64,000 nucleotides of DNA from Candidatus Dojkabacteria bacterium (lineage in GTDB: Bacteria > Patescibacteriota > Dojkabacteria > SC72), in assembly GCA_050950145.1 (NCBI GenBank), contig JBMNHB010000001.1, forward strand, positions 684,820 through 748,819. Reading direction: 5' to 3'. A program made the translations under genes and the position numbers. This document shows positions 1-64,000 of this stretch, piece by piece. Position 1 is the first letter of the stretch. The number at the start of each line of letters is the position of its first letter. The notes beneath the pieces were generated by a model. It was given only the letters and a program-made list of their open reading frames with translations. It searched no databases and had not been told where the DNA came from.

Positions 1-705
1 CCTCTACCAATACAGTTTTTCCAACACCTGCCTCTCCTACAATCACCGCATTATTTTTCCTTCTTCTACTCAAAATACTCTCTAACTGATCTAGCTCCTT
101 CTCTCTTTCCAAAACAGGATCAAGCCTACCCTCTCTTGCTAATTCAACAAGATCTGTTCCTAGAAAATCTACTAAACCCATATTCTCTTGTTCCATCGCG
201 GGATCCCAAGGTTTACTTAGAACCCCAATCGGATATATTGCAATACGATTTAGTGCGGCCTTAAATATGTCATATGTAAGACCAATATCCTTTAATTTTC
301 TAAATTCTGGAAGATCTGCCTCAAAAAGTGCAAAGACTACATGCTCTGTACCAACATATACATGCCCAGCTTTCCGTGCAATGTAAAATGCCCTATTAAG
401 CACCTCCTTGGTATCATTAGAAAGCTCCATTTCTATTGGTCTACTAGCATTTCCAGTAATCTCTAAACTTTTTTTACCCAATAGCTTTTCAAATATATCA
501 GAGGTATTTACACCTGTTTCACTGATAGCTTTTCTCGCTATACATTCATCATTTAGAACAATACCAGCAAAGAGAGAAACCGGTGAAACTTTCTTCTCCT
601 TCAGAAATTCTGAGACAAAAGATGCAAGCCTCACAGAGGTCACAAGATTTTTACTCAATCTTGAAAGAAATGTATTCTTCTCTTTTTTCCTTTTTGTATC
701 AAGCA
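1..705 (-). CDS. Clp-family AAA+ chaperone ATPase, N-terminal part (ClpC/ClpB-like). The gene is truncated by the window start. Not on the ORF track because it runs off the edge.
   Basis: Manual minus-strand translation from ATG at about 703-705 gives MLDTKRKK...GRLDPVLEREKELDQLESILSRRRKNNAVIVGEAGVGKTVLVE. This shows two Clp_N-like repeats followed by the AAA+ Walker A in the context typical of ClpB/ClpC. Confidence 0.75.
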
Positions 706-734
706 TTTCTAATTATACTACAATGGGGCAGGAA

Positions 735-2018
735 TTATTTTTTCTCTCCAAGTTCCTCCTCTATTGCAGTGTCAACTGCTGATGCTAACTCTTCCTCGGT
801 AATCTCCACCTTTGGTTCTTCTTTCTTTTCCTCTGTAGATTTAGTTACACCAGACTTAGCAGCCTTAAGACTTAAGCCTAAATGTCTCTCTGTTGAAGAG
901 ATTGAAAGAATTTTAACATCTACTTCATCACCAACCTTTACAATATCTGCAGGATCTTTGACTAACTTGTCTGAAAGTTCTGAAATATGGATTAATCCAT
1001 TTAATCCTTCTGCAATTCTTACAAATGCACCATATGGAACAACTTTCTGAACTTTACCTTTAACAATATCACCAATCTTGTATTTAGCAATTGCCTCTGC
1101 CCATGGATCTTTAAGTAATCTCTTAATACTGTAAGCTACTCTCTTACCACCATCTGAAACTCCAATTACCATTACATTAACCTTGCTACCAACACCATAC
1201 AAACTACCAATATCCTCAACCTTGTCCCATGAAAGTTCTGAAAGGTGAACTAATCCCTCAAGACCTTCTGCATTTACAAACACACCAAATGGAGTAATAC
1301 CACTGACTGTACCTTCTAAAACATCTCCTTCCTTTACCTTGTTTAATGTCTTCTCTCTCTGTTCCAAATCTCTTGATTGTGTAACCATCTTCTCAGAGAG
1401 AATAATTCTGTTCTTCTCTCTATCTAACTCAATTATTCTTGTCTGAATCTTGTCTCCTACCAATGAGTTTAATCTCTTCTGTACTTTAGATGAGATATCC
1501 TTTCCTACCTGTCTAATACCATCTAAATATACTCTAGATGCGTCTAACTGTGATGTTGGAATGAAACCTCTAATATCCTTTCCAATCTCAACAATTAATC
1601 CACCGTTATTTGCCTCAACAACAACTGTATCAACTACATCATTATCCTTCTTTGCCTTCTCTAGTGTTAACCATGTACTTGCCTGTTGTGTTCTTCTAAT
1701 GGAAAGAATTAACTGACCTTCATCATCTTCTGGTTTAACAACATATACTAATATCTTGTCGCCAGGTTTTAGGTCTCTCCAATCTAATGTCTCACTCTTT
1801 AACTCTCTTCCTGCAACAATACCTTCTGATTTGTAACCGATATCAACGATTACCATTCCTTCTCTCACATCAACTACATCTCCTTCAACAATATCACCTC
1901 TGTTAAAGGTTTTAACTTGATTATCTTTATCTGAGAGGAAACTATCAATCTGTGAATACAGATCTTTTTTATCTATTTTTTCTGTTGCTTTTTTTGCAAC
2001 TTTTTTTGTATCTGCCAT
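735..2018 (-). CDS. rpsA: 30S ribosomal protein S1
   Basis: 427-aa ORF with four repeated S1 RNA-binding domains (GDIVEGDVVDV..., GDKILVYVV..., GDVLEGTVSGIT..., GDIVKGKVQKVV...) and an acidic C-terminal tail. Confidence 0.9.
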   Translation of the reverse strand: MADTKKVAKKATEKIDKKDLYSQIDSFLSDKDNQVKTFNRGDIVEGDVVDVREGMVIVDIGYKSEGIVAGRELKSETLDWRDLKPGDKILVYVVKPEDDEGQLILSIRRTQQASTWLTLEKAKKDNDVVDTVVVEANNGGLIVEIGKDIRGFIPTSQLDASRVYLDGIRQVGKDISSKVQKRLNSLVGDKIQTRIIELDREKNRIILSEKMVTQSRDLEQREKTLNKVKEGDVLEGTVSGITPFGVFVNAEGLEGLVHLSELSWDKVEDIGSLYGVGSKVNVMVIGVSDGGKRVAYSIKRLLKDPWAEAIAKYKIGDIVKGKVQKVVPYGAFVRIAEGLNGLIHISELSDKLVKDPADIVKVGDEVDVKILSISSTERHLGLSLKAAKSGVTKSTEEKKEEPKVEITEEELASAVDTAIEEELGEKK

Positions 2019-2138
2019 AGGGTTTATCCTTTGGTGATGTCTTCTTGTTAGCTAGATAGACATACAACTAATATTATTTGCTAACAGTGAGGAGTATATC
2101 ACAATATATATATTGAGACAATATATAATGAAAATATT

Positions 2139-3977
2139 TTAAGACCCACCAACAGAGAGGATTTTGATAAAACCATCTAAACCATTATCTATATGCACCC
2201 TAGGAATCATAAACTTGCTAGAAGTAGAAATATCAATACTTCTTCCACAAGAGAAACCTGCTACATACCCACCACCCTGAACAATTGGAAATGCCCTATC
2301 ATCTGCAACACACCCTGGATATGCAATACCTGTAACACTCTTTCCTGTAATTGATTCTAAAACACTTTTACTCCCAACAATCTCTGCACTAAGCTCTTCT
2401 GTAGATACTTTTGTTAAATCTGGATGTGTTTTTGAATGTGATTCTATACCCATACCGTTATTCGCCATCTCTTTTAGTTGTTGATGGGCAATGTAAGACC
2501 TATTTGATATGACAAAAAATACTCCTGTTTGACCGTATTTCTTAAGAATGGGATATGCCTGTGTATAGTGGGATTTTAATCCATCATCAAATGTTATCAT
2601 AACTGTTTTCTGTTCTGGATTTTTACCAGACGAAAGTATGGTATTAAACTCCGGTATATTTACCGTCTTGTAGTTTTTCTTTGTCAGATATGCAACCTGT
2701 TTTTCAAATTCTAATGGACTCACATACAACCCTGCTACAAACTTATTCGTACTACTAGTCGTATCAATATGGTGATACATCAATATTGGTAATCGTATCC
2801 TACCACGAACAAAGGCTGACCTTGGATAATCATATGCTTCATCAAAATTACTATCTAACACTTCAGGAACAAGAGTCTTTTCTTCAATATATGGTGATAC
2901 AGTAAGAATGTTTTGATCTTTTACTTTAATACTTTTTAGCAAAAACTTAGGATTCTCTGGATTATAATCCAATGCCGATAGTATACCCTTTATCTCTAAA
3001 ACATCATTATCCTCACCTGCATTCTGCTTCTCTGTATACTCCTTAATATATGTCAGCTGTTTCCCTAACTCTGTTATATCAGCAATATCAATATTTTGAT
3101 CTGAAAGATTTTTAATTAAATATTCCGTAGAGTTAATTAGTTCTTCCAACAATACTAAATCCACATCAGAGTAAACTTGAGATTCAATACTACTGTTATC
3201 ATCATTCTGAATACTTACATCTGTCTTCCCAACCACTTCTACATCATTCTCACTCAGCAAATTAGAAACTTTATCCAAAACATCCTCTCCTTTACTATCA
3301 GTCAAAAAACTATTGATGCCAATATAACTGTTTAGAGCATCAATTCGTTGTAGATTATTAGATGGTTGTATATCTTTCTGCCTTAGCAAATCTATACACT
3401 CCTCATACTTATCCTCAACTAACAAAGATTTACATTCATTTACAGTATCTGGCATCTCCTTTAATTTCCTATTATTTAATTCCTCTAGCAACTCCTTCTG
3501 TAAATTATTCTCTATCATATTTAACTTAAACCTCTGCATTACACCTTTGTAGTAAAGAGAAACTATTTGATTTGTTAAAAGAATTGGTGTTTTACTAGTA
3601 GATAGTTTTGATATTGCATTCTTAAATGTATCCTCTTCACTTCCATCTTCTACAATAGTTTGTCCATATCTAAGAAGTTGTACCCTATTCTTCTGAGATA
3701 TATTAAACTTGTTGCTCTCTACCACATCCATATAGTTACTTGGAAATATCTCTAATTCTTTTGTGGAATCACTTTCATTTACCTTCTCCTCTATCTGTTT
3801 TGGGATGTAATTTGAATATTCTAACTTAGGTCTGTTACTGCCATATTGTAATTGATTCATATTAGGTATATGGCTTCTAAAAACAAAGAAAGAGATTATT
3901 AGGAGTAAAACAACTATGGGTAAAACGACTATCCCCTTTATATTCAACTTTCTACTACCTACATCTTCCTTTTGCAT
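2139..3977 (-). CDS. Membrane-anchored protein with a C-terminal polysaccharide deacetylase (NodB-like) domain
   Basis: N-terminal transmembrane segment (IVVLPIVVLLLIISFFVF). C-terminal region has MITFDDGLKSHYTQAYPILKKYGQTGVFFV, typical of the NodB/CE4 deacetylase fold. The central roughly 380 aa has no recognisable function. Confidence 0.6.
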   Translation of the reverse strand: MQKEDVGSRKLNIKGIVVLPIVVLLLIISFFVFRSHIPNMNQLQYGSNRPKLEYSNYIPKQIEEKVNESDSTKELEIFPSNYMDVVESNKFNISQKNRVQLLRYGQTIVEDGSEEDTFKNAISKLSTSKTPILLTNQIVSLYYKGVMQRFKLNMIENNLQKELLEELNNRKLKEMPDTVNECKSLLVEDKYEECIDLLRQKDIQPSNNLQRIDALNSYIGINSFLTDSKGEDVLDKVSNLLSENDVEVVGKTDVSIQNDDNSSIESQVYSDVDLVLLEELINSTEYLIKNLSDQNIDIADITELGKQLTYIKEYTEKQNAGEDNDVLEIKGILSALDYNPENPKFLLKSIKVKDQNILTVSPYIEEKTLVPEVLDSNFDEAYDYPRSAFVRGRIRLPILMYHHIDTTSSTNKFVAGLYVSPLEFEKQVAYLTKKNYKTVNIPEFNTILSSGKNPEQKTVMITFDDGLKSHYTQAYPILKKYGQTGVFFVISNRSYIAHQQLKEMANNGMGIESHSKTHPDLTKVSTEELSAEIVGSKSVLESITGKSVTGIAYPGCVADDRAFPIVQGGGYVAGFSCGRSIDISTSSKFMIPRVHIDNGLDGFIKILSVGGS

Positions 3978-4060
3978 ATGATAATTGTATTACGAATTTA
4001 GAAAAAAAAGAAGATGCAAGACCTAGGTCTGCCAAACAGATAGATATTGTAGATTTAAGC

Positions 4061-4089
4061 TTGACTAATCTATCTTTTTCGCTACAATA
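4061..4089 (+). promoter_or_regulatory. Putative sigma70-type promoter for the giant adhesin gene (TTGACT, 17-nt spacer, TACAAT)
   Basis: TTGACT at about 4061-4066 and TACAAT at about 4084-4089, roughly 155 nt upstream of the ATG at 4246. Confidence 0.4.
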
Positions 4090-4245
4090 TAATATATCAT
4101 GAGAATAAATTAAAACTGTCCTGTAAATGTTCAAAAAAATAGCACTTACAATACTCATTACTGTCTTAATTACACTATTCTCCCCTATTCTTAACTCTAA
4201 GATAAATTTCAATACACTTGCATATAATAGTATGGACATATAACT

Positions 4246-7200
4246 ATGATTAAAAAAACTGCTAAAAACTCACATATAAAGAAAATTCTCTTTATCCTAA
4301 CTACCCTTTTATTAGTTATTGGTTTTACAGCCTTTTTGGTTAAGGACAAAGGTTTTAAGACTCTCGCCTACTCTTCTGATCTATTTGTTACAAGATGGCA
4401 AACTAATGTTCCTGGAGCAACTGACCCAACTAAAGTCACTTTAAGATTTTTGAAAGTAGCTACAGATACCTATGAAGTCTCTTGGAATTGTGACGACAAT
4501 TACGAACTGTTTTACACTAGCTTAGCTACACATAATTATCCAACAGCAGGTACATATGATGTTTGTGTTAGATCTACTAGACCACTTCGTTTTTATGCTC
4601 CTGATTTAGCTGATGATGAAAAAGCTAAACTCCTAGAGATTAAACAATGGGGTACTATCCCATGGTCAAGTTTTATGTCTGCTTTCAAGGACATGAAAAA
4701 CATGCAACTAACTGCTACTGATACTCCTGATTTATCAAATGTTACAGATATGTCCTATGCTTTTAATGGCGCTACTGCTTTTACTGGCCATAGTTCAATG
4801 AATAACTGGAACACTAGCAATATTAAGAATATGTCGTACATGTTTTATGGCGCTACTTCATTTAATCAATACATTGGTAACTGGAACACAGGAAATGTCA
4901 CAAGTATGTTATACATGTTTAATGCGGCTACTAATTTCAATAATGGTGAAGCATCTGGTGCAAGTAATAACACCATGAACTGGAACACTCAAAATGTTCT
5001 AAATATGGCATATATGTTTTATGGCGCTAAAGCATTTAACCAAAAAATTGGTTCTTGGGATACTAATAATGTTACCAGTATTATTGGTATGTTCTTTAAT
5101 GCCAGCACATTTAATCAATATATTGGGAATTGGCAAACTGGGAAAGTTACCAGTATGACATACATGTTTAGTGGAGCTGTTGCATTTAATAATGGCGACG
5201 CTCCGGGTGCCAGCAGTAAGCCCTTAAATTGGGACACCTCCAAAGTTACTTTTATGAACAATATGTTTAGTAGTGCCACCTCATTCAATCAATATATTGG
5301 CAATTGGAATACAGGGAATGTTACAAGTATGACATTGATGTTTTACAATGCTAAAACATTTAATCAAGATATTGGCTCCTGGGACACTAGTAAGGTTAAG
5401 AATATGTCCAATGTATTTTATAATGCTACAGCATTTAATCAGTATATTGGTAATTGGCAAACTGGTGAAGTTACTAATATGGCAAGTATGTTTAATGGTG
5501 CAACCAATTTTAACAATGGTGATGTGCCAGGCGGAAGTAGCAAACCTCTAAACTGGAATACAGTCAATGTCACTGATATGTCGTTTATGTTTGTAGCAAA
5601 GAACTTTAATCAGCCAATTGGTCATTGGAATACAAAAAATGTAAATAATATGGCACATATGTTTAGAGGTGCTAGTCAATTCAATCAATATATTGGCAAT
5701 TGGAATACAGGGAATGTTAACAATATGGAAAAAATGTTTGAATCTGCCCCAGCCTTTAATAATGGTGCTCAGCCTGGTGACAGTAGTAAGCTTCTAAATT
5801 GGAACACTGCAAAAGTTACTAATATGTCATCTATGTTCAATGGCGCAACTACCTTTAATCAAAATATTAGCAATTTTAATATTCCTGTCCTCACTCAAGC
5901 AACTAATATGCTAAACAATTCTGGGATGAGTACACCTAAGTATGATGCTCTGTTAAACAGTTGGAGCCAGCAAACCGTTAAACCAAATGTGGCTTTGGGT
6001 GCTGTAGGTATCTACTACTGTACTGCCAAACCAGCTAGAGATATCCTAACAGGTGCCCCCAATAACTGGACTATTACAGATGGAGGACAAAATTGCCCTC
6101 CACAAAACCTCACTCTATCTAACACAGAGGTTAATGAAAATTCAACAGAGGTAGGAACTATTACAGCAACCGATGACAATCTCCCCATTATCTACACCCT
6201 TGTAGTTGGACAAGGCGATGAAGATAATTCAAAATTTGCACTTAATACTACTACTGGATATCTAACTTTCCTAGAAGCTCCAGATTATGAAAACCCTACA
6301 GACTTAGGTGACACACCTAATAACAACACCTACTCTATTAGAGTAAGAGCTACTGATAACACTGCACAATACTCTGAAACTATCTTCATCATCACAGTCA
6401 AAGACATTGATGATGTGCCACCCATCATTACCATTACTGCACCAACTAAGATGGCAAAAGGACCTATCACCGACACCACATTTACTGTAAGTGATCGTTT
6501 CTCAATCGCTTCTGTAGAAGTAGATACATCAAGTGTTGCTTCTGCTGACAGTATTGTGTGTACACCTCCTTTCCCATATGTAAATCCCGCACCTAGTCCA
6601 GAGAATCATATAACGCTAAACTGTACTATTAGGATTTTAAGCTCTGGTAAACTAGTACTGAAAGCTACCGATAACAATGGTAACAGCACTACAGCTACAG
6701 AAGAAGGATATGTCATTGACACACTAGGTCCTACATTTAGTGTAGCTAATGTTGATACAACAATAAATGGTTTACATAACCCAGTTGTCTCATTTGAAGC
6801 TCATGACCCAGTAGGTGTACAGAAATATGAAATCATCTTTATCCAAGACAACAACGGTCCTGGTATTTCTCCTAATCAAACCATAGAAACAGTCCAATAC
6901 ACTGGGGGTGTACAACAATTAACAATTAGCCTAGATCCTCATGAGGCTTCTCATGTAGTTGAAATAAAGGCATACGACAACACTGGTAATACAACATCAA
7001 GAAGAATTACATTTCCACCTGTGGTAACAATCAATGCACCAACCATAATTAGCAATCAACCAATTGACGATACCACAGTAACAATTACTTCACCTGTTAA
7101 TGGCAATCTAATTGACCATATTGTAATCTCTGGTTCTGCTTCTGCTGGGGTAACACTAGGTACATGTACAGATAAAAATAACAATACAACTGCACCATAC

Positions 7201-9396
7201 AACACCACTGTAACCTGTGAGATACATGGCATCCAAGCAACAGGTATGGTTGCCATTCAGGCTCAAGATATAACAAGTGGAGCTATTGGTAGTAACCTAC
7301 AGAAATACTTCTACGACACCTCTGCTCCAAATATCATTATCACTGCACCTACCAAAATTAAAAATGACAATATTACAGATGTCACAATTGCGGTTACTGA
7401 TAATATTGATCTCTTTTCTAATAGTGTAACAATAGACACATCTACAACAGCTGGATACAACAATCTAGTATGCAATACTGATGAAAATGACAAGTCAATA
7501 GTGAACTGTACCTTAACAATCACAAGCTCAGGTAATTTAGTCATTAAAGCTACAGACAAAGCTGGTAACTTTTCTACAGCTATAGAAAGTAATTTCATCA
7601 TTGATAGAACAGCACCAGTAGTAACAATAGATACTCCTGTAGCGGTCAATTACAACAATCAAGTCAACTACACCCTATCAGGAACATGTACAGCTGGTGA
7701 TAATGACTTGATTGTTACCATAGGTATACAACCATATGTTGCAATATGTGGTGTAGATGAAACATGGAGTTTACTCGTAGATCTCTCCTCATATACTGAT
7801 GGAGAGATTGTAGTATCTGTAAAACAAACAGATACCGTAGGAAACCAAACAACTGAAGGGGCAACATTACAAAAAGATACTATTCCTCTTGTAGTTATCA
7901 TTAACCAAACAGCAATACAGCATGACCCTACTAATACCCAACCTATTAGGTTTACTATAATCTTCTCTGAATCAATAAAGGAAGATACATTTACAAAGGA
8001 GGATATCAATGTAACTGGAAGTACTACTTACCAGAAAGGTAATATTACAAAGATAAGTGATATTGAGTATGAGTTTGAAATCACAAATCTAACAGATGGT
8101 GATACTGTAACCGTTGATATACCTGCAGGTGTATGTACAGATCTGGCTGGTAATAATAATCTCGTATCAACTTCTATAGACAACTCAGTTACATATGATG
8201 TCACCTCTCCAACAGTTACAGTAAACCAAGCTATTGATCAAGCAGACCCTACTAATATTAACTCTGCTAAATACACAATCATATTCTCAGAACCAATTAA
8301 GGAAGATACATTTACAAAAGATGATTTAGTAATATCTGGAAGTAATACTGCTACAGTATCACAATTATCAAAAGTAAATGACACAACATATACCGCAACT
8401 GTAGTTAATATGGTATCAGGAGAAACAATATCACTCACCCTACCAGCTGACAAAGTTCAAGACCTTGCTGGAAACAAAAATAGTATATCAACCAGTAATG
8501 ATAACTCTGTAACATATGACAATACTGCACCTACTGTAACTATCAATCAATCTTCAACTCAAGCAGACCCAACAAATATTAACTCTGTTAAATACACAGT
8601 TATCTTCTCAGAACCAATCAAAGAAGATTCATTTACTAATGAAGATATATTAATTTCAGGAAGTAGTACTGCTAAAGTAAAAAGTATTACAAAGATAAAT
8701 GATACAGAGTATGAAGTTGAAATTGAACAATTAACAGATGGTGATACAGTAATAGCAACAATTCCTGCTGATGTATTAACTGATTTAGCTGGAAACAAGA
8801 ATATTGCATCTACCTCTACTGATAGCAGTGTTACATATGCTGTAGAGGGAGAAGAAGAGGAAGATGATGAAACACCTCCTACCCAAGAACCAGAGACACC
8901 AACAACTCCATTAGATTCAAAACCAGCTGTAAAACCAAAGAATCCATTTGATAAATATATTAACCCTGTGATAGAACAAGAAGAGACTACTACTCCAACA
9001 AAAGAAGATTCATCAGATAGAACTAGCAAAACTACTCCACCTACTCAATCTAAGAGTTTAAGAATAAAGGTATATAATGAGTCTAGAGAACCTATCAAAG
9101 GTGTAACTGTTGAAATACATTCTGATGTTAGAACAGGAATTACTGATGAGCATGGAGAAGTATATTTTGAAAATCTAGAAACAGGTTTACATACCATGAT
9201 TATCTCGTATAATGGATATAGAGCGGAGAAAGAGATTAAGCTCATTAATAATGGAGAAGAAGAGATGGAGATCAATATAAAACTTGAAAAAGTAATAATA
9301 CCTAACTATGTTTACTGGTTAATTGCCTTGATTGTTTTGCTAACAATACTCTTGGGATACAATATATACAAAAGGAAACAGGTAGAGAAGAAATAA
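4246..9396 (+). CDS. Giant cell-surface adhesin-like protein (1716 aa). It has an N-terminal transmembrane or signal segment, about 10 DUF285-type repeats (NWNTxNVTxMxxMF / FNQxIGxW), a cadherin-like domain, multiple Ig-like domains with three tandem D-x-AGN repeats, an acidic Pro/Thr-rich linker, a carboxypeptidase-regulatory-like beta-sandwich and a C-terminal transmembrane anchor.
   Basis: Uninterrupted 5.1-kb ORF. The repeated motif FxGAxxFNQYIGNWNTGNVTSMxYMF matches the DUF285 (Mycoplasma/Listeria-type) repeat. PQNLTLSNTEVNENSTEVGTITATDDN...YSIRVRATDN is cadherin-like. TVDIPAGVCTDLAGNNN / LPADKVQDLAGNKN / IPADVLTDLAGNKN is the Big-type Ig motif. KVYNESREPIKGVTVEIHSD...GLHTMIISYNGY resembles CarboxypepD_reg. 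The C-terminus has YWLIALIVLLTILLGYNIYKRK. Confidence 0.85.
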   Translation: MIKKTAKNSHIKKILFILTTLLLVIGFTAFLVKDKGFKTLAYSSDLFVTRWQTNVPGATDPTKVTLRFLKVATDTYEVSWNCDDNYELFYTSLATHNYPTAGTYDVCVRSTRPLRFYAPDLADDEKAKLLEIKQWGTIPWSSFMSAFKDMKNMQLTATDTPDLSNVTDMSYAFNGATAFTGHSSMNNWNTSNIKNMSYMFYGATSFNQYIGNWNTGNVTSMLYMFNAATNFNNGEASGASNNTMNWNTQNVLNMAYMFYGAKAFNQKIGSWDTNNVTSIIGMFFNASTFNQYIGNWQTGKVTSMTYMFSGAVAFNNGDAPGASSKPLNWDTSKVTFMNNMFSSATSFNQYIGNWNTGNVTSMTLMFYNAKTFNQDIGSWDTSKVKNMSNVFYNATAFNQYIGNWQTGEVTNMASMFNGATNFNNGDVPGGSSKPLNWNTVNVTDMSFMFVAKNFNQPIGHWNTKNVNNMAHMFRGASQFNQYIGNWNTGNVNNMEKMFESAPAFNNGAQPGDSSKLLNWNTAKVTNMSSMFNGATTFNQNISNFNIPVLTQATNMLNNSGMSTPKYDALLNSWSQQTVKPNVALGAVGIYYCTAKPARDILTGAPNNWTITDGGQNCPPQNLTLSNTEVNENSTEVGTITATDDNLPIIYTLVVGQGDEDNSKFALNTTTGYLTFLEAPDYENPTDLGDTPNNNTYSIRVRATDNTAQYSETIFIITVKDIDDVPPIITITAPTKMAKGPITDTTFTVSDRFSIASVEVDTSSVASADSIVCTPPFPYVNPAPSPENHITLNCTIRILSSGKLVLKATDNNGNSTTATEEGYVIDTLGPTFSVANVDTTINGLHNPVVSFEAHDPVGVQKYEIIFIQDNNGPGISPNQTIETVQYTGGVQQLTISLDPHEASHVVEIKAYDNTGNTTSRRITFPPVVTINAPTIISNQPIDDTTVTITSPVNGNLIDHIVISGSASAGVTLGTCTDKNNNTTAPYNTTVTCEIHGIQATGMVAIQAQDITSGAIGSNLQKYFYDTSAPNIIITAPTKIKNDNITDVTIAVTDNIDLFSNSVTIDTSTTAGYNNLVCNTDENDKSIVNCTLTITSSGNLVIKATDKAGNFSTAIESNFIIDRTAPVVTIDTPVAVNYNNQVNYTLSGTCTAGDNDLIVTIGIQPYVAICGVDETWSLLVDLSSYTDGEIVVSVKQTDTVGNQTTEGATLQKDTIPLVVIINQTAIQHDPTNTQPIRFTIIFSESIKEDTFTKEDINVTGSTTYQKGNITKISDIEYEFEITNLTDGDTVTVDIPAGVCTDLAGNNNLVSTSIDNSVTYDVTSPTVTVNQAIDQADPTNINSAKYTIIFSEPIKEDTFTKDDLVISGSNTATVSQLSKVNDTTYTATVVNMVSGETISLTLPADKVQDLAGNKNSISTSNDNSVTYDNTAPTVTINQSSTQADPTNINSVKYTVIFSEPIKEDSFTNEDILISGSSTAKVKSITKINDTEYEVEIEQLTDGDTVIATIPADVLTDLAGNKNIASTSTDSSVTYAVEGEEEEDDETPPTQEPETPTTPLDSKPAVKPKNPFDKYINPVIEQEETTTPTKEDSSDRTSKTTPPTQSKSLRIKVYNESREPIKGVTVEIHSDVRTGITDEHGEVYFENLETGLHTMIISYNGYRAEKEIKLINNGEEEMEINIKLEKVIIPNYVYWLIALIVLLTILLGYNIYKRKQVEKK
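4700..5900. repeat. Intragenic array of about 10 degenerate DUF285 repeat units (about 35-45 aa each) within the adhesin gene
   Basis: Recurring nucleotide and peptide motif aat(t/c)ggaa(c/t)ac... / NWNTxNVxxMxxMFxxAxxFNQxIGxW seen directly in the translation. Confidence 0.6.
7890..8850. repeat. Three tandem repeats of about 315 bp (about 105 aa) encoding Ig-like (Big-type) domains inside the adhesin gene
   Basis: The block DPTN(T/I)...IIFSE(S/P)IKED(T/S)FT(K/N)(E/D)D...TDLAGN(N/K)N...SVTYD appears three times consecutively. The unit boundaries are approximate. Confidence 0.7.
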
Positions 9397-9411
9397 TAGT
9401 ATATTCAGTAA

Positions 9412-10203
9412 CTATCTATTAGCTATTAGCCTTCTTCTATTTTCATCTTGTCTTTCTTTTATAGCAGTATTAATCGCCTTCTTACCTCTTTTAGAAATAT
9501 TTTTAAACTCTTCAATTGTCATAACTTCACTAGGAATATTATCAATTATCTTCTTTACTTCATACCTACCACTCCTACCCATCTCACTAACTATTAGTCT
9601 CAAATACTCCTTTAAATCTTTTTCTTTCCATTTAGCTGAATATCCATATTCGAAAGATGCAATTATCGGTCTATCATCAACTTCAGTGATAAAAGATATA
9701 GATCTCAAAGCAAACTTGCACTCCTTTTCCGCATAACTTTGACTGATTCCAATACCATGATTTCTTTCATTCTCTTCTCTAAAAAATTTTCTACCAATAC
9801 TTGCTTTCCACTCTCCATAATGTTTACTAACCAATACCGGATTATTAAAAGACACTTTAAAGTTCTCTCTTTCCGCAACTATATTCGCACTCGTATACCA
9901 TGTATTAAACATTGTGCTACCTCTCTTTATAATTGGGAAAAAAGTTGTAACAGCACCTGTTTCTTCACCTAGAAACTCAGTATCATATATTTTGTTCTCC
10001 TCTCTCCCACGAACAGAGTACTCATTACTATTTAACATACTCTTTACAATCCCAGACTCTCGGATTGCATCAAAGTATTTAAACTCATCACTATCTACAT
10101 CAAGTTGAGAAGTATTTGAACTACCTCCTAAGTTTCCTACTGACTTTAGTTCAGAATCTAGTTTTGTATCAATTGCCTCTTGTGTAGGTATTTCGTCTGT
10201 CAT
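9412..10203 (-). CDS. Hypothetical protein (263 aa)
   Basis: Long ORF with a coding-like composition. No motif recognised. Confidence 0.5.
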   Translation of the reverse strand: MTDEIPTQEAIDTKLDSELKSVGNLGGSSNTSQLDVDSDEFKYFDAIRESGIVKSMLNSNEYSVRGREENKIYDTEFLGEETGAVTTFFPIIKRGSTMFNTWYTSANIVAERENFKVSFNNPVLVSKHYGEWKASIGRKFFREENERNHGIGISQSYAEKECKFALRSISFITEVDDRPIIASFEYGYSAKWKEKDLKEYLRLIVSEMGRSGRYEVKKIIDNIPSEVMTIEEFKNISKRGKKAINTAIKERQDENRRRLIANR

Positions 10204-10235
10204 TCTGTCTTGTACATAATCTTAACTAAAACATA

Positions 10236-10859
10236 TTAAACCAAATATCCCTTTAGTACAACCCTATCCATATCTGGCTTTCTTGCCTTTAAGATATATC
10301 TACCATACAAAACAAATATAGAATTAACCTTGTACCAATCTTTTTTAGGATACAGTTTCTCTAAATCATGAGCTACCTTAGTTGGATCTGTATTCTTAGT
10401 AAGACCATATGCCCTAGCAACCCTTAAAACATGTGTATCTACAGCAATTCCCTCATTAGCCCTATATCTTTCATTTAGAAAAACATTTGCAGTCTTGTAA
10501 CCTACCCCCGGTAGTTCAACAAGCTCATTAAGTGATTTAGGTGGTTGTCCATCATACTGTTTATCTAAAATCTTAGCCGTCTGCTTGATATTCCTAGATT
10601 TAGTTCTAAAATAGTTGATACCCCCCAGGGTATATTCTAAATCTTCTGTTTTTGCATTTGCTAATTCCTTCGCATTCGGATACTTCCTAAAAAGCTCTGG
10701 GGTAACCTTGTTCACCTGAATATCTGTTGTCTGAGCAGAGAGGATAACAGCAACTAAAAATTGAAAATCATTCTTCCAATTTGCAAGCTCTGTAGTGGCC
10801 TCTGGAAAAAGTTTTTCTACTTCTGATAGTAACTTGATTGCTAATTCTTTCTTTTTCAT
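10236..10859 (-). CDS. Endonuclease III-like HhH-GPD DNA glycosylase that lacks the C-terminal 4Fe-4S cysteine cluster
   Basis: LVAVILSAQTTD, LVELPGVGYKTANVFL and VDTHVLRVARAYGL are hallmark Nth/HhH-GPD motifs. The C-terminus (…LKARKPDMDRVVLKGYLV) has no Cys-X6-C-X2-C-X5-C motif. Confidence 0.8.
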   Translation of the reverse strand: MKKKELAIKLLSEVEKLFPEATTELANWKNDFQFLVAVILSAQTTDIQVNKVTPELFRKYPNAKELANAKTEDLEYTLGGINYFRTKSRNIKQTAKILDKQYDGQPPKSLNELVELPGVGYKTANVFLNERYRANEGIAVDTHVLRVARAYGLTKNTDPTKVAHDLEKLYPKKDWYKVNSIFVLYGRYILKARKPDMDRVVLKGYLV

Positions 10860-11869
10860 TAACTCAAGGCTCTTTTTAATTTGTTTACAAACCCTCTTCC
10901 ATAATAATATTCAAATACTTTCATAATATTGGGAACAATAGTTAATATTCTCCCAAACTCCTCTCTTACCTCTTTAGTTGAGAATTTAATATTAACACAA
11001 CTATCTGCTACTTGTTTAGATAATTCCAATCCACTTGAATACATTACATCCTTCACATTCTCTTTAATAGCGCCGTTGTAGACATTATACAATTTTCTAT
11101 CATAACTAGCTTTAGGATACATATTTTCAACAATCTCCTTAAAACCGATATCGTACTTCAGACCTTGCCTGATATCTCCCATATCTCCGTATGTACTCTT
11201 GATGATACTCTCAATATCATTCCAGATATCATCCCTATCTCGCCAACCATCATTTTCTTTAGTAACAACCTGATGCCAACCAGAACCTACAACTTCTGTG
11301 CACATATCGTACACCCTACTACATCTTTCTTGTACATCTCTCTTCTCATACTGATCTACCTCCTTCTCCCTAATATTCTTCCATTCACTCTCTTCAGACT
11401 TCAATTGAATAACACACCTGTCCAATCCCAATGTAGATATCATCAAAGAATCAAAATCCAATGCTCTATTAATATATCCTACCACTTCTTCCTCATCCCA
11501 ATCATCTTGCAAGGAGAGCCAATACCCTATCGTTAAAGAATTACTAAACGGACCTCTATCAAGAACTAACATTGTATCCCTATACTTTCTATCACTCAGA
11601 TACACATCCATAAACTCCAATCTATTCAATGCAAAAAGTGCCATTCTTACATCCAAACTATCTATTCCATCTAATCCTGGATCCGAGAAACCACCTTTCA
11701 AAAAAGAGCGAATAATTGCACCTGTTGGAGTTGCATATATTGGAAAAGAAGAGAATGTAAGATTTACCCCATCTGCTTCAAGCTCTCTAACCACTCTAGA
11801 AGTTGCATCACCCTTTCCAAGTTGATCTCCTCCCTCAATGTATACTGACCCATAGCTTTCAATCTCCAC
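10859..11869 (-). CDS. Hypothetical protein with an N-terminal nucleoside/nucleotide-kinase-like fold carrying a degenerate P-loop. The stop overlaps the start of the downstream glycosylase gene by 1 nt.
   Basis: N-terminus VYIEGGDQLGKGDATSRV resembles a dTMP-kinase/dNK P-loop but has G in place of S/T after the K. A DR motif (VLDRGPFS) follows. The C-terminal 200 aa are unassigned. Confidence 0.45.
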   Translation of the reverse strand: MEIESYGSVYIEGGDQLGKGDATSRVVRELEADGVNLTFSSFPIYATPTGAIIRSFLKGGFSDPGLDGIDSLDVRMALFALNRLEFMDVYLSDRKYRDTMLVLDRGPFSNSLTIGYWLSLQDDWDEEEVVGYINRALDFDSLMISTLGLDRCVIQLKSEESEWKNIREKEVDQYEKRDVQERCSRVYDMCTEVVGSGWHQVVTKENDGWRDRDDIWNDIESIIKSTYGDMGDIRQGLKYDIGFKEIVENMYPKASYDRKLYNVYNGAIKENVKDVMYSSGLELSKQVADSCVNIKFSTKEVREEFGRILTIVPNIMKVFEYYYGRGFVNKLKRALS

Positions 11870-12125
11870 TTTTAAGAAATTTGTATAAATTTATCTATTT
11901 TCATTATATCACAACCAACATTACAAGGCTTCTGAACAAGTTTCTTACACTGCGACTTCCATATTCAGCACATGGGTTTTTAACCTTTTCCTCTCTCGGG
12001 AAGGTACTCTCAAGATAATTCATTTTCCCAAAAAACTATTTTTCTTGATGTGTAAATTATCAATGTTACAATTATTTGCAAATTGAAAGTAAACAAAAGT
12101 AGGACAATGCCGTATATGTAACAGC

Positions 12126-12947
12126 GTGTTTCCCGTTGTTTTAAGATTTAGAAAAGAAAGAAAAAGGATTTTAGGCCTATTGAAAATCTTTATCGGTCTT
12201 CCCTTGGGTCTTTGTTTTATGTATACTTTGCATATGAAGTTAATGATATTTGACTACGACAAAACTCTAGCAAGGCCTGTTCAATCCCCAGGCGAAGATA
12301 TATTAATTGAAATAGCAAGACTTCTTAAAAACAACCATATCGCTGTCGTTAGTGGTGGACGAACACTTACCCAATTAGATGAACTATTTACTAAGAAAAT
12401 TCCAACAGAAGATAAAAATCTTTTAAAGAACATACTACTCTGCCCTTGGTATGGCAATGAAATATATGAATGGGATAATGGATATAAAATCATATTCAAA
12501 GCTCCTATAATGTCAGATAAGGAGAAGAAAAAGATTTTTTCTGTCTTGGATTCTCTTAATTTGGAAAAGTATGAGGATAGAGGGTCGTATATTTCCATAG
12601 ATTGTTTAGGAAAGGATGCAACAGCAGAAGTTAAAGAGAAATGGGATCCTGATAAAACAAAAAGGTTAGTTATAAAGAGAGATTTGGACAGAGTATTTGA
12701 GAACAGGTTTGATGTTTATGCTACAGGAAGAAGTACAATAGATATTGTTTCAAAGGAGAATACAAAGGCGGATAGTACCGTTGTTTTAGCAAAACTATTA
12801 AATATTCCTCTTAGTGATGTTATTTTCACTGGAGATGAATTTGCATCACATGGAAACGACTATCCTCTACTTGAGTTAGATGACATTACTGTTAATATGG
12901 TTAATTCTCCTGAGGAAACATTAGAGTTAGTAAAAAGAATGGAGTAA
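12126..12947 (+). CDS. HAD-superfamily hydrolase (Cof/IIB-like). The real start is probably an internal Met near 12234.
   Basis: HAD motif I IFDYDKTL near the N-terminus. There is a GDEFASHGND-type C-terminal aspartate motif region (FTGDEFASHGNDYPLL). Confidence 0.7.
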   Translation: MFPVVLRFRKERKRILGLLKIFIGLPLGLCFMYTLHMKLMIFDYDKTLARPVQSPGEDILIEIARLLKNNHIAVVSGGRTLTQLDELFTKKIPTEDKNLLKNILLCPWYGNEIYEWDNGYKIIFKAPIMSDKEKKKIFSVLDSLNLEKYEDRGSYISIDCLGKDATAEVKEKWDPDKTKRLVIKRDLDRVFENRFDVYATGRSTIDIVSKENTKADSTVVLAKLLNIPLSDVIFTGDEFASHGNDYPLLELDDITVNMVNSPEETLELVKRME

Positions 12948-12949
12948 CA

Positions 12950-12976
12950 AAAACCCACTATTTCTAGTGGGTTTAC
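12950..12976. terminator. Hairpin (AACCCACTA / TAGTGGGTT) between the convergent HAD gene and the 5S rRNA. This may act as a bidirectional terminator.
   Basis: 9-bp perfect inverted repeat with a 4-nt loop seen at about 12952-12975. The U-tract is weak. Confidence 0.35.
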
Positions 12977-12987
12977 ATATTCAAAAA

Positions 12988-13107
12988 GTCCTGGCAATAA
13001 CCTATCTTCCCAAAACCAAAGGTTTAAGTATTTTCGGCGTTAGAGTGTTTTACTTCTGAGTTCGGGATGGAGTCAGGTAGTTCCACTCTACTACAATCGC
13101 CAGGCAA
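12988..13107 (-). rRNA. rrf: 5S ribosomal RNA
   Basis: The reverse complement reads GCCTGGCGATTGTAGTAGAGTGGAACTACCTGACTCCATCCCGAACTCAGAAGTAAAACACTCTAACGCCGAAAATACTT..., a canonical 5S (compare E. coli TGCCTGGCGGC...CCGAACTCAGAAGTGAAACG). Confidence 0.85.
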
Positions 13108-13542
13108 AAAGGATCTATTGTATAAATTCCTTTTGCCTGACCTCTTCTTACGAAGAGCTCAGGACTTAATTCTAAAGAGCAAGAGTGTACATTGTACACT
13201 CAAAACCGAACAGAAAGTAATAGAAAATCAAAGAAGCTTTTGGTCGATTAGTACTCCTCAGCTAAGTATATCACTATACTCACACTTAGAGCCTATCAAC
13301 GTGGTAGTCTTCCACGAACCTTCCGTGTAGTCAAGCTACACAAGTATATTTAATCTTGGGAGTGGCTTCGCACTTATATGCCTTCAGTGCTTATCCGATA
13401 ATAACTTAGCTACCCAGCTATGCTCTTGGTAGAACAGCTGGTAGACCAGAGGTTACCACACCCCGATCCTTTCGTACTAGGGGTCGAATCCCTCAAATAT
13501 ACAACGCCTATACCGGATAGAGACCGACCTGGCTTACGCCGG

Positions 13543-13573
<31 letters not shown>

Positions 13574-13606
13574 ACGAACAGTCCAACCCTTGGGATCTTA
13601 TCCAAT

Positions 13607-13638
<32 letters not shown>

Positions 13639-14207
13639 GAACCTTGCCGTCAATATGAACTATCGGGCAAGACTAGCCTGTTATCCCCGGGGTAACTTAT
13701 CTTCGTTAAGCAATGGCGCTTCCACGCACAACCAAAGGATCACTTAAACCTACTTTCGTAACTGATCGGGATGTCTCCCTCACAGTAAAGCCTCCTTATG
13801 CTTATGCACTCTTCACCCGATTTCCATCCGGGTTGAGGAGACCTTAGTGCGCTTGCGGTACTCTTTAGCAAGCAACCGCCCCAGTCAAACTTCCCACCAT
13901 GCACTGTCTAGAATCCAGATAATGGATACTGTTAGAAATAAAATACCAAAAGAGTGGTATTACACTGTTGACTCCACAATTCCTGACGAAACTGCTTCAT
14001 AGTCTCCCACATATTCTATACATCCGAGACCTTATCTCAATGCAAAGCTGAAGTAAAGCTCCACGGGGTCTTTTTGTCCTGGTATAGGTAGGCCGCATCT
14101 TCACAGCCATTTCAATTTCACCGAGCACGTTGTCGAGACAGAGGAAAAATCGTTACACCTTTCATGCAAGTCACTAATTAAGTGACAAGGTATTACGCTA
14201 CCTTAGG

Positions 14208-14523
14208 CATTTCTGTTACTTCCATCTAGTGTTCATTAAACTAGAAGACCTATTTTTAGGCGGATACACCTTCGTGTATCTCTCTACATCACTGTAGAGG
14301 TCGGACTATATCTTCACAATATTATATTGTGTCTAGCATGTAGCCTCTGAGGATTTCCAATTTCTTGGATCTTTCCTGCTGATTGTCCATAAATACAAGA
14401 TTGTTACTCTTTGGTACTTGTATCGTTTAGGATGTTCCAGCATATAGCTAGATTTTAAAACGGCCCTATATCTTTAGATAGCAAACCGAGATTAGCAAAT
14501 ATCTCAGTAGATATATATCTACC
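14208..14523 (-). mobile_element. Group I intron 2 (ORF-less, about 316 nt) inserted after U1923 of 23S rRNA. It lies 6 nt downstream of intron 1.
   Basis: It follows the mini-exon AACGGT (plus strand 14524-14529) and ends ...GAAATG immediately before CCTAAGGTAGCG. It has a second set of P (CTAGCTATATGCTGGAAC), Q (AATCAGCAGGAAAG), R (TCAGAGGCTACA) and S (AAGATATAGTCCGACC) elements. A candidate guide sequence GCCGTT pairs with AACGGT. Confidence 0.75.
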
Positions 14524-14529
14524 ACCGTT

Positions 14530-14829
14530 CACTTGTGTTACCCTCTAACAACATTTGTTAGATTCGTGTATATATTTCTACATACATCTGTATGTCGCCA
14601 TACAGGTCGGACTATATCATCTCCTTATCAGGAGTTTGGCGTATAGTCTCTGAGGATTTCCAATTTCTTGGATCTTTCCTGCTGATTATCTGCATTCTTA
14701 CATTTTAACTACTAGAGATTACAAATTTCTTACAATTTGAATATCATCTAATGAGTAGTAAGAAATACTCAGACTTTCCAGCATATAGCCAAATTTTACA
14801 ACTACAATTCCTAGCTTTCACTAGGTCTA
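14530..14829 (-). mobile_element. Group I intron 1 (ORF-less, about 300 nt) inserted after U1917 of 23S rRNA (E. coli numbering, helix 69)
   Basis: The upstream exon ends ...GGCGGCTGTAACTAT and the intron ends in G just before the mini-exon AACGGT. Conserved group I cores are present: a P-like element AATTTGGCTATATGCTGGAAAG, a Q-like element AATCAGCAGG, R (TCAGAGACTATA) and S (GATGATATAGTCCGACC). A candidate internal guide sequence GTAGTT pairs with the exon end AACTAT. Confidence 0.75.
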
Positions 14830-16188
14830 ATAGTTACAGCCGCCATTGACCAGGGCTTCGACTTTTTGCTTCGCAACCACTAGGGCACCGAAGTGCACCC
14901 AGCAGAGAGCTAACAAATCATCTTAACCTTCTGGCATTGGGCAGGTGTCAGCACTTATACATCCTCTTGCGAGTTTGCAAGCGCCTGTAGTTTTGGTAAC
15001 TAGTCGTTCTTCCCTATTCTGTGCCACTTCCATCACCACAAATTAAAAACTTATGATGGGAAGTCCCCCTTCTTGCGAACTTACGGGGTCAATTTGCCGA
15101 ATTCCTTAACAACGCATCACTCGTACGCCTTAGTGCATTTACACTTGTCCACCAGTGTCGGATTGCAGTACGGTTACAAACATTTTTTTCAACTACCGAA
15201 GTAGTTAAAGATAGAAGTTTTTCCTGGAGAATTAAATACAACAGATCGGCTTCCCGAAGGTCACCTTTGTATTACAACTCGCGTCCATCCACCGAAGTGG
15301 AAACACTCTTCCGGATTTTCCTAAAAGAGCTCTCTTGTTGCTTACACCCCAAACCGATAAGGGGCCTGCATCTTCAATCCTCACACTCCATTTCAAATGT
15401 TAGTAGTACAGGAATATTAACCTGTTAGCCATCGCCTACGCTTTTCAGCCTCAACTTAGGACCGACTAACCCATGGTTGACTGACATAGCCATGGAAACC
15501 TTAGACATTCAGCGAGCAGGGTTTTCACCTGCTTTACGTTACTCATCCCAGCATTCTCACTTCTATACGCTCCAGCAGCTCCTTACGGGCCACCTTCACA
15601 GCTAATTACCGACTGCTAAGTCGGTCATGTATAGAACGCTCCCCTACCACCCATACATATCGTAGTATGTATAAATTCGCAGCTTCGGAATTTACCTTCA
15701 GCCCCGTTAACTTTAAGTGCAAAATCTCTTGATTAGTAAGCTTTTACGCATTTTTTAAAGGATGGCTGCCTCTAAGCCAACCTCCTAACTGTCTGAGAAA
15801 TTTCACTTCCTTTCCCACTAAGGTAAAATTTGGGGTCCTTATCTGACGATCTGGGCTGTTTCCCTCTCGAGCACAGGAACTTAGATCCCTGACTCTAACT
15901 GCTGTAATGTACAATACGGTATTCGGAGTTTAACTGGAATGGGTACCCTTTCGGGCCCCAAATCCAATCAGTGCTCTACCCCCATATCTTAAATTACAAC
16001 GCTAGCCCTAAAGCTATTTCGGGGAGAACCAGCTATTACCAGGTTCGTTTGGCATGTTACCGCTAGCCACAAGTCATCTCATAATTTTGTAACATTAAAA
16101 AGTTCGGGCCTCCGTCATGATTTCTCATGATTTCACCCTGCTCATGGCTGGATCACCTGGTTTCGGGTCTCGTGCATGTGACTCAAAT

Positions 16189-16219
<31 letters not shown>

Positions 16220-16337
16220 CCCCAATAAACATGGTTAACCTTGCCACACACAACGAACTCACTGGGTCATTCTTCAATAGGCACGCCGCTACCGGATATA
16301 CCGGCTACGACTGTTTGTAAGCATATGGTTTCAGTTG

Positions 16338-16379
<42 letters not shown>

Positions 16380-17128
16380 TCTATACTAATTCACTATCGG
16401 TCACAAAAGATATTTAGCCTTGCCGAGTGGTATCGGCTGATTCCTACAAGATCTCACGTGTCTCGTAGTACTTAAGAAATTAAAAAGGAGATTCCACATT
16501 TTTATATACGAGGCTGTCACTCTCTATGGCATATCTTTCCAGATATATTCTACTAAAATGGAATTTTGTAACTCCTTGAAGTGCTTGCTACCACTTCTAT
16601 TAACTCTTACAACGCTTACACCGCACGAGTAGCAACCTACGAGTTCAAGTCTTCACGCTCCGCAACGCGGATTGCAATTTCTATCCCTCTTACACGGTAT
16701 AAGTTTAGGCTCTTCCCTTTTCGCTCGCCACTACTAGGGGAATAAACATATGTTCTCTTTTCCTGCAGGTACTGAGAGGTTTCACTTCCCTGCGTTGTCT
16801 CCTATACAGCTATGTATTCACTGCAAGGTAACTAGGCATAACCCCAGTTGGATTACTCCATTCGGAAATCTTCGGATCAAAGCTCGTTTGACAGCTACCC
16901 AAAGCTTATCGCAATCTACTACGTCCTTCATCGATCTTTTGTGCCAAGGCATTCGCCATACGCCCTTAATTTGCTTAATTGAAATTACTTTCTATTCAGT
17001 TTTAAATGTGCAACTACGGATACTGTAATTCTTACTGTAAAACATTACGACCTACCTCAACAGTAAAAATATATACAGATATCCTGATTCAGAAATTAAA
17101 GATTTCTCTTCTTTTTCTGATAACAATA

Positions 17129-17202
17129 TGGACCTGAGGAGAGTCGAACTCCTGACCTCTTCATTGCAAATGAAGCGTTCTAGCCAACTGAACTACAGGC
17201 CC
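17129..17202 (-). tRNA. tRNA-Ala (anticodon TGC) in the 16S-23S spacer
   Basis: Reverse complement GGGCCTGTAGTTCAGTTGGCTAGAACGCTTCATTTGCAATGAAGAGGTCAGGAGTTCGACTCTCCTCAGGTCCA. It forms a cloverleaf with anticodon loop TTTGCAA and a G3-U70 pair. Confidence 0.9.
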
Positions 17203-17213
17203 AGAACATATTC

Positions 17214-17290
17214 TGGTGGGCGCACCAAGAATCGAACTTGGGACCTCAGTCTTATCAGGACTGCGCTCTAGCCAGCTGAGCTATGCGCCC
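17214..17290 (-). tRNA. tRNA-Ile (anticodon GAT) in the 16S-23S spacer, with encoded CCA
   Basis: Reverse complement GGGCGCATAGCTCAGCTGGCTAGAGCGCAGTCCTGATAAGACTGAGGTCCCAAGTTCGATTCTTGGTGCGCCCACCA. Confidence 0.9.
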
Positions 17291-17373
17291 CTCTTCGGTA
17301 CATATATATTTTTTAATTAAAGAACTTAGCCTTAAAAGCTAAAAAGTGACAGGAAGATCTGGTTACTCCTTAG

Positions 17374-18920
<1,547 letters not shown>

Positions 18921-19306
18921 AAAATAGTACTTAACTTCATACTGTAAAACAATATGGCCAACTAGTACAAATGTTGGACTTTTAAACGTATGACTAAATG
19001 AATTGTGTGAACCCAATCACACAGAAAGTCAATATTTTAGACTTCCTGTCACTCTTCAACTTTTAAGGTGCTAACAACACATCATTGTATAACACTAAGT
19101 AATTTCTTCTCAGGGGGTTCGTTAGAGAAGTTCTCTAAGAGGATTCCTGTTTCTCCATACACATTTTTAACACATATCCCAAACTCGTGAGCAGAAGTAT
19201 AGCATATCAATTTTAAATATGCAAGCTTTTTCATATAGACCTGGTCTGCGTACTTTCCCTTATCACTACAACCCAAAGAGATTGTTTTTGAGACTTTTTA
19301 ATCTTA

Positions 19307-20785
19307 CTATGAGGAGATATAAATCTTATTAGAATAAAATACTGGCTGACAAGTAAGATTAATCCTTAATCTCTTTAACATTCTAAGGTCTCCATCACTC
19401 ACCATATATGTAGCATGAGCATCACACCCAGCTAGCTCTTTTATACTGTTCAACCCCTCCTCTACAGATGGATTTGTAACAGAAGAAATACTTAAAGCTA
19501 TCAAAACTTCCTCTAGCCCCAAACAACGATCATGATCCCCCATCCTCGGAACAAGCTCCAACATAGGTTTAAGTACAGTAGGAGACAGAAGATTTATATT
19601 ATCAGGGATATTAGAAAGCTCTTTAATAGCATTCAAAATCAAACTACTAGCAGGACTTAGTAAATCTGTCTCTTTGCCTGTTATAATTTTTCCATTAGGC
19701 AATTTTAGAGAAATGACATGCTTTCTCTCTCTCTTAGACTTATCTAAAGCAGGTTTTACAACATCAAGATAGTATTCATCTATTCCAAGCTCATTCATTA
19801 ACTTCTTTACTCTTTCAGGGACTTCATAATCAGCTATTCCTGACTTGTAATTACACATCTCATTAAAATATCTTCTCACTATCTCTTTTTTAGATGCTTC
19901 CTGTACCACCTTATCATCCGTAATACACTCCCCTATCATATTCACCCCCATATCTGTAGGAGATTTGTATATATCCTTCCCTACTATTCTATGCAAAATT
20001 GTTTTTAGCACAGGAAACACCTCAAGATCCCTATTGTAGCTAACTGCCCCTATTCCATATACTTCTAAATGAAAGTTATCAATCATATTTACATCTCCTA
20101 AATCTGCCGTAGCTGCTTCATATGCCATATTTAAAGGATGTTTTAATGGAAGATCCCATACTGGCATAGTTTCAAACTTTGCATACCCAGCATTTACCTT
20201 CCTCTTATGTTCATGATAAAGCTGGGAGAGACAGGTTGCTAATTTACCTGAAGCAGGACCGGGAGCAGTTACCAATATTATCTTCTTCTTAGTTTTAATA
20301 TATGGATTAGCACCATACCCTTCTTTACTTACAATTGTATCAATATCTGTAGGATATCCTTTTGTATATCTATGAATATATGTCTTAATCTTGTACCTTT
20401 TCAAAGTTGCCATAAACTTATCTACTGTAGGTTGGTTCTTGTACAGAGTTATCACAACAGAGTTGATAGCAAAACCCATCTCCTGAAGACTACCTATTAA
20501 TCTAATTACCTCCATATCATATGTAATCCCATACTCCGCCCTCACCTTATTCCTTTCAATATCATGAGCACTAATACAAAAAACTATTTCAACATCTTTC
20601 TTAAGCTTCTTAAACATCTTTATCTTCACATCTGGTTGAAACCCAGGTATTACCCTAGATGCATGAGTATCATCAAACAACTTTCCCCCTATCTCAATAT
20701 AGAGTTTATCAAAAAGCTTAGTTCTTTTAAGAATATTTTGACTCTGTATCTTTATATATTTTTCATTGTCAAAACCAGGTTTCAT
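19307..20785 (-). CDS. UPF0371 / DUF1846-family protein, function unknown. The likely start is the internal Met MKPGFDNEKYIKIQ, so the ORF-track extension to 20866 is probably spurious.
   Basis: The sequence is collinear with the UPF0371 proteins of Firmicutes as recalled from memory: ...LYIEIGGKLFDDTHASRVIPGFQPDVKIKM..., ...VTAPGPASGKLATCLSQLYHEH..., ...GYAKFETMPVWDLPLKHPLNMAYEAATADLGDVNMID.... The upstream extension overlaps the insertion sequence's inverted repeat. Confidence 0.75.
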   Translation of the reverse strand: MKPGFDNEKYIKIQSQNILKRTKLFDKLYIEIGGKLFDDTHASRVIPGFQPDVKIKMFKKLKKDVEIVFCISAHDIERNKVRAEYGITYDMEVIRLIGSLQEMGFAINSVVITLYKNQPTVDKFMATLKRYKIKTYIHRYTKGYPTDIDTIVSKEGYGANPYIKTKKKIILVTAPGPASGKLATCLSQLYHEHKRKVNAGYAKFETMPVWDLPLKHPLNMAYEAATADLGDVNMIDNFHLEVYGIGAVSYNRDLEVFPVLKTILHRIVGKDIYKSPTDMGVNMIGECITDDKVVQEASKKEIVRRYFNEMCNYKSGIADYEVPERVKKLMNELGIDEYYLDVVKPALDKSKRERKHVISLKLPNGKIITGKETDLLSPASSLILNAIKELSNIPDNINLLSPTVLKPMLELVPRMGDHDRCLGLEEVLIALSISSVTNPSVEEGLNSIKELAGCDAHATYMVSDGDLRMLKRLRINLTCQPVFYSNKIYISS

Positions 20786-20829
20786 CCTGGAATTAATTGT
20801 AGCATAGAATATATAGAAGATGAACAAAG

Positions 20830-22137
20830 GATGCATTAGATAAAAACTAGTGTTACCCAACAACACCCCGTTAGATAAAAATAGTGTTACCCAAATATAC
20901 TCTGTAATTAAACTAAATACATCAGAGTATGCAAGACAATATTTTTACTAAAATGGCGGTAGTCAAAAGAAAAAAAGAATATCTAGAAACTAAAAAACGG
21001 GAAGAGAAAACTGAGATACTAGACTGGCTAGTCAAAGATACAAACAGGTCTAGGAAGTCACTCATTAGATCTCTGAACAATCCAAATATTACAGAGAGAA
21101 ACATATCTGGAAGAGGTGGAAGGAAAAAGAAATATACTCCACAATCTAAAAACATCGTAAAAATGATATGGCAAGCAAATGATTGTATCTGTGCTGAGAG
21201 ATTTCATGGTCAAATTGAAGAAACACTAAAAGATTTAAAACAAGCAAACAAACTAGAAGGATATATAGATAGCGACATTGAGTTGGTGAGGAAAATACCT
21301 CTAGGTACACTTAAACTCTTTGTTGCTAAGTTCCCTAAACCTAAAAGAGGAAGTATTAGTTCTTCGGGAAGTGTGAGAGCATTACAAAAACAAATACCTG
21401 TGAGAACTTACTTCTCTACTAACATTAAATCGGGCTTCTTTGGTGTTGACTTTGTTGATCATAATGGAGGAAATGCTACTGGTAAGTTTGCTAGAACATT
21501 GGTATTTACAGACCCTAAAACCACATGGATTGTGAGAAGTGCTTGTCTGGGAAAAGATAGCTTAGCTGTGGGGAATGCTTTTGAATTGAACAAAAAGAAA
21601 ATACCATACACAATTGAAGGATTACACTCTGACAATGAACCTGCATTACTAACCTCTCTGCTCTCTTCTAAGGCTAAAGAAAACAATATATTCATTACTA
21701 GAAGCAGAAGTTACAAAAAAGAAGATAATGGACATACAGAACAGAAGAATGGAGACAAAGTGAGAGGTTTAGTGGGATACCGAAGATATGATACATTACA
21801 ACATATTGATTTACTTAACAGGATATATGAGATTGATGACCAATTTCAAAATCATTTTGTGCCTTCTGTGAAATTGAAAGAAAAAGAATTTAATGACTTA
21901 GGTAGAGTAATTAAGAAGAAATATGATAGTCCTAAAAGTCCATATCAGAGGGTAATGGAAGAGAAGGATATTGATATACAATTCAAGATGTCACTTGCGA
22001 GTAAACATTCTAAATTAAATAGGTTAGAATTGTTAGAGGAAAGAGATAAATTGTTAAGAAAGTTAACTCGCTTAGGTAACACTATTTTTATCTAACGGGT
22101 TTGCATTCGGTAACATTTAGTTTTTATCTAACGGTAA
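20830..22137 (+). mobile_element. Insertion sequence (about 1.3 kb) with one DDE transposase gene and terminal inverted repeats. Each repeat is made of two tandem copies of a 24-bp motif CCGTTAGATAAAAA(c)TAGTGTTACC.
   Basis: Left end copies are at about 20836-20858 and 20868-20892. Right end copies, as reverse complements, are at about 22077-22101 and 22110-22135. The transposase stop codon lies inside the inner right repeat (GGTAACACTATTTTTATCTAA encodes G N T I F I stop). Confidence 0.7.
20929..22095 (+). CDS. DDE-type (rve/integrase-fold) transposase
   Basis: N-terminal HTH-like region. Catalytic region GVDFVDHNGG ... LVFTDPKTTW ... LHSDNEPALL followed by RSRSYKKEDNGHTEQKNGDKVR, which is the retroviral-integrase-like D..D..E plus the K/R-H-x-x-x-x-N/E segment. 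The insertion-sequence family is not assigned. Confidence 0.75.
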   Translation: MQDNIFTKMAVVKRKKEYLETKKREEKTEILDWLVKDTNRSRKSLIRSLNNPNITERNISGRGGRKKKYTPQSKNIVKMIWQANDCICAERFHGQIEETLKDLKQANKLEGYIDSDIELVRKIPLGTLKLFVAKFPKPKRGSISSSGSVRALQKQIPVRTYFSTNIKSGFFGVDFVDHNGGNATGKFARTLVFTDPKTTWIVRSACLGKDSLAVGNAFELNKKKIPYTIEGLHSDNEPALLTSLLSSKAKENNIFITRSRSYKKEDNGHTEQKNGDKVRGLVGYRRYDTLQHIDLLNRIYEIDDQFQNHFVPSVKLKEKEFNDLGRVIKKKYDSPKSPYQRVMEEKDIDIQFKMSLASKHSKLNRLELLEERDKLLRKLTRLGNTIFI

Positions 22138-22216
22138 GGAGATAAAACCTTTTTTAAAAAAACCTGGTATATGAATATCTGCTAATTAAAATATTTACGA
22201 AGATTTCTTTGCACCA

Positions 22217-22525
22217 TTAATTAATAAAACTTCTTATCTCGTCTATTGAAGATTGACCACTATTAGGAAACTGTAGATTCTCCAAGAAAGAAGAAATCTC
22301 TTCACTACCAAAACCAAAAGAATAAAATGTTTGAGCAATCAGTTCATACAGCTCATCAGGATTAAAACCAAATACAAAATCATTTGACAAATCCCTCATA
22401 AGACACCATTTATCCTCATTTGGAATAGGTAACTCTTCCAGTGCGTAAAAAACATCTTCTGCCTCTAATCCTAACCCTCCAGGTTCTTCTGTTGTAGAAT
22501 ATTCATCCTCACCAAAATCTTCCAT
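22217..22525 (-). CDS. Small acidic hypothetical protein (102 aa)
   Basis: ORF with a high D/E content. No motif recognised. Confidence 0.45.
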   Translation of the reverse strand: MEDFGEDEYSTTEEPGGLGLEAEDVFYALEELPIPNEDKWCLMRDLSNDFVFGFNPDELYELIAQTFYSFGFGSEEISSFLENLQFPNSGQSSIDEIRSFIN

Positions 22526-22542
22526 ACATATTATTACTCAAA

Positions 22543-24366
22543 TTAACTACTTCTCATAGAATACATCTTTTCTAATTCACTTACCCTTGTAGCATCATTA
22601 GCACTCTTATCTCTATCCCACTCTATCAACCTAGGAAACCTAAGTGAAAGACCTCCTCCAATATCCTCTTCTCCTAATCTCCTTGTAATCTCATCGGCTT
22701 CAACAGTAAAAACAACCTCTGGATAGACCCAAACATCAGGTTTCAGATTCTCAGGACAGAGAACATCCTGTGGTTGCTCTTCCTCTATCTTAGACTCAAA
22801 CTGTTCTTTAATACTCTTCAATTGCTCATCACTAAAACCTGTCCCCACCTTACAAATTGCCTCATAACCATCTGTCTTCTCGTTATACAATGCTCCTAAA
22901 ACTGCCCCTACTCCAAAATCAGATCTCCTTCCCGAACCAAAATAGTATCCAACACATACAAGATCAACAGTATCCACAAGTGTATTCATCATACTCTTCT
23001 TTAACTTAATCCAATCATAGTTCCTTACACCTGGTAAATATCCTCCTGTACTCATTTTTACAATAACTCCTTCATATCCTTTCTCTACGTTCTCATTAAA
23101 AGTCTTCATTAGAGTATCTAAATCTTCTACTTTTTTAGTCTTACATCTCTCTAAACTACCACTCATTTCAACCTTCTCAAGAATATCTATCCTCTCTTCG
23201 GTATCACTATCTATTAAATCTTTTCCATTTATATACAAAACATCAAAAACCATTGCTCTAACAGGAATATCTTTAGATCTATCACTAACCCCATACTTCC
23301 TTCTTCTCTGCATAGTTTCTTGAAATGGAAGAAATTTTCCATCTTTGAATCCCAATACCTCAGAATCAAGGATAAAGGAGGTATCTGTAATACTTCTTGC
23401 TGATTCAACAACCTCTGGAAACATCTCTGTTACATCTTCTAAATTCCTAGTAAAAAGCTTAATCTCTGTATCACTACTAGCCATATCAAAGAGGTTAACT
23501 TCTTTCTTTGATATATATTTCTTCCAAATATATTCCCTATGCTCAAAATCTTCTACCTTATATTTATGAATCTGACATCTTAGACCATCAAATTTAGGTT
23601 GCACTAATGCAGGAACACCTGTTCTGTCAAATGTTTCTTCAAATGCACCTACCCTTTCTACTAATCTAGGTAATACTGGTATCCCTGGTTGAATATCTAC
23701 TGCTTTAAGACTATCAACAGCACCAAAACTATCTTTTCCTGCAATCTGAGAGTAAATATATCCAATATCTGCAGATACACCGTATGCTCTATCTAACTCA
23801 TCTCTTACACTTTTATCACCAGCAATTATGAAGGAGAAAACATCTAGTAATGTCTTAAAACTAATACCAAACCTTAACTGTCCACATATTATCCTTACAA
23901 AATATTTAGCTTCCAAAGGAGAAAGCTGTTGTAATGTATCTAAAACAATACTGTTTTTCTTATCCATAGCACCACTTCCCTGTATATTAACTATACCCCA
24001 AAGGGTATCATATATTTCTTCAAGTTCTTTACCAAAAGAGTTAAATTTGGCTTTTTCTGAGAACAGTTTAACCGTATCTCCAATATCTCCCAAACTATCC
24101 CTTTCAGCTTTAATATCAACATCTAAACCTTTCATCTTTGAATAGTTCTCAAGTAGAGAGAGTAAGCTTTTTTCAGAATAGTTAAATTCACTATTTAGAA
24201 AGAATGGTGCAACTCTACCAAGAACCATGTATGAAAGAATCTCTCCTTCTTCCTTAGTAAGTTTTTTGTAAAAATCAGCTAGTATTTGTGTAACTTCATT
24301 CCTAGAGCTTCTTTGCTCTATCTGTTCAAATATGTTTGCTACTTCGTGGAACTTCATACTATCCAA
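22543..24366 (-). CDS. ATP-dependent DNA ligase
   Basis: Motif I KFDGLRCQIHK (KxDG adenylation lysine). The length and downstream OB-fold region fit the archaeal/eukaryotic-type ATP ligase architecture. Confidence 0.85.
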   Translation of the reverse strand: MDSMKFHEVANIFEQIEQRSSRNEVTQILADFYKKLTKEEGEILSYMVLGRVAPFFLNSEFNYSEKSLLSLLENYSKMKGLDVDIKAERDSLGDIGDTVKLFSEKAKFNSFGKELEEIYDTLWGIVNIQGSGAMDKKNSIVLDTLQQLSPLEAKYFVRIICGQLRFGISFKTLLDVFSFIIAGDKSVRDELDRAYGVSADIGYIYSQIAGKDSFGAVDSLKAVDIQPGIPVLPRLVERVGAFEETFDRTGVPALVQPKFDGLRCQIHKYKVEDFEHREYIWKKYISKKEVNLFDMASSDTEIKLFTRNLEDVTEMFPEVVESARSITDTSFILDSEVLGFKDGKFLPFQETMQRRRKYGVSDRSKDIPVRAMVFDVLYINGKDLIDSDTEERIDILEKVEMSGSLERCKTKKVEDLDTLMKTFNENVEKGYEGVIVKMSTGGYLPGVRNYDWIKLKKSMMNTLVDTVDLVCVGYYFGSGRRSDFGVGAVLGALYNEKTDGYEAICKVGTGFSDEQLKSIKEQFESKIEEEQPQDVLCPENLKPDVWVYPEVVFTVEADEITRRLGEEDIGGGLSLRFPRLIEWDRDKSANDATRVSELEKMYSMRSS

Positions 24367-24757
24367 TATATCTGTATTTAGTTGATTTTGTACTACCTTC
24401 TTGTTTAACTACACCTTGTTTTACTAATACATCCATATCTCTTCTTAATGTTCTAGTAGACACATTCGGTTCAAGTGCATAGATCTCAGATGGTTCCATC
24501 CTCCCCTTCTCTTTCATCATTGCTAATATCCTGTACTGTCTTTCATTAATTGGATATACCTTCTTCTCTATCTTTTCAATTTTCTTTACTTCATCACTAA
24601 CTGCTTTGGGTGTAATTTCACCTTTTTCTTCTTTCTTCTTTTCCTTTAATTCCCCTTTTTCATTAATGGCTTTGAATACAAGGAAGGCTCCAAAAAGGAA
24701 ACCTAGAACAGTAAAAAAAACAGACCATACAGATACATCTTTTTCATTTTCTTCCAT
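24359..24757 (-). CDS. Small membrane-anchored protein with a C-terminal winged-HTH-like segment. It overlaps the ligase start by 8 nt.
   Basis: N-terminal transmembrane segment (VWSVFFTVLGFLFGAFLVF). The C-terminus YRILAMMKEKGRMEPSEIYALEPNVSTRTLRRDMDVLVKQGVV resembles a wHTH. Confidence 0.5.
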   Translation of the reverse strand: MEENEKDVSVWSVFFTVLGFLFGAFLVFKAINEKGELKEKKKEEKGEITPKAVSDEVKKIEKIEKKVYPINERQYRILAMMKEKGRMEPSEIYALEPNVSTRTLRRDMDVLVKQGVVKQEGSTKSTKYRYIG

Positions 24758-24781
24758 ATATTAAGTATATCATATGATAGA

Positions 24782-26344
24782 ATGTGGGTAATCAATATGC
24801 TTAGGATAAAGGGGTTAACAATAGAGACGGAGGTAGGTAAGAAGATTGTTGAAAATCTCAACCTTCATCTTAACAATGGTGATAAACTAGCAGTTATAGG
24901 AGAAGAAGGAAACGGTAAAAGTACCCTCTTAAAAACAATATACAACAAAAAAGATGTAGAGGAATATTGTAAGATTTACGGAGAAATACAGAAAAAAGGT
25001 CTAACAATTGGATACTTAGAACAATCATTAGATAGTAGTTGGAATAATCAAAAAGTAGGTGAATACTTCCTAAAAGAACAGGCAGATAGTGATACAGACT
25101 ATACAAAACTTGAAGATATCAACAGAATACTAAAGAAGCTTTCTAAAATAGGGATAAACCCCTCTATACTAGATAGTGAGCAACTAATTAAAAATCTAAG
25201 TGGAGGAGAGAAAGTAAAGATTCAAATTGCTAAAATACTTACCAAAGACCCTGATATTCTTCTACTTGATGAACCAACAAATGATTTAGATATCCCTACT
25301 CTAGAATGGCTTGAAAACTTCATATTAACCCCAAAAACTCCAATTATCTTCGTCTCACACGATGAAACCCTTCTTGAAAAGGCTGCAAACAGAATTTTAC
25401 ATTTAGAACACCTAAAAGGTACTAATACCTCAAGACAAACAATTGCAAATGTTGGGTATGAGGAATATGTAACCAACAGAAGAAAAGCTTTAGAGAAACA
25501 AGAACAGATGTATAGTATGGAAAAACGAGAATATCTTAAAGATAAACAGATTTTAAGTCGTCAGAAAAGTAAAATCAGGACAGGGCAGATAGTTGTAAAG
25601 GATTCTAGTATAAGGAGGATTTTAAATAAGAAGATGAAAAACATCTTAGTACAGGAGAGAAAAACCGAGAAGAAAAGAAAGACGGAAAGAGTTGAGGTAG
25701 AAGATCCAATATATATGGAGTTTGATAAGAGAGCTGTAGTACCAAAAGGAAAAACTGTTTTGAATCTAAATATAAAAGAATTAAAGGTTGGAAATAAAGT
25801 ATTAGCAAAAGATATTAAACTCTTTGTAAAAGGTCCTGAGAAGATTGCCATTATTGGTCAAAATGGTACTGGTAAAACAACTCTTCTTAAAGAAATTCTA
25901 CATGCATTAGATAAGAAAGAAGGGTTAAAAGTTGGATATATGCCACAGAACTACAATGAGGTACTAGATGATGATATGAAGGTTTTTGATTATATAACTA
26001 AAGAATTGGAAGATTTAGATGAGGACTTAATGAGGGCATATATTGGAAGTATTAAGTTAACTTGGAAAGAGATGAGGGGATTTGTTAAAGATTTAAGTCT
26101 AGGACAGAAAGCTAAAGTTATACTTCTTAAGATGATGTTAGAAGGAAATAATGTATTGGTATTGGATGAACCTACAAGAAATATAAGTGCTTTGTCTAAT
26201 CCTGTTATTAGAGAAATGTTCAGAAACTTCAAAGGTTCAATAATATCAGTTTCTCATGATAGAAAGTTTCTAAAAGAGGTTTGTGATAAGGTGTATAGAT
26301 TAAGTAGTATTGGTTTAAGAGAAATTAGAAAATCTGTCTCATAA
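24782..26344 (+). CDS. ABC-F family ATPase with two ABC domains and no transmembrane domain (EttA/Uup-like translation factor)
   Basis: Two Walker A sites (GEEGNGKST and GQNGTGKTT) and two ABC signature motifs (LSGGEKVKIQIAKIL and LSLGQKAKVILLKMM), separated by a charged linker. Confidence 0.85.
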   Translation: MWVINMLRIKGLTIETEVGKKIVENLNLHLNNGDKLAVIGEEGNGKSTLLKTIYNKKDVEEYCKIYGEIQKKGLTIGYLEQSLDSSWNNQKVGEYFLKEQADSDTDYTKLEDINRILKKLSKIGINPSILDSEQLIKNLSGGEKVKIQIAKILTKDPDILLLDEPTNDLDIPTLEWLENFILTPKTPIIFVSHDETLLEKAANRILHLEHLKGTNTSRQTIANVGYEEYVTNRRKALEKQEQMYSMEKREYLKDKQILSRQKSKIRTGQIVVKDSSIRRILNKKMKNILVQERKTEKKRKTERVEVEDPIYMEFDKRAVVPKGKTVLNLNIKELKVGNKVLAKDIKLFVKGPEKIAIIGQNGTGKTTLLKEILHALDKKEGLKVGYMPQNYNEVLDDDMKVFDYITKELEDLDEDLMRAYIGSIKLTWKEMRGFVKDLSLGQKAKVILLKMMLEGNNVLVLDEPTRNISALSNPVIREMFRNFKGSIISVSHDRKFLKEVCDKVYRLSSIGLREIRKSVS

Positions 26345-26447
26345 TATTTTCTATGAAAACATATAAAAAACTTCAAGAAAGTAGTAAAGGGAGATATCTT
26401 ATACAACAACTTTATATTGTAGATATGTAAGGATATCTCCCTTTCAT

Positions 26448-26726
26448 CTAGCAATTTTTCTTTCCTAACCACCACTTACTAAGATATTTCTTTTTTGTTC
26501 TCCCTTGCCTTCCTTTCCTAGACTTAGGTTTATGATAAAATTTCATGTGACATCTCTTACACACAAGTGTAAGATTAGATAAATCATCACTTCCTCCCCT
26601 AGCCACCTTTTTTTTGTGGTGTACATATAATGTCCTCCAGTTGGGATCTTCCTTTCTACCACACCTTTGGCAGGTGAAATTGAAATGTTTATGAATTTCA
26701 TATCTCTCCTTACTGGTAAGAGCCAC
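26448..26726 (-). CDS. Small HNH endonuclease-family protein
   Basis: CQRCG...HH...GG.DDLSNLTLVCKRCH follows the HNH pattern of Cys pairs around His-Asn-His. Confidence 0.7.
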   Translation of the reverse strand: MALTSKERYEIHKHFNFTCQRCGRKEDPNWRTLYVHHKKKVARGGSDDLSNLTLVCKRCHMKFYHKPKSRKGRQGRTKKKYLSKWWLGKKNC

Positions 26727-26805
26727 AACAAACCTCCTTCCTGCTAGATTTTGAATGATCGTAATTCTAAAACACTTCGGATTATACTAAAGATTGCTTG
26801 ATATA

Positions 26806-29493
26806 TCAATCTTTTAACTCTGCCATATTATCTCCACTAGCAGAACTAACATCTAAATGTACTACCAAAGACACTACATCTCCCATAATTTTTTTTGCTT
26901 TCTTCTCAAATTCTTTCAATCTTCCTTCCTTTACTTCAAATATCAATTCATCATGTATCTGAAGAATAATATATACCTCATCCTTAAAGTTCTTCTCTAT
27001 CTCCTCATCCAACTTAATCATCGCTAACTTCATAATATCTGCCTCACCTCCCTGTATTGGCATATTAATAGCCTCTCTCTGTGCTGCCCTTACTAATCTC
27101 ATATTCCTAGACCTAATACCTCTAATCCACCTAGTAGTACCAAACATAGTCTGAACATATCCCCTCTTGTATGCCTCTCTTTCTAAAGACCTCATATACT
27201 CCTCTACCCCAATATAATGTTGGAAATAACTTTGAATATATCCAGTTGCAGTATCATTATCTATCCCCAACATATTTGCCAAACCAAACGGTGTCTGTCC
27301 AAAAAGTATTCCAAAGTTAACAGTTTTACCTAAACTCCTCTCCTCTTTAGTAACTTCCTCTACTTTCTTCTTTAAAATTCTACTAGCCGTTGCTTTATGA
27401 ATATCAATATTGTTCTGAAAGTCCTCTATCAAAAGATTATCTTGAGACATATCCGCCATCACCCTAAGTTCAATCTGAGAATAGTCCATACCGAGTAACT
27501 TAAATCCTTTTCTTGCTACAAAAGACTTCCTTATTTTCTCTGCCCACTCTCCCTGCACTGGTATATTCTGCATATTTGGATTAGCAGAAGAGAGTCTCCC
27601 TGAAGATGTACCCGTCTGTTTAAAATCAGTATGTATAGTATTCTCCGAATTATTCCTCCCCATCTCTAACAAAGGAATTACATATGTAGTATGTATCTTA
27701 CTCAACTCCCTGTATTCTAAAATCTTCTCAATTACTGGATGAACACCTTTCAATTCAAGTAAAACAGACTCCCTAGTAGAACCTTTCTTCCTATCCGGTA
27801 AATCTAGTTCATTAAACAGAAGATCGGATAATTGCTTAGGCGAATTAATATTAAATTCATGACCTACAGAATCATATATCTCTTGTGTAACTTTTAATAT
27901 CTCTTTAGCAAGTTCTCCATCTAACTTTTCTAACCAATTAACATCTACCAATATCCCTCGTTTCTCCATTTTAGAAAGAATCTTACATATCGGTATCTCA
28001 ATTTTCTGATTACTCTGTTCAAAATAATTCTCTCTAATGTCTAAAAAGTCCTCTAAACTTCTCCTGGTATATTCATACAACTCAATACCATTTGCCTTCT
28101 TTATCTCACTCTCCTGAATCTCTTGTATTGCATCTAATACCTTAGTCATATGTGATGGATGAATCTTCTCTTCAAGGACATGTGAGGAGTAATCAAAAGC
28201 TAAATCTTTAAGTAAATAACTTCTTTTCTCTGAGTTAATTAAATGACCAAATATACCAATATCAAAAAGTTTTCCATTTGGAATACCAATATCTTCTGTT
28301 ACTCCCTCTAGATTGTAAAAAACTTTTTCACAATCAGACTTAATCACATCATCAATATTCTCTAAGAGAAAATCCTCATATTTAGACACACTTATCTGTT
28401 TTCTTAACAGAAAGAACTCTTTACCTACAGCAGATTCATTCTCTTTGATATATGCAATTAACAACTTTTCAGCATCTTTGCAGATATCTTTCACATCTTC
28501 TTTCGGAGTCCATTTTACCTCTACAGGACTTGAAGAAAATATATCTAATTGTGTACTTACTGCTGCCCTCTCTTCTTCTTTTAATTTGTCAATCTTCTTT
28601 ATCAATGATCTAAAGGCATATTTATGAAATACCTCTAAAACCTCCGACTTATTAAAATCTCTTAACAAACACCCTTCTAACTTCACATCAATATCTACAT
28701 TTTGCTCAATTGTAGCTAACTTCCTGCTCATTTCTGCCTGCTCTATACCCTCTCTGAGAAGATTAGCATACCTAGGCTTTACCTCTGCTAAATTCTCATA
28801 TATTTTATTTAGACTTCCATACCTATCTAACAACTCTATAGCTGTCTTACTCCCAACCCCTTTTACTCCTGGAATATTATCTGACGCATCACCTGCCATA
28901 CCCTTGTAATCCACTATCTGCTCTGGATACAAACCAAACTTTTTCTTTGTTTCAATCCTGTCATATGCCACAAGATTCTTGAAATTCCCTTGTGGTAAAG
29001 CGACTTTTACATTTTCTGTAATTAATTGGAGTAAGTCCCTATCTCCACTTAGTATGTAAAGTTCAACATTTTCATTACTCCATTTTCCATCTTTTACATA
29101 TTTTGCAATTGTTCCTAATATGTCATCTGCTTCAAATCCATCTTTTTTTACAATTGGGACATTGAAAGCTGAGAGTATCTCTTCTACTATGGGAAATTGA
29201 TCAATTAGAGATTGATCAACAGCTTTTCTAGTTGCTTTGTAATCCTGAAATTCTACATGTCTGAATGTTGGTTTTGCAGTATCAAAAGAACAGAGGACAT
29301 ATTCTGGTTCAAAGAGATCTAAGGCTTCTAAGAACATCACTGTAAAACCGTATGCAGCATTCACCTGTATTCCATCCTCAGTCTGAAGTGCAGAAGGATA
29401 TGCATGAAAAGCTCTGTGTATGATAGCATTCGCATCTATGGCCAAAAACCTATCCCTACCATTTTTTACTAAATTCATACCATATTCTAACAC
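26806..29493 (-). CDS. polA: DNA polymerase I
   Basis: N-terminal 5'-3' exonuclease/FEN domain (LAIDANAIIHRAFHA). Family-A polymerase motifs RRSAKTVNFGILFG (motif B-like: LGKTVNFGILFGQTPFGLA) and QIHDELIFE (motif C). Confidence 0.9.
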   Translation of the reverse strand: MLEYGMNLVKNGRDRFLAIDANAIIHRAFHAYPSALQTEDGIQVNAAYGFTVMFLEALDLFEPEYVLCSFDTAKPTFRHVEFQDYKATRKAVDQSLIDQFPIVEEILSAFNVPIVKKDGFEADDILGTIAKYVKDGKWSNENVELYILSGDRDLLQLITENVKVALPQGNFKNLVAYDRIETKKKFGLYPEQIVDYKGMAGDASDNIPGVKGVGSKTAIELLDRYGSLNKIYENLAEVKPRYANLLREGIEQAEMSRKLATIEQNVDIDVKLEGCLLRDFNKSEVLEVFHKYAFRSLIKKIDKLKEEERAAVSTQLDIFSSSPVEVKWTPKEDVKDICKDAEKLLIAYIKENESAVGKEFFLLRKQISVSKYEDFLLENIDDVIKSDCEKVFYNLEGVTEDIGIPNGKLFDIGIFGHLINSEKRSYLLKDLAFDYSSHVLEEKIHPSHMTKVLDAIQEIQESEIKKANGIELYEYTRRSLEDFLDIRENYFEQSNQKIEIPICKILSKMEKRGILVDVNWLEKLDGELAKEILKVTQEIYDSVGHEFNINSPKQLSDLLFNELDLPDRKKGSTRESVLLELKGVHPVIEKILEYRELSKIHTTYVIPLLEMGRNNSENTIHTDFKQTGTSSGRLSSANPNMQNIPVQGEWAEKIRKSFVARKGFKLLGMDYSQIELRVMADMSQDNLLIEDFQNNIDIHKATASRILKKKVEEVTKEERSLGKTVNFGILFGQTPFGLANMLGIDNDTATGYIQSYFQHYIGVEEYMRSLEREAYKRGYVQTMFGTTRWIRGIRSRNMRLVRAAQREAINMPIQGGEADIMKLAMIKLDEEIEKNFKDEVYIILQIHDELIFEVKEGRLKEFEKKAKKIMGDVVSLVVHLDVSSASGDNMAELKD

Positions 29494-29496
29494 AAA

Positions 29497-29516
29497 AGGT
29501 CTGGCCTAGGTCTGCC
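29497..29516. repeat. GC-rich CCTAGG-core palindromic repeat (AGGTCTGGCC TAGGTCTGCC), 4 nt upstream of the polA start codon
   Basis: Seen directly. It consists of two tandem half-sites AGGTCTGSCC in an AT-rich intergenic context. Confidence 0.5.
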
Positions 29517-29683
29517 CCCAGTTAAGAAAATTTTAATCTCAAGGATTATACTCTCCACAAAAGGCTCCCCGACCCTCGGCATCGGTAGTATGTACGAATT
29601 ACAAGTACAGACACAGGGACGTGCACATCCAAAAAGGCATATCAGAAGTAAAGATTTTGGGCTCTTAAAAAGTTATTAACGAA

Positions 29684-29705
29684 GGCCAGGCCTAGGTCAG
29701 GCCTG
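29684..29705. repeat. GC-rich CCTAGG-core palindromic repeat (GGCCAGGCCTAGGTCAGGCCTG). It can form a 6-bp stem CAGGCC/GGCCTG with a 7-nt loop.
   Basis: Seen directly, about 75 nt upstream of the CDS at 29779. Confidence 0.5.
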
Positions 29706-29778
29706 TTGTACTCCACTTTCAGAATTGGTATATTAGAGAACAAACAGGGTGTGTATATAACTTTTTATATATGTTTAT

Positions 29779-30516
29779 ATGGAAAAAGAAACAACCCCCC
29801 AAGAAGAAGAGAAAACTTCTCTCCCCAAACAAACAGGAAAGACCTGTCCATTCATCCAAAAACCAAAACTTCTGATCGGAATCATTGTTCTACTACTCGT
29901 CATAATCTTACTCCTGCTATTCCTAATACTCAGAGATAAACGAACTACTGCTGATACTAAGGTAGAAGAAACGAAAACCTCTAAGGAGGAGAAAAAGATA
30001 GAACCTACAGTACATTGTCCAGAAGAGTACGAAATTGAAGGAGATGTATGTGAAAGAAAAGCCACAAAACCAGCATCAAGTAGTTTGGTATGTCCAGAAG
30101 GAATGATAGAGGTTGGCCCCGATGGTCCATGCGGTCTATACAAACAGAAAGCAGAACCAACTCAAAGATGCCCAATGGGAACAATCTATCAGGTTGAGAT
30201 AAAGACACTTTACTATTGCTATACACAATCCAGAAAACCAGAGAGTTGTGGGGAGGATCCTGAAAGCTCGTACCTTGCTGATGGTAAATGTTACTACGCA
30301 AGAATTGATTCTGAGACAACATATACCTGTCCTGACAACATGGTCTCCTACAAGGGAGATTGTTATACAAAAGCAGAGAAGATTAAAAAATATTCATGTG
30401 ATAGTGGATATACACTTCAGGGTACTAATTGCGTAAAGACAGAGAGAACGGAACAGATGAAAGAATGCCCTACCGGATACGAATTAGATGGAGAGAAGTG
30501 TGTGGTAGAAGAATAA
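29779..30516 (+). CDS. Single-pass membrane protein with an extracytoplasmic cysteine-rich repeat domain
   Basis: Transmembrane segment LLIGIIVLLLVIILLLLFLIL followed by at least six modules of the form C-P-x-G-(Y/M)-x-(L/I)-x-G-x-x-C, including CPEEYEIEGDVC, CPEGMIEVGPDGPC, CPDNMVSYKGDC, CDSGYTLQGTNC and CPTGYELDGEKC. Confidence 0.6.
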   Translation: MEKETTPQEEEKTSLPKQTGKTCPFIQKPKLLIGIIVLLLVIILLLLFLILRDKRTTADTKVEETKTSKEEKKIEPTVHCPEEYEIEGDVCERKATKPASSSLVCPEGMIEVGPDGPCGLYKQKAEPTQRCPMGTIYQVEIKTLYYCYTQSRKPESCGEDPESSYLADGKCYYARIDSETTYTCPDNMVSYKGDCYTKAEKIKKYSCDSGYTLQGTNCVKTERTEQMKECPTGYELDGEKCVVEE

Positions 30517-30546
30517 TTATTTAATTTTAATTAATAAATATAATAT

Positions 30547-31200
30547 ATGGACGAACAAAACAACACTGGAAAATCTTCAGTGGTTCTAAAAGCCGTAATT
30601 GCCGTTTTGGTAATAGGTGTTTGTGTTCTCGGATATTTTGTATATCGGGAATTAAAGACTGAAGACAAATCTTTGAAAGATATGATTCTTGATATAACAA
30701 AAGGTGAGAAGGAAGAGAAGATTGTAGAAGAAGACGAAGATGTTGAGGTTGTAACTGATGATACAGAGGAGGAAGAAACTAAAGTACCAGAAGTTAAAGC
30801 ACCTAGTATTTCATTTACAGAAGGTGAGATTGAGAACATTAAAGCAATATTAGATACGTTAAATACACAACCACTTCTTGGATATATGGATGGTGATGTT
30901 ATGATGTATTATAACTCTTCAAAATTGAGTGAAACACTTGATAGTGTAAAAGCAACTCTGAAGTTAGCTGATTACTTTGCTAAAGCAAAGACACCATGGA
31001 CATTCCCTTTAACAGAGAAACAGAAAGCTGAATTAATAGAAAAACAGAAAGCCGAAGAGACTTCAAAGGCTGAGTTTAAGAAATTCTTTGGTGGAGATTG
31101 TTTAACAGGTACAACTTCAAACTATTTAGTATCTCTTTGCTTTAATCAAGAGAAGAAGATAACAAAGATGCTATTCTCTAATGATATGAGTATATTTTAG
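30547..31200 (+). CDS. Hypothetical single-pass membrane protein (217 aa)
   Basis: N-terminal transmembrane segment (VVLKAVIAVLVIGVCVLGYFVY), then an acidic linker and a globular C-terminal region. No motif recognised. Confidence 0.5.
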   Translation: MDEQNNTGKSSVVLKAVIAVLVIGVCVLGYFVYRELKTEDKSLKDMILDITKGEKEEKIVEEDEDVEVVTDDTEEEETKVPEVKAPSISFTEGEIENIKAILDTLNTQPLLGYMDGDVMMYYNSSKLSETLDSVKATLKLADYFAKAKTPWTFPLTEKQKAELIEKQKAEETSKAEFKKFFGGDCLTGTTSNYLVSLCFNQEKKITKMLFSNDMSIF

Positions 31201-31226
31201 GTTAGCTAGAATAATTTTTTAACAAA

Positions 31227-31248
31227 GACCAGACCTAGGCCTGACCTG
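31227..31248. repeat. GC-rich CCTAGG-core palindromic repeat (GACCAGACCTAGGCCTGACCTG) between the convergent genes 30547..31200 and ftsH
   Basis: Seen directly. The reverse complement matches the AGGTCWGSCC-TAGGTCWG pattern of the copies at 29497 and 29684. Confidence 0.5.
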
Positions 31249-33130
31249 TAAATAGTTCTTCAAATTCCTCTCTTGTAACAACCTCTCTTTCTAAAAGAAG
31301 ATCTACCAATTTTTCAACATATTTTCTCTGCTCTGTAAGAACTTTCTTAGCGTCCACATATGCCTCATCAATCAACCTTTTTACTTCTTCATCTATCGTC
31401 TTTGCTGTCTCCTCACTAAAGTCCCTACCACCACCATATTTGTATCCCAAATGAGAAGTCTCATCCATATCACCATACTTAACCATGCCTAATTTCTCAC
31501 TCATACCGTATTTCATAACCATCTCCTTTGCTACCTCTGTAGCCTGTTCAATATCTGCAGATGCACCTGAAGAAATATCATCCAAAAACAACTCCTCAGC
31601 TGCCCTACCACCAACTCCACTTCTTAGCCAAGCTAACATCTGATTCCTGTAAAGAGTCTTCCTCTCTTTTTCTGGAAGATACACAGTAACACCACCTGTC
31701 ATACCTCTTGGGATAATGGAAACCTGCTCTACTGGATCAGAATCTGGTGTAAATTTTGCAACAATCGCATGACCAGCCTCATGGTATGCTGTCTTCTTCA
31801 AATCCTCCTCTTCTGTTTCCAGACTCTTCTTCCTACCAAGTTTAACCTTCAAATATGCTTCAGCTAAATCATCCTGCCCTATCTCCTTATCCCCATCCTG
31901 TGCTGCCATAATGGCAGCTTCATTAAGAATATTCTCCAAATCTGCACCGGAATATCCGATTGTCTTCTTAGCTAAAGTATCTAAATCAACATCCTTTGCA
32001 AATTTTTTGTTCTTAGCATGAACCTCAAGTATTTCTCTTCTACCTTTTGCATCAGGCATATGAACTACAACAGTCCTATCAAACCTACCAGGTCTTAAGA
32101 TTGCTGGATCAAGGACATCCGGTCTATTTGTAGCTGCAAGAACAATCACATTCTCCCTATCCTCCAAACCATCCATCTCAACAAGAATTTGGTTTAAAGT
32201 CTGCTCTCCAGCACCAGAGTGAAGCACAGTACCTCTTTTCTTAGCAACTGCATCAATCTCATCAATAAAAACAATACATGGAGCTGCCTTTCTTGCCTTC
32301 TTAAACAAATCTCTAACCCTTGATGCACCAGCACCTACCAACATCTCTTCAAACTCAGAACCCGAAGTATGGAAGAATGGTACACCTGCCTCTCCTGCAA
32401 TAGCTTTGGCCAAAAGAGTTTTACCCGTACCTGGCGCTCCTGCCAAAAGTACACCTTTAGGAATTCTTGCACCTAAATCTCTATACTTCTTAGGATTTTT
32501 AAGAAAATCTACTATCTCTGTTAATTCCTCTTTTGAATCATCAACTCCTGCAACATCATCAAAAGAAGTTCCTGTCTTCTTACCAAACAACATCCTAGCT
32601 TTACTTTCTCCAAAATCCATAATCTTACCACCAGATGCTTGCATATTCTTAATCATCACATATGCAAATACTACAGCAGCACCTAAAAAAAGAAGTGTAA
32701 TTATATCCCCAAAAGTAACTCCTAAAGCAGGTTCATAGAAGTCATCACCTAATTCTTTAATATCAATCTCTGCATCTGAAAGTACCTGATAAAAATCCAT
32801 TTTAGAAGGAAGCATTGCAAACTTCTTTTTTACTACTGGTTTACCTGAAACCTCACCTTTCATTTCTAAAATAACCATATCATCTTTAAGAATTATCTTG
32901 TCATACTTCTTCTCTGAAATATCCGCAACTACACTACTTACAGATACCTCTTCTCCCTTGTAAGAAAAAACCTTGTACATAAAAACAACAGTAGAAAGTA
33001 GTAAAGTAATTACAAGTATAGTCCCAATAGTAGGTACTTTCATCCTTTTACCTGTAGGCATCTTCCTAATATCCACTACATATACATTATCTTTCTTCTT
33101 ATTTGTTTCTTTTTTCCTTTTATCTTCCAT
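31235..33130 (-). CDS. ftsH: ATP-dependent zinc metalloprotease FtsH
   Basis: N-terminal transmembrane segments. AAA+ Walker A GVLLAGAPGTGKTLLAKAIAGEAGVPFF, a second region of homology and zinc-binding HEAGHAIV. Confidence 0.9.
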   Translation of the reverse strand: MEDKRKKETNKKKDNVYVVDIRKMPTGKRMKVPTIGTILVITLLLSTVVFMYKVFSYKGEEVSVSSVVADISEKKYDKIILKDDMVILEMKGEVSGKPVVKKKFAMLPSKMDFYQVLSDAEIDIKELGDDFYEPALGVTFGDIITLLFLGAAVVFAYVMIKNMQASGGKIMDFGESKARMLFGKKTGTSFDDVAGVDDSKEELTEIVDFLKNPKKYRDLGARIPKGVLLAGAPGTGKTLLAKAIAGEAGVPFFHTSGSEFEEMLVGAGASRVRDLFKKARKAAPCIVFIDEIDAVAKKRGTVLHSGAGEQTLNQILVEMDGLEDRENVIVLAATNRPDVLDPAILRPGRFDRTVVVHMPDAKGRREILEVHAKNKKFAKDVDLDTLAKKTIGYSGADLENILNEAAIMAAQDGDKEIGQDDLAEAYLKVKLGRKKSLETEEEDLKKTAYHEAGHAIVAKFTPDSDPVEQVSIIPRGMTGGVTVYLPEKERKTLYRNQMLAWLRSGVGGRAAEELFLDDISSGASADIEQATEVAKEMVMKYGMSEKLGMVKYGDMDETSHLGYKYGGGRDFSEETAKTIDEEVKRLIDEAYVDAKKVLTEQRKYVEKLVDLLLEREVVTREEFEELFTGQA

Positions 33131-33178
33131 GAAATATTTGAGTAAAATCTAAACTAAAGTCTTTTATGCAAAAACTAC

Positions 33179-33255
33179 TGGTGGTGGGAAGTGGAATCGA
33201 ACCACCGACCTTGGGTTTATGAATCCCATGCTCTAACCTACTGAGCTATCCCACC
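33179..33255 (-). tRNA. tRNA with anticodon CAT and a G1-C72 pair (elongator tRNA-Met, or tRNA-Ile2 if modified by lysidine)
   Basis: Reverse complement GGTGGGATAGCTCAGTAGGTTAGAGCATGGGATTCATAAACCCAAGGTCGGTGGTTCGATTCCACTTCCCACCACCA. Confidence 0.8.
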
Positions 33256-33292
33256 AAGCAGGAATAATTATATCAAAGACCATTTCTAAAGT

Positions 33293-34027
33293 CTAAAGGA
33301 GAGAACCAAATATGTTCTCAATATATGCCCTTCTCTCTTGAGTTGAAAGGGTTAACAATGATTCATATTGATTAAAAATCATATCTTTCACTACTTCATC
33401 AATCACAATAGCACTATCTTCTATATTCCTCACTAGCTCATCCATTTTTTCTTGCATCTTAGAAATATTCAAAGTAGATATTGGTACACAAGAGTTCATA
33501 CTCATATCTCTCTTTACTCCATTCTTTTTGAACTCCTTTGCACTATCATGAGCTTGAAAAAGAGGTGTACTTAACCAACCACACCCTTCTGAAGGGGTAA
33601 CAATACGTATGTTTTTATTTATCTTTTCTATCGAGGTAGTGCATTTAGTACAACTGAATGGCTGTTTTGGATGATGAAGGAAAAGAAGATTTGATTTAAT
33701 TAATCTACCTGCAGAATATATTTCTATTGGAATGTCTGAATTTGACACATCGTACCCTAAGACTTGTGCAAGTATCAATGATTGATATTCTGAGTGATTG
33801 CAGTAGCCTTGCCTTGGCATATTTGTTATTCCACCAAGATACATATTCCACCCCACACCAATTATTCTTTCACTATCACCTATCTTTTGAACTGCTATAG
33901 AACCAAAAGACTCATTCTTTGAAGAGCTCAAACATGAAAGATGGATACAGAGATTATATTTTAAATCATCTAAAAACCAAAGCTCGTTAATACTATCTTG
34001 TTCTAGTTTCTCAATTGTTTTCAACAT
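33293..34027 (-). CDS. Hypothetical protein. It carries a weak zinc-deaminase-like signature (HSE ... SCTKC).
   Basis: CNHSEYQSL and PFSCTKCTTSI resemble the H-x-E / P-C-x-x-C of the cytidine/dCMP deaminase fold, but the spacing is atypical. Confidence 0.4.
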   Translation of the reverse strand: MLKTIEKLEQDSINELWFLDDLKYNLCIHLSCLSSSKNESFGSIAVQKIGDSERIIGVGWNMYLGGITNMPRQGYCNHSEYQSLILAQVLGYDVSNSDIPIEIYSAGRLIKSNLLFLHHPKQPFSCTKCTTSIEKINKNIRIVTPSEGCGWLSTPLFQAHDSAKEFKKNGVKRDMSMNSCVPISTLNISKMQEKMDELVRNIEDSAIVIDEVVKDMIFNQYESLLTLSTQERRAYIENIFGSLL

Positions 34028-34075
34028 GGTGGATTATACAAACAAAAACACGAGCACACAAGCTCATAGTGTTTA

Positions 34076-34633
34076 CTATGCCTTACCTGAATATTCTCCC
34101 GTTTCTGTATTAATTCTTACAATATCCCCTACTTTAATGAAAAGAGGTACACGAACCTTGTATCCTGTTTCTAATGTTACTTCCTTTGTTGCAGAGCTAG
34201 ATGTATTTCCTCTTACAGCATCACTTGCTTCTGTCACTGTTAGGTTTACAGATGGATGTTCTTTTACTGTAAGGATCTTTCCTTCATGAACCATAACTAA
34301 TACCGATTCTCCCTCTTTAAGAAATTTAACATACTCGCCAATTACCCCAGAGGGTATCATAACTGTCTCATATGTTTCAGATTCCATAAAGTAAGAACCT
34401 TCATCATCAGAGTACAAGAACTGTACTTCTTTTGTTTCTGGTTCAACATATTCAACCTTAGCTCCAGCTTTGATTGTTTTGTTTACAATCTGTCCATTAT
34501 CTAAAGCTTTCATCTTAAGAATGATTAGACCACCTTGTCTACCTTGAGTCTTTAGTTGTCTATCTTGAACTATGAAAACTCTACCTTCTTCAAGTAAGTA
34601 CATACCTTTTACAGGTTGTGTTGTTATTGGCAT
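34076..34633 (-). CDS. efp: Elongation factor P
   Basis: 185 aa. KAGAKVEYVEPETKEVQFLYSDDEG...VPLFIKVGDIVRINTETGEYSGKA are conserved EF-P blocks. Confidence 0.9.
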   Translation of the reverse strand: MPITTQPVKGMYLLEEGRVFIVQDRQLKTQGRQGGLIILKMKALDNGQIVNKTIKAGAKVEYVEPETKEVQFLYSDDEGSYFMESETYETVMIPSGVIGEYVKFLKEGESVLVMVHEGKILTVKEHPSVNLTVTEASDAVRGNTSSSATKEVTLETGYKVRVPLFIKVGDIVRINTETGEYSGKA

Positions 34634-34667
34634 ATGAATATTTACTTAACTAAACAGTGAAATTCTA

Positions 34668-35588
34668 TCACCTCTCTAAAAACTCTACAACCTTAGGAAA
34701 TATCTCCTTCCTCATTAAAATACCATTATACCTAACCCCTTTATCCATATCAGAAAGATTAAAAATATTAGAAAATAATTCTGTAGAATCAGAATCTATT
34801 GTTAAAAAGTAATTAAAACTATCAATTACATCTACTACAGAGAGAAGAAGATAGTCCAAACTATTCTCATCCTTTATCTCACCCAAAATCCTTCTAATTT
34901 CATTATCCAACTCTTTTACTCTTCTAATAGCATCTGATAACTCAAGCTGAACAACACCTACTCTATCCCCCTTAACCTCATAAAACTTAAACTCCTCTCT
35001 CATTATCTCTTCTAGATTATCCTTACTAATATTTGATTTGTACTCAAACATTCTATCCACATATCCACTCTCAATGCTCCCTATTTCCTTTAACCAATCA
35101 CCCATATCTCTATCCCTCTGAGTAGTCACATTGTTTGTGAAATTAACAGTATTAGAAACAATTGCTGAGTAAAGAAGAACAGCAGTATTTCTAGATGGAA
35201 GAACACCTGCTTCTTGAAACTTCTCAGCTATTAGCGTAGCACAAGACCCTACTAGATCAATATGAAGTTCAGCATTAGGAAAACTTTGGATATATGATAA
35301 CTTTCTATGATCAATCACCTCAATCACTTTATCAATATCTATTAACTCATCTATCCCTTTAGGATCAGAAACATCTACTAAAACAATATCTCCATCACCA
35401 TATCCATCTTGTACTAAATCAATATTCAAACCTCCTAAATATCTCTTAACAAACTCCGTTTCCTCACCGATATCTCCAGCATAAACAGCTCTCGCTTCTT
35501 TACCTTGCATATTAAGTAACTCTGCATATCCAATAGCACATGCTACACAATCAATATCCGGATTTACATACCCTGTTACAGTTATCAT
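34668..35588 (-). CDS. DHH-family phosphoesterase (NrnA-like oligoribonuclease / pAp phosphatase)
   Basis: N-terminal DHH motifs (YVNPDIDCVACAIG and IDHRKL) and a DHHA1-like C-terminal region. The length is about 306 aa. Confidence 0.7.
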   Translation of the reverse strand: MITVTGYVNPDIDCVACAIGYAELLNMQGKEARAVYAGDIGEETEFVKRYLGGLNIDLVQDGYGDGDIVLVDVSDPKGIDELIDIDKVIEVIDHRKLSYIQSFPNAELHIDLVGSCATLIAEKFQEAGVLPSRNTAVLLYSAIVSNTVNFTNNVTTQRDRDMGDWLKEIGSIESGYVDRMFEYKSNISKDNLEEIMREEFKFYEVKGDRVGVVQLELSDAIRRVKELDNEIRRILGEIKDENSLDYLLLSVVDVIDSFNYFLTIDSDSTELFSNIFNLSDMDKGVRYNGILMRKEIFPKVVEFLER

Positions 35589-35595
35589 AAAAACA

Positions 35596-36063
35596 TTACT
35601 TAATTAAACTCTTACTCCAATTCTTAACTCTTTCCAACTCATCATCCTTTATAGGACCTTTCACCCCCATTACAAAGAATGTCTGTACAGAAACAATCTC
35701 CGCTCCTTTTTTCTTCAAAATATCGGCTGTTCTAGGTGCAGAATATCCAAAAAACTTAATAATTCCTTTCATAAAGATATTCTGTTTGTATGTAGTCACA
35801 CTAGTGTCAAAAACTGCAACCTTTGTATTCTTCAATGATTCTTTAGGTAACATATTTAACAATACTTGCACTGCTTTTGATGATCTTCCTCCATGTGTAG
35901 GACAACCAATAATTACAAGATTACTTTTTTGGAAATCTTTCAATTTTGCATCTGTAACTCTCTTCATCACTACCTCATTCTTTTTTCCCAACACCTCCTC
36001 AATCATCTGAGCTATTTTCTCTGTATTACCATAAACCGAATCATAAATTATCAATATTTTCAT
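35596..36063 (-). CDS. Flavodoxin
   Basis: MKILIIYDSVYGNTEKIA matches the FMN-binding loop T/S-x-T-G-x-T. Confidence 0.75.
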   Translation of the reverse strand: MKILIIYDSVYGNTEKIAQMIEEVLGKKNEVVMKRVTDAKLKDFQKSNLVIIGCPTHGGRSSKAVQVLLNMLPKESLKNTKVAVFDTSVTTYKQNIFMKGIIKFFGYSAPRTADILKKKGAEIVSVQTFFVMGVKGPIKDDELERVKNWSKSLIK

Positions 36064-36247
36064 TAAAAATTATGAAAATTAAGTTAACTATGAACCATAT
36101 ATATATGCTAACAGGATGAAAAATTTTTACAACCATTCTAGTAACTAAAGCAAAAACAAGAGTCTAATATTTTTCGACAAAAGATATACAATCCTTTTCC
36201 TTGACATATCTATGTATTTGAGTGATAAATAGGAAGAGATAATTTAA

Positions 36248-37483
36248 TTGAATAGATATATGGAAAACAAACCAATTAAATATTTTTTCCTAGTTCTAGG
36301 TTCATTAGTTCTTCTAGCTATTGGAATATTCTTTGGATCTAGATATATGTGTGAAAATAAAGGTTCTGAAAAAGTCAAACCAAAAGGAATGATGTTGTTA
36401 ATTGAATTTAACAACACAGATGGATTAGCAAATATGGTAAATGATATGAGGGAGAGGGATATTAAAGGATTGTTAATGGTAAATGCTGATTTCATAAAGA
36501 AAAATGCAGAAGAATTGAAAGAAATTCTTAAAACAGGAGTAGTAGAACTCTGTCCTTCATACGACCCAGAACCATTCTGGGGTATGCCTTACGAAAAACA
36601 ATACACTATTATTAAAGAAATGTTAGAGAATTCTAAAGAATACTTAGGTGTTACTCCAAGAGCTATTAGTTCAAGATATATGGCATCTGATGAAACAACA
36701 CTCAAGGTGGCTGATGAGTTAGGCATTGAATATATTACAGCAAGAGGTACTACAGAGTTGGCAACCACTATCTACAAACCAGAAGAGTACAATGTAAAGA
36801 TTATCTCTGTTTCAAATATTGATGTTCCAGAATTTAAATATGGTAGTTTCTGTGATTACAGTTTCTATGAAAGAGCTGGAGAACCAGAGGATATGGAAGA
36901 ACAATTTAAGAGAGCAATTCAGAATGAGAAGATTATGGCAACATCACATACATATATTGGTGGATTTAAGGAGAGATGGAACGATATGTGGCATAGATTG
37001 TGGGATAACTACGGTGTTGAATGGGTAGATTTAGATACTTTAGGAACCGTAGACAAAACAATGCCTACATGGCAGATTCCAGTAAACAAGAATGCTCCAT
37101 ACACTCCAGAGAAAATTAGACCTAAACTTGAATTTCAAGATGAAGCGAATGTAATGAATCCATGCAAGGTAGAAGATTTAAATGAAGATAGTACATATGT
37201 GCCCAAGGAGAAAAGTAACAGAGTTGTAGTATTTCACAACGGAAGTGGAAATATGTGCTTAGACTTACTAGCATTTTTCAAAGAATATGATATTGAATAC
37301 GAAGAGCATAAAACAACAGATACTGATTTCATCTCACAACTCAATTCCTACAAAAAAGGAAAGAGTGAAGGTCTTTCCGACTCATACGGATACTATCCTA
37401 TTATCTTCATTGGAGACAGAGCATTCTCTGGGTTTAACAAAGAGATAGAGGGAGAAATAAAAGAAATACTGGAGATTAAGTAG
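36248..37483 (+). CDS. Hypothetical membrane-anchored protein with a C-terminal glutaredoxin-like (monothiol) domain
   Basis: N-terminal transmembrane segment. The C-terminus VVVFHNGSGNMCLDLLAFFKEYDIEYEEH...YYPIIFIGDRAFSGF resembles a Grx/NrdH fold with a single cysteine. Confidence 0.45.
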   Translation: MNRYMENKPIKYFFLVLGSLVLLAIGIFFGSRYMCENKGSEKVKPKGMMLLIEFNNTDGLANMVNDMRERDIKGLLMVNADFIKKNAEELKEILKTGVVELCPSYDPEPFWGMPYEKQYTIIKEMLENSKEYLGVTPRAISSRYMASDETTLKVADELGIEYITARGTTELATTIYKPEEYNVKIISVSNIDVPEFKYGSFCDYSFYERAGEPEDMEEQFKRAIQNEKIMATSHTYIGGFKERWNDMWHRLWDNYGVEWVDLDTLGTVDKTMPTWQIPVNKNAPYTPEKIRPKLEFQDEANVMNPCKVEDLNEDSTYVPKEKSNRVVVFHNGSGNMCLDLLAFFKEYDIEYEEHKTTDTDFISQLNSYKKGKSEGLSDSYGYYPIIFIGDRAFSGFNKEIEGEIKEILEIK

Positions 37484-37488
37484 AAATA

Positions 37489-37563
37489 TGGTTGCGGGGG
37501 CTGGATTCGAACCAGCGACCTTTAGGTTATGAGCCTAACGAGCTTCCACTGCTCTACCCCGCG
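37489..37563 (-). tRNA. Initiator tRNA-fMet (anticodon CAT) with a C1xA72 mismatch and A73
   Basis: Reverse complement CGCGGGGTAGAGCAGTGGAAGCTCGTTAGGCTCATAACCTAAAGGTCGCTGGTTCGAATCCAGCCCCCGCAACCA. The unpaired 1:72 position is the bacterial initiator hallmark. Confidence 0.8.
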
Positions 37564-37601
37564 TTAGCTATGAAGCATTATATCCCTATTTATCAATATT
37601 T

Positions 37602-38057
37602 TCAAATACCACTCTTTACAAACTCAAACCACTGTATATATGTAGGAGCAGATTCCACCTCTTCTGAACCATAAAGATATGTATCTACCCTTTCTTTTGC
37701 TGATTCTAAGACAGGTTCTGGTATAACAAAAAGAAACTCACTACTACCCGTAAAATTCAACCTATCTCTAGCCTGTATCTCTAAATATTCATCTGTCTGC
37801 ATAGACTCCAATGCCAAAGCAAGTTTAAGATTTTCTAATCTAAGATTATCAACCTCCTCTCTTGCCCTTTTAGATATTTCAATTTTCTGTCCTGTAATTA
37901 CAATAGAATTATACACACTGTAAAGAAGAAAAATTGATATTCCTATCAACCCTACTTTAACAAAAGTATTTCCTAAAAAGGTATTAAGAGTTCCTTGCTT
38001 TGGTTTCTCTCTATCTGAGATAAATTCTTTTTTACTGTTGTATATAACTCTGTCCAT
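37602..38057 (-). CDS. FtsB/DivIC-like septum-formation protein (bitopic, coiled coil)
   Basis: Single transmembrane segment (VKVGLIGISIFLLYSVYNSIVI) followed by a coiled-coil segment (EVDNLRLENLKLALALESMQ). Confidence 0.4.
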   Translation of the reverse strand: MDRVIYNSKKEFISDREKPKQGTLNTFLGNTFVKVGLIGISIFLLYSVYNSIVITGQKIEISKRAREEVDNLRLENLKLALALESMQTDEYLEIQARDRLNFTGSSEFLFVIPEPVLESAKERVDTYLYGSEEVESAPTYIQWFEFVKSGI

Positions 38058-38204
38058 TGTAATAGAATATACAACAAAGAGGAGTAAGAGACCAGTTTCC
38101 TACAAAACACAACCTATATACAATTACTATTGCCCTCTCTTAGTAAGGATGATATAATTACCCTATATCAAACAAATGCCTCTTAAATTGAGTAAATTGT
38201 AGTA

Positions 38205-39092
38205 GTGAGTGGAATAAACAATGTTAATTTTAAAGAAAAAGCAGAGCTATTCACACAAGACCTCACAGCGAAAAACCGTTCTGAGTCTACAGTTATAGCA
38301 TATGCCAAAGATATTGAGCAACTTCTAAATTACTTTTCTAAGATGGGTATCAACTCTTTAGACAAAGTTACAATTGAAGATTTAGAAGGATATAGGCAAA
38401 ACCTACAGGACAACAACTACACTCCAAAAAGTGTCTCTAGAAAAATTAACAGTACAAGAACATTCTTTAGATATCTTTTAGATAATAACTACATTTCAGA
38501 TAATGTTTCTGAGAAATTAGCACATCCTAGATTTGAATTAAAACCTCCTAGAGTACTCTCAGAGATGGAATACAGAGCATTAAGAGATGTTAGTAGAGTT
38601 GATATTCGTCTCTACTCTATCGTTGAACTCCTACTCCAAACAGGTATTAGAATTGGTGAATTAGCAGGACTTTCACTTGAGGATATCAGAAAATCCAAGG
38701 ACGGAAAGATTGATTTTCTTTACATTAAAGCAGCTGGTAGTCATCCATCAAGAAAAGTTCCTTTAAATAAATCAGCGAAGAAGGCTCTTGATGATTATTT
38801 AGCAGTTAGACCAGAAACAGAGGATGATACAGTATTTGTAACAAAGAATGGGAGACCATTACTTGTTAGAAATATTAGAACAGCAATAGATAAATCATTT
38901 GAAAAAGCTGGTATTAAGAATGCAAAAGTAAATGATCTTAGAAATACATTCATTGCACACCACTTAGCAAATGGTGTTGGATTACCTACTGTCTCTAAAC
39001 TTGTTGGACACAAGAGACTATCTACTACAGAGAAGTATTTAAATATACTTAAACCAGTAGGTAAAGAAGAGAGAACCCTAAAAGAGCTTTAA
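38205..39092 (+). CDS. Tyrosine site-specific recombinase (XerC/XerD-like integrase)
   Basis: 295 aa. N-terminal SAM-like core-binding domain. The catalytic region has LLLQTGIRIGELAGLSLEDI, H-x-x-R (HHLANG) and the C-terminus LVGHKRLSTTEKYLN with the nucleophilic Tyr. Confidence 0.8.
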   Translation: MSGINNVNFKEKAELFTQDLTAKNRSESTVIAYAKDIEQLLNYFSKMGINSLDKVTIEDLEGYRQNLQDNNYTPKSVSRKINSTRTFFRYLLDNNYISDNVSEKLAHPRFELKPPRVLSEMEYRALRDVSRVDIRLYSIVELLLQTGIRIGELAGLSLEDIRKSKDGKIDFLYIKAAGSHPSRKVPLNKSAKKALDDYLAVRPETEDDTVFVTKNGRPLLVRNIRTAIDKSFEKAGIKNAKVNDLRNTFIAHHLANGVGLPTVSKLVGHKRLSTTEKYLNILKPVGKEERTLKEL

Positions 39093-39141
39093 TTACTCAC
39101 AAACATTATAGAATTAGTAATATATCAATAATATTTGAGAA

Positions 39142-39218
39142 TGGTGGGAATAGGTGGACTCGAACCACCGACTTCGGCTTTATAAGAACCGTGCTCTGAC
39201 CTCCTGAGCTATATTCCC
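39142..39218 (-). tRNA. tRNA-Ile with anticodon TAT (UAU)
   Basis: Reverse complement GGGAATATAGCTCAGGAGGTCAGAGCACGGTTCTTATAAAGCCGAAGTCGGTGGTTCGAGTCCACCTATTCCCACCA. All four stems are perfect (one G-U pair) and the anticodon loop is CTTATAA. Confidence 0.75.
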
Positions 39219-39262
39219 ATTAATGAAGACATTCTACCAAAACTTAAAGAATTTTAGAAGAC

Positions 39263-41758
39263 CTAAAACATTGGAGGAAAACCTGGCATAGGTTGTTGTG
39301 GAGGTTCCTCTTCCTTTTCCAACTGTGCTCTAGTCCTAATATCATCAGCTACAACATTAACATCTCTACCATATTTCCTTCTAGACATCTCTTTAATAAT
39401 ACCGGAAACTTCCTTGTTAATCGGAATATCAAAACCTGAATCTGGATAATTTGGTCCATATGCACTATCTAATGAGAATGGTGCTGGATACGATCCATTA
39501 TTTAGTAACTTCGTATACCAATGTCCCATTGACTGATTAACAATATCTCCTGCAGAAACATACCCCTCAAAAGGTGTTTCCAAAAACTGAGCATCCTCGG
39601 GACTACATCTTGTGATAAAGAGTGAACCAACATTACCAAATACAGCATTCTTAATATCCTCTGGTAACTGTCCAATATATTGATGTGCAAGAGTTAAGTT
39701 TAATCTGTACTTCCTAGCCTCAGAGAGAATTGAATTAAACTCCTCCGTTGCAAAATTCTGAAACTCATCAGCATAAAAGAAGAAGTCCTTCCTCTGCTCT
39801 TCCGGAATATTTTCCCTACTTAAAGCTGCAGCAAGTAACTTCTGTACTACCAAAAGACCTAAGAAAGACATATTCTCATCCCCTATCAATCCCTTAGAAA
39901 GATTCACAATTAATATTTTCCCTTCATCCATAATCTGTCTAAAATCAAAAGATGATTGAGATTGACCAATAATATTTCTAATTGCTAAGTTTGTTGTAAA
40001 CTTATCAAACTTAGAGATGAAATATGTAAGTGACTCCGCCTTTGTCTTTTTATCTGTCTTAGCAACCTGATCTGTCCAATATCTTAAAACTAATTCATCT
40101 TTAACTAATGGTAACCAGTAGTCCATTACCCACTCCTCATCTTGTAGGATTCTAACAACCTCTATCAATGTAGAATCTGGCTTAGACATAGCTGTTAACA
40201 TAGAGTTTCTTACTGCCTGTTGGAAAGCTGGACCAGCATAACCTTGATTGTTTGGGTCAAACAATCTTATGAGTAGTGCTATAAAGCTATTAACAATTTG
40301 GTGCTTATGCTGTTCATTGTAATATTCCATGATATTTAAACCAAACGGCCTGTCAAAATCACCAGCATTAAAGTAGATAACATCTTCTGCTCTCTCGGGT
40401 GGAATTCTCTCCAAAAGCATCTCTGCAGCAGAACCATGAGGGTCTATAAAGCAACAACCATCACCATTATATATATCCTGAATCATCATCCTTACCATCA
40501 ACCAAGATTTACCAGTACCTGTTTGTCCGAGTATATATGAGTGCCTTCTCCTATCATCCCTCTGAAAACATATCATCTTCCTTTTACCTCTGAAATAGTT
40601 ATTACCCACCCAAATAGTATCTCTAGAGTTAATATCCGAACTAATCTCGTTACCTGCAGGTAATTCCTTAGATAGAAGCCATACAATATTAGGTGTCGTT
40701 ATCTCCTTATTTGGGAAATGATACAACCCTGCTAACTCTTCAATATTTAAAATACTCTTCTCATTCTCTGGAGTTCTTCTATAGATGACATCATAAAGGA
40801 AACTCTTCTGCTCTCTATCCTTCATCTTTTTCTTTTTCAACTTGTTTATTCCAGGATTGTTATACTGATCAAAAGCAGCAAGAATATTTTCTAAATGCAT
40901 CTTCGCTATCTCCTTACTAGGAGCACTAGTAATAATTCTAATCTCAGCCATTAACCCAGGTTTAGAAATCTTTTTGGTTATTGCCTGAAGTTTCTCTTGA
41001 GGTACATTTATCTTTTTCTTTTCTGGATCTGAATTATTCTTTTCAACATTCTGAACAAAACTACTCCCACCCTTCTGCCAGGTATTATCTGTAGGTGCAA
41101 CAGCTAACTGAACAATTGCACCCTCATTCTCAGACATCTTACTCAATGTACTAAGGACATTTGCTAAAGGATCTCCAGTAAAACCTTCTGCTGTCCTGAT
41201 TGGAAGATAGGGATCTTCATCAAGGATAAGTCTTGCATATGCAATCTCTGTATTTGGTGCAAAGATATTGTATTCATCAACAACTGCAACATCTGCATCT
41301 TGGTATGAACCAAGTATTTGTTTTTCTACTAAGTCTGCAAACTTTCTTGGACAGTGTACAAAGAATCTAATCTCACCAGGTAGCCCTACCATTTCAAAAC
41401 TTACACTATTACTAACACTAAACTTCTCCCCTATCCCATCTGCCTTACCACCAATACCGTACAAGTTAGCAAACATCTGTTCTGCTGCCCCTATTTCAAC
41501 TTCATTCTCTCTAGGTACTCTTACCTCCATTAATATTCCATCTCCTGCTTTCTCATTCCTATCTTTCTTTTTAAGCCTCTTCTTTATGTAAAAGAAACCT
41601 AATACAGCAAGAGCTATTATTACAACAAAGAAAGATACCCAACCCCAAGGTACTTTAAAACTATCATACGAATTATCTGGATATCGCACAGTAGATTCCT
41701 TTTTAGGTTGTTCTATTGTTGGACCAAAAACTTGTGCATAAATATCTTTAGAATACAT
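39263..41758 (-). CDS. VirD4/TraG/TraD-family type IV coupling-protein-like ATPase
   Basis: N-terminal transmembrane segment (WVSFFVVIIALAVLGFFYI). Walker A YILGQTGTGKSWLM is followed by CCFIDPHGSAAE (compare DPKGE of the TraG/VirD4 family). Walker B FFFYADEFQNF. The length is 831 aa. Confidence 0.55.
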   Translation of the reverse strand: MYSKDIYAQVFGPTIEQPKKESTVRYPDNSYDSFKVPWGWVSFFVVIIALAVLGFFYIKKRLKKKDRNEKAGDGILMEVRVPRENEVEIGAAEQMFANLYGIGGKADGIGEKFSVSNSVSFEMVGLPGEIRFFVHCPRKFADLVEKQILGSYQDADVAVVDEYNIFAPNTEIAYARLILDEDPYLPIRTAEGFTGDPLANVLSTLSKMSENEGAIVQLAVAPTDNTWQKGGSSFVQNVEKNNSDPEKKKINVPQEKLQAITKKISKPGLMAEIRIITSAPSKEIAKMHLENILAAFDQYNNPGINKLKKKKMKDREQKSFLYDVIYRRTPENEKSILNIEELAGLYHFPNKEITTPNIVWLLSKELPAGNEISSDINSRDTIWVGNNYFRGKRKMICFQRDDRRRHSYILGQTGTGKSWLMVRMMIQDIYNGDGCCFIDPHGSAAEMLLERIPPERAEDVIYFNAGDFDRPFGLNIMEYYNEQHKHQIVNSFIALLIRLFDPNNQGYAGPAFQQAVRNSMLTAMSKPDSTLIEVVRILQDEEWVMDYWLPLVKDELVLRYWTDQVAKTDKKTKAESLTYFISKFDKFTTNLAIRNIIGQSQSSFDFRQIMDEGKILIVNLSKGLIGDENMSFLGLLVVQKLLAAALSRENIPEEQRKDFFFYADEFQNFATEEFNSILSEARKYRLNLTLAHQYIGQLPEDIKNAVFGNVGSLFITRCSPEDAQFLETPFEGYVSAGDIVNQSMGHWYTKLLNNGSYPAPFSLDSAYGPNYPDSGFDIPINKEVSGIIKEMSRRKYGRDVNVVADDIRTRAQLEKEEEPPQQPMPGFPPMF

Positions 41759-41817
41759 TGTAAGGACAGTATATATTATACCTAAAGAATATCACAGAGA
41801 GAGGGATATATCAAAAA

Positions 41818-42153
41818 CTAGTCAACAGTTACACCTACACCATTTCTCTTATCTACAACTATCTTTGAAGCAGTATCACCTGAAGTAGTATCACCTGAAG
41901 TAGTATTACCATCTGTATCTACAGCTTGTGGTTCATATCCATATCCTGTCCACTCTGTTTCATTATCAACAACAGAAGGATTGGGATCTTTAACTGGAGT
42001 TGATACTGGCAAATCAGTATTTTCAGTAACAGGAGCTGATATGGGCTTTTGTACTTCAGGTCTCTCAACACCAAAAGTCTCCTGCTTTGGAGTTTCTGTA
42101 GTTTTTAATGCATCTTCTAATGTCGGTGTTATTAATTTCTCTATTGTACTCAT
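41818..42153 (-). CDS. Small secreted or surface hypothetical protein rich in Thr/Pro/Asp with TSGDT repeats
   Basis: ORF with tandem 15-nt repeats (GTATCACCTGAAGTA twice) encoding TSGDTTSGDT. Confidence 0.4.
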   Translation of the reverse strand: MSTIEKLITPTLEDALKTTETPKQETFGVERPEVQKPISAPVTENTDLPVSTPVKDPNPSVVDNETEWTGYGYEPQAVDTDGNTTSGDTTSGDTASKIVVDKRNGVGVTVD

Positions 42154-42161
42154 AGTATTAA

Positions 42162-42605
42162 TTATATCACATATTTCCTGTTCTCGTAAAGCAACTCCCT
42201 ATCTAGCTCCCTCTCCTTCTCTCTCTGTTTTTTCTCATGTCTCTTCCTACCTCTAGCATATGCCACCTCCACTTTTACTAATTTACCTTTCGTGTATATT
42301 GAAAGAGGTATCAAAACCAGTTTCTTTGCTTTTAACTTACTATCTATCTGTACTAATTCTTTCTTTTTTACTAATAGCTTCCTAGATCTCCTAGCATCAT
42401 AGAACTCATCAGAATTATACTTGTATTGGGGTATCTCTGCATTAACTAAATATAAATCTCCACTTATTATCTTTACAAAAGAATCCGTTAGATTAACCCT
42501 ACCATCTTTAACACTTTTTACTTCTGCACCAGTTAAAACAATACCAGCCTCAAAAGACTCTATAATCTCATAATTAAATGTAGCTTTCTTGTTTGAAATT
42601 TTCAT
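42162..42605 (-). CDS. smpB: SsrA-binding protein
   Basis: NKKATFNYEIIESFEAGIVLTGAEVKS...LVNAEIPQY are conserved SmpB blocks, followed by a basic C-terminal tail. Confidence 0.85.
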   Translation of the reverse strand: MKISNKKATFNYEIIESFEAGIVLTGAEVKSVKDGRVNLTDSFVKIISGDLYLVNAEIPQYKYNSDEFYDARRSRKLLVKKKELVQIDSKLKAKKLVLIPLSIYTKGKLVKVEVAYARGRKRHEKKQREKERELDRELLYENRKYVI

Positions 42606-42616
42606 GCTGTATTATA

Positions 42617-44953
42617 CTACAAAGCAATCTTCCATACCGTATTACCATCAAGTACATACATATTCTCTTCCTTATGATCTACAACAAAATCTTTTACATT
42701 CTTAAATTCATTCTCATCTCCTCCTCTGTATTCATACTGTTTTAATAATAACAATTGATTTGGATGCCTAATATCTGCACCACCCTCTTGTGGTTTTTCA
42801 AATCTGAGAAACCTTTTCCCTTCAGAATCAAACATATACAGACCACTATCCATACTATCAGCATATGTATATCCTTTTGTAATCTTACCAACCCCTCCTG
42901 AGAGACCAATTATTCCAAATTCAGAAAGAACCTGTTTCTGTTCAACTGAGCTCCATATATATCTAAGAATTCCTTCTTCTCCTTTAGTAAATACATACAC
43001 ACTAAAATCTCCATGTATATCCGTAGCATTCTCAAATGCTGGATTTTCAACATATTTATTCAACATGGAATACCTATCACCATACACAGCTGTAGATCTT
43101 AATATAGCTTTTTGGTCAGGAGAAAGAAGATATACATTATCATTCGCTGTTAGGACAATCATATCTACAACATCTATACCTGTAATATCTCTAGCTAAAA
43201 GTCCTGGAAGTGTAATGAAACTTCCTAAAGAATCATCTTCATTCCTCTGTGCTTTTACAACTCCCGTGTCTTTGTCATATACAAAAACTCCTCTTTCTCC
43301 AACAGCAACATACATGGGAGCTTTTAGTATTTTCTGTTCATCTTTAATAACTTCTACCGCAGGTGTTTCAGCTAAAGGTATTCTATAAACAGCTTTTTTA
43401 CCTTTATCTGTAATCAGAAGATACTCTACATTATTCTTATCTATATACTTATCTATATCTACAAGCTCTGCACCCTCTCCAATTGCAGAAAGAGATGGAC
43501 TTAAATAGCTAGAAAGATTTCCTAGTTCAGAAGAAAATCCTACCTTTTTAAAGAGCTGATCTCCAAGTTTGTTATACCTATCTTTCAACTCCTTTGCTTT
43601 AGTTGTATCTTTCTCCTTAAGACCTTCGGGAATCTCCTTTAGTAAATTCCCAACATCAAAATATGCTGTCTCAGCACCACTCTTGTCTCCATCAATATTT
43701 TGTTCTATCTTATCCAATAACTGCTGAATCTGTGTAAATTTCTGATTGACTTCCTTACTAAGTTCATTTGCTTTCTTTGTTTTTATAGAGAAGTTAACAC
43801 CAAGAATTATTAAAACAACTATTGTAACAATCCCCAAAACTATCTTGAATCTCCTTCCCCTTAGATCTCTAACCTTGTAATCATCTACTCTCATACCAAC
43901 CGTTTGTACTGCTTGTCTTGGTTTCCTAAGACTAATTTCTGAATATTTAGACATGATTTTCTTAAACCATCTCTTCCTAGATAGAAGTGAAGAAATCTTG
44001 TTCCATATTGCAACAAACACTGATTTGATATATTCCCATATCTTCTGAAACACACCTTTTATTTTGCTCCATACAATCTTAATTTTCTCTCTTGTTCCCT
44101 CTGATGGTTTTATCTTCTCCAAAAACCCTTCAATTCTACTTTTTGCTCCCTTAAATGTACCTCCAATCTTCTCAGTTGTATCTTTCACATTTATCTTCCC
44201 TATACTAATCTTCTTAAGATCCAACACTAACTTCTTCTTGTCTTCTGGGGGCACAAATGTAGGAGCAATTGTTGGAGTACTTTCAGTTATTTCTTCTGTA
44301 TGTTCTTTTACTAGCGGTTTCTTTGCGTTGATAAAAGACATTACAGCATTATTCCCAGTCATATTCACCCCTATTCTTGTAACTTCTCTTTCTAATTTTT
44401 CCTCCTCAGATGCAACTGTGATATCTGCTAAATTCTCTGAGAAAATTCCCTCTGTTGAGAGAAGTAATGCCTCATTCTTCTCTAATACAACACCTGCCGT
44501 ATTTGCTTCCTTCTTTTTCATGATATCAGCAATGTCTACTACTTTTTCTCCCTTTACAACATATATTTCTCCATTACCTATTGAACCAATATACAAACCT
44601 TCTTTTTTGACCAAACATACCAACATCGTAAGATCTATCTTATTCCCAGCTACATCCTTATCACTCTGAATTAAACTTCTTAACTTGTTAAAGCCATCTG
44701 CTAAGGCAGACTTCATTGAGTCATTTGTCGTTTTCTCATGAGAATACAGATATCCATCGGTAATGCTATCTAAAACAAATTTAGAAAGCCTATTTAATGG
44801 AAGTTCTTTTTCTGAAGACATTTTCAGAATTATATAGATATCTCCTTCTTTACTAGATTTTTGGTCTCTTGTAGAGAAAAGATTTACATGAGAGACTACA
44901 AAAGATTTTGGGTCTTTTTCATTTGATATATATTGTTGGGCAGATATCTCCAT
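42617..44953 (-). CDS. Large hypothetical membrane protein (778 aa). Its N-terminal domain resembles a PP2C/SpoIIE fold.
   Basis: DLTMLVCLVKKEGLYIGSIGNGEIYVVKGEKVVDI resembles the PP2C core strand pattern. A central transmembrane segment (IVLGIVTIVVLIILGVNF) is present and the C-terminal half is large. Confidence 0.45.
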   Translation of the reverse strand: MEISAQQYISNEKDPKSFVVSHVNLFSTRDQKSSKEGDIYIILKMSSEKELPLNRLSKFVLDSITDGYLYSHEKTTNDSMKSALADGFNKLRSLIQSDKDVAGNKIDLTMLVCLVKKEGLYIGSIGNGEIYVVKGEKVVDIADIMKKKEANTAGVVLEKNEALLLSTEGIFSENLADITVASEEEKLEREVTRIGVNMTGNNAVMSFINAKKPLVKEHTEEITESTPTIAPTFVPPEDKKKLVLDLKKISIGKINVKDTTEKIGGTFKGAKSRIEGFLEKIKPSEGTREKIKIVWSKIKGVFQKIWEYIKSVFVAIWNKISSLLSRKRWFKKIMSKYSEISLRKPRQAVQTVGMRVDDYKVRDLRGRRFKIVLGIVTIVVLIILGVNFSIKTKKANELSKEVNQKFTQIQQLLDKIEQNIDGDKSGAETAYFDVGNLLKEIPEGLKEKDTTKAKELKDRYNKLGDQLFKKVGFSSELGNLSSYLSPSLSAIGEGAELVDIDKYIDKNNVEYLLITDKGKKAVYRIPLAETPAVEVIKDEQKILKAPMYVAVGERGVFVYDKDTGVVKAQRNEDDSLGSFITLPGLLARDITGIDVVDMIVLTANDNVYLLSPDQKAILRSTAVYGDRYSMLNKYVENPAFENATDIHGDFSVYVFTKGEEGILRYIWSSVEQKQVLSEFGIIGLSGGVGKITKGYTYADSMDSGLYMFDSEGKRFLRFEKPQEGGADIRHPNQLLLLKQYEYRGGDENEFKNVKDFVVDHKEENMYVLDGNTVWKIAL

Positions 44954-44957
44954 ACAT

Positions 44958-45227
44958 TTAAGAAAGAATTAAAAACAACATTGCTAACAAGGTAAGTAAG
45001 AATGTTGCTATTAAATACAATACAACAATACTTTTTATTGTCTTGTTCCCCTCCATTATAAAAGTATCTGTTAATATTCTAACTCTAAGGTAGAGAATGA
45101 GAGCTGAGAAAAGATTTCCTATCAGAAGCAAAATTACAGGAATCTTAAGAAGAGGAATTAAGTTAAATTCAATAGTTCCTATTTGTATAGTGTATAGATT
45201 GTTTAATATTTCATTAATCTCTTCCAT
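44958..45227 (-). CDS. Small two-transmembrane membrane protein (89 aa)
   Basis: Hydrophobic ORF in operon position between neighbouring genes. Confidence 0.35.
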   Translation of the reverse strand: MEEINEILNNLYTIQIGTIEFNLIPLLKIPVILLLIGNLFSALILYLRVRILTDTFIMEGNKTIKSIVVLYLIATFLLTLLAMLFLILS

Positions 45228-45862
45228 TAAATTGCTCCTTCCTTTTTGGACTGAAGTAAATCTGAAAGAATATCTTGAACTTCTTTTGGCTTGTGTATTC
45301 CATCAAACTCTATTTCAGATTTAGTCCCTGCTGTTTGTATATATATTGTTCCTACATCAAGCATATTTGCAAAAACCCCTACTTGTTTGAATGTAATATC
45401 CTCTATCTTATCCAACCTTGCCTCTGTCATTTTATGAAAGAAAAGTGAGTAGAAATCAATATCAACTACCCTTTTATCCGTAATTATATTTACATTGTAA
45501 AACCATTTAACATATGCAAAAAGAGATAATGAAATAGAAAGAAGAATACTAATTAAGAAAACAGAGAAGAGGAATGCATAGTTTCTAGATTCTGAAGGAG
45601 TTAAAGAGGTTACAATAAATGGAAGAAGTAGGAGCACGAACACACTAACTATCGTTGGTATCAGAGATAGCCAATGTCTTCTAAGTACTAAAACAATATT
45701 CTCACTATCCTCTTTACCTAGAAAAGAGGTATTTTTTGGAAAAGGCTCAAAAAAACCACCTCTTCTATACTTTAGATGGTTAATAAATGTCTTATCTAAT
45801 TTACGAAATTTACGAGGAATACATTTACTATCAATAGTTCTTTCCATGCTTAAGAATAGCAT
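45227..45862 (-). CDS. Membrane protein with a bacterial PH-like (YdbS/YdbT-type) domain
   Basis: Two transmembrane segments followed by ...IITDKRVVDIDFYSLFFHKMTEARLDKIEDITFKQVGVFANMLDVGTIYIQTAG, the bPH_2 pattern. Confidence 0.55.
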   Translation of the reverse strand: MLFLSMERTIDSKCIPRKFRKLDKTFINHLKYRRGGFFEPFPKNTSFLGKEDSENIVLVLRRHWLSLIPTIVSVFVLLLLPFIVTSLTPSESRNYAFLFSVFLISILLSISLSLFAYVKWFYNVNIITDKRVVDIDFYSLFFHKMTEARLDKIEDITFKQVGVFANMLDVGTIYIQTAGTKSEIEFDGIHKPKEVQDILSDLLQSKKEGAI

Positions 45863-45883
45863 ATTGTTGTTAAGGGGACAAGG

Positions 45884-47740
45884 TTACTTCTTTTCTATGT
45901 TAATGTGAATAAATCCATTCTGAGGAATACGGAAATATCCAGGAGCTCGCAGACCAAAAGCTGTTTTAAAATCACTTCCTATCATTTCTACAACACCTCT
46001 ATTAGTGTTAAATGATACCTTGTCAGTAAAGCCACTATTGTATGTAATTACACTATAAATCTGAGTGACTGGATTGGGGACGATATTTCTTAGCTCCTGA
46101 TGAGAATATGGGTTTGCATATTTATATCTTTCATCACCAGAATAACACTCCTTTATATCTATCGCGATAACCCTAGGATCAGAATCTACTTCTTTCAGAC
46201 GAAGATAACCATTTAATATATCTGACATTTCTTCATTATTAAGCCATGGGGTTGTATGCCCACAATCATTGCCAGATATTGTGTATCCATATCTAAACCA
46301 CTGTCTGTAAAACCAGTAAGATCCCACCCTTGTACTCTTAGCTTCATACATCTGTGCAATTGATGAAGAACCATCTATAGTATCCCATCCTATATCATAC
46401 GAATATCCACCATGAACAGCAGCATATGAAGTCTCAAAGACAGTCCCTCTCCTAGTTAATACTTGGTCTTTAGTTGCAGCCATTGCAGCTTGCCAATTAG
46501 GTTTGATGACAATATTAGGATTAAAAGCTTGATCACATTCATCACTGTTTATATATGTAGTTCCATAGTTCGTTCTCCATATCGCATATGTTCTAGCAGA
46601 TACTGCTTGTGCTTTTAATGCTTCCATTGCAAAATTATCTGGCATTTCTGCTATCCTAGGCATGTATTCAGTTTCAAAGTCATAAGTTTGGAAACTCGGA
46701 TTACAACAAACACTACACGGTTTACATGCTTGACTACTTCTATCACAGAAACGAACAGTAATTTGCCCCATTGTTGCGTTACCTATAGCACTTCCAGAAT
46801 AATATGCAGATAAAATTTGTTGATAATTTTGACCAAGCAAAGCCCTTACATCTGCACCGTACTGACTTAAACCTCTTCTCCATGTATATGCACCAAAAGA
46901 AAAAACTGCAAATGAACCTGGAGGAGCATTCTGTCGGAAATAATCAGGAGTAGAAGCAACATCCTTTCCATTTGTAGGTATCATGGAAGTATCTACAACT
47001 GTCCCACCAGATCTTGCATAGAGTAGAAATTGCTGTAATTGAGAAATCTCCTTTGTTAATCCTCCTATCTGCACTGTAAGATTTTTCTTTTGAGCATTTT
47101 GCTTGTTCAACTCCGCCTGTAACTTAGCTTTCTCATCTGCTAATAATGCATACGATTTATCCAAATCCTCCTTCTGTTTATCTAAATCTTCCCTCTCTTT
47201 ATCTAATGCTGCTTTGGCTTCAGCTAAACTACTAAATTCTCCATTTATCTTTTCTACCTCTCCCCTAAGTACAGATACCGTATTCCTCTTAACATAAAAT
47301 CCTTTAATCAGACCATCCCAATCTGAAAGGAAAAAATTAATAACACTACTCCTACTCTCTATATACAATTTACCTGATACAACATCTAAAATCTCTTTTG
47401 TTTTTTCTAACTGTTCCTGCTTATCTTTAATCCCCTTAACCTTCTCATCCATCTTCTCTTGGTTCTCATCTATACTTGCCTGCAACTTATTAACCTCTGC
47501 TGTCATCAATGCTATCTTTTCACTCAATGACTTACTACTACCTTTTATCTCTGCAATTTTCTTCTCAATTGTTCCTAAAATCCCTTGTTTCTCTGCTATC
47601 TGTTCTGTTTTCTCATTAATCTGTTTCTCTAAATCAGATATAGATTGGGAATATACTGGAAGTTTTACTAAAAAGAGAAGGATTAGGAATGTAATCAAAA
47701 AAGAAATTAAACCTACTTTGATTCGGGGCACTTTCATCAT
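45884..47740 (-). CDS. Secreted coiled-coil protein with a C-terminal SpoIID/LytB-like domain
   Basis: Signal or transmembrane segment. There are about 200 aa of coiled coil (EKQINEKTEQIAEKQ...). The C-terminus has TWRRGLSQYGADVRAL (compare the G-x-G-M-SQ-x-GA motif of SpoIID/LytB). Confidence 0.55.
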   Translation of the reverse strand: MMKVPRIKVGLISFLITFLILLFLVKLPVYSQSISDLEKQINEKTEQIAEKQGILGTIEKKIAEIKGSSKSLSEKIALMTAEVNKLQASIDENQEKMDEKVKGIKDKQEQLEKTKEILDVVSGKLYIESRSSVINFFLSDWDGLIKGFYVKRNTVSVLRGEVEKINGEFSSLAEAKAALDKEREDLDKQKEDLDKSYALLADEKAKLQAELNKQNAQKKNLTVQIGGLTKEISQLQQFLLYARSGGTVVDTSMIPTNGKDVASTPDYFRQNAPPGSFAVFSFGAYTWRRGLSQYGADVRALLGQNYQQILSAYYSGSAIGNATMGQITVRFCDRSSQACKPCSVCCNPSFQTYDFETEYMPRIAEMPDNFAMEALKAQAVSARTYAIWRTNYGTTYINSDECDQAFNPNIVIKPNWQAAMAATKDQVLTRRGTVFETSYAAVHGGYSYDIGWDTIDGSSSIAQMYEAKSTRVGSYWFYRQWFRYGYTISGNDCGHTTPWLNNEEMSDILNGYLRLKEVDSDPRVIAIDIKECYSGDERYKYANPYSHQELRNIVPNPVTQIYSVITYNSGFTDKVSFNTNRGVVEMIGSDFKTAFGLRAPGYFRIPQNGFIHINIEKK

Positions 47741-47757
47741 TGTCCTGTATTATACCA

Positions 47758-48153
47758 TTAACCAGTAATGATTTTTTGTAAGAAGAGAATAATGTATGGA
47801 AGGAAGATGATAAGGCCAGTTATGACTGATACTAAAGCACTTACAAGTACTGCTCCAGCACTTACATCTTTTGCATATTTCACATTTATTTTAAAATCTT
47901 GTGAGACAGTATCACAGAGAGCCTCGATTGCGCTATTGATTGTCTCAGATATTAAGACCATTGAAATAACCAAACTTATCGCTATCCATTCGAAATGACT
48001 AATCTTAAAGAATACCCCAGCTAGTATAACTAAAGCTGTAATTACAAGCTCTATCCTAAAATTTCTTTCATTTTTAAAAATCAATTTTATGCCATTCCTA
48101 GCATATCCCTGACTCTTAAAAAAATCTTCAGTTTTAAAAGATTCGTTCTTCAT
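47758..48153 (-). CDS. dgkA: Diacylglycerol / undecaprenol kinase (DgkA family)
   Basis: Three transmembrane helices and the signature ETINSAIEALCD. Confidence 0.8.
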   Translation of the reverse strand: MKNESFKTEDFFKSQGYARNGIKLIFKNERNFRIELVITALVILAGVFFKISHFEWIAISLVISMVLISETINSAIEALCDTVSQDFKINVKYAKDVSAGAVLVSALVSVITGLIIFLPYIILFLQKIITG

Positions 48154-48155
48154 AT

Positions 48156-48482
48156 TTAAGCAACAGCATCAAGAATAGCTTTTAGTATAAGGCCAACAAG
48201 GATAGTAAAAATCAAACCTATGATAGCCCATGTTAATGTCCCTTGAGCTCTTTTAATCTTATCTGGATCTCCTGCAGATATCATCCACATATATCCACCA
48301 TATACAACAAAAATAAATGCTAGTAAACCAGCAATGGGAAGAAGTTTACTAGTTACTGTATCTACAAGTCTTTGAATCGTCGCCCCATCTAATCTAGGAG
48401 GAGAAGATTGAGCATATATATAGGAACCTGAAAGGAATGAAGCTATGACTAAAGGAATAGATTTGTATAAATCTTTTATCAT
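48156..48482 (-). CDS. VirB2/TrbC-like type IV secretion pilin paralogue 1
   Basis: Signal peptide (...SYIYA|QSS), then two hydrophobic helices flanking the conserved block GGYMWMISAGDPDKIKRAQGTLTWAIIGL. Confidence 0.55.
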   Translation of the reverse strand: MIKDLYKSIPLVIASFLSGSYIYAQSSPPRLDGATIQRLVDTVTSKLLPIAGLLAFIFVVYGGYMWMISAGDPDKIKRAQGTLTWAIIGLIFTILVGLILKAILDAVA

Positions 48483-48489
48483 TAATCGA

Positions 48490-48762
48490 TTAAAGAAACT
48501 TATCTAATACAAATTTTACAATAGTTGGAGATAAAAAGACAATAATTAATCCAATGAACGCAAATATTAAGCCTCTTGTAGCTTCTTTAACCTTTTCATC
48601 ATCTCCTTTTGAAAACATATACTTGAAGCCTGAAATAACAACAGATATCACAACCAGCAGAACAGAAAAAGAGATAGCCAAATCTAACAGATTCCTAACA
48701 AAATCAGTTAAATCAGTATAAGCAGTTAAGTTTAAACTATTTACAAAAGGTTTTTCAAACAT
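48490..48762 (-). CDS. VirB2/TrbC-like pilin paralogue 2
   Basis: Conserved block SGFKYMFSKGDDEKVKEATRGLIFAFIGL between two hydrophobic segments. Confidence 0.5.
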   Translation of the reverse strand: MFEKPFVNSLNLTAYTDLTDFVRNLLDLAISFSVLLVVISVVISGFKYMFSKGDDEKVKEATRGLIFAFIGLIIVFLSPTIVKFVLDKFL

Positions 48763-48792
48763 ACTAAGAATCTTTTACTCCTACTTATCTAG

Positions 48793-49155
48793 TTAGACCT
48801 TAGGAACTACAGTTGTTGGATCAGTTCCTAATATCTTATTCCCTACAAATCTGACAAGTATCACAGCTACAAAACAAACAACAAGACCAATAATCGCCCA
48901 TGTTAAAGATTTAGTTGCTGTTTGAATTTTGTTCTCATCTCCATTAGCTGTCATATATGAATAGCCTGCAAAAATCAAAATACCAACACAAACAATCACA
49001 GCAAACCCAATTGCAAAATTTAACACTGTTTGTACTATACCTGGAATTGTTTTACCCCCAGTTGGATCATCAGGAAGCCAACCTGAAGCTTCTTGTGCAT
49101 AAACAGAGGAAGCTGCTAGATACACAGATATTGGAAACAACTTAGAAATTTTCAT
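48793..49155 (-). CDS. VirB2/TrbC-like pilin paralogue 3
   Basis: Signal peptide (...SVYA|QEA). Conserved block AGYSYMTANGDENKIQTATKSLTWAIIGL. Confidence 0.55.
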   Translation of the reverse strand: MKISKLFPISVYLAASSVYAQEASGWLPDDPTGGKTIPGIVQTVLNFAIGFAVIVCVGILIFAGYSYMTANGDENKIQTATKSLTWAIIGLVVCFVAVILVRFVGNKILGTDPTTVVPKV

Positions 49156-49229
49156 ATATAAATAAATATTTAAATAAAATATATATTAAGTATGTTAATT
49201 ATATATTAACCATATATAAAAAACAATAG

Positions 49230-49556
49230 TTAATCAAGCCCTAAAACCTCCAAAACAAATATTATTAGTATTCTAGCAATAAAAACTATTACCATCCCCA
49301 TAATTGCAGCTACTATACCTTTTTGACCTTTCTGAATTTTATCGGGTTCTCCCACAGAGGTTATCAAAGTATATCCAGAATAAATTATTATAGCCACAGC
49401 CACAACAACAGAAAAGATTACTATTCCATCTAAAATGGGTTTAACTGTCTTCTCCATCACACTATCCATGTTATAGTCACCACCTCCAAGTTTTCCTATC
49501 CCAAATTGAAAATACTTTGACAAGTCCCTGTATCTTTCAGTATCAACTCCTTCCAT
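49230..49556 (-). CDS. VirB2/TrbC-like pilin paralogue 4
   Basis: Conserved block SGYTLITSVGEPDKIQKGQKGIVAAIMGM between two hydrophobic segments. Confidence 0.5.
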   Translation of the reverse strand: MEGVDTERYRDLSKYFQFGIGKLGGGDYNMDSVMEKTVKPILDGIVIFSVVVAVAIIIYSGYTLITSVGEPDKIQKGQKGIVAAIMGMVIVFIARILIIFVLEVLGLD

Positions 49557-49578
49557 ATTTTTATATTATTAAATAATA

Positions 49579-49938
49579 TTACCTTTTAAAAATCTCACCA
49601 TCTCCAACATCACCTATTGTCCCACTTATTATGAGGAGAATAACAATAGACAAAACTACAACTAAAAGGCCAATAATTGCATTTGTAATTAAGGATCTTG
49701 CCTCTTGTAATTTCTCCGGATTTCCTTGACTCGAAATTAGTAAATAACCACCGTAGGACAATAAAATAAATGCCGCTATTACAGCAACTGGTATAGAGAT
49801 TTTTACTATCTTACCAACTAAAACATCAATATCCGTATCAGGCTGAACCTCTAGCTCACTATCTAAGGTGTCACCTAAACTACTAGCATACACTTTTTGC
49901 ACCAAAAAGTTATTTATTCTTAAAAAAATATCCATCAT
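49579..49938 (-). CDS. VirB2/TrbC-like pilin paralogue 5
   Basis: Signal-like N-terminus (...KVYA|SSL). Conserved block GGYLLISSQGNPEKLQEARSLITNAIIGL. Confidence 0.55.
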   Translation of the reverse strand: MMDIFLRINNFLVQKVYASSLGDTLDSELEVQPDTDIDVLVGKIVKISIPVAVIAAFILLSYGGYLLISSQGNPEKLQEARSLITNAIIGLLVVVLSIVILLIISGTIGDVGDGEIFKR

Positions 49939-49950
49939 CTAGCCATTATA

Positions 49951-52900
49951 CTATAAATCAGCATACTCACAAATAGAGTTAAAATCACAGAAACGACAAC
50001 TAAACCCTGGAGCTGCTCTAAAATCAGCTTTTTTAATACTTTCCAAGGATGAAAGAAGCTTTTCTTTAGCCTCTTCTCTTCTCTCTTGAGAGACATTCAC
50101 ATCAACAACGCTACCTGTTTCAACAAATACATACTTAGCTCCAACAACCTTTAAACCAAATTTTTCTTCAGTAACAAGAGCATACAGTGGTAATTGCAAA
50201 TCCTTCTTTATCTCACTAGCATCTTTCTCTGATCCTGTTTTGTAATCAACAATACAGACTTCCTTTACACCATCTTTCTCTCCTACCAAATCTATCCTAT
50301 CTATCTTCCCACTAAACACAACATCACCAAGATGCACACCGAAAGACTCCTCTAATCTAAGAGGATTTTCATCTGAAGAGTAAATCTTTTCAAAATATGT
50401 TTCCATTATTCCTTCCCCTTCTTTCTTTCTAATCTCCTCCTGTTTCTTACTCTCATATCCACTCTTTATCCAATTTTTCTCGTACAAATCTAAAAGATCT
50501 TTCTTGTCAGGAGCATCTATCATCCCACCAAGACCCTCTTTTGACCTCTGAAGTAAAGTGTAGAAATCCTTAAGCGTATTATGTACTGTAGTACCAAAAG
50601 CAGTTGCAGCATTACCTTTCGTAGGAATCCTTAGTACATATGCATACTCATACTTTCTAGGACAGCTCTCATATACATTAAGTTGTGAATAACTAAATCT
50701 TTTTACAATATTCATAATTTCTGTTTGGGGAATAATTGACTCACCTACCCCCTGTGCTAAAGTTAAATGAATACCATCATCAGTAAAATCATCAACCTCT
50801 GCTCTTTGCTTAAAATCGTCATCAACATCCCGATCAAGAACTTCATAAAGGAAAATACTCGGTTTCTTCTTTCTTTTAGCATCTCCATAGAAATTAGATG
50901 CTGTAAGATAAAGTTTCTCTTTTGCACGAGTTGCACCAACATAGAAAAGCCTCCTCTCCTCTTGAAGATTTGCCTCTTTCTCTGTTAATTCTTCTGCTAC
51001 TATCTCTTTTACCAACTCTTCCGGTATTGGAATAGCATCTCTCCTTGACCTAGTTGGGAATCTATCTGCAACAAGATTAACTAAGAATACAACAGGAAAT
51101 TCTAATCCTTTTGCAGAGTGTACTGTCATAATATTCACAGCATTCAACTCATCCATATCTGTCAGATCCACTAAAGGAGAATCTCCAATCTGAATACTAT
51201 AGTTAAGATAATCCACATACTCATATATATTAGAATCTGGATTCTCTTTCTCGTAACTTTTTACTAAATCAAAGAATTTATTAATATTCGCAACAGCAAA
51301 AAGACTCTCTGCACTATCCTCTTCCAAAAAAGTATTAATATATCCACTATTCATCACAAAGTCATACAGTATCTCAACTAAACTTCTACTATCTTTTATC
51401 TTTTTCATACTAGCATCTAAAAGCATCAGAAGTGTACTAATACCCGCTATTGCTTGAGGTGAAAGTATCTTATCCATAATCTCACTATCTACATGCTTAA
51501 AGTCTTCCTCTTTGTAATCCTCCCCTCCTACCTTTATATTCCACTCACCTTCTAAAATCTCCAAAACTGTTACTTTCTCCTCTCTTGCTAACTGTACTAA
51601 GTCCATATATTCCCTAGGTGAAAAATTCCATACAGGCATGGTTAGAAGTTTGTACATTGAAACTTCATCTGTGTAGTCTACTAAAACCCTAAGAAATGCA
51701 ATAATATCCTTAATTTCATCTCTAAAATACAGCCCCCTTGCACCACCAAGTTTGTATCTAATACCCTTGTTTCTTAATTCTTGAACAAAAATATCTGCAT
51801 TTGCATTAGCTCTTACCAAGATTGCAATATCAGAAAACTTGTACTTAGCTTCCTTACCTGGATCCTGACTATCAAGAAATGTTGACTGCCCCTTCTCATC
51901 ATATGTCTGACTATCCTTATCCTCACTCTGTTTTACTAACTCCCCATACCCTGTTAGTTTCATAATCTCCTCAGCAACTCTTTCAGCCTCACCGGTTTCC
52001 CTTTGAGAAACCATAAGGTTAAGAGCATCCTCATCTTCATCAAAAATCCCTCTTGCAATCAACCTTTTATCTATCTTCTCTGTCACCTCTAACCTATACG
52101 GATCATTATGCCTAATTAGTGTATGTGCAGCATCTAAAATCTCCTGTTTTGAACGATAGTTTTCAGTAAGAACAACCTCATGTGCTTTTGGATATTTCTC
52201 CTTAAATTGAAGAATATTTGAGATTGCTGCTCCCCTAAATTTGTAAATTGCCTGATCATCATCACCAACTACTGTTAAAAGTGGTCCATCTTTCTCACCT
52301 TTTAATATATTAACCAATACATTCTGTGTATAGTTAGTATCCTGAAATTCATCTACAAGAATATATTTAAACTTCTTTCTGTATTTTTCTAAAACATTTT
52401 TCTTCTCTCTAAAAAGTTTAATTGAAAGAAGTATTAAATCTCCAAAGTCCACTCTAGATTTCTCAATCTTAAGTTCTGAATACTTTTTGTATGCTTGAGC
52501 TAATTCATTTGTTTTTACATATTCCTCTTTCTCTGCTGAAGTACCCTTAGGTAAAGACTCTGCATATTTAATATATTCCTCAGGAGAGACATCTTCGTCC
52601 TGTAATCTTCCTACATGTTTAAGGAAATCATTAAGGAATTTTGTAGGATTTCCTCTTGGTAGAAGAGTCTTAAATGACATATCATACAGGTATCTTCTTA
52701 GAAAAATGTATGCCTGTGCAGTGCTAAGTAGTGAATAGTTACCATCTAAACCAATATTGTAACCATCTTCTCGTAATATATGATCACAAAAAGAATGAAA
52801 TGTAGAGATATATGGTTCATCATATCCATACTCCATTCTTTCATCTATTCTTGTTTGCATCTCTTGAGCAGCTTTTTCTGTAAATGTTAAAGCCAATATC

Positions 52901-53070
52901 TCAGATGGTTTAGCCCAACCACTATTGATAATATGTATGATTCTCTCTGTGATAACTGAGGTTTTACCTGTACCTGCACCAGCAATAATGAGTAGATCCC
53001 CTTTGTTAAACTCTACAGCTTCTTTCTGTTTTTCATTTAGATTAATCTGCCCCATTATTTTGCAGAACAA
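49951..53070 (-). CDS. UvrD/PcrA-like superfamily-1 helicase fused to a C-terminal PD-(D/E)xK (RecB/Cas4-like) nuclease domain (AddA-like)
   Basis: Walker A IIAGAGTGKTSV and UvrD-type motifs (VDEFQDTN, VGDDDQAIY). The C-terminus has IDRIDLVGEKDGVKEVCIVDYKTG and a terminal cysteine cluster CRFCDFNSIC. Confidence 0.85.
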   Translation of the reverse strand: MFCKIMGQINLNEKQKEAVEFNKGDLLIIAGAGTGKTSVITERIIHIINSGWAKPSEILALTFTEKAAQEMQTRIDERMEYGYDEPYISTFHSFCDHILREDGYNIGLDGNYSLLSTAQAYIFLRRYLYDMSFKTLLPRGNPTKFLNDFLKHVGRLQDEDVSPEEYIKYAESLPKGTSAEKEEYVKTNELAQAYKKYSELKIEKSRVDFGDLILLSIKLFREKKNVLEKYRKKFKYILVDEFQDTNYTQNVLVNILKGEKDGPLLTVVGDDDQAIYKFRGAAISNILQFKEKYPKAHEVVLTENYRSKQEILDAAHTLIRHNDPYRLEVTEKIDKRLIARGIFDEDEDALNLMVSQRETGEAERVAEEIMKLTGYGELVKQSEDKDSQTYDEKGQSTFLDSQDPGKEAKYKFSDIAILVRANANADIFVQELRNKGIRYKLGGARGLYFRDEIKDIIAFLRVLVDYTDEVSMYKLLTMPVWNFSPREYMDLVQLAREEKVTVLEILEGEWNIKVGGEDYKEEDFKHVDSEIMDKILSPQAIAGISTLLMLLDASMKKIKDSRSLVEILYDFVMNSGYINTFLEEDSAESLFAVANINKFFDLVKSYEKENPDSNIYEYVDYLNYSIQIGDSPLVDLTDMDELNAVNIMTVHSAKGLEFPVVFLVNLVADRFPTRSRRDAIPIPEELVKEIVAEELTEKEANLQEERRLFYVGATRAKEKLYLTASNFYGDAKRKKKPSIFLYEVLDRDVDDDFKQRAEVDDFTDDGIHLTLAQGVGESIIPQTEIMNIVKRFSYSQLNVYESCPRKYEYAYVLRIPTKGNAATAFGTTVHNTLKDFYTLLQRSKEGLGGMIDAPDKKDLLDLYEKNWIKSGYESKKQEEIRKKEGEGIMETYFEKIYSSDENPLRLEESFGVHLGDVVFSGKIDRIDLVGEKDGVKEVCIVDYKTGSEKDASEIKKDLQLPLYALVTEEKFGLKVVGAKYVFVETGSVVDVNVSQERREEAKEKLLSSLESIKKADFRAAPGFSCRFCDFNSICEYADL

Positions 53071-53215
53071 AGTAAGATAACAACATATATGATAACTCCA
53101 AGAACTATTGCAATACCTAGAAGTGCAAATATTTTTGGATTAGGTAATTTATCTACAAATCTTTGTATCTTTTTGTTTTTTAGAATACTCATATATATGT
53201 ATATATTAGATTAAA

Positions 53216-54085
53216 TTAAGATGCTAACTTCTTTAATATCTCTACCTCTGCAGGAATTGTTGCATCACTCTTTAATGCAGGTGTTTCTAAAATGAAAGGA
53301 ATATTTTTAAATTTAGGTTCATGAAGAATATTTGAAATTGTTTTTTCTCCTAACTTACCTTTACCTAAATTAGCATGTCTATCCTTATTACTACCACACT
53401 CCACCATTGAGTCATTAAGGTGTATTGATTTGACATTTTCTATACCCACCACCCTATCCATTTCCTCCACAACACCAGCCTTATCATTCACCCAATCATA
53501 CCCACTAGCAAATGTGTGTTGGGTATCAACTACAAAGCCAACTCTCTTACTATCCTTTACTCCCTCTCTTATTAATTTTAACTCAGTAAAGTTTCTTCCA
53601 AGATTACCTCCAGTACCAGCTGTTGTTTCTATCAGTAATTTCTGAGTACCTTTTACCTCGTCCAGAACCCACTGTATTCCGTATGATATTCTTTCCAAAC
53701 TATCTTCGTATGATAATTCTTTCTGAGATCCAGGATGAAAACATACTCCTAATACTTCACTATCTATCTTCCTCTCTTTAATACCTTTTGCTACCTTCTC
53801 TGCAAAATCTAAATATACTACTAAACCCATTTTACCCAAATGAAACAATTTTTTGTCTTCCCTTGCTAGATTAGTTAGATATATTCCATGTATTAATATC
53901 TTCTTTATACTAGATTTCTCTAATTCATCTAAAAATGCATTAATATCTTCATCAGGAATTAACTTAGTAGCCCACCTCATCGGTGTTGTAGGCATCATCT
54001 GAATACTATTTACCCCATACTTTTCACCATTCTTTATTGAATTTTCTATCCCACCAGAGGAGGATACATGAATACCTAGATACAT
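53216..54085 (-). CDS. nfo: Endonuclease IV (apurinic/apyrimidinic endonuclease, TIM-barrel)
   Basis: MYLGIHVSSSGG ... HLNDSMVECGSNKDRHANLGKGKLG are conserved Nfo metal-binding blocks. Confidence 0.85.
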   Translation of the reverse strand: MYLGIHVSSSGGIENSIKNGEKYGVNSIQMMPTTPMRWATKLIPDEDINAFLDELEKSSIKKILIHGIYLTNLAREDKKLFHLGKMGLVVYLDFAEKVAKGIKERKIDSEVLGVCFHPGSQKELSYEDSLERISYGIQWVLDEVKGTQKLLIETTAGTGGNLGRNFTELKLIREGVKDSKRVGFVVDTQHTFASGYDWVNDKAGVVEEMDRVVGIENVKSIHLNDSMVECGSNKDRHANLGKGKLGEKTISNILHEPKFKNIPFILETPALKSDATIPAEVEILKKLAS

Positions 54086-54194
54086 GTGTATATTTTAACA
54101 TATATCACCTATACAAACCTGGTCTGTACATTTATCCTTACCACCAGAGAACAAACCAATCGTTTTTAAGGTTTTTTAATCTTGCTATGGGTAC

Positions 54195-54215
54195 TTGACA
54201 CGAATGTGATATAAT
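54195..54215 (+). promoter_or_regulatory. Putative promoter with an extended -10 element (TGATATAAT) driving the downstream structured RNA
   Basis: TTGACA at 54195-54200 and TGaTATAAT at 54207-54215. The -35 spacing of 9 nt is non-canonical, so the extended -10 is the main evidence. Confidence 0.35.
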
Positions 54216-54221
54216 CGAATG

Positions 54222-54338
54222 TAGGCTGGTTGAGAGATGGGGAAGCTCTCCTGGTTATCTTGTATAACCTGCGATGTTGATTCATCTTAGGGATATAATC
54301 CTGATTACGGTTCAAGTCCGACAGCCTACACAACGAAA
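54222..54338 (+). ncRNA. Unassigned structured small RNA of about 115-125 nt. It has an 8-bp stem between its 5' and 3' ends and a tRNA-like T-arm.
   Basis: 5' GTAGGCTG pairs with 3' CAGCCTAC. The T-arm-like element is CGG-TTCAAGT-CCG. Internal hairpins are GAGAG..CTCTC, GGTTAT..ATAACC and GATG..CATC. It does not fold into a canonical cloverleaf. Confidence 0.3.
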
Positions 54339-54364
54339 CACAATAGAGACAACCCTATAGCGTG

Positions 54365-54394
54365 TTGACTTTTCCGAGCAAACAAAGGTATAAT
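54365..54394 (+). promoter_or_regulatory. Sigma70-type promoter (TTGACT, 18-nt spacer, TATAAT) for the small ORF at 54453
   Basis: TTGACT at 54365-54370 and TATAAT at 54389-54394. A strong Shine-Dalgarno AAGGAG lies 8 nt before the ATG. Confidence 0.5.
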
Positions 54395-54452
54395 GCATTG
54401 TTCTTGAACAGATTAGAAAAATCCTAGTGCATATAAAAAAGGAGAATGTAAT

Positions 54453-54668
54453 ATGGCAGGTCCAAAGGATAAATACTCACGAAAAGACTCAAAAGGCAGT
54501 GAAGTTTCTGGTGGTCCAGTACGCAGACATATTCACGAAAGAACATACGACGACGGTTCAAAGCACACCACCGAATCTGTAACTCGAGAATCCAGCAGTT
54601 GGAGAATGTCTTGGGATACAGACAAAGATGGTAAAGATTCCAATTTTCACGCGAACAAGAACAAGTAA
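54453..54668 (+). CDS. Small, highly hydrophilic (probably disordered) protein of 71 aa. It may be stress-associated.
   Basis: It has its own promoter and a strong ribosome-binding site. The composition is rich in K/D/S/G/T/E/R. Confidence 0.5.
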   Translation: MAGPKDKYSRKDSKGSEVSGGPVRRHIHERTYDDGSKHTTESVTRESSSWRMSWDTDKDGKDSNFHANKNK

Positions 54669-54696
54669 AACAAAACTAGGATTTTCTAATCACTCA

Positions 54697-54752
54697 AAGA
54701 TGCGAAGGAGATTACCCTCTTTCTGAGAAAAGTAACCTCCTTCGCTATCATC
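54697..54752 (+). terminator. Long imperfect hairpin (GCGAAGGAGATTAC ... GTAACCTCCTTCGC) downstream of the small ORF. It may act as a terminator.
   Basis: About 14-bp stem with one mismatch. There is no clear U-tract. Confidence 0.3.
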
Positions 54753-54861
54753 CCTTGGTATCGTTAGATTATTGTTATCGAAGACTTTTACAATTTGCTG
54801 TATTATCAAGTTTTCTGCAAACATTTGGATAACATTGTTTTTATATAATGGGATGTTAGTA

Positions 54862-54898
54862 TTGACACTTCGTCATAATTATGTCACAATTATGACAT
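54862..54898 (+). promoter_or_regulatory. Toxin-antitoxin promoter and operator. A -35 TTGACA overlaps a near-palindrome GTCATAATTATGTCACAATTATGAC.
   Basis: The 25-bp sequence is its own reverse complement except at 3 positions. It lies immediately upstream of the Phd/YefM gene. Confidence 0.5.
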
Positions 54899-54920
54899 AC
54901 CTAACTTAAGTAAAAAACAT

Positions 54921-55175
54921 ATGGAAATTAAACCAATATCATATCTAAGAAATACACAAGAATTAACAAAGCTATGTGATAAAGGTGAAGCAGTATACCT
55001 AACTAAGAATGGACATAAAGCCTTAACTATTCTTAGTTCTGAGAAATATGACAAGATATTAGCAGAGTTAGATTTTCATAAAAAGATGATGGAAGCTAGT
55101 GAAGATGTAATAGCAGGACGAGTCTATAACCTTGAAGATGTAATTTCTGAACTTAATAAAAAATATGGCTTCTAA
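54921..55175 (+). CDS. Type II antitoxin of the Phd/YefM family
   Basis: 84 aa. N-terminal ISYLRNTQELTKLCDKGEAVYLTKNGHKALTILS fits the Phd/YefM fold. It overlaps the downstream toxin gene by 11 nt. Confidence 0.7.
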   Translation: MEIKPISYLRNTQELTKLCDKGEAVYLTKNGHKALTILSSEKYDKILAELDFHKKMMEASEDVIAGRVYNLEDVISELNKKYGF

Positions 55176-55473
55176 ATATTTAGTCACACTAACAGAAAAA
55201 GCATTTATTGATCTAGACAGTATTTATTCATACATACTAGAAACCTCTCAATCCAAAAGAACTAGAGATATGGTAAAAATGGAAATAGAGAAGACATTAA
55301 GATCTTTAACTATATTTCCTAAACGAAACCCACTATTATTAAAAAATCCTCACTTTAGAAAAGCAAAAGTATATTCATACTCAATTGTATATAAGGTAAT
55401 CAAGAAAGAAAAAACTGTCATAGTCTGGAGAATCCTTTCTGATTATACAGATTGGGATAATAGCATAGCATAA
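55165..55473 (+). CDS. Type II toxin of the RelE/ParE superfamily
   Basis: 102 aa. ...YSYSIVYKVIKKEKTVIVWRILS fits the RelE/ParE beta-sheet core. It is the second gene of a two-gene toxin-antitoxin operon. Confidence 0.65.
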   Translation: MASKYLVTLTEKAFIDLDSIYSYILETSQSKRTRDMVKMEIEKTLRSLTIFPKRNPLLLKNPHFRKAKVYSYSIVYKVIKKEKTVIVWRILSDYTDWDNSIA

Positions 55474-55507
55474 AAACCTAATATAAAGTATAATTACCAA
55501 GTATTAT

Positions 55508-55599
<92 letters not shown>

Positions 55600-55613
55600 G
55601 TTAGAGACTTTCG

Positions 55614-55895
55614 TTACTCTTTCTCCTCTATCTCAATAGCACAACCATCTACCAATGATTTACTAATTTTTTGATAAGCACTGTTTAAGATCCGACTAAA
55701 AGTCGGTTGTGATACACCCAATTGTTGAGCAGCAGAAATCTGATCAAGTCCATCAATATGATAAAGCTTTAATACTTCTATCTCCTCTGCTAACAATTCA
55801 ACTGTCTCCAATTCTCGTAGTGGTACCCCTTGAGGTTTGAAATAGTAGGTTCTTAGACGAGAACGTAAATTGCGACGATGTCTAGGTCTAGCCAT
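55614..55895 (-). CDS. DUF134-family predicted DNA-binding protein (sigma-70 region-4-like HTH)
   Basis: MARPRHRRNLRSRLRTYYFKPQG... and the HTH LDQISAAQQLGVSQPTFSRIL. Confidence 0.7.
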   Translation of the reverse strand: MARPRHRRNLRSRLRTYYFKPQGVPLRELETVELLAEEIEVLKLYHIDGLDQISAAQQLGVSQPTFSRILNSAYQKISKSLVDGCAIEIEEKE

Positions 55896-55900
55896 AACGA

Positions 55901-56128
55901 TTAAGAGTTATTATCTATTTGACGATTATTAAATCTTCTTCCACCACCTCTTCTTCTACCAATACGTAACCTTAAACAATTTAGACGATTCCGTAAACCA
56001 GTACCAAGATTTCCTCGAACTGATAAAGAATCTTTACTACCATTATCTGATGATTTCTGACAATCTCCTCGTCCTAAACCTGTTTTTGGACCCTCACCTC
56101 GTGGTCCAGTTTTATCAAAATTAGGCAT
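55901..56128 (-). CDS. Small Gly/Arg-rich protein, DUF5320-like, the usual partner of DUF134
   Basis: MPNFDKTGPRGEGPKTGLGRGDC follows the MP-x-F/GDGTGP-x-G-x-GP-x-TGRG-x-G-x-C pattern. Confidence 0.5.
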   Translation of the reverse strand: MPNFDKTGPRGEGPKTGLGRGDCQKSSDNGSKDSLSVRGNLGTGLRNRLNCLRLRIGRRRGGGRRFNNRQIDNNS

Positions 56129-56339
56129 ATTAACCTCCTTTCTTATTTAATTATGAATATGTATTCATATTAACACAGGTAAAAGGCACTGTCAAGAACT
56201 AGAGAATAAACAAAAATTGAAAAATAACTACTCCAAACAACAATCTACAGCATTTTTAACTACATCCCCTATCTTACTCCAAAAGTCACTCTTCTTTTCT
56301 TTCTTTATCTCTTTTTTCTTTTTTACGACCTTATTCATA

Positions 56340-56798
56340 TTAAGCCCCCTTTGTTTCTAGGTTAATAACACCCATATTCAATGCCCAGAATAACGAGTAA
56401 AGATTGTAAGCCTTCTCAAAAACTTCTTCAGCCTCTTTCTTCTTACCCCTACCCAAACACTTTGTACCATATTCCATTAATCTATAACTTGCCGCTAACA
56501 AATGTTTAGAAATACACCATACCTCACCATCGTATTCTTTGATTATTTTCTTTAACAAGCCTTTTCTCATCTCTCTTACCTCATCTAATAATTCATAATA
56601 CTTACTATTCCCTGTCTTACCACCACTAAAGAACAGATGCTCTTCAATAGAAATTAAATTCATAATTGCAATAGACAAATCTTGATCAGCAGAGAGGTCT
56701 AATTTCTCATCTTTCTTAAGAGCATCATACTTCTGCACCAATTTATTAATATCCTCTTCTGTTACTTTTTTACCTTTTGACATACATACAAAAATCAA
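56340..56798 (-). CDS. Hypothetical protein (152 aa)
   Basis: ORF in operon context. No motif recognised. Confidence 0.4.
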   Translation of the reverse strand: MIFVCMSKGKKVTEEDINKLVQKYDALKKDEKLDLSADQDLSIAIMNLISIEEHLFFSGGKTGNSKYYELLDEVREMRKGLLKKIIKEYDGEVWCISKHLLAASYRLMEYGTKCLGRGKKKEAEEVFEKAYNLYSLFWALNMGVINLETKGA

Positions 56799-56805
56799 AT
56801 TAAGT

Positions 56806-57825
56806 TCAATAGTATACTATTAAATACAATATTATTGTAGTTAACCACAAAGCTCCCACAGGAAGTATTACTTTTTGATAAGGAATATATCCTTTCTCCC
56901 TGTTCAGTCTCTTAAGAAAAAAATGTAACCTCCCTGCAGTAAAAAACACAATACTACCAAGTATAATCCCAAATACCACCTTATCTATCCCCATCATTGT
57001 ATTAAATGGATGACCAATGATACCTGTAAATTTTAATGGAACTAATACTAAGGCATACATTAAAATAGCAACACCTAAAGCTAACCACTTTTTACTCTCC
57101 TTTTTTACTACCTTTTTCCCTTTCAACCATTCAAATAACCACATACTACTTGAAACTAATAAACCTCCAATCCAAAGACCAACAATTACATCATCAATTC
57201 CTAAAGATCTAGACACACCTACCCCCGCACCAACAGCAACTGTACAAAGAGGACATATAGCATATGCCTTTGATGTAAAAATTAAAGGAGAAAGTAAGAA
57301 AAATACTGTTGCAATCTTTTTTCCTCCTCTTCTTTTCTTTTCTCCTTTTTTTGAATCTCGTCTATAATACCCAAAAAGAAGAGTTGTAACTAAGAAGATA
57401 AAAATAATTACAATCATTTTCTCTGTATTAGCCTTCCCCTTTGAAAAATCAATTTCCTCAATAGCCTCTACCTCCCCCTCACTCTCTTCAATTATTCCCC
57501 TTAACTTTTCCATTATTGAATTAACACCTTTGTAACACTTCTTATCTACAAAGAGTAATGGAATACCTGCTCTCTCAGGATTAATATTACACTGAGTTAT
57601 CTTTTCTTTAAACAAGGATATGTTCTCTTGCTCCTTTTGAATCTCTATTTCAACAATATTAATCTTCTCACTTAATTTCTCAGCAGAAATTTTATCTCTT
57701 ACCGTGTGACAATATGGACAATTTTCTCCCCAAAAAAGTATTATCTCTTCCTGAGCAAAAGACAACCTAGGAAAAAGAAGTAAGAAAAAAAACAAGAAAA
57801 ATGTGTAAGAAAGTAATTTTTTCAA
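56806..57825 (-). CDS. Membrane protein with an N-terminal thioredoxin/glutaredoxin-like CxxC domain and a polytopic C-terminal domain that also carries a CxxC motif. It is a putative thiol-disulfide oxidoreductase.
   Basis: Signal peptide, then FWGENCPYCHTV (thioredoxin-fold CxxC). Transmembrane region with AYAICPLCTVAVGAG. Confidence 0.5.
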   Translation of the reverse strand: MKKLLSYTFFLFFFLLLFPRLSFAQEEIILFWGENCPYCHTVRDKISAEKLSEKINIVEIEIQKEQENISLFKEKITQCNINPERAGIPLLFVDKKCYKGVNSIMEKLRGIIEESEGEVEAIEEIDFSKGKANTEKMIVIIFIFLVTTLLFGYYRRDSKKGEKKRRGGKKIATVFFLLSPLIFTSKAYAICPLCTVAVGAGVGVSRSLGIDDVIVGLWIGGLLVSSSMWLFEWLKGKKVVKKESKKWLALGVAILMYALVLVPLKFTGIIGHPFNTMMGIDKVVFGIILGSIVFFTAGRLHFFLKRLNREKGYIPYQKVILPVGALWLTTIILYLIVYY

Positions 57826-57894
57826 AATATTGCTTAAGTAAAATGTAAAATGCAGTGTAATTCTACACCATTTTATTGAATATTTCTTCTATGT

Positions 57895-58830
57895 ATGTAT
57901 ACTAGAATAGATAATATCAATTTAGTAATACTAAATATGGAAGAATTTCAGAACCCTTCTACGCCATTAGAAGATAATAGTATGGCACAAACACCTACAC
58001 AACAAATAAGTGTAACTCCACAACCAATAACAGAAGAAAATATAAAAACTACACAGAGAAAGAAAGATAACAAAACCTTAATTTGGATAATTGTACTATT
58101 AGTATTCATCATAATTGGTACGGGTGTATATATATTGTATAAAGATGGTGCTTTTACCAAAGAAAACACAAATCAAGAGGATAGTGGTATAACAGTTGTA
58201 GAAGAAAAGAAAGGGGATGAAAAGATAGAAGACACAGTACCAAAAGTAGAAACAAAACCACAGTTACAGAAATTTATAGGAAAGTTTGTAACAGCAGAAC
58301 TACCAGAAGGATGGAGTATTAAAGAGTTCACAGAATTTTATGATGATGAAGGAAACCAAGAAGAACCACCAGATAAAAACTATAAAGGTCTAGCTTCACT
58401 AAGGATATATAAAGGTGACAAAAAAGTTCTACAATTTAATCCATTTTTTGGAGGAATAGGAACAAGAGATTTTAGTGGAACAATTTATAGATTTAAAGAC
58501 TATTCACCAGAATGGGAACAAGAAGAAAAGGACGAATTAGAAAAAGCAGGAGCAACAATAAACATTATAGACTATACCCAAACATCATACTCTGAGTATA
58601 AAATTTTAGGTTTAACAGTCAGAAGAATAGGTAAATGGTTCTTTTATGATCACATACCTACAACAACAACTTTTGAATATCCATCCACGGGAGCAATCCT
58701 TTCCACTTTCCTGCCATGTTCAACACAATCGGAACGTGTCTCGTTTAGTTTTGCTGACGATATTACAGAACCAGATCTACTAATAATTGATAAAATATTA
58801 GAAAGTTTAAAACCTAATTGTATTGAATAG
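57895..58830 (+). CDS. Bitopic membrane protein, paralogue A of a tandem pair upstream of the type IV pilus genes
   Basis: Cytoplasmic N-terminus, transmembrane segment (LIWIIVLLVFIIIGTGVYILY), then KFIGKFVTAELPEGWSIKEF...YKGLASLRIYKGDKKVLQFNPFFGG, which matches paralogue B. Confidence 0.5.
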   Translation: MYTRIDNINLVILNMEEFQNPSTPLEDNSMAQTPTQQISVTPQPITEENIKTTQRKKDNKTLIWIIVLLVFIIIGTGVYILYKDGAFTKENTNQEDSGITVVEEKKGDEKIEDTVPKVETKPQLQKFIGKFVTAELPEGWSIKEFTEFYDDEGNQEEPPDKNYKGLASLRIYKGDKKVLQFNPFFGGIGTRDFSGTIYRFKDYSPEWEQEEKDELEKAGATINIIDYTQTSYSEYKILGLTVRRIGKWFFYDHIPTTTTFEYPSTGAILSTFLPCSTQSERVSFSFADDITEPDLLIIDKILESLKPNCIE

Positions 58831-58869
58831 GTCTTAATACATATTTAAATTAAAATAACATTAATCAAT

Positions 58870-59697
58870 ATGGAAGAAAATCAAGAGAATAATTTAAATC
58901 TACAACCAACACCTCCAATAGAGAATGTTGCAGAAACTACACCTAAAAAAGGTAAAATACTAGTCTTTACCAATGTTTTACTTACCCTCCTTGTTATCGG
59001 TTTAGGTATATATATCTTTATAACAAATAAAAAAATTAAGGAGTTAGAGAAAGAAGATCAAGAGAAAATTACTCAAAAAGGTGGGCTAGTTGTTGTTGAA
59101 GCAGAAGTAGAAGAAGAGACTGTTGAGAAACCACAGACAAAGAATTTTGTAGGTAAGTATATTAAAGCAGAACTCCCTACTGGATGGGAGATTGTAGAAT
59201 ATGGAAATGGTGAAGGAACAAAATATCTAATGGAGGGAACTAACTACAAAGGTCTAACAGGTCTAAAGATTTATTACAATCAAAAAAACATCTTAACTAT
59301 GTCTGCAGTAGATGGTATAGGATCTAATGAATGTTCCAAACTACCTCATTTTAAAGACTCCTCTGAGAAGTATGAAAATGATATGAAAGAAATGGTTAAA
59401 GGAACAGGAAACACCTTTGAACTGCTAGACTATACTAATGGAGGATATGAGGAGTATAAATGGTTTGATAGAAATATTAGAAGAGTAGGAAGCACTTTCC
59501 ACTATGATACTCAAAACGACAATGCATACTTTGAACCACAGTGTATGTTCCCTGTTGTAGCTTTTGAGACATCTCTATTTAGTAGCGATAGTGGTAGTCC
59601 AACAATGAATAGTTATCAGTACGAGCTAGAGAAAACCACAACCAAAGTTGTTTTAGAACAGTTAGATACAATCCTAAAGAGTATGAAAACTATCTAA
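58870..59697 (+). CDS. Bitopic membrane protein, paralogue B
   Basis: Transmembrane segment (ILVFTNVLLTLLVIGLGIYIFI), then NFVGKYIKAELPTGWEIVEY...YKGLTGLKIYYNQKNILTMSAVDG. Confidence 0.5.
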   Translation: MEENQENNLNLQPTPPIENVAETTPKKGKILVFTNVLLTLLVIGLGIYIFITNKKIKELEKEDQEKITQKGGLVVVEAEVEEETVEKPQTKNFVGKYIKAELPTGWEIVEYGNGEGTKYLMEGTNYKGLTGLKIYYNQKNILTMSAVDGIGSNECSKLPHFKDSSEKYENDMKEMVKGTGNTFELLDYTNGGYEEYKWFDRNIRRVGSTFHYDTQNDNAYFEPQCMFPVVAFETSLFSSDSGSPTMNSYQYELEKTTTKVVLEQLDTILKSMKTI

Positions 59698-59794
59698 AAA
59701 GTTTCTTCACTATAGAAGTTACTGTCCCTAATTGACACCATTACAATTACCTCGTATATTAAATATGTACTTAATTTAATTAAATTATTTTTCT

Positions 59795-60235
59795 ATGGAG
59801 AAAAAAAGATACGAAGGTTTCTCACTCATTGAGATCCTTGTAGTCGTAGCATTGATCATTATCCTTGCTACAATTACAATTGTTGCTATCAACCCTGGAA
59901 AGAATTTTAGGGATACAAGAAATGCACAGAGGAGCTCAGATGTGAACTCTATCCTTAATGCAGTTACCCAGTACACAACTGATGGTAATACATTAGCCAC
60001 TTTTGGTACCATTTCTGAATGTACAGATGGTGCAACAGCAATTGGTACAGGAGATACTAATGCAGACCTTACACCCTTAACAGAGGGAGATGCAAACTAC
60101 ATTGTATCTATCCCAATGGATCCTAGTGGTGGAACTGCAGAAAATACTGGCTATACAATCTGTACAATTGGAACAAGAGTACAGATTGCTGCACCAAATG
60201 CAGAAGCTGGAAAAGTCATTGAAGTAAAGAGATAG
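59795..60235 (+). CDS. Type IV pilin (prepilin with N-terminal cleavage/methylation motif)
   Basis: RYEG|FSLIEILVVVALIIILATITIVAI is the class III signal peptide. The C-terminal region is globular. Confidence 0.8.
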   Translation: MEKKRYEGFSLIEILVVVALIIILATITIVAINPGKNFRDTRNAQRSSDVNSILNAVTQYTTDGNTLATFGTISECTDGATAIGTGDTNADLTPLTEGDANYIVSIPMDPSGGTAENTGYTICTIGTRVQIAAPNAEAGKVIEVKR

Positions 60236-60298
60236 TTACTTCAATACTGTTTGAATATATAAAGTGAGTATCAGATAGCTCTTAGCTGTCCAAGGGTT

Positions 60299-61720
60299 AT
60301 GATCGAATTACTAGAATTATTAGATGATGTTCTCAAGAAGAAGATCAATATATCTGACTTCCTTGATGCTTTAATTCTAGATGCCCTTAAGAGCAGAGCA
60401 TCTGATATTCACATAGAGTCTAAAGATGACGATATTCTCCTAGTTAGATACAGAGTAGATGGCGTCTTAAGAGATATCATTTCCATTGGTCCAGAACTAA
60501 AAGAAAGTCTTCTCTTTATTGTCAAAGTAAGAGCAAAACTTAGAACTGATGTACACTTAGCTCCTCAAGATGGAAAGATTCTTTTTGTAATTAAAAAATC
60601 TGATATAGAAGGAGAAGAGTCAAAAGAGGAAGAGAAGGAAGGTAAAGAAGAGAACCAACCTGAAGTAGTAGAAGAGAAAGTAGAGAAGGAAGAAGAGAAA
60701 AAAGAAGAAAAGAAGAAAAAGAAAGATGACAAAGAGGAAGAAGAACCTCTAAACAGGTTAGAGGTGTATAAATCTCAAGAAAAAGATACATATAATGTAG
60801 ATGCAAGAGTATCAATATTACCTGTATCCTTTGGTGAAAAAGTTGTAATTAGGTTACTCACTCAAGCAAATAAATCATACTCTATGGCAGACCTAGGATT
60901 TGGAGAACATGATTTAGAAATGCTCGAGAAATCATATAGACAACCATACGGATTAATATTGATTACAGGACCAACAGGTAGTGGTAAAACCACAACACTC
61001 TACTCTATTCTTAAGATTCTAAATACTAGGGAGGTAAACATAACTACAATTGAAGATCCCGTTGAGTACAGTATTGAGGGAGTTAATCACATACAGATCA
61101 ATGTTAAAAGTGATTTAACCTTTGCTACTGGACTTAGATCTATCCTAAGACAAGACCCTAATGTCATCATGGTGGGAGAGATTAGAGATACTGAAACAGC
61201 AAGAATTACTGTTAACTCTGCTCTTACTGGACACCTAGTACTCTCTACTCTACATGCAAATGACTCTGTAAGTGCAATACCAAGACTGGTAGATATGGGT
61301 ATAGAACCCTTCTTAATCGCGTCAACACTTAACATTGTTGTAGCGCAAAGACTCGGTAGAAGACTATGTAAGGAATGTAAGAAAGAATATATATTACAAA
61401 GTGATCAAGAGAACAGTGAATTATTAAAAATGAGGCCTGATTTGCAAAAATTTGTAAAGCCAACACAAAAACTGTACAAAGCTGTAGGTTGTGACCTATG
61501 TAACAACACAGGATACTCAGGAAGAGTTGGAATCTATGAATTACTTTACATAGACAAACCTCTCAGAGACACGATAATAACAAACCCATCTATGGATGCA
61601 ATCCTTGCGGAAGCAAAAAAAGGAGATTTTAAACTTATGGTTGAAGATGCTGTCACTAAACTAACCGACGGAATAATTGATATTAAAGAATTAATTAAAG
61701 TAATTGCGATTAAAGACTAA
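60299..61720 (+). CDS. pilB: Type IV pilus assembly ATPase PilB/GspE family. It has a K/E-rich low-complexity insertion in the N-terminal domain.
   Basis: Walker A GPTGSGKTTTLYSIL. The Asp box, His box and tetracysteine C-K-E-C ... C-D-L-C are present. The insertion is EEKEGKEENQPEVVEEKVEKEEEKKEEKKKKKDDKEEEE. Confidence 0.85.
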   Translation: MIELLELLDDVLKKKINISDFLDALILDALKSRASDIHIESKDDDILLVRYRVDGVLRDIISIGPELKESLLFIVKVRAKLRTDVHLAPQDGKILFVIKKSDIEGEESKEEEKEGKEENQPEVVEEKVEKEEEKKEEKKKKKDDKEEEEPLNRLEVYKSQEKDTYNVDARVSILPVSFGEKVVIRLLTQANKSYSMADLGFGEHDLEMLEKSYRQPYGLILITGPTGSGKTTTLYSILKILNTREVNITTIEDPVEYSIEGVNHIQINVKSDLTFATGLRSILRQDPNVIMVGEIRDTETARITVNSALTGHLVLSTLHANDSVSAIPRLVDMGIEPFLIASTLNIVVAQRLGRRLCKECKKEYILQSDQENSELLKMRPDLQKFVKPTQKLYKAVGCDLCNNTGYSGRVGIYELLYIDKPLRDTIITNPSMDAILAEAKKGDFKLMVEDAVTKLTDGIIDIKELIKVIAIKD

Positions 61721-62991
61721 TGACAGACGAAGAGAAAAAACAATTAGAAGAGTTTGAAAAAGAACAAGAAGAGAAAAAGAATGGCAAAGAGAAAGAGGAA
61801 GTAAAAGTCATTGAGGTTCCTAAAAAGGAAGAAGTAAAAGAACAAGTAAAAGAGGAAGTAAAGGAAGAACCTAAACAGAAAGAAGAGAAAAAAGAAAATG
61901 TTGTTGTAGAAGACAAACAGAAAGAAAAAAGCTTAAAGAAATTACAAAGAATTAAAGTAAAAATCCCTACCCTACTTATCTCAATTAAGTCTCTGGCAGC
62001 ACTACTAAAAGCTGGTATCCCTCTCTCTGAAACAATTGAAACTATATCTGGACAATCTAGTGATGAGAATCTAAATAGTATCTATTCGTATATATCACAA
62101 GAAGTTAAAAAAGGAACTCGTTTGGCAACAGCAATGAGATTATTTCCAAAAGTATTCCCTGAAACAATAGCATCTGTTGTAGAAGCTGGAGAAAAAGGAG
62201 GATCTTTAGAAAAAAACCTTATCTTCGTAGCAGATACAATACAGAAAGAGTGGGAGATAAATAAGAAGTTAAGAGGAGCGATAATATATCCTGTCATCAT
62301 TATGGGAATGACTATGGTTGAGTTCTTAGGAATGATCTTTATCGTACTTCCTAAACTGGAGACTATGTTTGAAGCTTTTGAAAATATTCCTGCATTCACC
62401 CAATTCATCATGAACGCATCAAAATTCATCAGAACAAACTGGATGATAATATTTGGAATAATCTTTGTTCTAGTAATACTGTTTGTCATATTCTTAAGAA
62501 CCAAAGCAGGAAAAAAATTCACAGGGTGGCTGGCTATCAATTTCCCAATTCTTAAGAAACTCTTTACTGCAAATATTCTCTCTTCCTTCTCTAGAACACT
62601 TAGTATCCTGTTAGCTAGTGGTATCCCTTTAGAAAAATCTATGGAGATAGCATCTAATACAACAAGCAACTATATTTATGCTGAAATATTAAAGAAGGTA
62701 CACGATGGTATCCAGCACGGGAAAGACCTTTCAATATCCCTATCTGAATATCCAAAATACTTCAACCCATCTTTTGTAAAAATGGTAGATATTGGAGAAA
62801 TCAGTGGATCACTAGAAGACAACCTCATGTATCTTCATGAATTCTATGCTGAGGAAGTAGGAGAGATGAGTAATAATATAGTTACCTTCATAGAACCGCT
62901 CTTACTAATCATTGTTGGAGTAATAATTGGAGGTTTAGGAATTACTGTTTTAATGCCTATCTATCAACTAATGGGTACAATCAATGGATAA
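61720..62991 (+). CDS. pilC: Type IV pilus platform protein PilC/GspF family with a K/E-rich N-terminal extension of about 75 aa
   Basis: Two T2SSF-type domains (…LLKAGIPLSETIETI… and …LLASGIPLEKSMEIA…) and three transmembrane segments. Confidence 0.85.
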   Translation: MTDEEKKQLEEFEKEQEEKKNGKEKEEVKVIEVPKKEEVKEQVKEEVKEEPKQKEEKKENVVVEDKQKEKSLKKLQRIKVKIPTLLISIKSLAALLKAGIPLSETIETISGQSSDENLNSIYSYISQEVKKGTRLATAMRLFPKVFPETIASVVEAGEKGGSLEKNLIFVADTIQKEWEINKKLRGAIIYPVIIMGMTMVEFLGMIFIVLPKLETMFEAFENIPAFTQFIMNASKFIRTNWMIIFGIIFVLVILFVIFLRTKAGKKFTGWLAINFPILKKLFTANILSSFSRTLSILLASGIPLEKSMEIASNTTSNYIYAEILKKVHDGIQHGKDLSISLSEYPKYFNPSFVKMVDIGEISGSLEDNLMYLHEFYAEEVGEMSNNIVTFIEPLLLIIVGVIIGGLGITVLMPIYQLMGTING

Positions 62992-63451
62992 AGGAAATAT
63001 GCAAATACAAAAAATGAAAGGATTCTCCCTGCTTGAGATTATCCTAACAGTCGCAATACTTCTAATTCTCTCTGTTTTTCTTTTTCCTTTTACACTTGGT
63101 AAACTCCAAGAAGCTCAGTTGAGAAGTTATTCAACAAAATTAACTGAAGATATATATTTTCAACAACAACAAGCTAGAAACCAAAATATACATACAGGAA
63201 TAAAGATAGAATCTGGGAAATACACCCTCTTTACAGGAGAAACTCTCGGATCTTCTACAGAGAAAGATGTAAAGGAATTAGATAGAGGATATACAATATC
63301 AAACATCTCGTTAAGTGAAGGAGCAACTATTCTTTTTTCTCCTAGTAGTGTTAAACCTACATCATTTGGAACATTTATTTTAAATAGAGGACAGAGTAGT
63401 ATCCGTATATATATTAACAAGGAAGGTTTAATTGGAAATGAGAAAATGTAA
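62984..63451 (+). CDS. Minor pilin / pseudopilin (prepilin-type N-terminal cleavage/methylation domain)
   Basis: MKG|FSLLEIILTVAILLILSVFLF. Confidence 0.75.
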   Translation: MDKGNMQIQKMKGFSLLEIILTVAILLILSVFLFPFTLGKLQEAQLRSYSTKLTEDIYFQQQQARNQNIHTGIKIESGKYTLFTGETLGSSTEKDVKELDRGYTISNISLSEGATILFSPSSVKPTSFGTFILNRGQSSIRIYINKEGLIGNEKM

Positions 63452-64000
63452 AAAGACTTACAAAGCACTTAGTTTAGCAGAATTGGTTCTAGCCATTGCT
63501 CTGTTTGGCCTCATGTCATCCTTTTTAGTTTTTCTAGTCGTAGATGCTACAAGAGCTTTTACTAATACACAGAGAAGATCTGAGGCAACCAATCTTACAA
63601 ATGAGATATACTCTGCCCTAAAACTACTAAAAACCGATGAATGGTTTGTAGTAACACAACACACTGGATTAGGACCAAAACACCTTGTATTTTCCGATGG
63701 TAAGTACTCCATTCTTGATGGGGAAGGAGAACGAAACGGTTTGAAATATAGTTTCACTGTTAATTTCGCAAAAAGAGATAGTTTTGGTAATCTAAATGAT
63801 GAAGGAGAGATAACAGACCCACATACTAGAGTAATAGCATTGGCAATAGAGTGGACTGATAGTATAGGGAAGAAACACATACTTTCACCCAAACTATATA
63901 TGAACGACTGGCATGTTAATACATTTACATTTACAGACGAGACTGATTTCAAGAAAGGAACTCACGTAGAAACTGCAGCAGCAAATATTATGGGAGGAGA
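63438..64000 (+). CDS. Minor pilin / pseudopilin, truncated by the window end and not on the ORF track
   Basis: Manual translation from ATG 63438 gives MRKCKKTYKA|LSLAELVLAIALFGLMSSFLVFLV... It has a class III signal peptide and no stop before the window end. Confidence 0.6.
   Translation, partial: MRKCKKTYKALSLAELVLAIALFGLMSSFLVFLVVDATRAFTNTQRRSEATNLTNEIYSALKLLKTDEWFVVTQHTGLGPKHLVFSDGKYSILDGEGERNGLKYSFTVNFAKRDSFGNLNDEGEITDPHTRVIALAIEWTDSIGKKHILSPKLYMNDWHVNTFTFTDETDFKKGTHVETAAANIMGG

Follow-up and report, generated by a model that had tools for sequence, protein, structure and literature searches.

A class-wide tandem array of five VirB2-like T4SS pilin paralogues in Candidatus Dojkabacteria

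Five consecutive small genes in a Candidatus Dojkabacteria (WS6, CPR) MAG encode proteins whose membership of the VirB2-like T4SS pilin family (PF18895) was confirmed at the level of sequence profiles. The array is found class-wide in Dojkabacteria, where it forms a positionally orthologous, anciently diverged and stable set under purifying selection. We consider it probable (roughly 0.6) that the five products are anciently diverged, non-redundant VirB2-like subunits that would be assembled by a T4SS into a heteromeric pilus-like structure.

The array occupies positions 48156-49938 on the minus strand of the window, the 64-kb stretch of DNA that was analyzed. A first-pass annotation of this DNA had described five small ORFs here, and their coordinates and sizes (90-120 aa) were reproduced. 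The first array gene, P5 (49579..49938, 119 aa), encodes a VirB2-like two-helix protein with a weak, short leader. It is followed by P4 (49230..49556, 108 aa), whose VirB2-like product is leaderless with an acidic N-tail, and by P3 (48793..49155, 120 aa), whose product carries a canonical Sec signal peptide (..SVYA/QE, the slash marking the predicted site) and a C-terminal tail. P2 (48490..48762, 90 aa) encodes a VirB2-like, leaderless protein with a short acidic N-tail, and the last gene, P1 (48156..48482, 108 aa), a protein with a canonical Sec signal peptide (..YIYA/QS). The intergenic spacing within the array is 7-73 nt, no terminator-like sites were found between its genes, and its GC content shows no anomaly. 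A sigma-70-like promoter candidate (49945..49972, minus strand; TTGTGA-16-TATAAT, 10 of 12) was the best match in an 8.5-kb scan and lies just upstream of P5, inside the 3' end of the preceding helicase gene. This candidate is weak evidence, because the total number of promoter-like sites was lower than the shuffled expectation. None of the other ORFs of the 64-kb window matched a pilin HMM. The window also carries group I introns in its 23S rRNA gene, a hallmark of CPR.

The five proteins were searched against the two Pfam models that the first-pass annotation had proposed for checking. All five matched T4SS_pilin (PF18895, gathering threshold of 26.6 bits): P1, P2, and P3 scored well over the cut-off at 42.8, 45.9, and 47.8 bits, P5 exactly at it (26.6 bits), and P4 under it (23.7 bits), with E-values from P1 to P5 of 5.6e-11, 6e-12, 1.5e-12, 4.9e-5, and 6.3e-6. 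P3 was thus the best match of the five. The cut-off of TrbC/VirB2 (PF04956, 27.9 bits) was just exceeded by P2 (28.1 bits), while P3 (26.0 bits) and P1 (23.5 bits) scored under it and P4 and P5 gave no match. The best-scoring curated model was NF045849, "pilin-like conjugal transfer protein" (equivalog cut-off of 40 bits), which P3 matched with 47.3 bits. P2 (35.3), P1 (33.2), P5 (29.3), and P4 (22.4) scored under this cut-off, and the alignments of all five proteins covered 59-72 of the 80 model positions. In the NCBI annotation, which places proteins MGI6484695-700 in this locus, the product name is "pilin" for three of the five genes, including P1, and "hypothetical protein" for P5.

The scores of P4 and P5, below and at the Pfam cut-off, would also be expected if the array consisted of five unrelated small hydrophobic proteins that resemble pilins by chance or through their composition. 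The same could be said of the fold searches, which were non-diagnostic and recovered no solved pilin. Profile-profile comparison speaks against this. The ortholog-group profiles of P1-P5 were mutually homologous, with hhalign probabilities of 97.5-99.8% and E-values of 5e-12 to 9e-29. The P5 group profile matched the P1, P3, and P4 groups at 98.3-99.4%, and the P4 group profile matched the P1, P2, and P3 groups at 99.6-99.8%. Since the P4 and P5 profiles match the P1-P3 groups in this range (97.5-99.8%), all five can be placed in PF18895. Furthermore, nearly all of 1544 database homologues carry PF18895. The alignment contains the shared motif GGYxxxxSxGDPDKIxxAxxxLTWAIIGL with an identity to P1 of 23-33%, and residues G63, Y64, G71, K75, A79, A86, G89, and L90 (P3 numbering) vary little or not at all among 109 sequences. 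The reading as unrelated proteins is effectively refuted. The conserved G-[DNE]-x-x-K loop and the block around it, which the first-pass annotation had pointed out, are present in the alignment, and Pfam, NCBIfam, NCBI product names, and published arrays agree with its proposal of tandem VirB2/TrbC-like T4SS pilin paralogues in a CPR organism. A tblastn search of P3 against 72,556 plasmids gave no match, so there is no direct link to monoderm conjugative plasmids at that sensitivity.

Two strongly hydrophobic 19-mer segments were detected in each of the five proteins (maximum Kyte-Doolittle values of 2.0-3.3), in line with the two hydrophobic helices described earlier. For P3, AF2 predicts a hairpin of two helices (H36-68 and H73-109) with a helix pLDDT of 84-90, and residues of the loop and helix 2 are conserved across the 109 homologues. 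The N-termini were classified by a hydropathy heuristic. By these calls, the Sec-type signal peptides of P1 and P3 are convincing and end in YA/Q, a site of the (Y/F)A/(Q/E) form. In P1 the signal peptide precedes a conserved PP(R/K)L motif, and both are kept in the orthologs. The leader of P5 is short and weakly hydrophobic and ends in KVYA/SS, a motif conserved in 12 species. P2 and P4 have no leader and allow no upstream extension, and the leaderless N-terminus of P2 is likewise kept in its orthologs. The N-terminal type is paralogue-specific and conserved among orthologs, and the uniform signal peptide first assumed holds for two or three of the five proteins: for P1 and P3 and, as a weak short leader only, for P5, but not for P2 and P4. 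In a crude charge count of all five groups, the 13-aa loop had the highest K+R value (1.9-2.8), and the N-tails were acidic. This count predicts that in all five the N-terminus and the short C-terminus lie outside and the K/R-bearing G-(D/N/E)-x-x-K loop lies in the cytoplasm. An N-out/C-out arrangement with a cytoplasmic loop is the known membrane topology of VirB2 and TraA pilins.

We collected comparison loci by anchoring on the neighboring helicase gene. The array was located directly after the same helicase gene in 20 of 21 Dojkabacteria loci, the remaining locus (L029) ending inside the helicase. Among 12 complete five-gene arrays, every position best matched P5-P4-P3-P2-P1 in order in 10; in the two exceptions (L013 and L015), the second gene scored slightly higher against P3. 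Scores between genomes were 192-275 for the same position and 92-166 across positions, and this positional orthology spans species whose helicases are only ~57-60% identical. Arrays of six to eight genes occur in three loci (L019, L023, and L027), where P3 is the only type duplicated. In L010, the pilins were 49-63% identical to those of the window, compared with 76-83% for the housekeeping neighbors.

Variation within the species of the window, which occurs in anaerobic-digester or wastewater samples (for example JGI 3300049646 and 3300060679), was also analyzed. Our first comparison of strains was biased because its loci had been chosen for identical P3, and it was repeated with loci anchored on the gene for a 778-aa protein, three of which cover the array. 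Within this species, dS was 0-0.07 in the array and 0.16-0.7 in the flanks, and the array was the least-diverged segment. Such a pattern may come from a gene-specific sweep or from an assembly artefact. Identical exact pilin alleles were found on 40-324 contigs. P4 was the only position with two common alleles, the window allele being present on 40 contigs and the other on 139, and the dN/dS of the diverged P4 allele in L004 was 0.06. The array is under purifying selection.

These data bear on the proposal of the first-pass annotation that five divergent copies reflect antigenic or functional diversification. If the array were a cassette for antigenic or host-range variation, its genes would encode interchangeable major-pilin variants used for evading recognition or for binding different hosts, an idea also raised in a 2025 paper (PMC12102498). 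The tandem arrangement and low identity (23-33%) of the copies fit such a cassette, as do the variable copy number of the P3 type between species and the faster divergence of pilins than of housekeeping genes seen in L010. However, the five types remain positionally orthologous at the helicase distances given above, the N-terminal class is fixed for each position, and no DNA-level repeats or gene-conversion tracts were detected. The array is moreover the least variable segment within the species, with the low dN/dS at the diverged allele and the same exact alleles recurring on many contigs. Positional orthology, fixed N-termini, and low within-species divergence together favor five non-redundant subunits over antigenic variation, which we regard as unlikely. 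Of the earlier proposal, the functional part is the better supported, and purifying selection and the lack of conversion tracts speak against the antigenic part.

The upstream neighbor of the array encodes a UvrD/PcrA-type helicase fused to a PD-(D/E)XK nuclease (49951..53070, minus strand; identified with Pfam). This gene adjoins an array in Dojkabacteria only (L010-L028 and L030, and none of L031-L089). We take it as a probable synteny anchor that is functionally unconnected with the pilins; a role as their DNA-processing partner is unlikely because the gene is widely conserved and has no adjacent array outside Dojkabacteria. Downstream, a gene for a SpoIID/LytB-domain protein (45884..47740, minus strand; PF08486 and TIGR02669) with an N-terminal membrane anchor and a coiled coil of ~230 aa follows the array in all Dojkabacteria loci that extend far enough. 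In L028 it adjoins the array, and in L030 a counterpart with 23% identity lies ~4 kb from the array on the downstream side. Its product is a candidate cell-wall-opening partner, possibly a VirB1 analogue. DAGK was considered as a functional partner in connection with a pilin-phospholipid idea and was rejected because outside the closest species it is not found after the array.

Farther downstream, 6.4 kb from the array and on the same strand, a gene at 39263..41758 (minus strand) encodes a VirD4-like coupling-protein homologue. Matches to DUF87, T4SS-DNA_transf, TrwB_AAD_bind, and NF045973 substantiate the VirD4-like ATPase noted at first pass, and the T4CP-type protein has an N-terminal TM segment. 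The gene is syntenic across Dojkabacteria and is separated from the array by, among others, the housekeeping gene smpB. The VirD4-like gene is flanked by an integrase-family gene (38205-39092) and tRNA genes. T4CP homologues are described as common in Patescibacteria, rarely located near virB4, and non-essential in Ca. Southlakia epibionticum (PMC12102498). The order helicase, pilins, SpoIID, bPH, DUF5657, 778-aa protein, SmpB, and T4CP is conserved across Dojkabacteria species. Because the array sits among housekeeping genes, its neighbors may reflect general synteny rather than function.

Genes for VirB4, VirB3, VirB6, and VirB8 were found neither in the 64-kb window nor in the reachable flanks, and no relaxase gene was found in the window. 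Domain and motif searches of the window thus gave the same outcome as the first-pass annotation, which had seen no VirB4, VirB6, or relaxase there and had suggested a partial, split, or repurposed system; T4SS machinery is indeed not adjacent to the array. Beyond the window ends, there are T4P genes on one side and genes for ClpB, RadA, and Rho on the other. A Walker A/DEAW motif scan of the retrieved loci identified a VirB4-type ATPase only in a locus from outside Dojkabacteria (L038). In Table S1 of the 2025 study, two Dojkabacteria genomes are VirB4-positive (PMC12102498), and its preprint version counts Dojkabacteria as one of the T4SS-bearing CPR phyla.

The T4CP-like gene 6.4 kb away, the integrase-family and tRNA genes beside it, and the lack of a nearby relaxase or VirB4 could be taken to mean that the pilins and the coupling protein are the remnant of a decaying integrated conjugative element with little current function. 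We consider this very improbable: none of the five ORFs is disrupted, purifying selection acts on them, the GC content is unremarkable, and the conserved order from helicase to T4CP across Dojkabacteria species indicates that the locus was not recently mobile.

A more substantial alternative is that the five proteins are membrane-embedded components or chaperones of a monoderm T4SS channel that remain in the cytoplasmic membrane, rather than filament subunits. In some Gram-negative systems, VirB2 is required for the transfer of substrates even where no pili are formed. The closest curated family, NF045849, is that of the Mollicutes ICE pilin-like protein; weak matches were also obtained to the conjugation membrane proteins pLS20_p028 and MMCAP2_0566, and two of the five proteins have no leader at all. 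In addition, Gram-positive T4SSs are described as generally lacking pili (PMC12102498, PMC12857230, and PMC10633639). On the other hand, five conserved paralogues are many for a channel accessory, and exposed tails that are acidic and variable suit proteins on the cell surface. At the interface between a cultivated Minisyncoccota parasite and its host, tubular structures "that may be T4SS pili" have been observed (bioRxiv 10.64898/2026.06.21.733656). None of these three points is decisive, and we hold the channel-component reading to be possible but not likely.

The explanation that we prefer, a heteromeric pilus-like structure, would operate as follows. Each of P1-P5 would form a two-helix membrane hairpin. 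Cleavable Sec signal peptides would direct P1 and P3 into the membrane, P5 would use its short conserved leader, with a (V/I)YA site as in P1 and P3, and P2 and P4 would be inserted leaderless. From the resulting membrane pool, the subunits would most likely be built into a larger structure by a T4SS of the monoderm (MPF-FATA-like) type that is driven by VirB4 and whose genes would lie elsewhere in the genome. This structure may be a heteromeric pilus-like tube or channel that crosses the cell wall and touches the host bacterium, and each of the five types would play its own structural part, with the P3 type as the likeliest major subunit. To our knowledge, a T4SS pilus has been demonstrated in no monoderm, and this counts against the explanation, as does the origin of the nearest curated model in Mollicutes ICEs, where no pilus is known. 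The explanation is further weakened by the missing VirB4, VirB3, VirB6, and VirB8 genes in the window and the reachable flanks, by the housekeeping context of the array, and by a topology drawn from a crude charge count. A more specific version is offered only tentatively. In it, a T4SS-derived tube would consist of a P3-type major subunit and four minor subunits, leader-bearing and leaderless types alternating, with the SpoIID enzyme as wall-opening partner, and the array would pass as a whole between co-existing strains, in a gene-specific sweep, since compatibility with the host bacterium would depend on it.

Tandem pilin arrays are already known in Patescibacteria, and the present locus adds nothing categorically new to them. 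VirB2 arrays of 2-11 genes, with a mean identity of 25%, were reported in 383 Patescibacteria assemblies and were defined there as low-identity pilin genes in tandem or with one non-pilin gene between them (Quinonero-Coronel et al. 2025, PMC12102498). The present array, five adjoining genes of a Dojkabacteria MAG that are 23-33% identical, falls within this definition; the published text of that study does not treat Dojkabacteria individually. In Ca. Southlakia epibionticum, a six-gene array lies in the T4SS cluster SEML1_0006-0019, and its pilin genes have been reported to be essential (Wang et al. 2023, PMC10633639; PMC12857230). The Dojkabacteria array shares with the Patescibacteria arrays, including those of S. 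epibionticum and TM7x, the protein family, the tandem divergent paralogues, the phylum, the monoderm host-dependent lifestyle, and the lack of a nearby relaxase. It differs from arrays of the S. epibionticum type in lying outside a virB4 cluster, with no T4SS core gene within 64 kb, and from published arrays in its position between helicase-nuclease and SpoIID-domain genes. Positional orthology, leader-bearing types that alternate with leaderless ones, and low within-species diversity are documented here and were not seen in the consulted passages of the cited papers.

More distant systems resemble the array in part. The Mbov_0395/MMCAP2_0565 family of Mollicutes ICEs (NF045849) also comes from wall-less or monoderm organisms, and P3 scores over its cut-off, but the Mollicutes protein is encoded by a single gene in a mobile element, whereas Dojkabacteria have five chromosomal paralogues in a housekeeping context. 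With the VirB2/TrbC/TraA pilins (Agrobacterium T-pilin, RP4 TrbC, and F TraA), the proteins share small size, two helices, a short charged loop, a leader in some members, and the predicted N-out/C-out topology. Unlike these diderm systems, there are five paralogues instead of one major pilin, the envelope is monoderm, and no evidence of cyclization or acetylation machinery was found. Tandem VirB2-family genes are also known from the Bartonella Trw system (trwL/virB2) and the virB2 array of Anaplasma, both host-interaction T4SSs in which the coupling protein is absent (Trw) or separate. Those arrays are lineage-specific amplifications that are read as antigenic or host-range devices, whereas the Dojkabacteria array is ancient, keeps its gene order, is under purifying selection, and does not show the combination of lineage-specific amplification with diversifying selection or high allelic turnover that marks the Trw type.

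A large part of the bacterial diversity still uncultivated consists of Patescibacteria, which live at the expense of other bacteria. A T4SS and pilin arrays have been reported to be essential in the one genetically tractable species. In Dojkabacteria, the order, paralogue identity, and N-terminal type of the pilins are kept class-wide and the array is nearly invariant among diverged strains of one species. This speaks for a heteromeric structure in which each subunit has a fixed role, and against an antigenic cassette. The Dojkabacteria array provides a clean comparative data set and a guide for structural and knock-down work on these pilins.

The five ORFs that the first-pass annotation had described as an array of VirB2/TrbC-like pilin paralogues are all present on the minus strand. 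They lie in the transcription order P5 (49579-49938, 119 aa), P4 (49230-49556, 108 aa), P3 (48793-49155, 120 aa), P2 (48490-48762, 90 aa), and P1 (48156-48482, 108 aa). Intergenic gaps within the array were 7-73 nt; the helicase-nuclease gene ends 12 nt before the start of P5, and P1 ends 2 nt from a diacylglycerol kinase (DAGK) gene. Alignment of the five proteins recovered the conserved block as GGY....S.GDPDKI..A...LTWAIIGL, with 23-33% identity to P1 across the paralogues, and the two hydrophobic helices noted earlier appeared as two strongly hydrophobic segments in every protein. No further ORF in the window was matched by HMMs built from P1-P5.

All five proteins gave matches to PF18895 (T4SS_pilin). 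P1-P3 scored 42.8-47.8 bits; P5, at 26.6 bits, fell right on the cut-off, and P4, at 23.7 bits, just under it. With PF04956 (TrbC/VirB2), also named in the first-pass annotation, P1-P3 were matched and P2 alone reached the cut-off. The best NCBIfam model was NF045849, "Mbov_0395 family pilin-like conjugal transfer protein" of Mollicutes ICE, for which P3 was above the cut-off. When one ortholog group per pilin type was assembled with sequences from 12 other species, all pairs of groups were homologous by hhalign (probability 97.5-99.8%), securing the membership of P4 and P5. Nearly all of the 1,544 homologues retrieved by database search carried a prior PF18895 annotation. Across 109 homologues, G71 and G89 (P3 numbering) were invariant, and G63, Y64, K75, A79, A86, and L90 were nearly so. 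Assignment of the array proteins to the T4SS-pilin family is supported by these sequence comparisons. Three of the five genes are already annotated as pilins: the NCBI product name is "pilin" for P1 and P2 and that of the Mbov_0395 family for P3, while P4 and P5 are "hypothetical protein."

The AlphaFold2 model of P3, built with the 109-homologue alignment, was a helical hairpin (helices 36-68 and 73-109); block-mean pLDDT was 84-90 where the helices were predicted best, and the N-terminus was disordered. No relevant PDB match was obtained by sequence profile search, and the predicted fold is compatible with VirB2 but not diagnostic. The signal peptide originally attributed to all five proteins held for only some of them. 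In both the window and the orthologs, the P3 and P1 types each start with a canonical Sec-like signal peptide that ends in (Y/F)A|Q/E, and the leader of the P5 type, ~18 aa long and closing with KVYA|S/Q, is conserved although weakly hydrophobic, whereas the P4 and P2 types lack a leader and begin with short polar or acidic tails. N-terminal types thus alternate from P5 to P1 (leader, none, signal peptide, none, signal peptide). The (mature) N-tail was acidic in all five groups (K+R 0.4-2.2 versus D+E 3.0-5.3), and K+R density was highest in the 13-aa inter-helix loop (1.9-2.8 K+R). By the positive-inside rule, this crude charge count predicts that the termini lie outside and the loop inside, as in VirB2 and TraA.

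A comparative scan of 80 loci from species-representative genomes was anchored on the adjacent helicase-nuclease gene. The pilin array lay directly 3' of the helicase in 20 of 21 Dojkabacteria loci (L029 ends within the helicase gene), among which helicase identity ranged from 81% down to ~39%. The remaining 59 loci, which belong to other Patescibacteria or to different phyla, had no array at this position. Arrays usually comprised five genes; two species had six and one had eight, the additional genes being P3-type duplicates, and arrays were shorter at contig ends or in the divergent locus L028. Of the 12 complete arrays of five genes, 10 gave best matches in the order P5-P4-P3-P2-P1 at every position; the exceptions were L013 and L015, whose second gene had a slightly better score with P3 than with P4. 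Between genomes, genes at the same position scored 192-275, clearly above both cross-position scores (92-166) and the within-genome paralogue score (132). The order helicase, array, SpoIID, bPH, 778-aa protein, SmpB, T4CP (VirD4-like coupling-protein homologue) was conserved, with DAGK beside the array only in the closest species. Wherever a Dojkabacteria locus extended far enough, the SpoIID gene was present downstream of the array, directly after it in L028 and ~4 kb downstream, with 23% identity, in L030. The latter, the most divergent Dojkabacteria locus, carries six much longer pilin-like ORFs after the helicase (L030 positions 13245-17149; up to ~330 aa in the stop-to-stop frame) with weak pilin-HMM matches (E 1e-16 to 6e-4), which may be an expanded array variant.

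Variation within the species was then compared between the array and its neighbours. Exact pilin alleles were found in 40-324 contigs, against only 1-2 for the strain's exact SmpB, EF-P, flavodoxin, and FtsB alleles. Six same-species contigs were 99-100% identical from ~50,400 to 47,600 (to 45,100 in two), with flanks at 78-96%, and dS was 0-0.07 in pilin genes versus 0.16-0.71 in flanking genes. The sole diverged allele was P4 in locus L004 (dS 0.38, dN 0.024, dN/dS 0.06). These six loci had been selected for an identical P3, and the comparison was repeated with the 778-aa-protein gene as anchor; in this unbiased but small sample (three loci covering the array), pilins were 98.5-100% and neighbours 85-100% identical. 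Mixed-strain assembly artefacts are possible, yet independent assemblies share the breakpoint. The block at 47600-50400 (to 45100 in some strains), with 98.5-100% nucleotide identity against 78-96% for flanking genes, was seen in L001-L006, L092, L093, and L096. From this pattern of identity, dS, and dN/dS, the array is under purifying selection and appears to be common to diverged strains through recombination; barring a mixed-strain assembly artefact, the pattern resembles a sweep of the array, either gene-specific or spread by recombination. DNA-level repeats within the array were confined to 30 nt encoding the conserved helix-2 motif, so no gene-conversion tracts were found there. The five divergent copies had been taken to suggest antigenic or functional diversification; the antigenic reading is disfavoured.

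The region 54100-56300, flanked by the genes for the AP endonuclease and a 6-TM protein, is a strain-variable islet, parts of which do not align with the other strains. It contains genes for a ParE-family toxin (55165-55473, plus strand), tRNA-Ser (55508-55599), and a DUF134/HTH protein (55614-55895, minus strand).

Downstream of the array on the same strand are, in this order, genes for DAGK, a SpoIID/LytB protein, a bPH_2 membrane protein, DUF5657, the 778-aa protein, SmpB, a 111-aa protein, and the T4CP homologue (39263-41758), the VirD4-like ATPase previously noted nearby. The reported absence of VirB4, VirB6, and relaxase from the 64-kb window was borne out; these, VirB3, and VirB8 were not found in the window or in ~8 kb beyond either end. 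The SpoIID/LytB protein (45884-47740, minus strand), which also has a membrane anchor and a coiled coil of ~230 aa, may be a VirB1 analogue, a partner that opens the cell wall. The single-pass membrane protein of 778 aa (42617-44953, minus strand) has no Pfam or NCBIfam match; its gene is preceded by that of the DUF5657 protein (44958-45227, minus strand), and across Dojkabacteria the two genes stay in synteny with the array while evolving fast (31-52% identity between species).

Gene content of the window (GC ~34%) is mostly housekeeping. A type IV pilus (not T4SS) cluster (59795-63451, plus strand, running beyond the window end) encodes an N_methyl pilin, a PilB-like ATPase, a PilC-like platform protein, and a second N_methyl protein, with a prepilin peptidase further along in locus L007; this cluster is distinct from the T4SS-type pilins, although only 10 kb away. 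A tRNA-Ile with the anticodon TAT (UAU), unusual for bacteria, was predicted by ARAGORN at 39142-39218 (minus strand); its neighbours are an integrase-family (XerC/D-like) gene (38205-39092) on one side and the T4CP-like gene on the other. The complete rRNA operon (12989-18921; 16S, tRNA-Ile, tRNA-Ala, 23S, 5S) includes a 3,753-nt 23S gene (13228-16980, minus strand) with two group I introns (14282-14510 and 14588-14833; Rfam RF00028), a typical CPR feature. A giant surface protein of 1,716 aa, probably an adhesin, is encoded at 4246-9396 (plus strand); Big_12, cadherin-like, and CarboxypepD_reg domains accompany its five repeat regions of the Mycoplasma-type DUF285. Two minus-strand genes encode a DNA ligase of the ATP-dependent, archaeal/eukaryotic type (22543-24366), which comprises N, M, and C domains, and a small stand-alone HNH endonuclease (26448-26726) adjoining the DNA polymerase I gene.

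In Patescibacteria, VirB2-like pilins have been reported from 1,948 assemblies that contain VirB4, and in 1,135 of these they lie near virB4; the same study describes 441 arrays of 2-11 pilin genes and suggests adaptation to different hosts (Quinonero-Coronel et al. 2025, PMC12102498). Those arrays are likewise tandem divergent genes, with a mean identity of 25% compared with 23-33% to P1 here. Table S1 of that study contains two VirB4-positive Dojkabacteria genomes, and its preprint version places Dojkabacteria among the CPR phyla with an identified T4SS. T4CP homologues are abundant in Patescibacteria, rarely near virB4, and non-essential in S. epibionticum (PMC12102498), so the proximity of the VirD4-like gene argues only weakly for a functional link. 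Pilin subunits of the S. epibionticum T4SS cluster are essential (Wang et al. 2023, PMC10633639). A 2025 review describes Patescibacteria T4SSs as the only Gram-positive-type ones with VirB2-like pilins (PMC12857230), and tubular structures "that may be T4SS pili" are described in a 2026 preprint from the contact zone between a cultivated parasite and its host (bioRxiv 10.64898/2026.06.21.733656). The locus therefore belongs to a known type of array, and this literature does not single out the class Dojkabacteria; what is new here is the class-level comparative genomics and the population data on the array. Functional diversification is the part of the original proposal that stands, as the data fit best with five fixed, non-redundant subunits.
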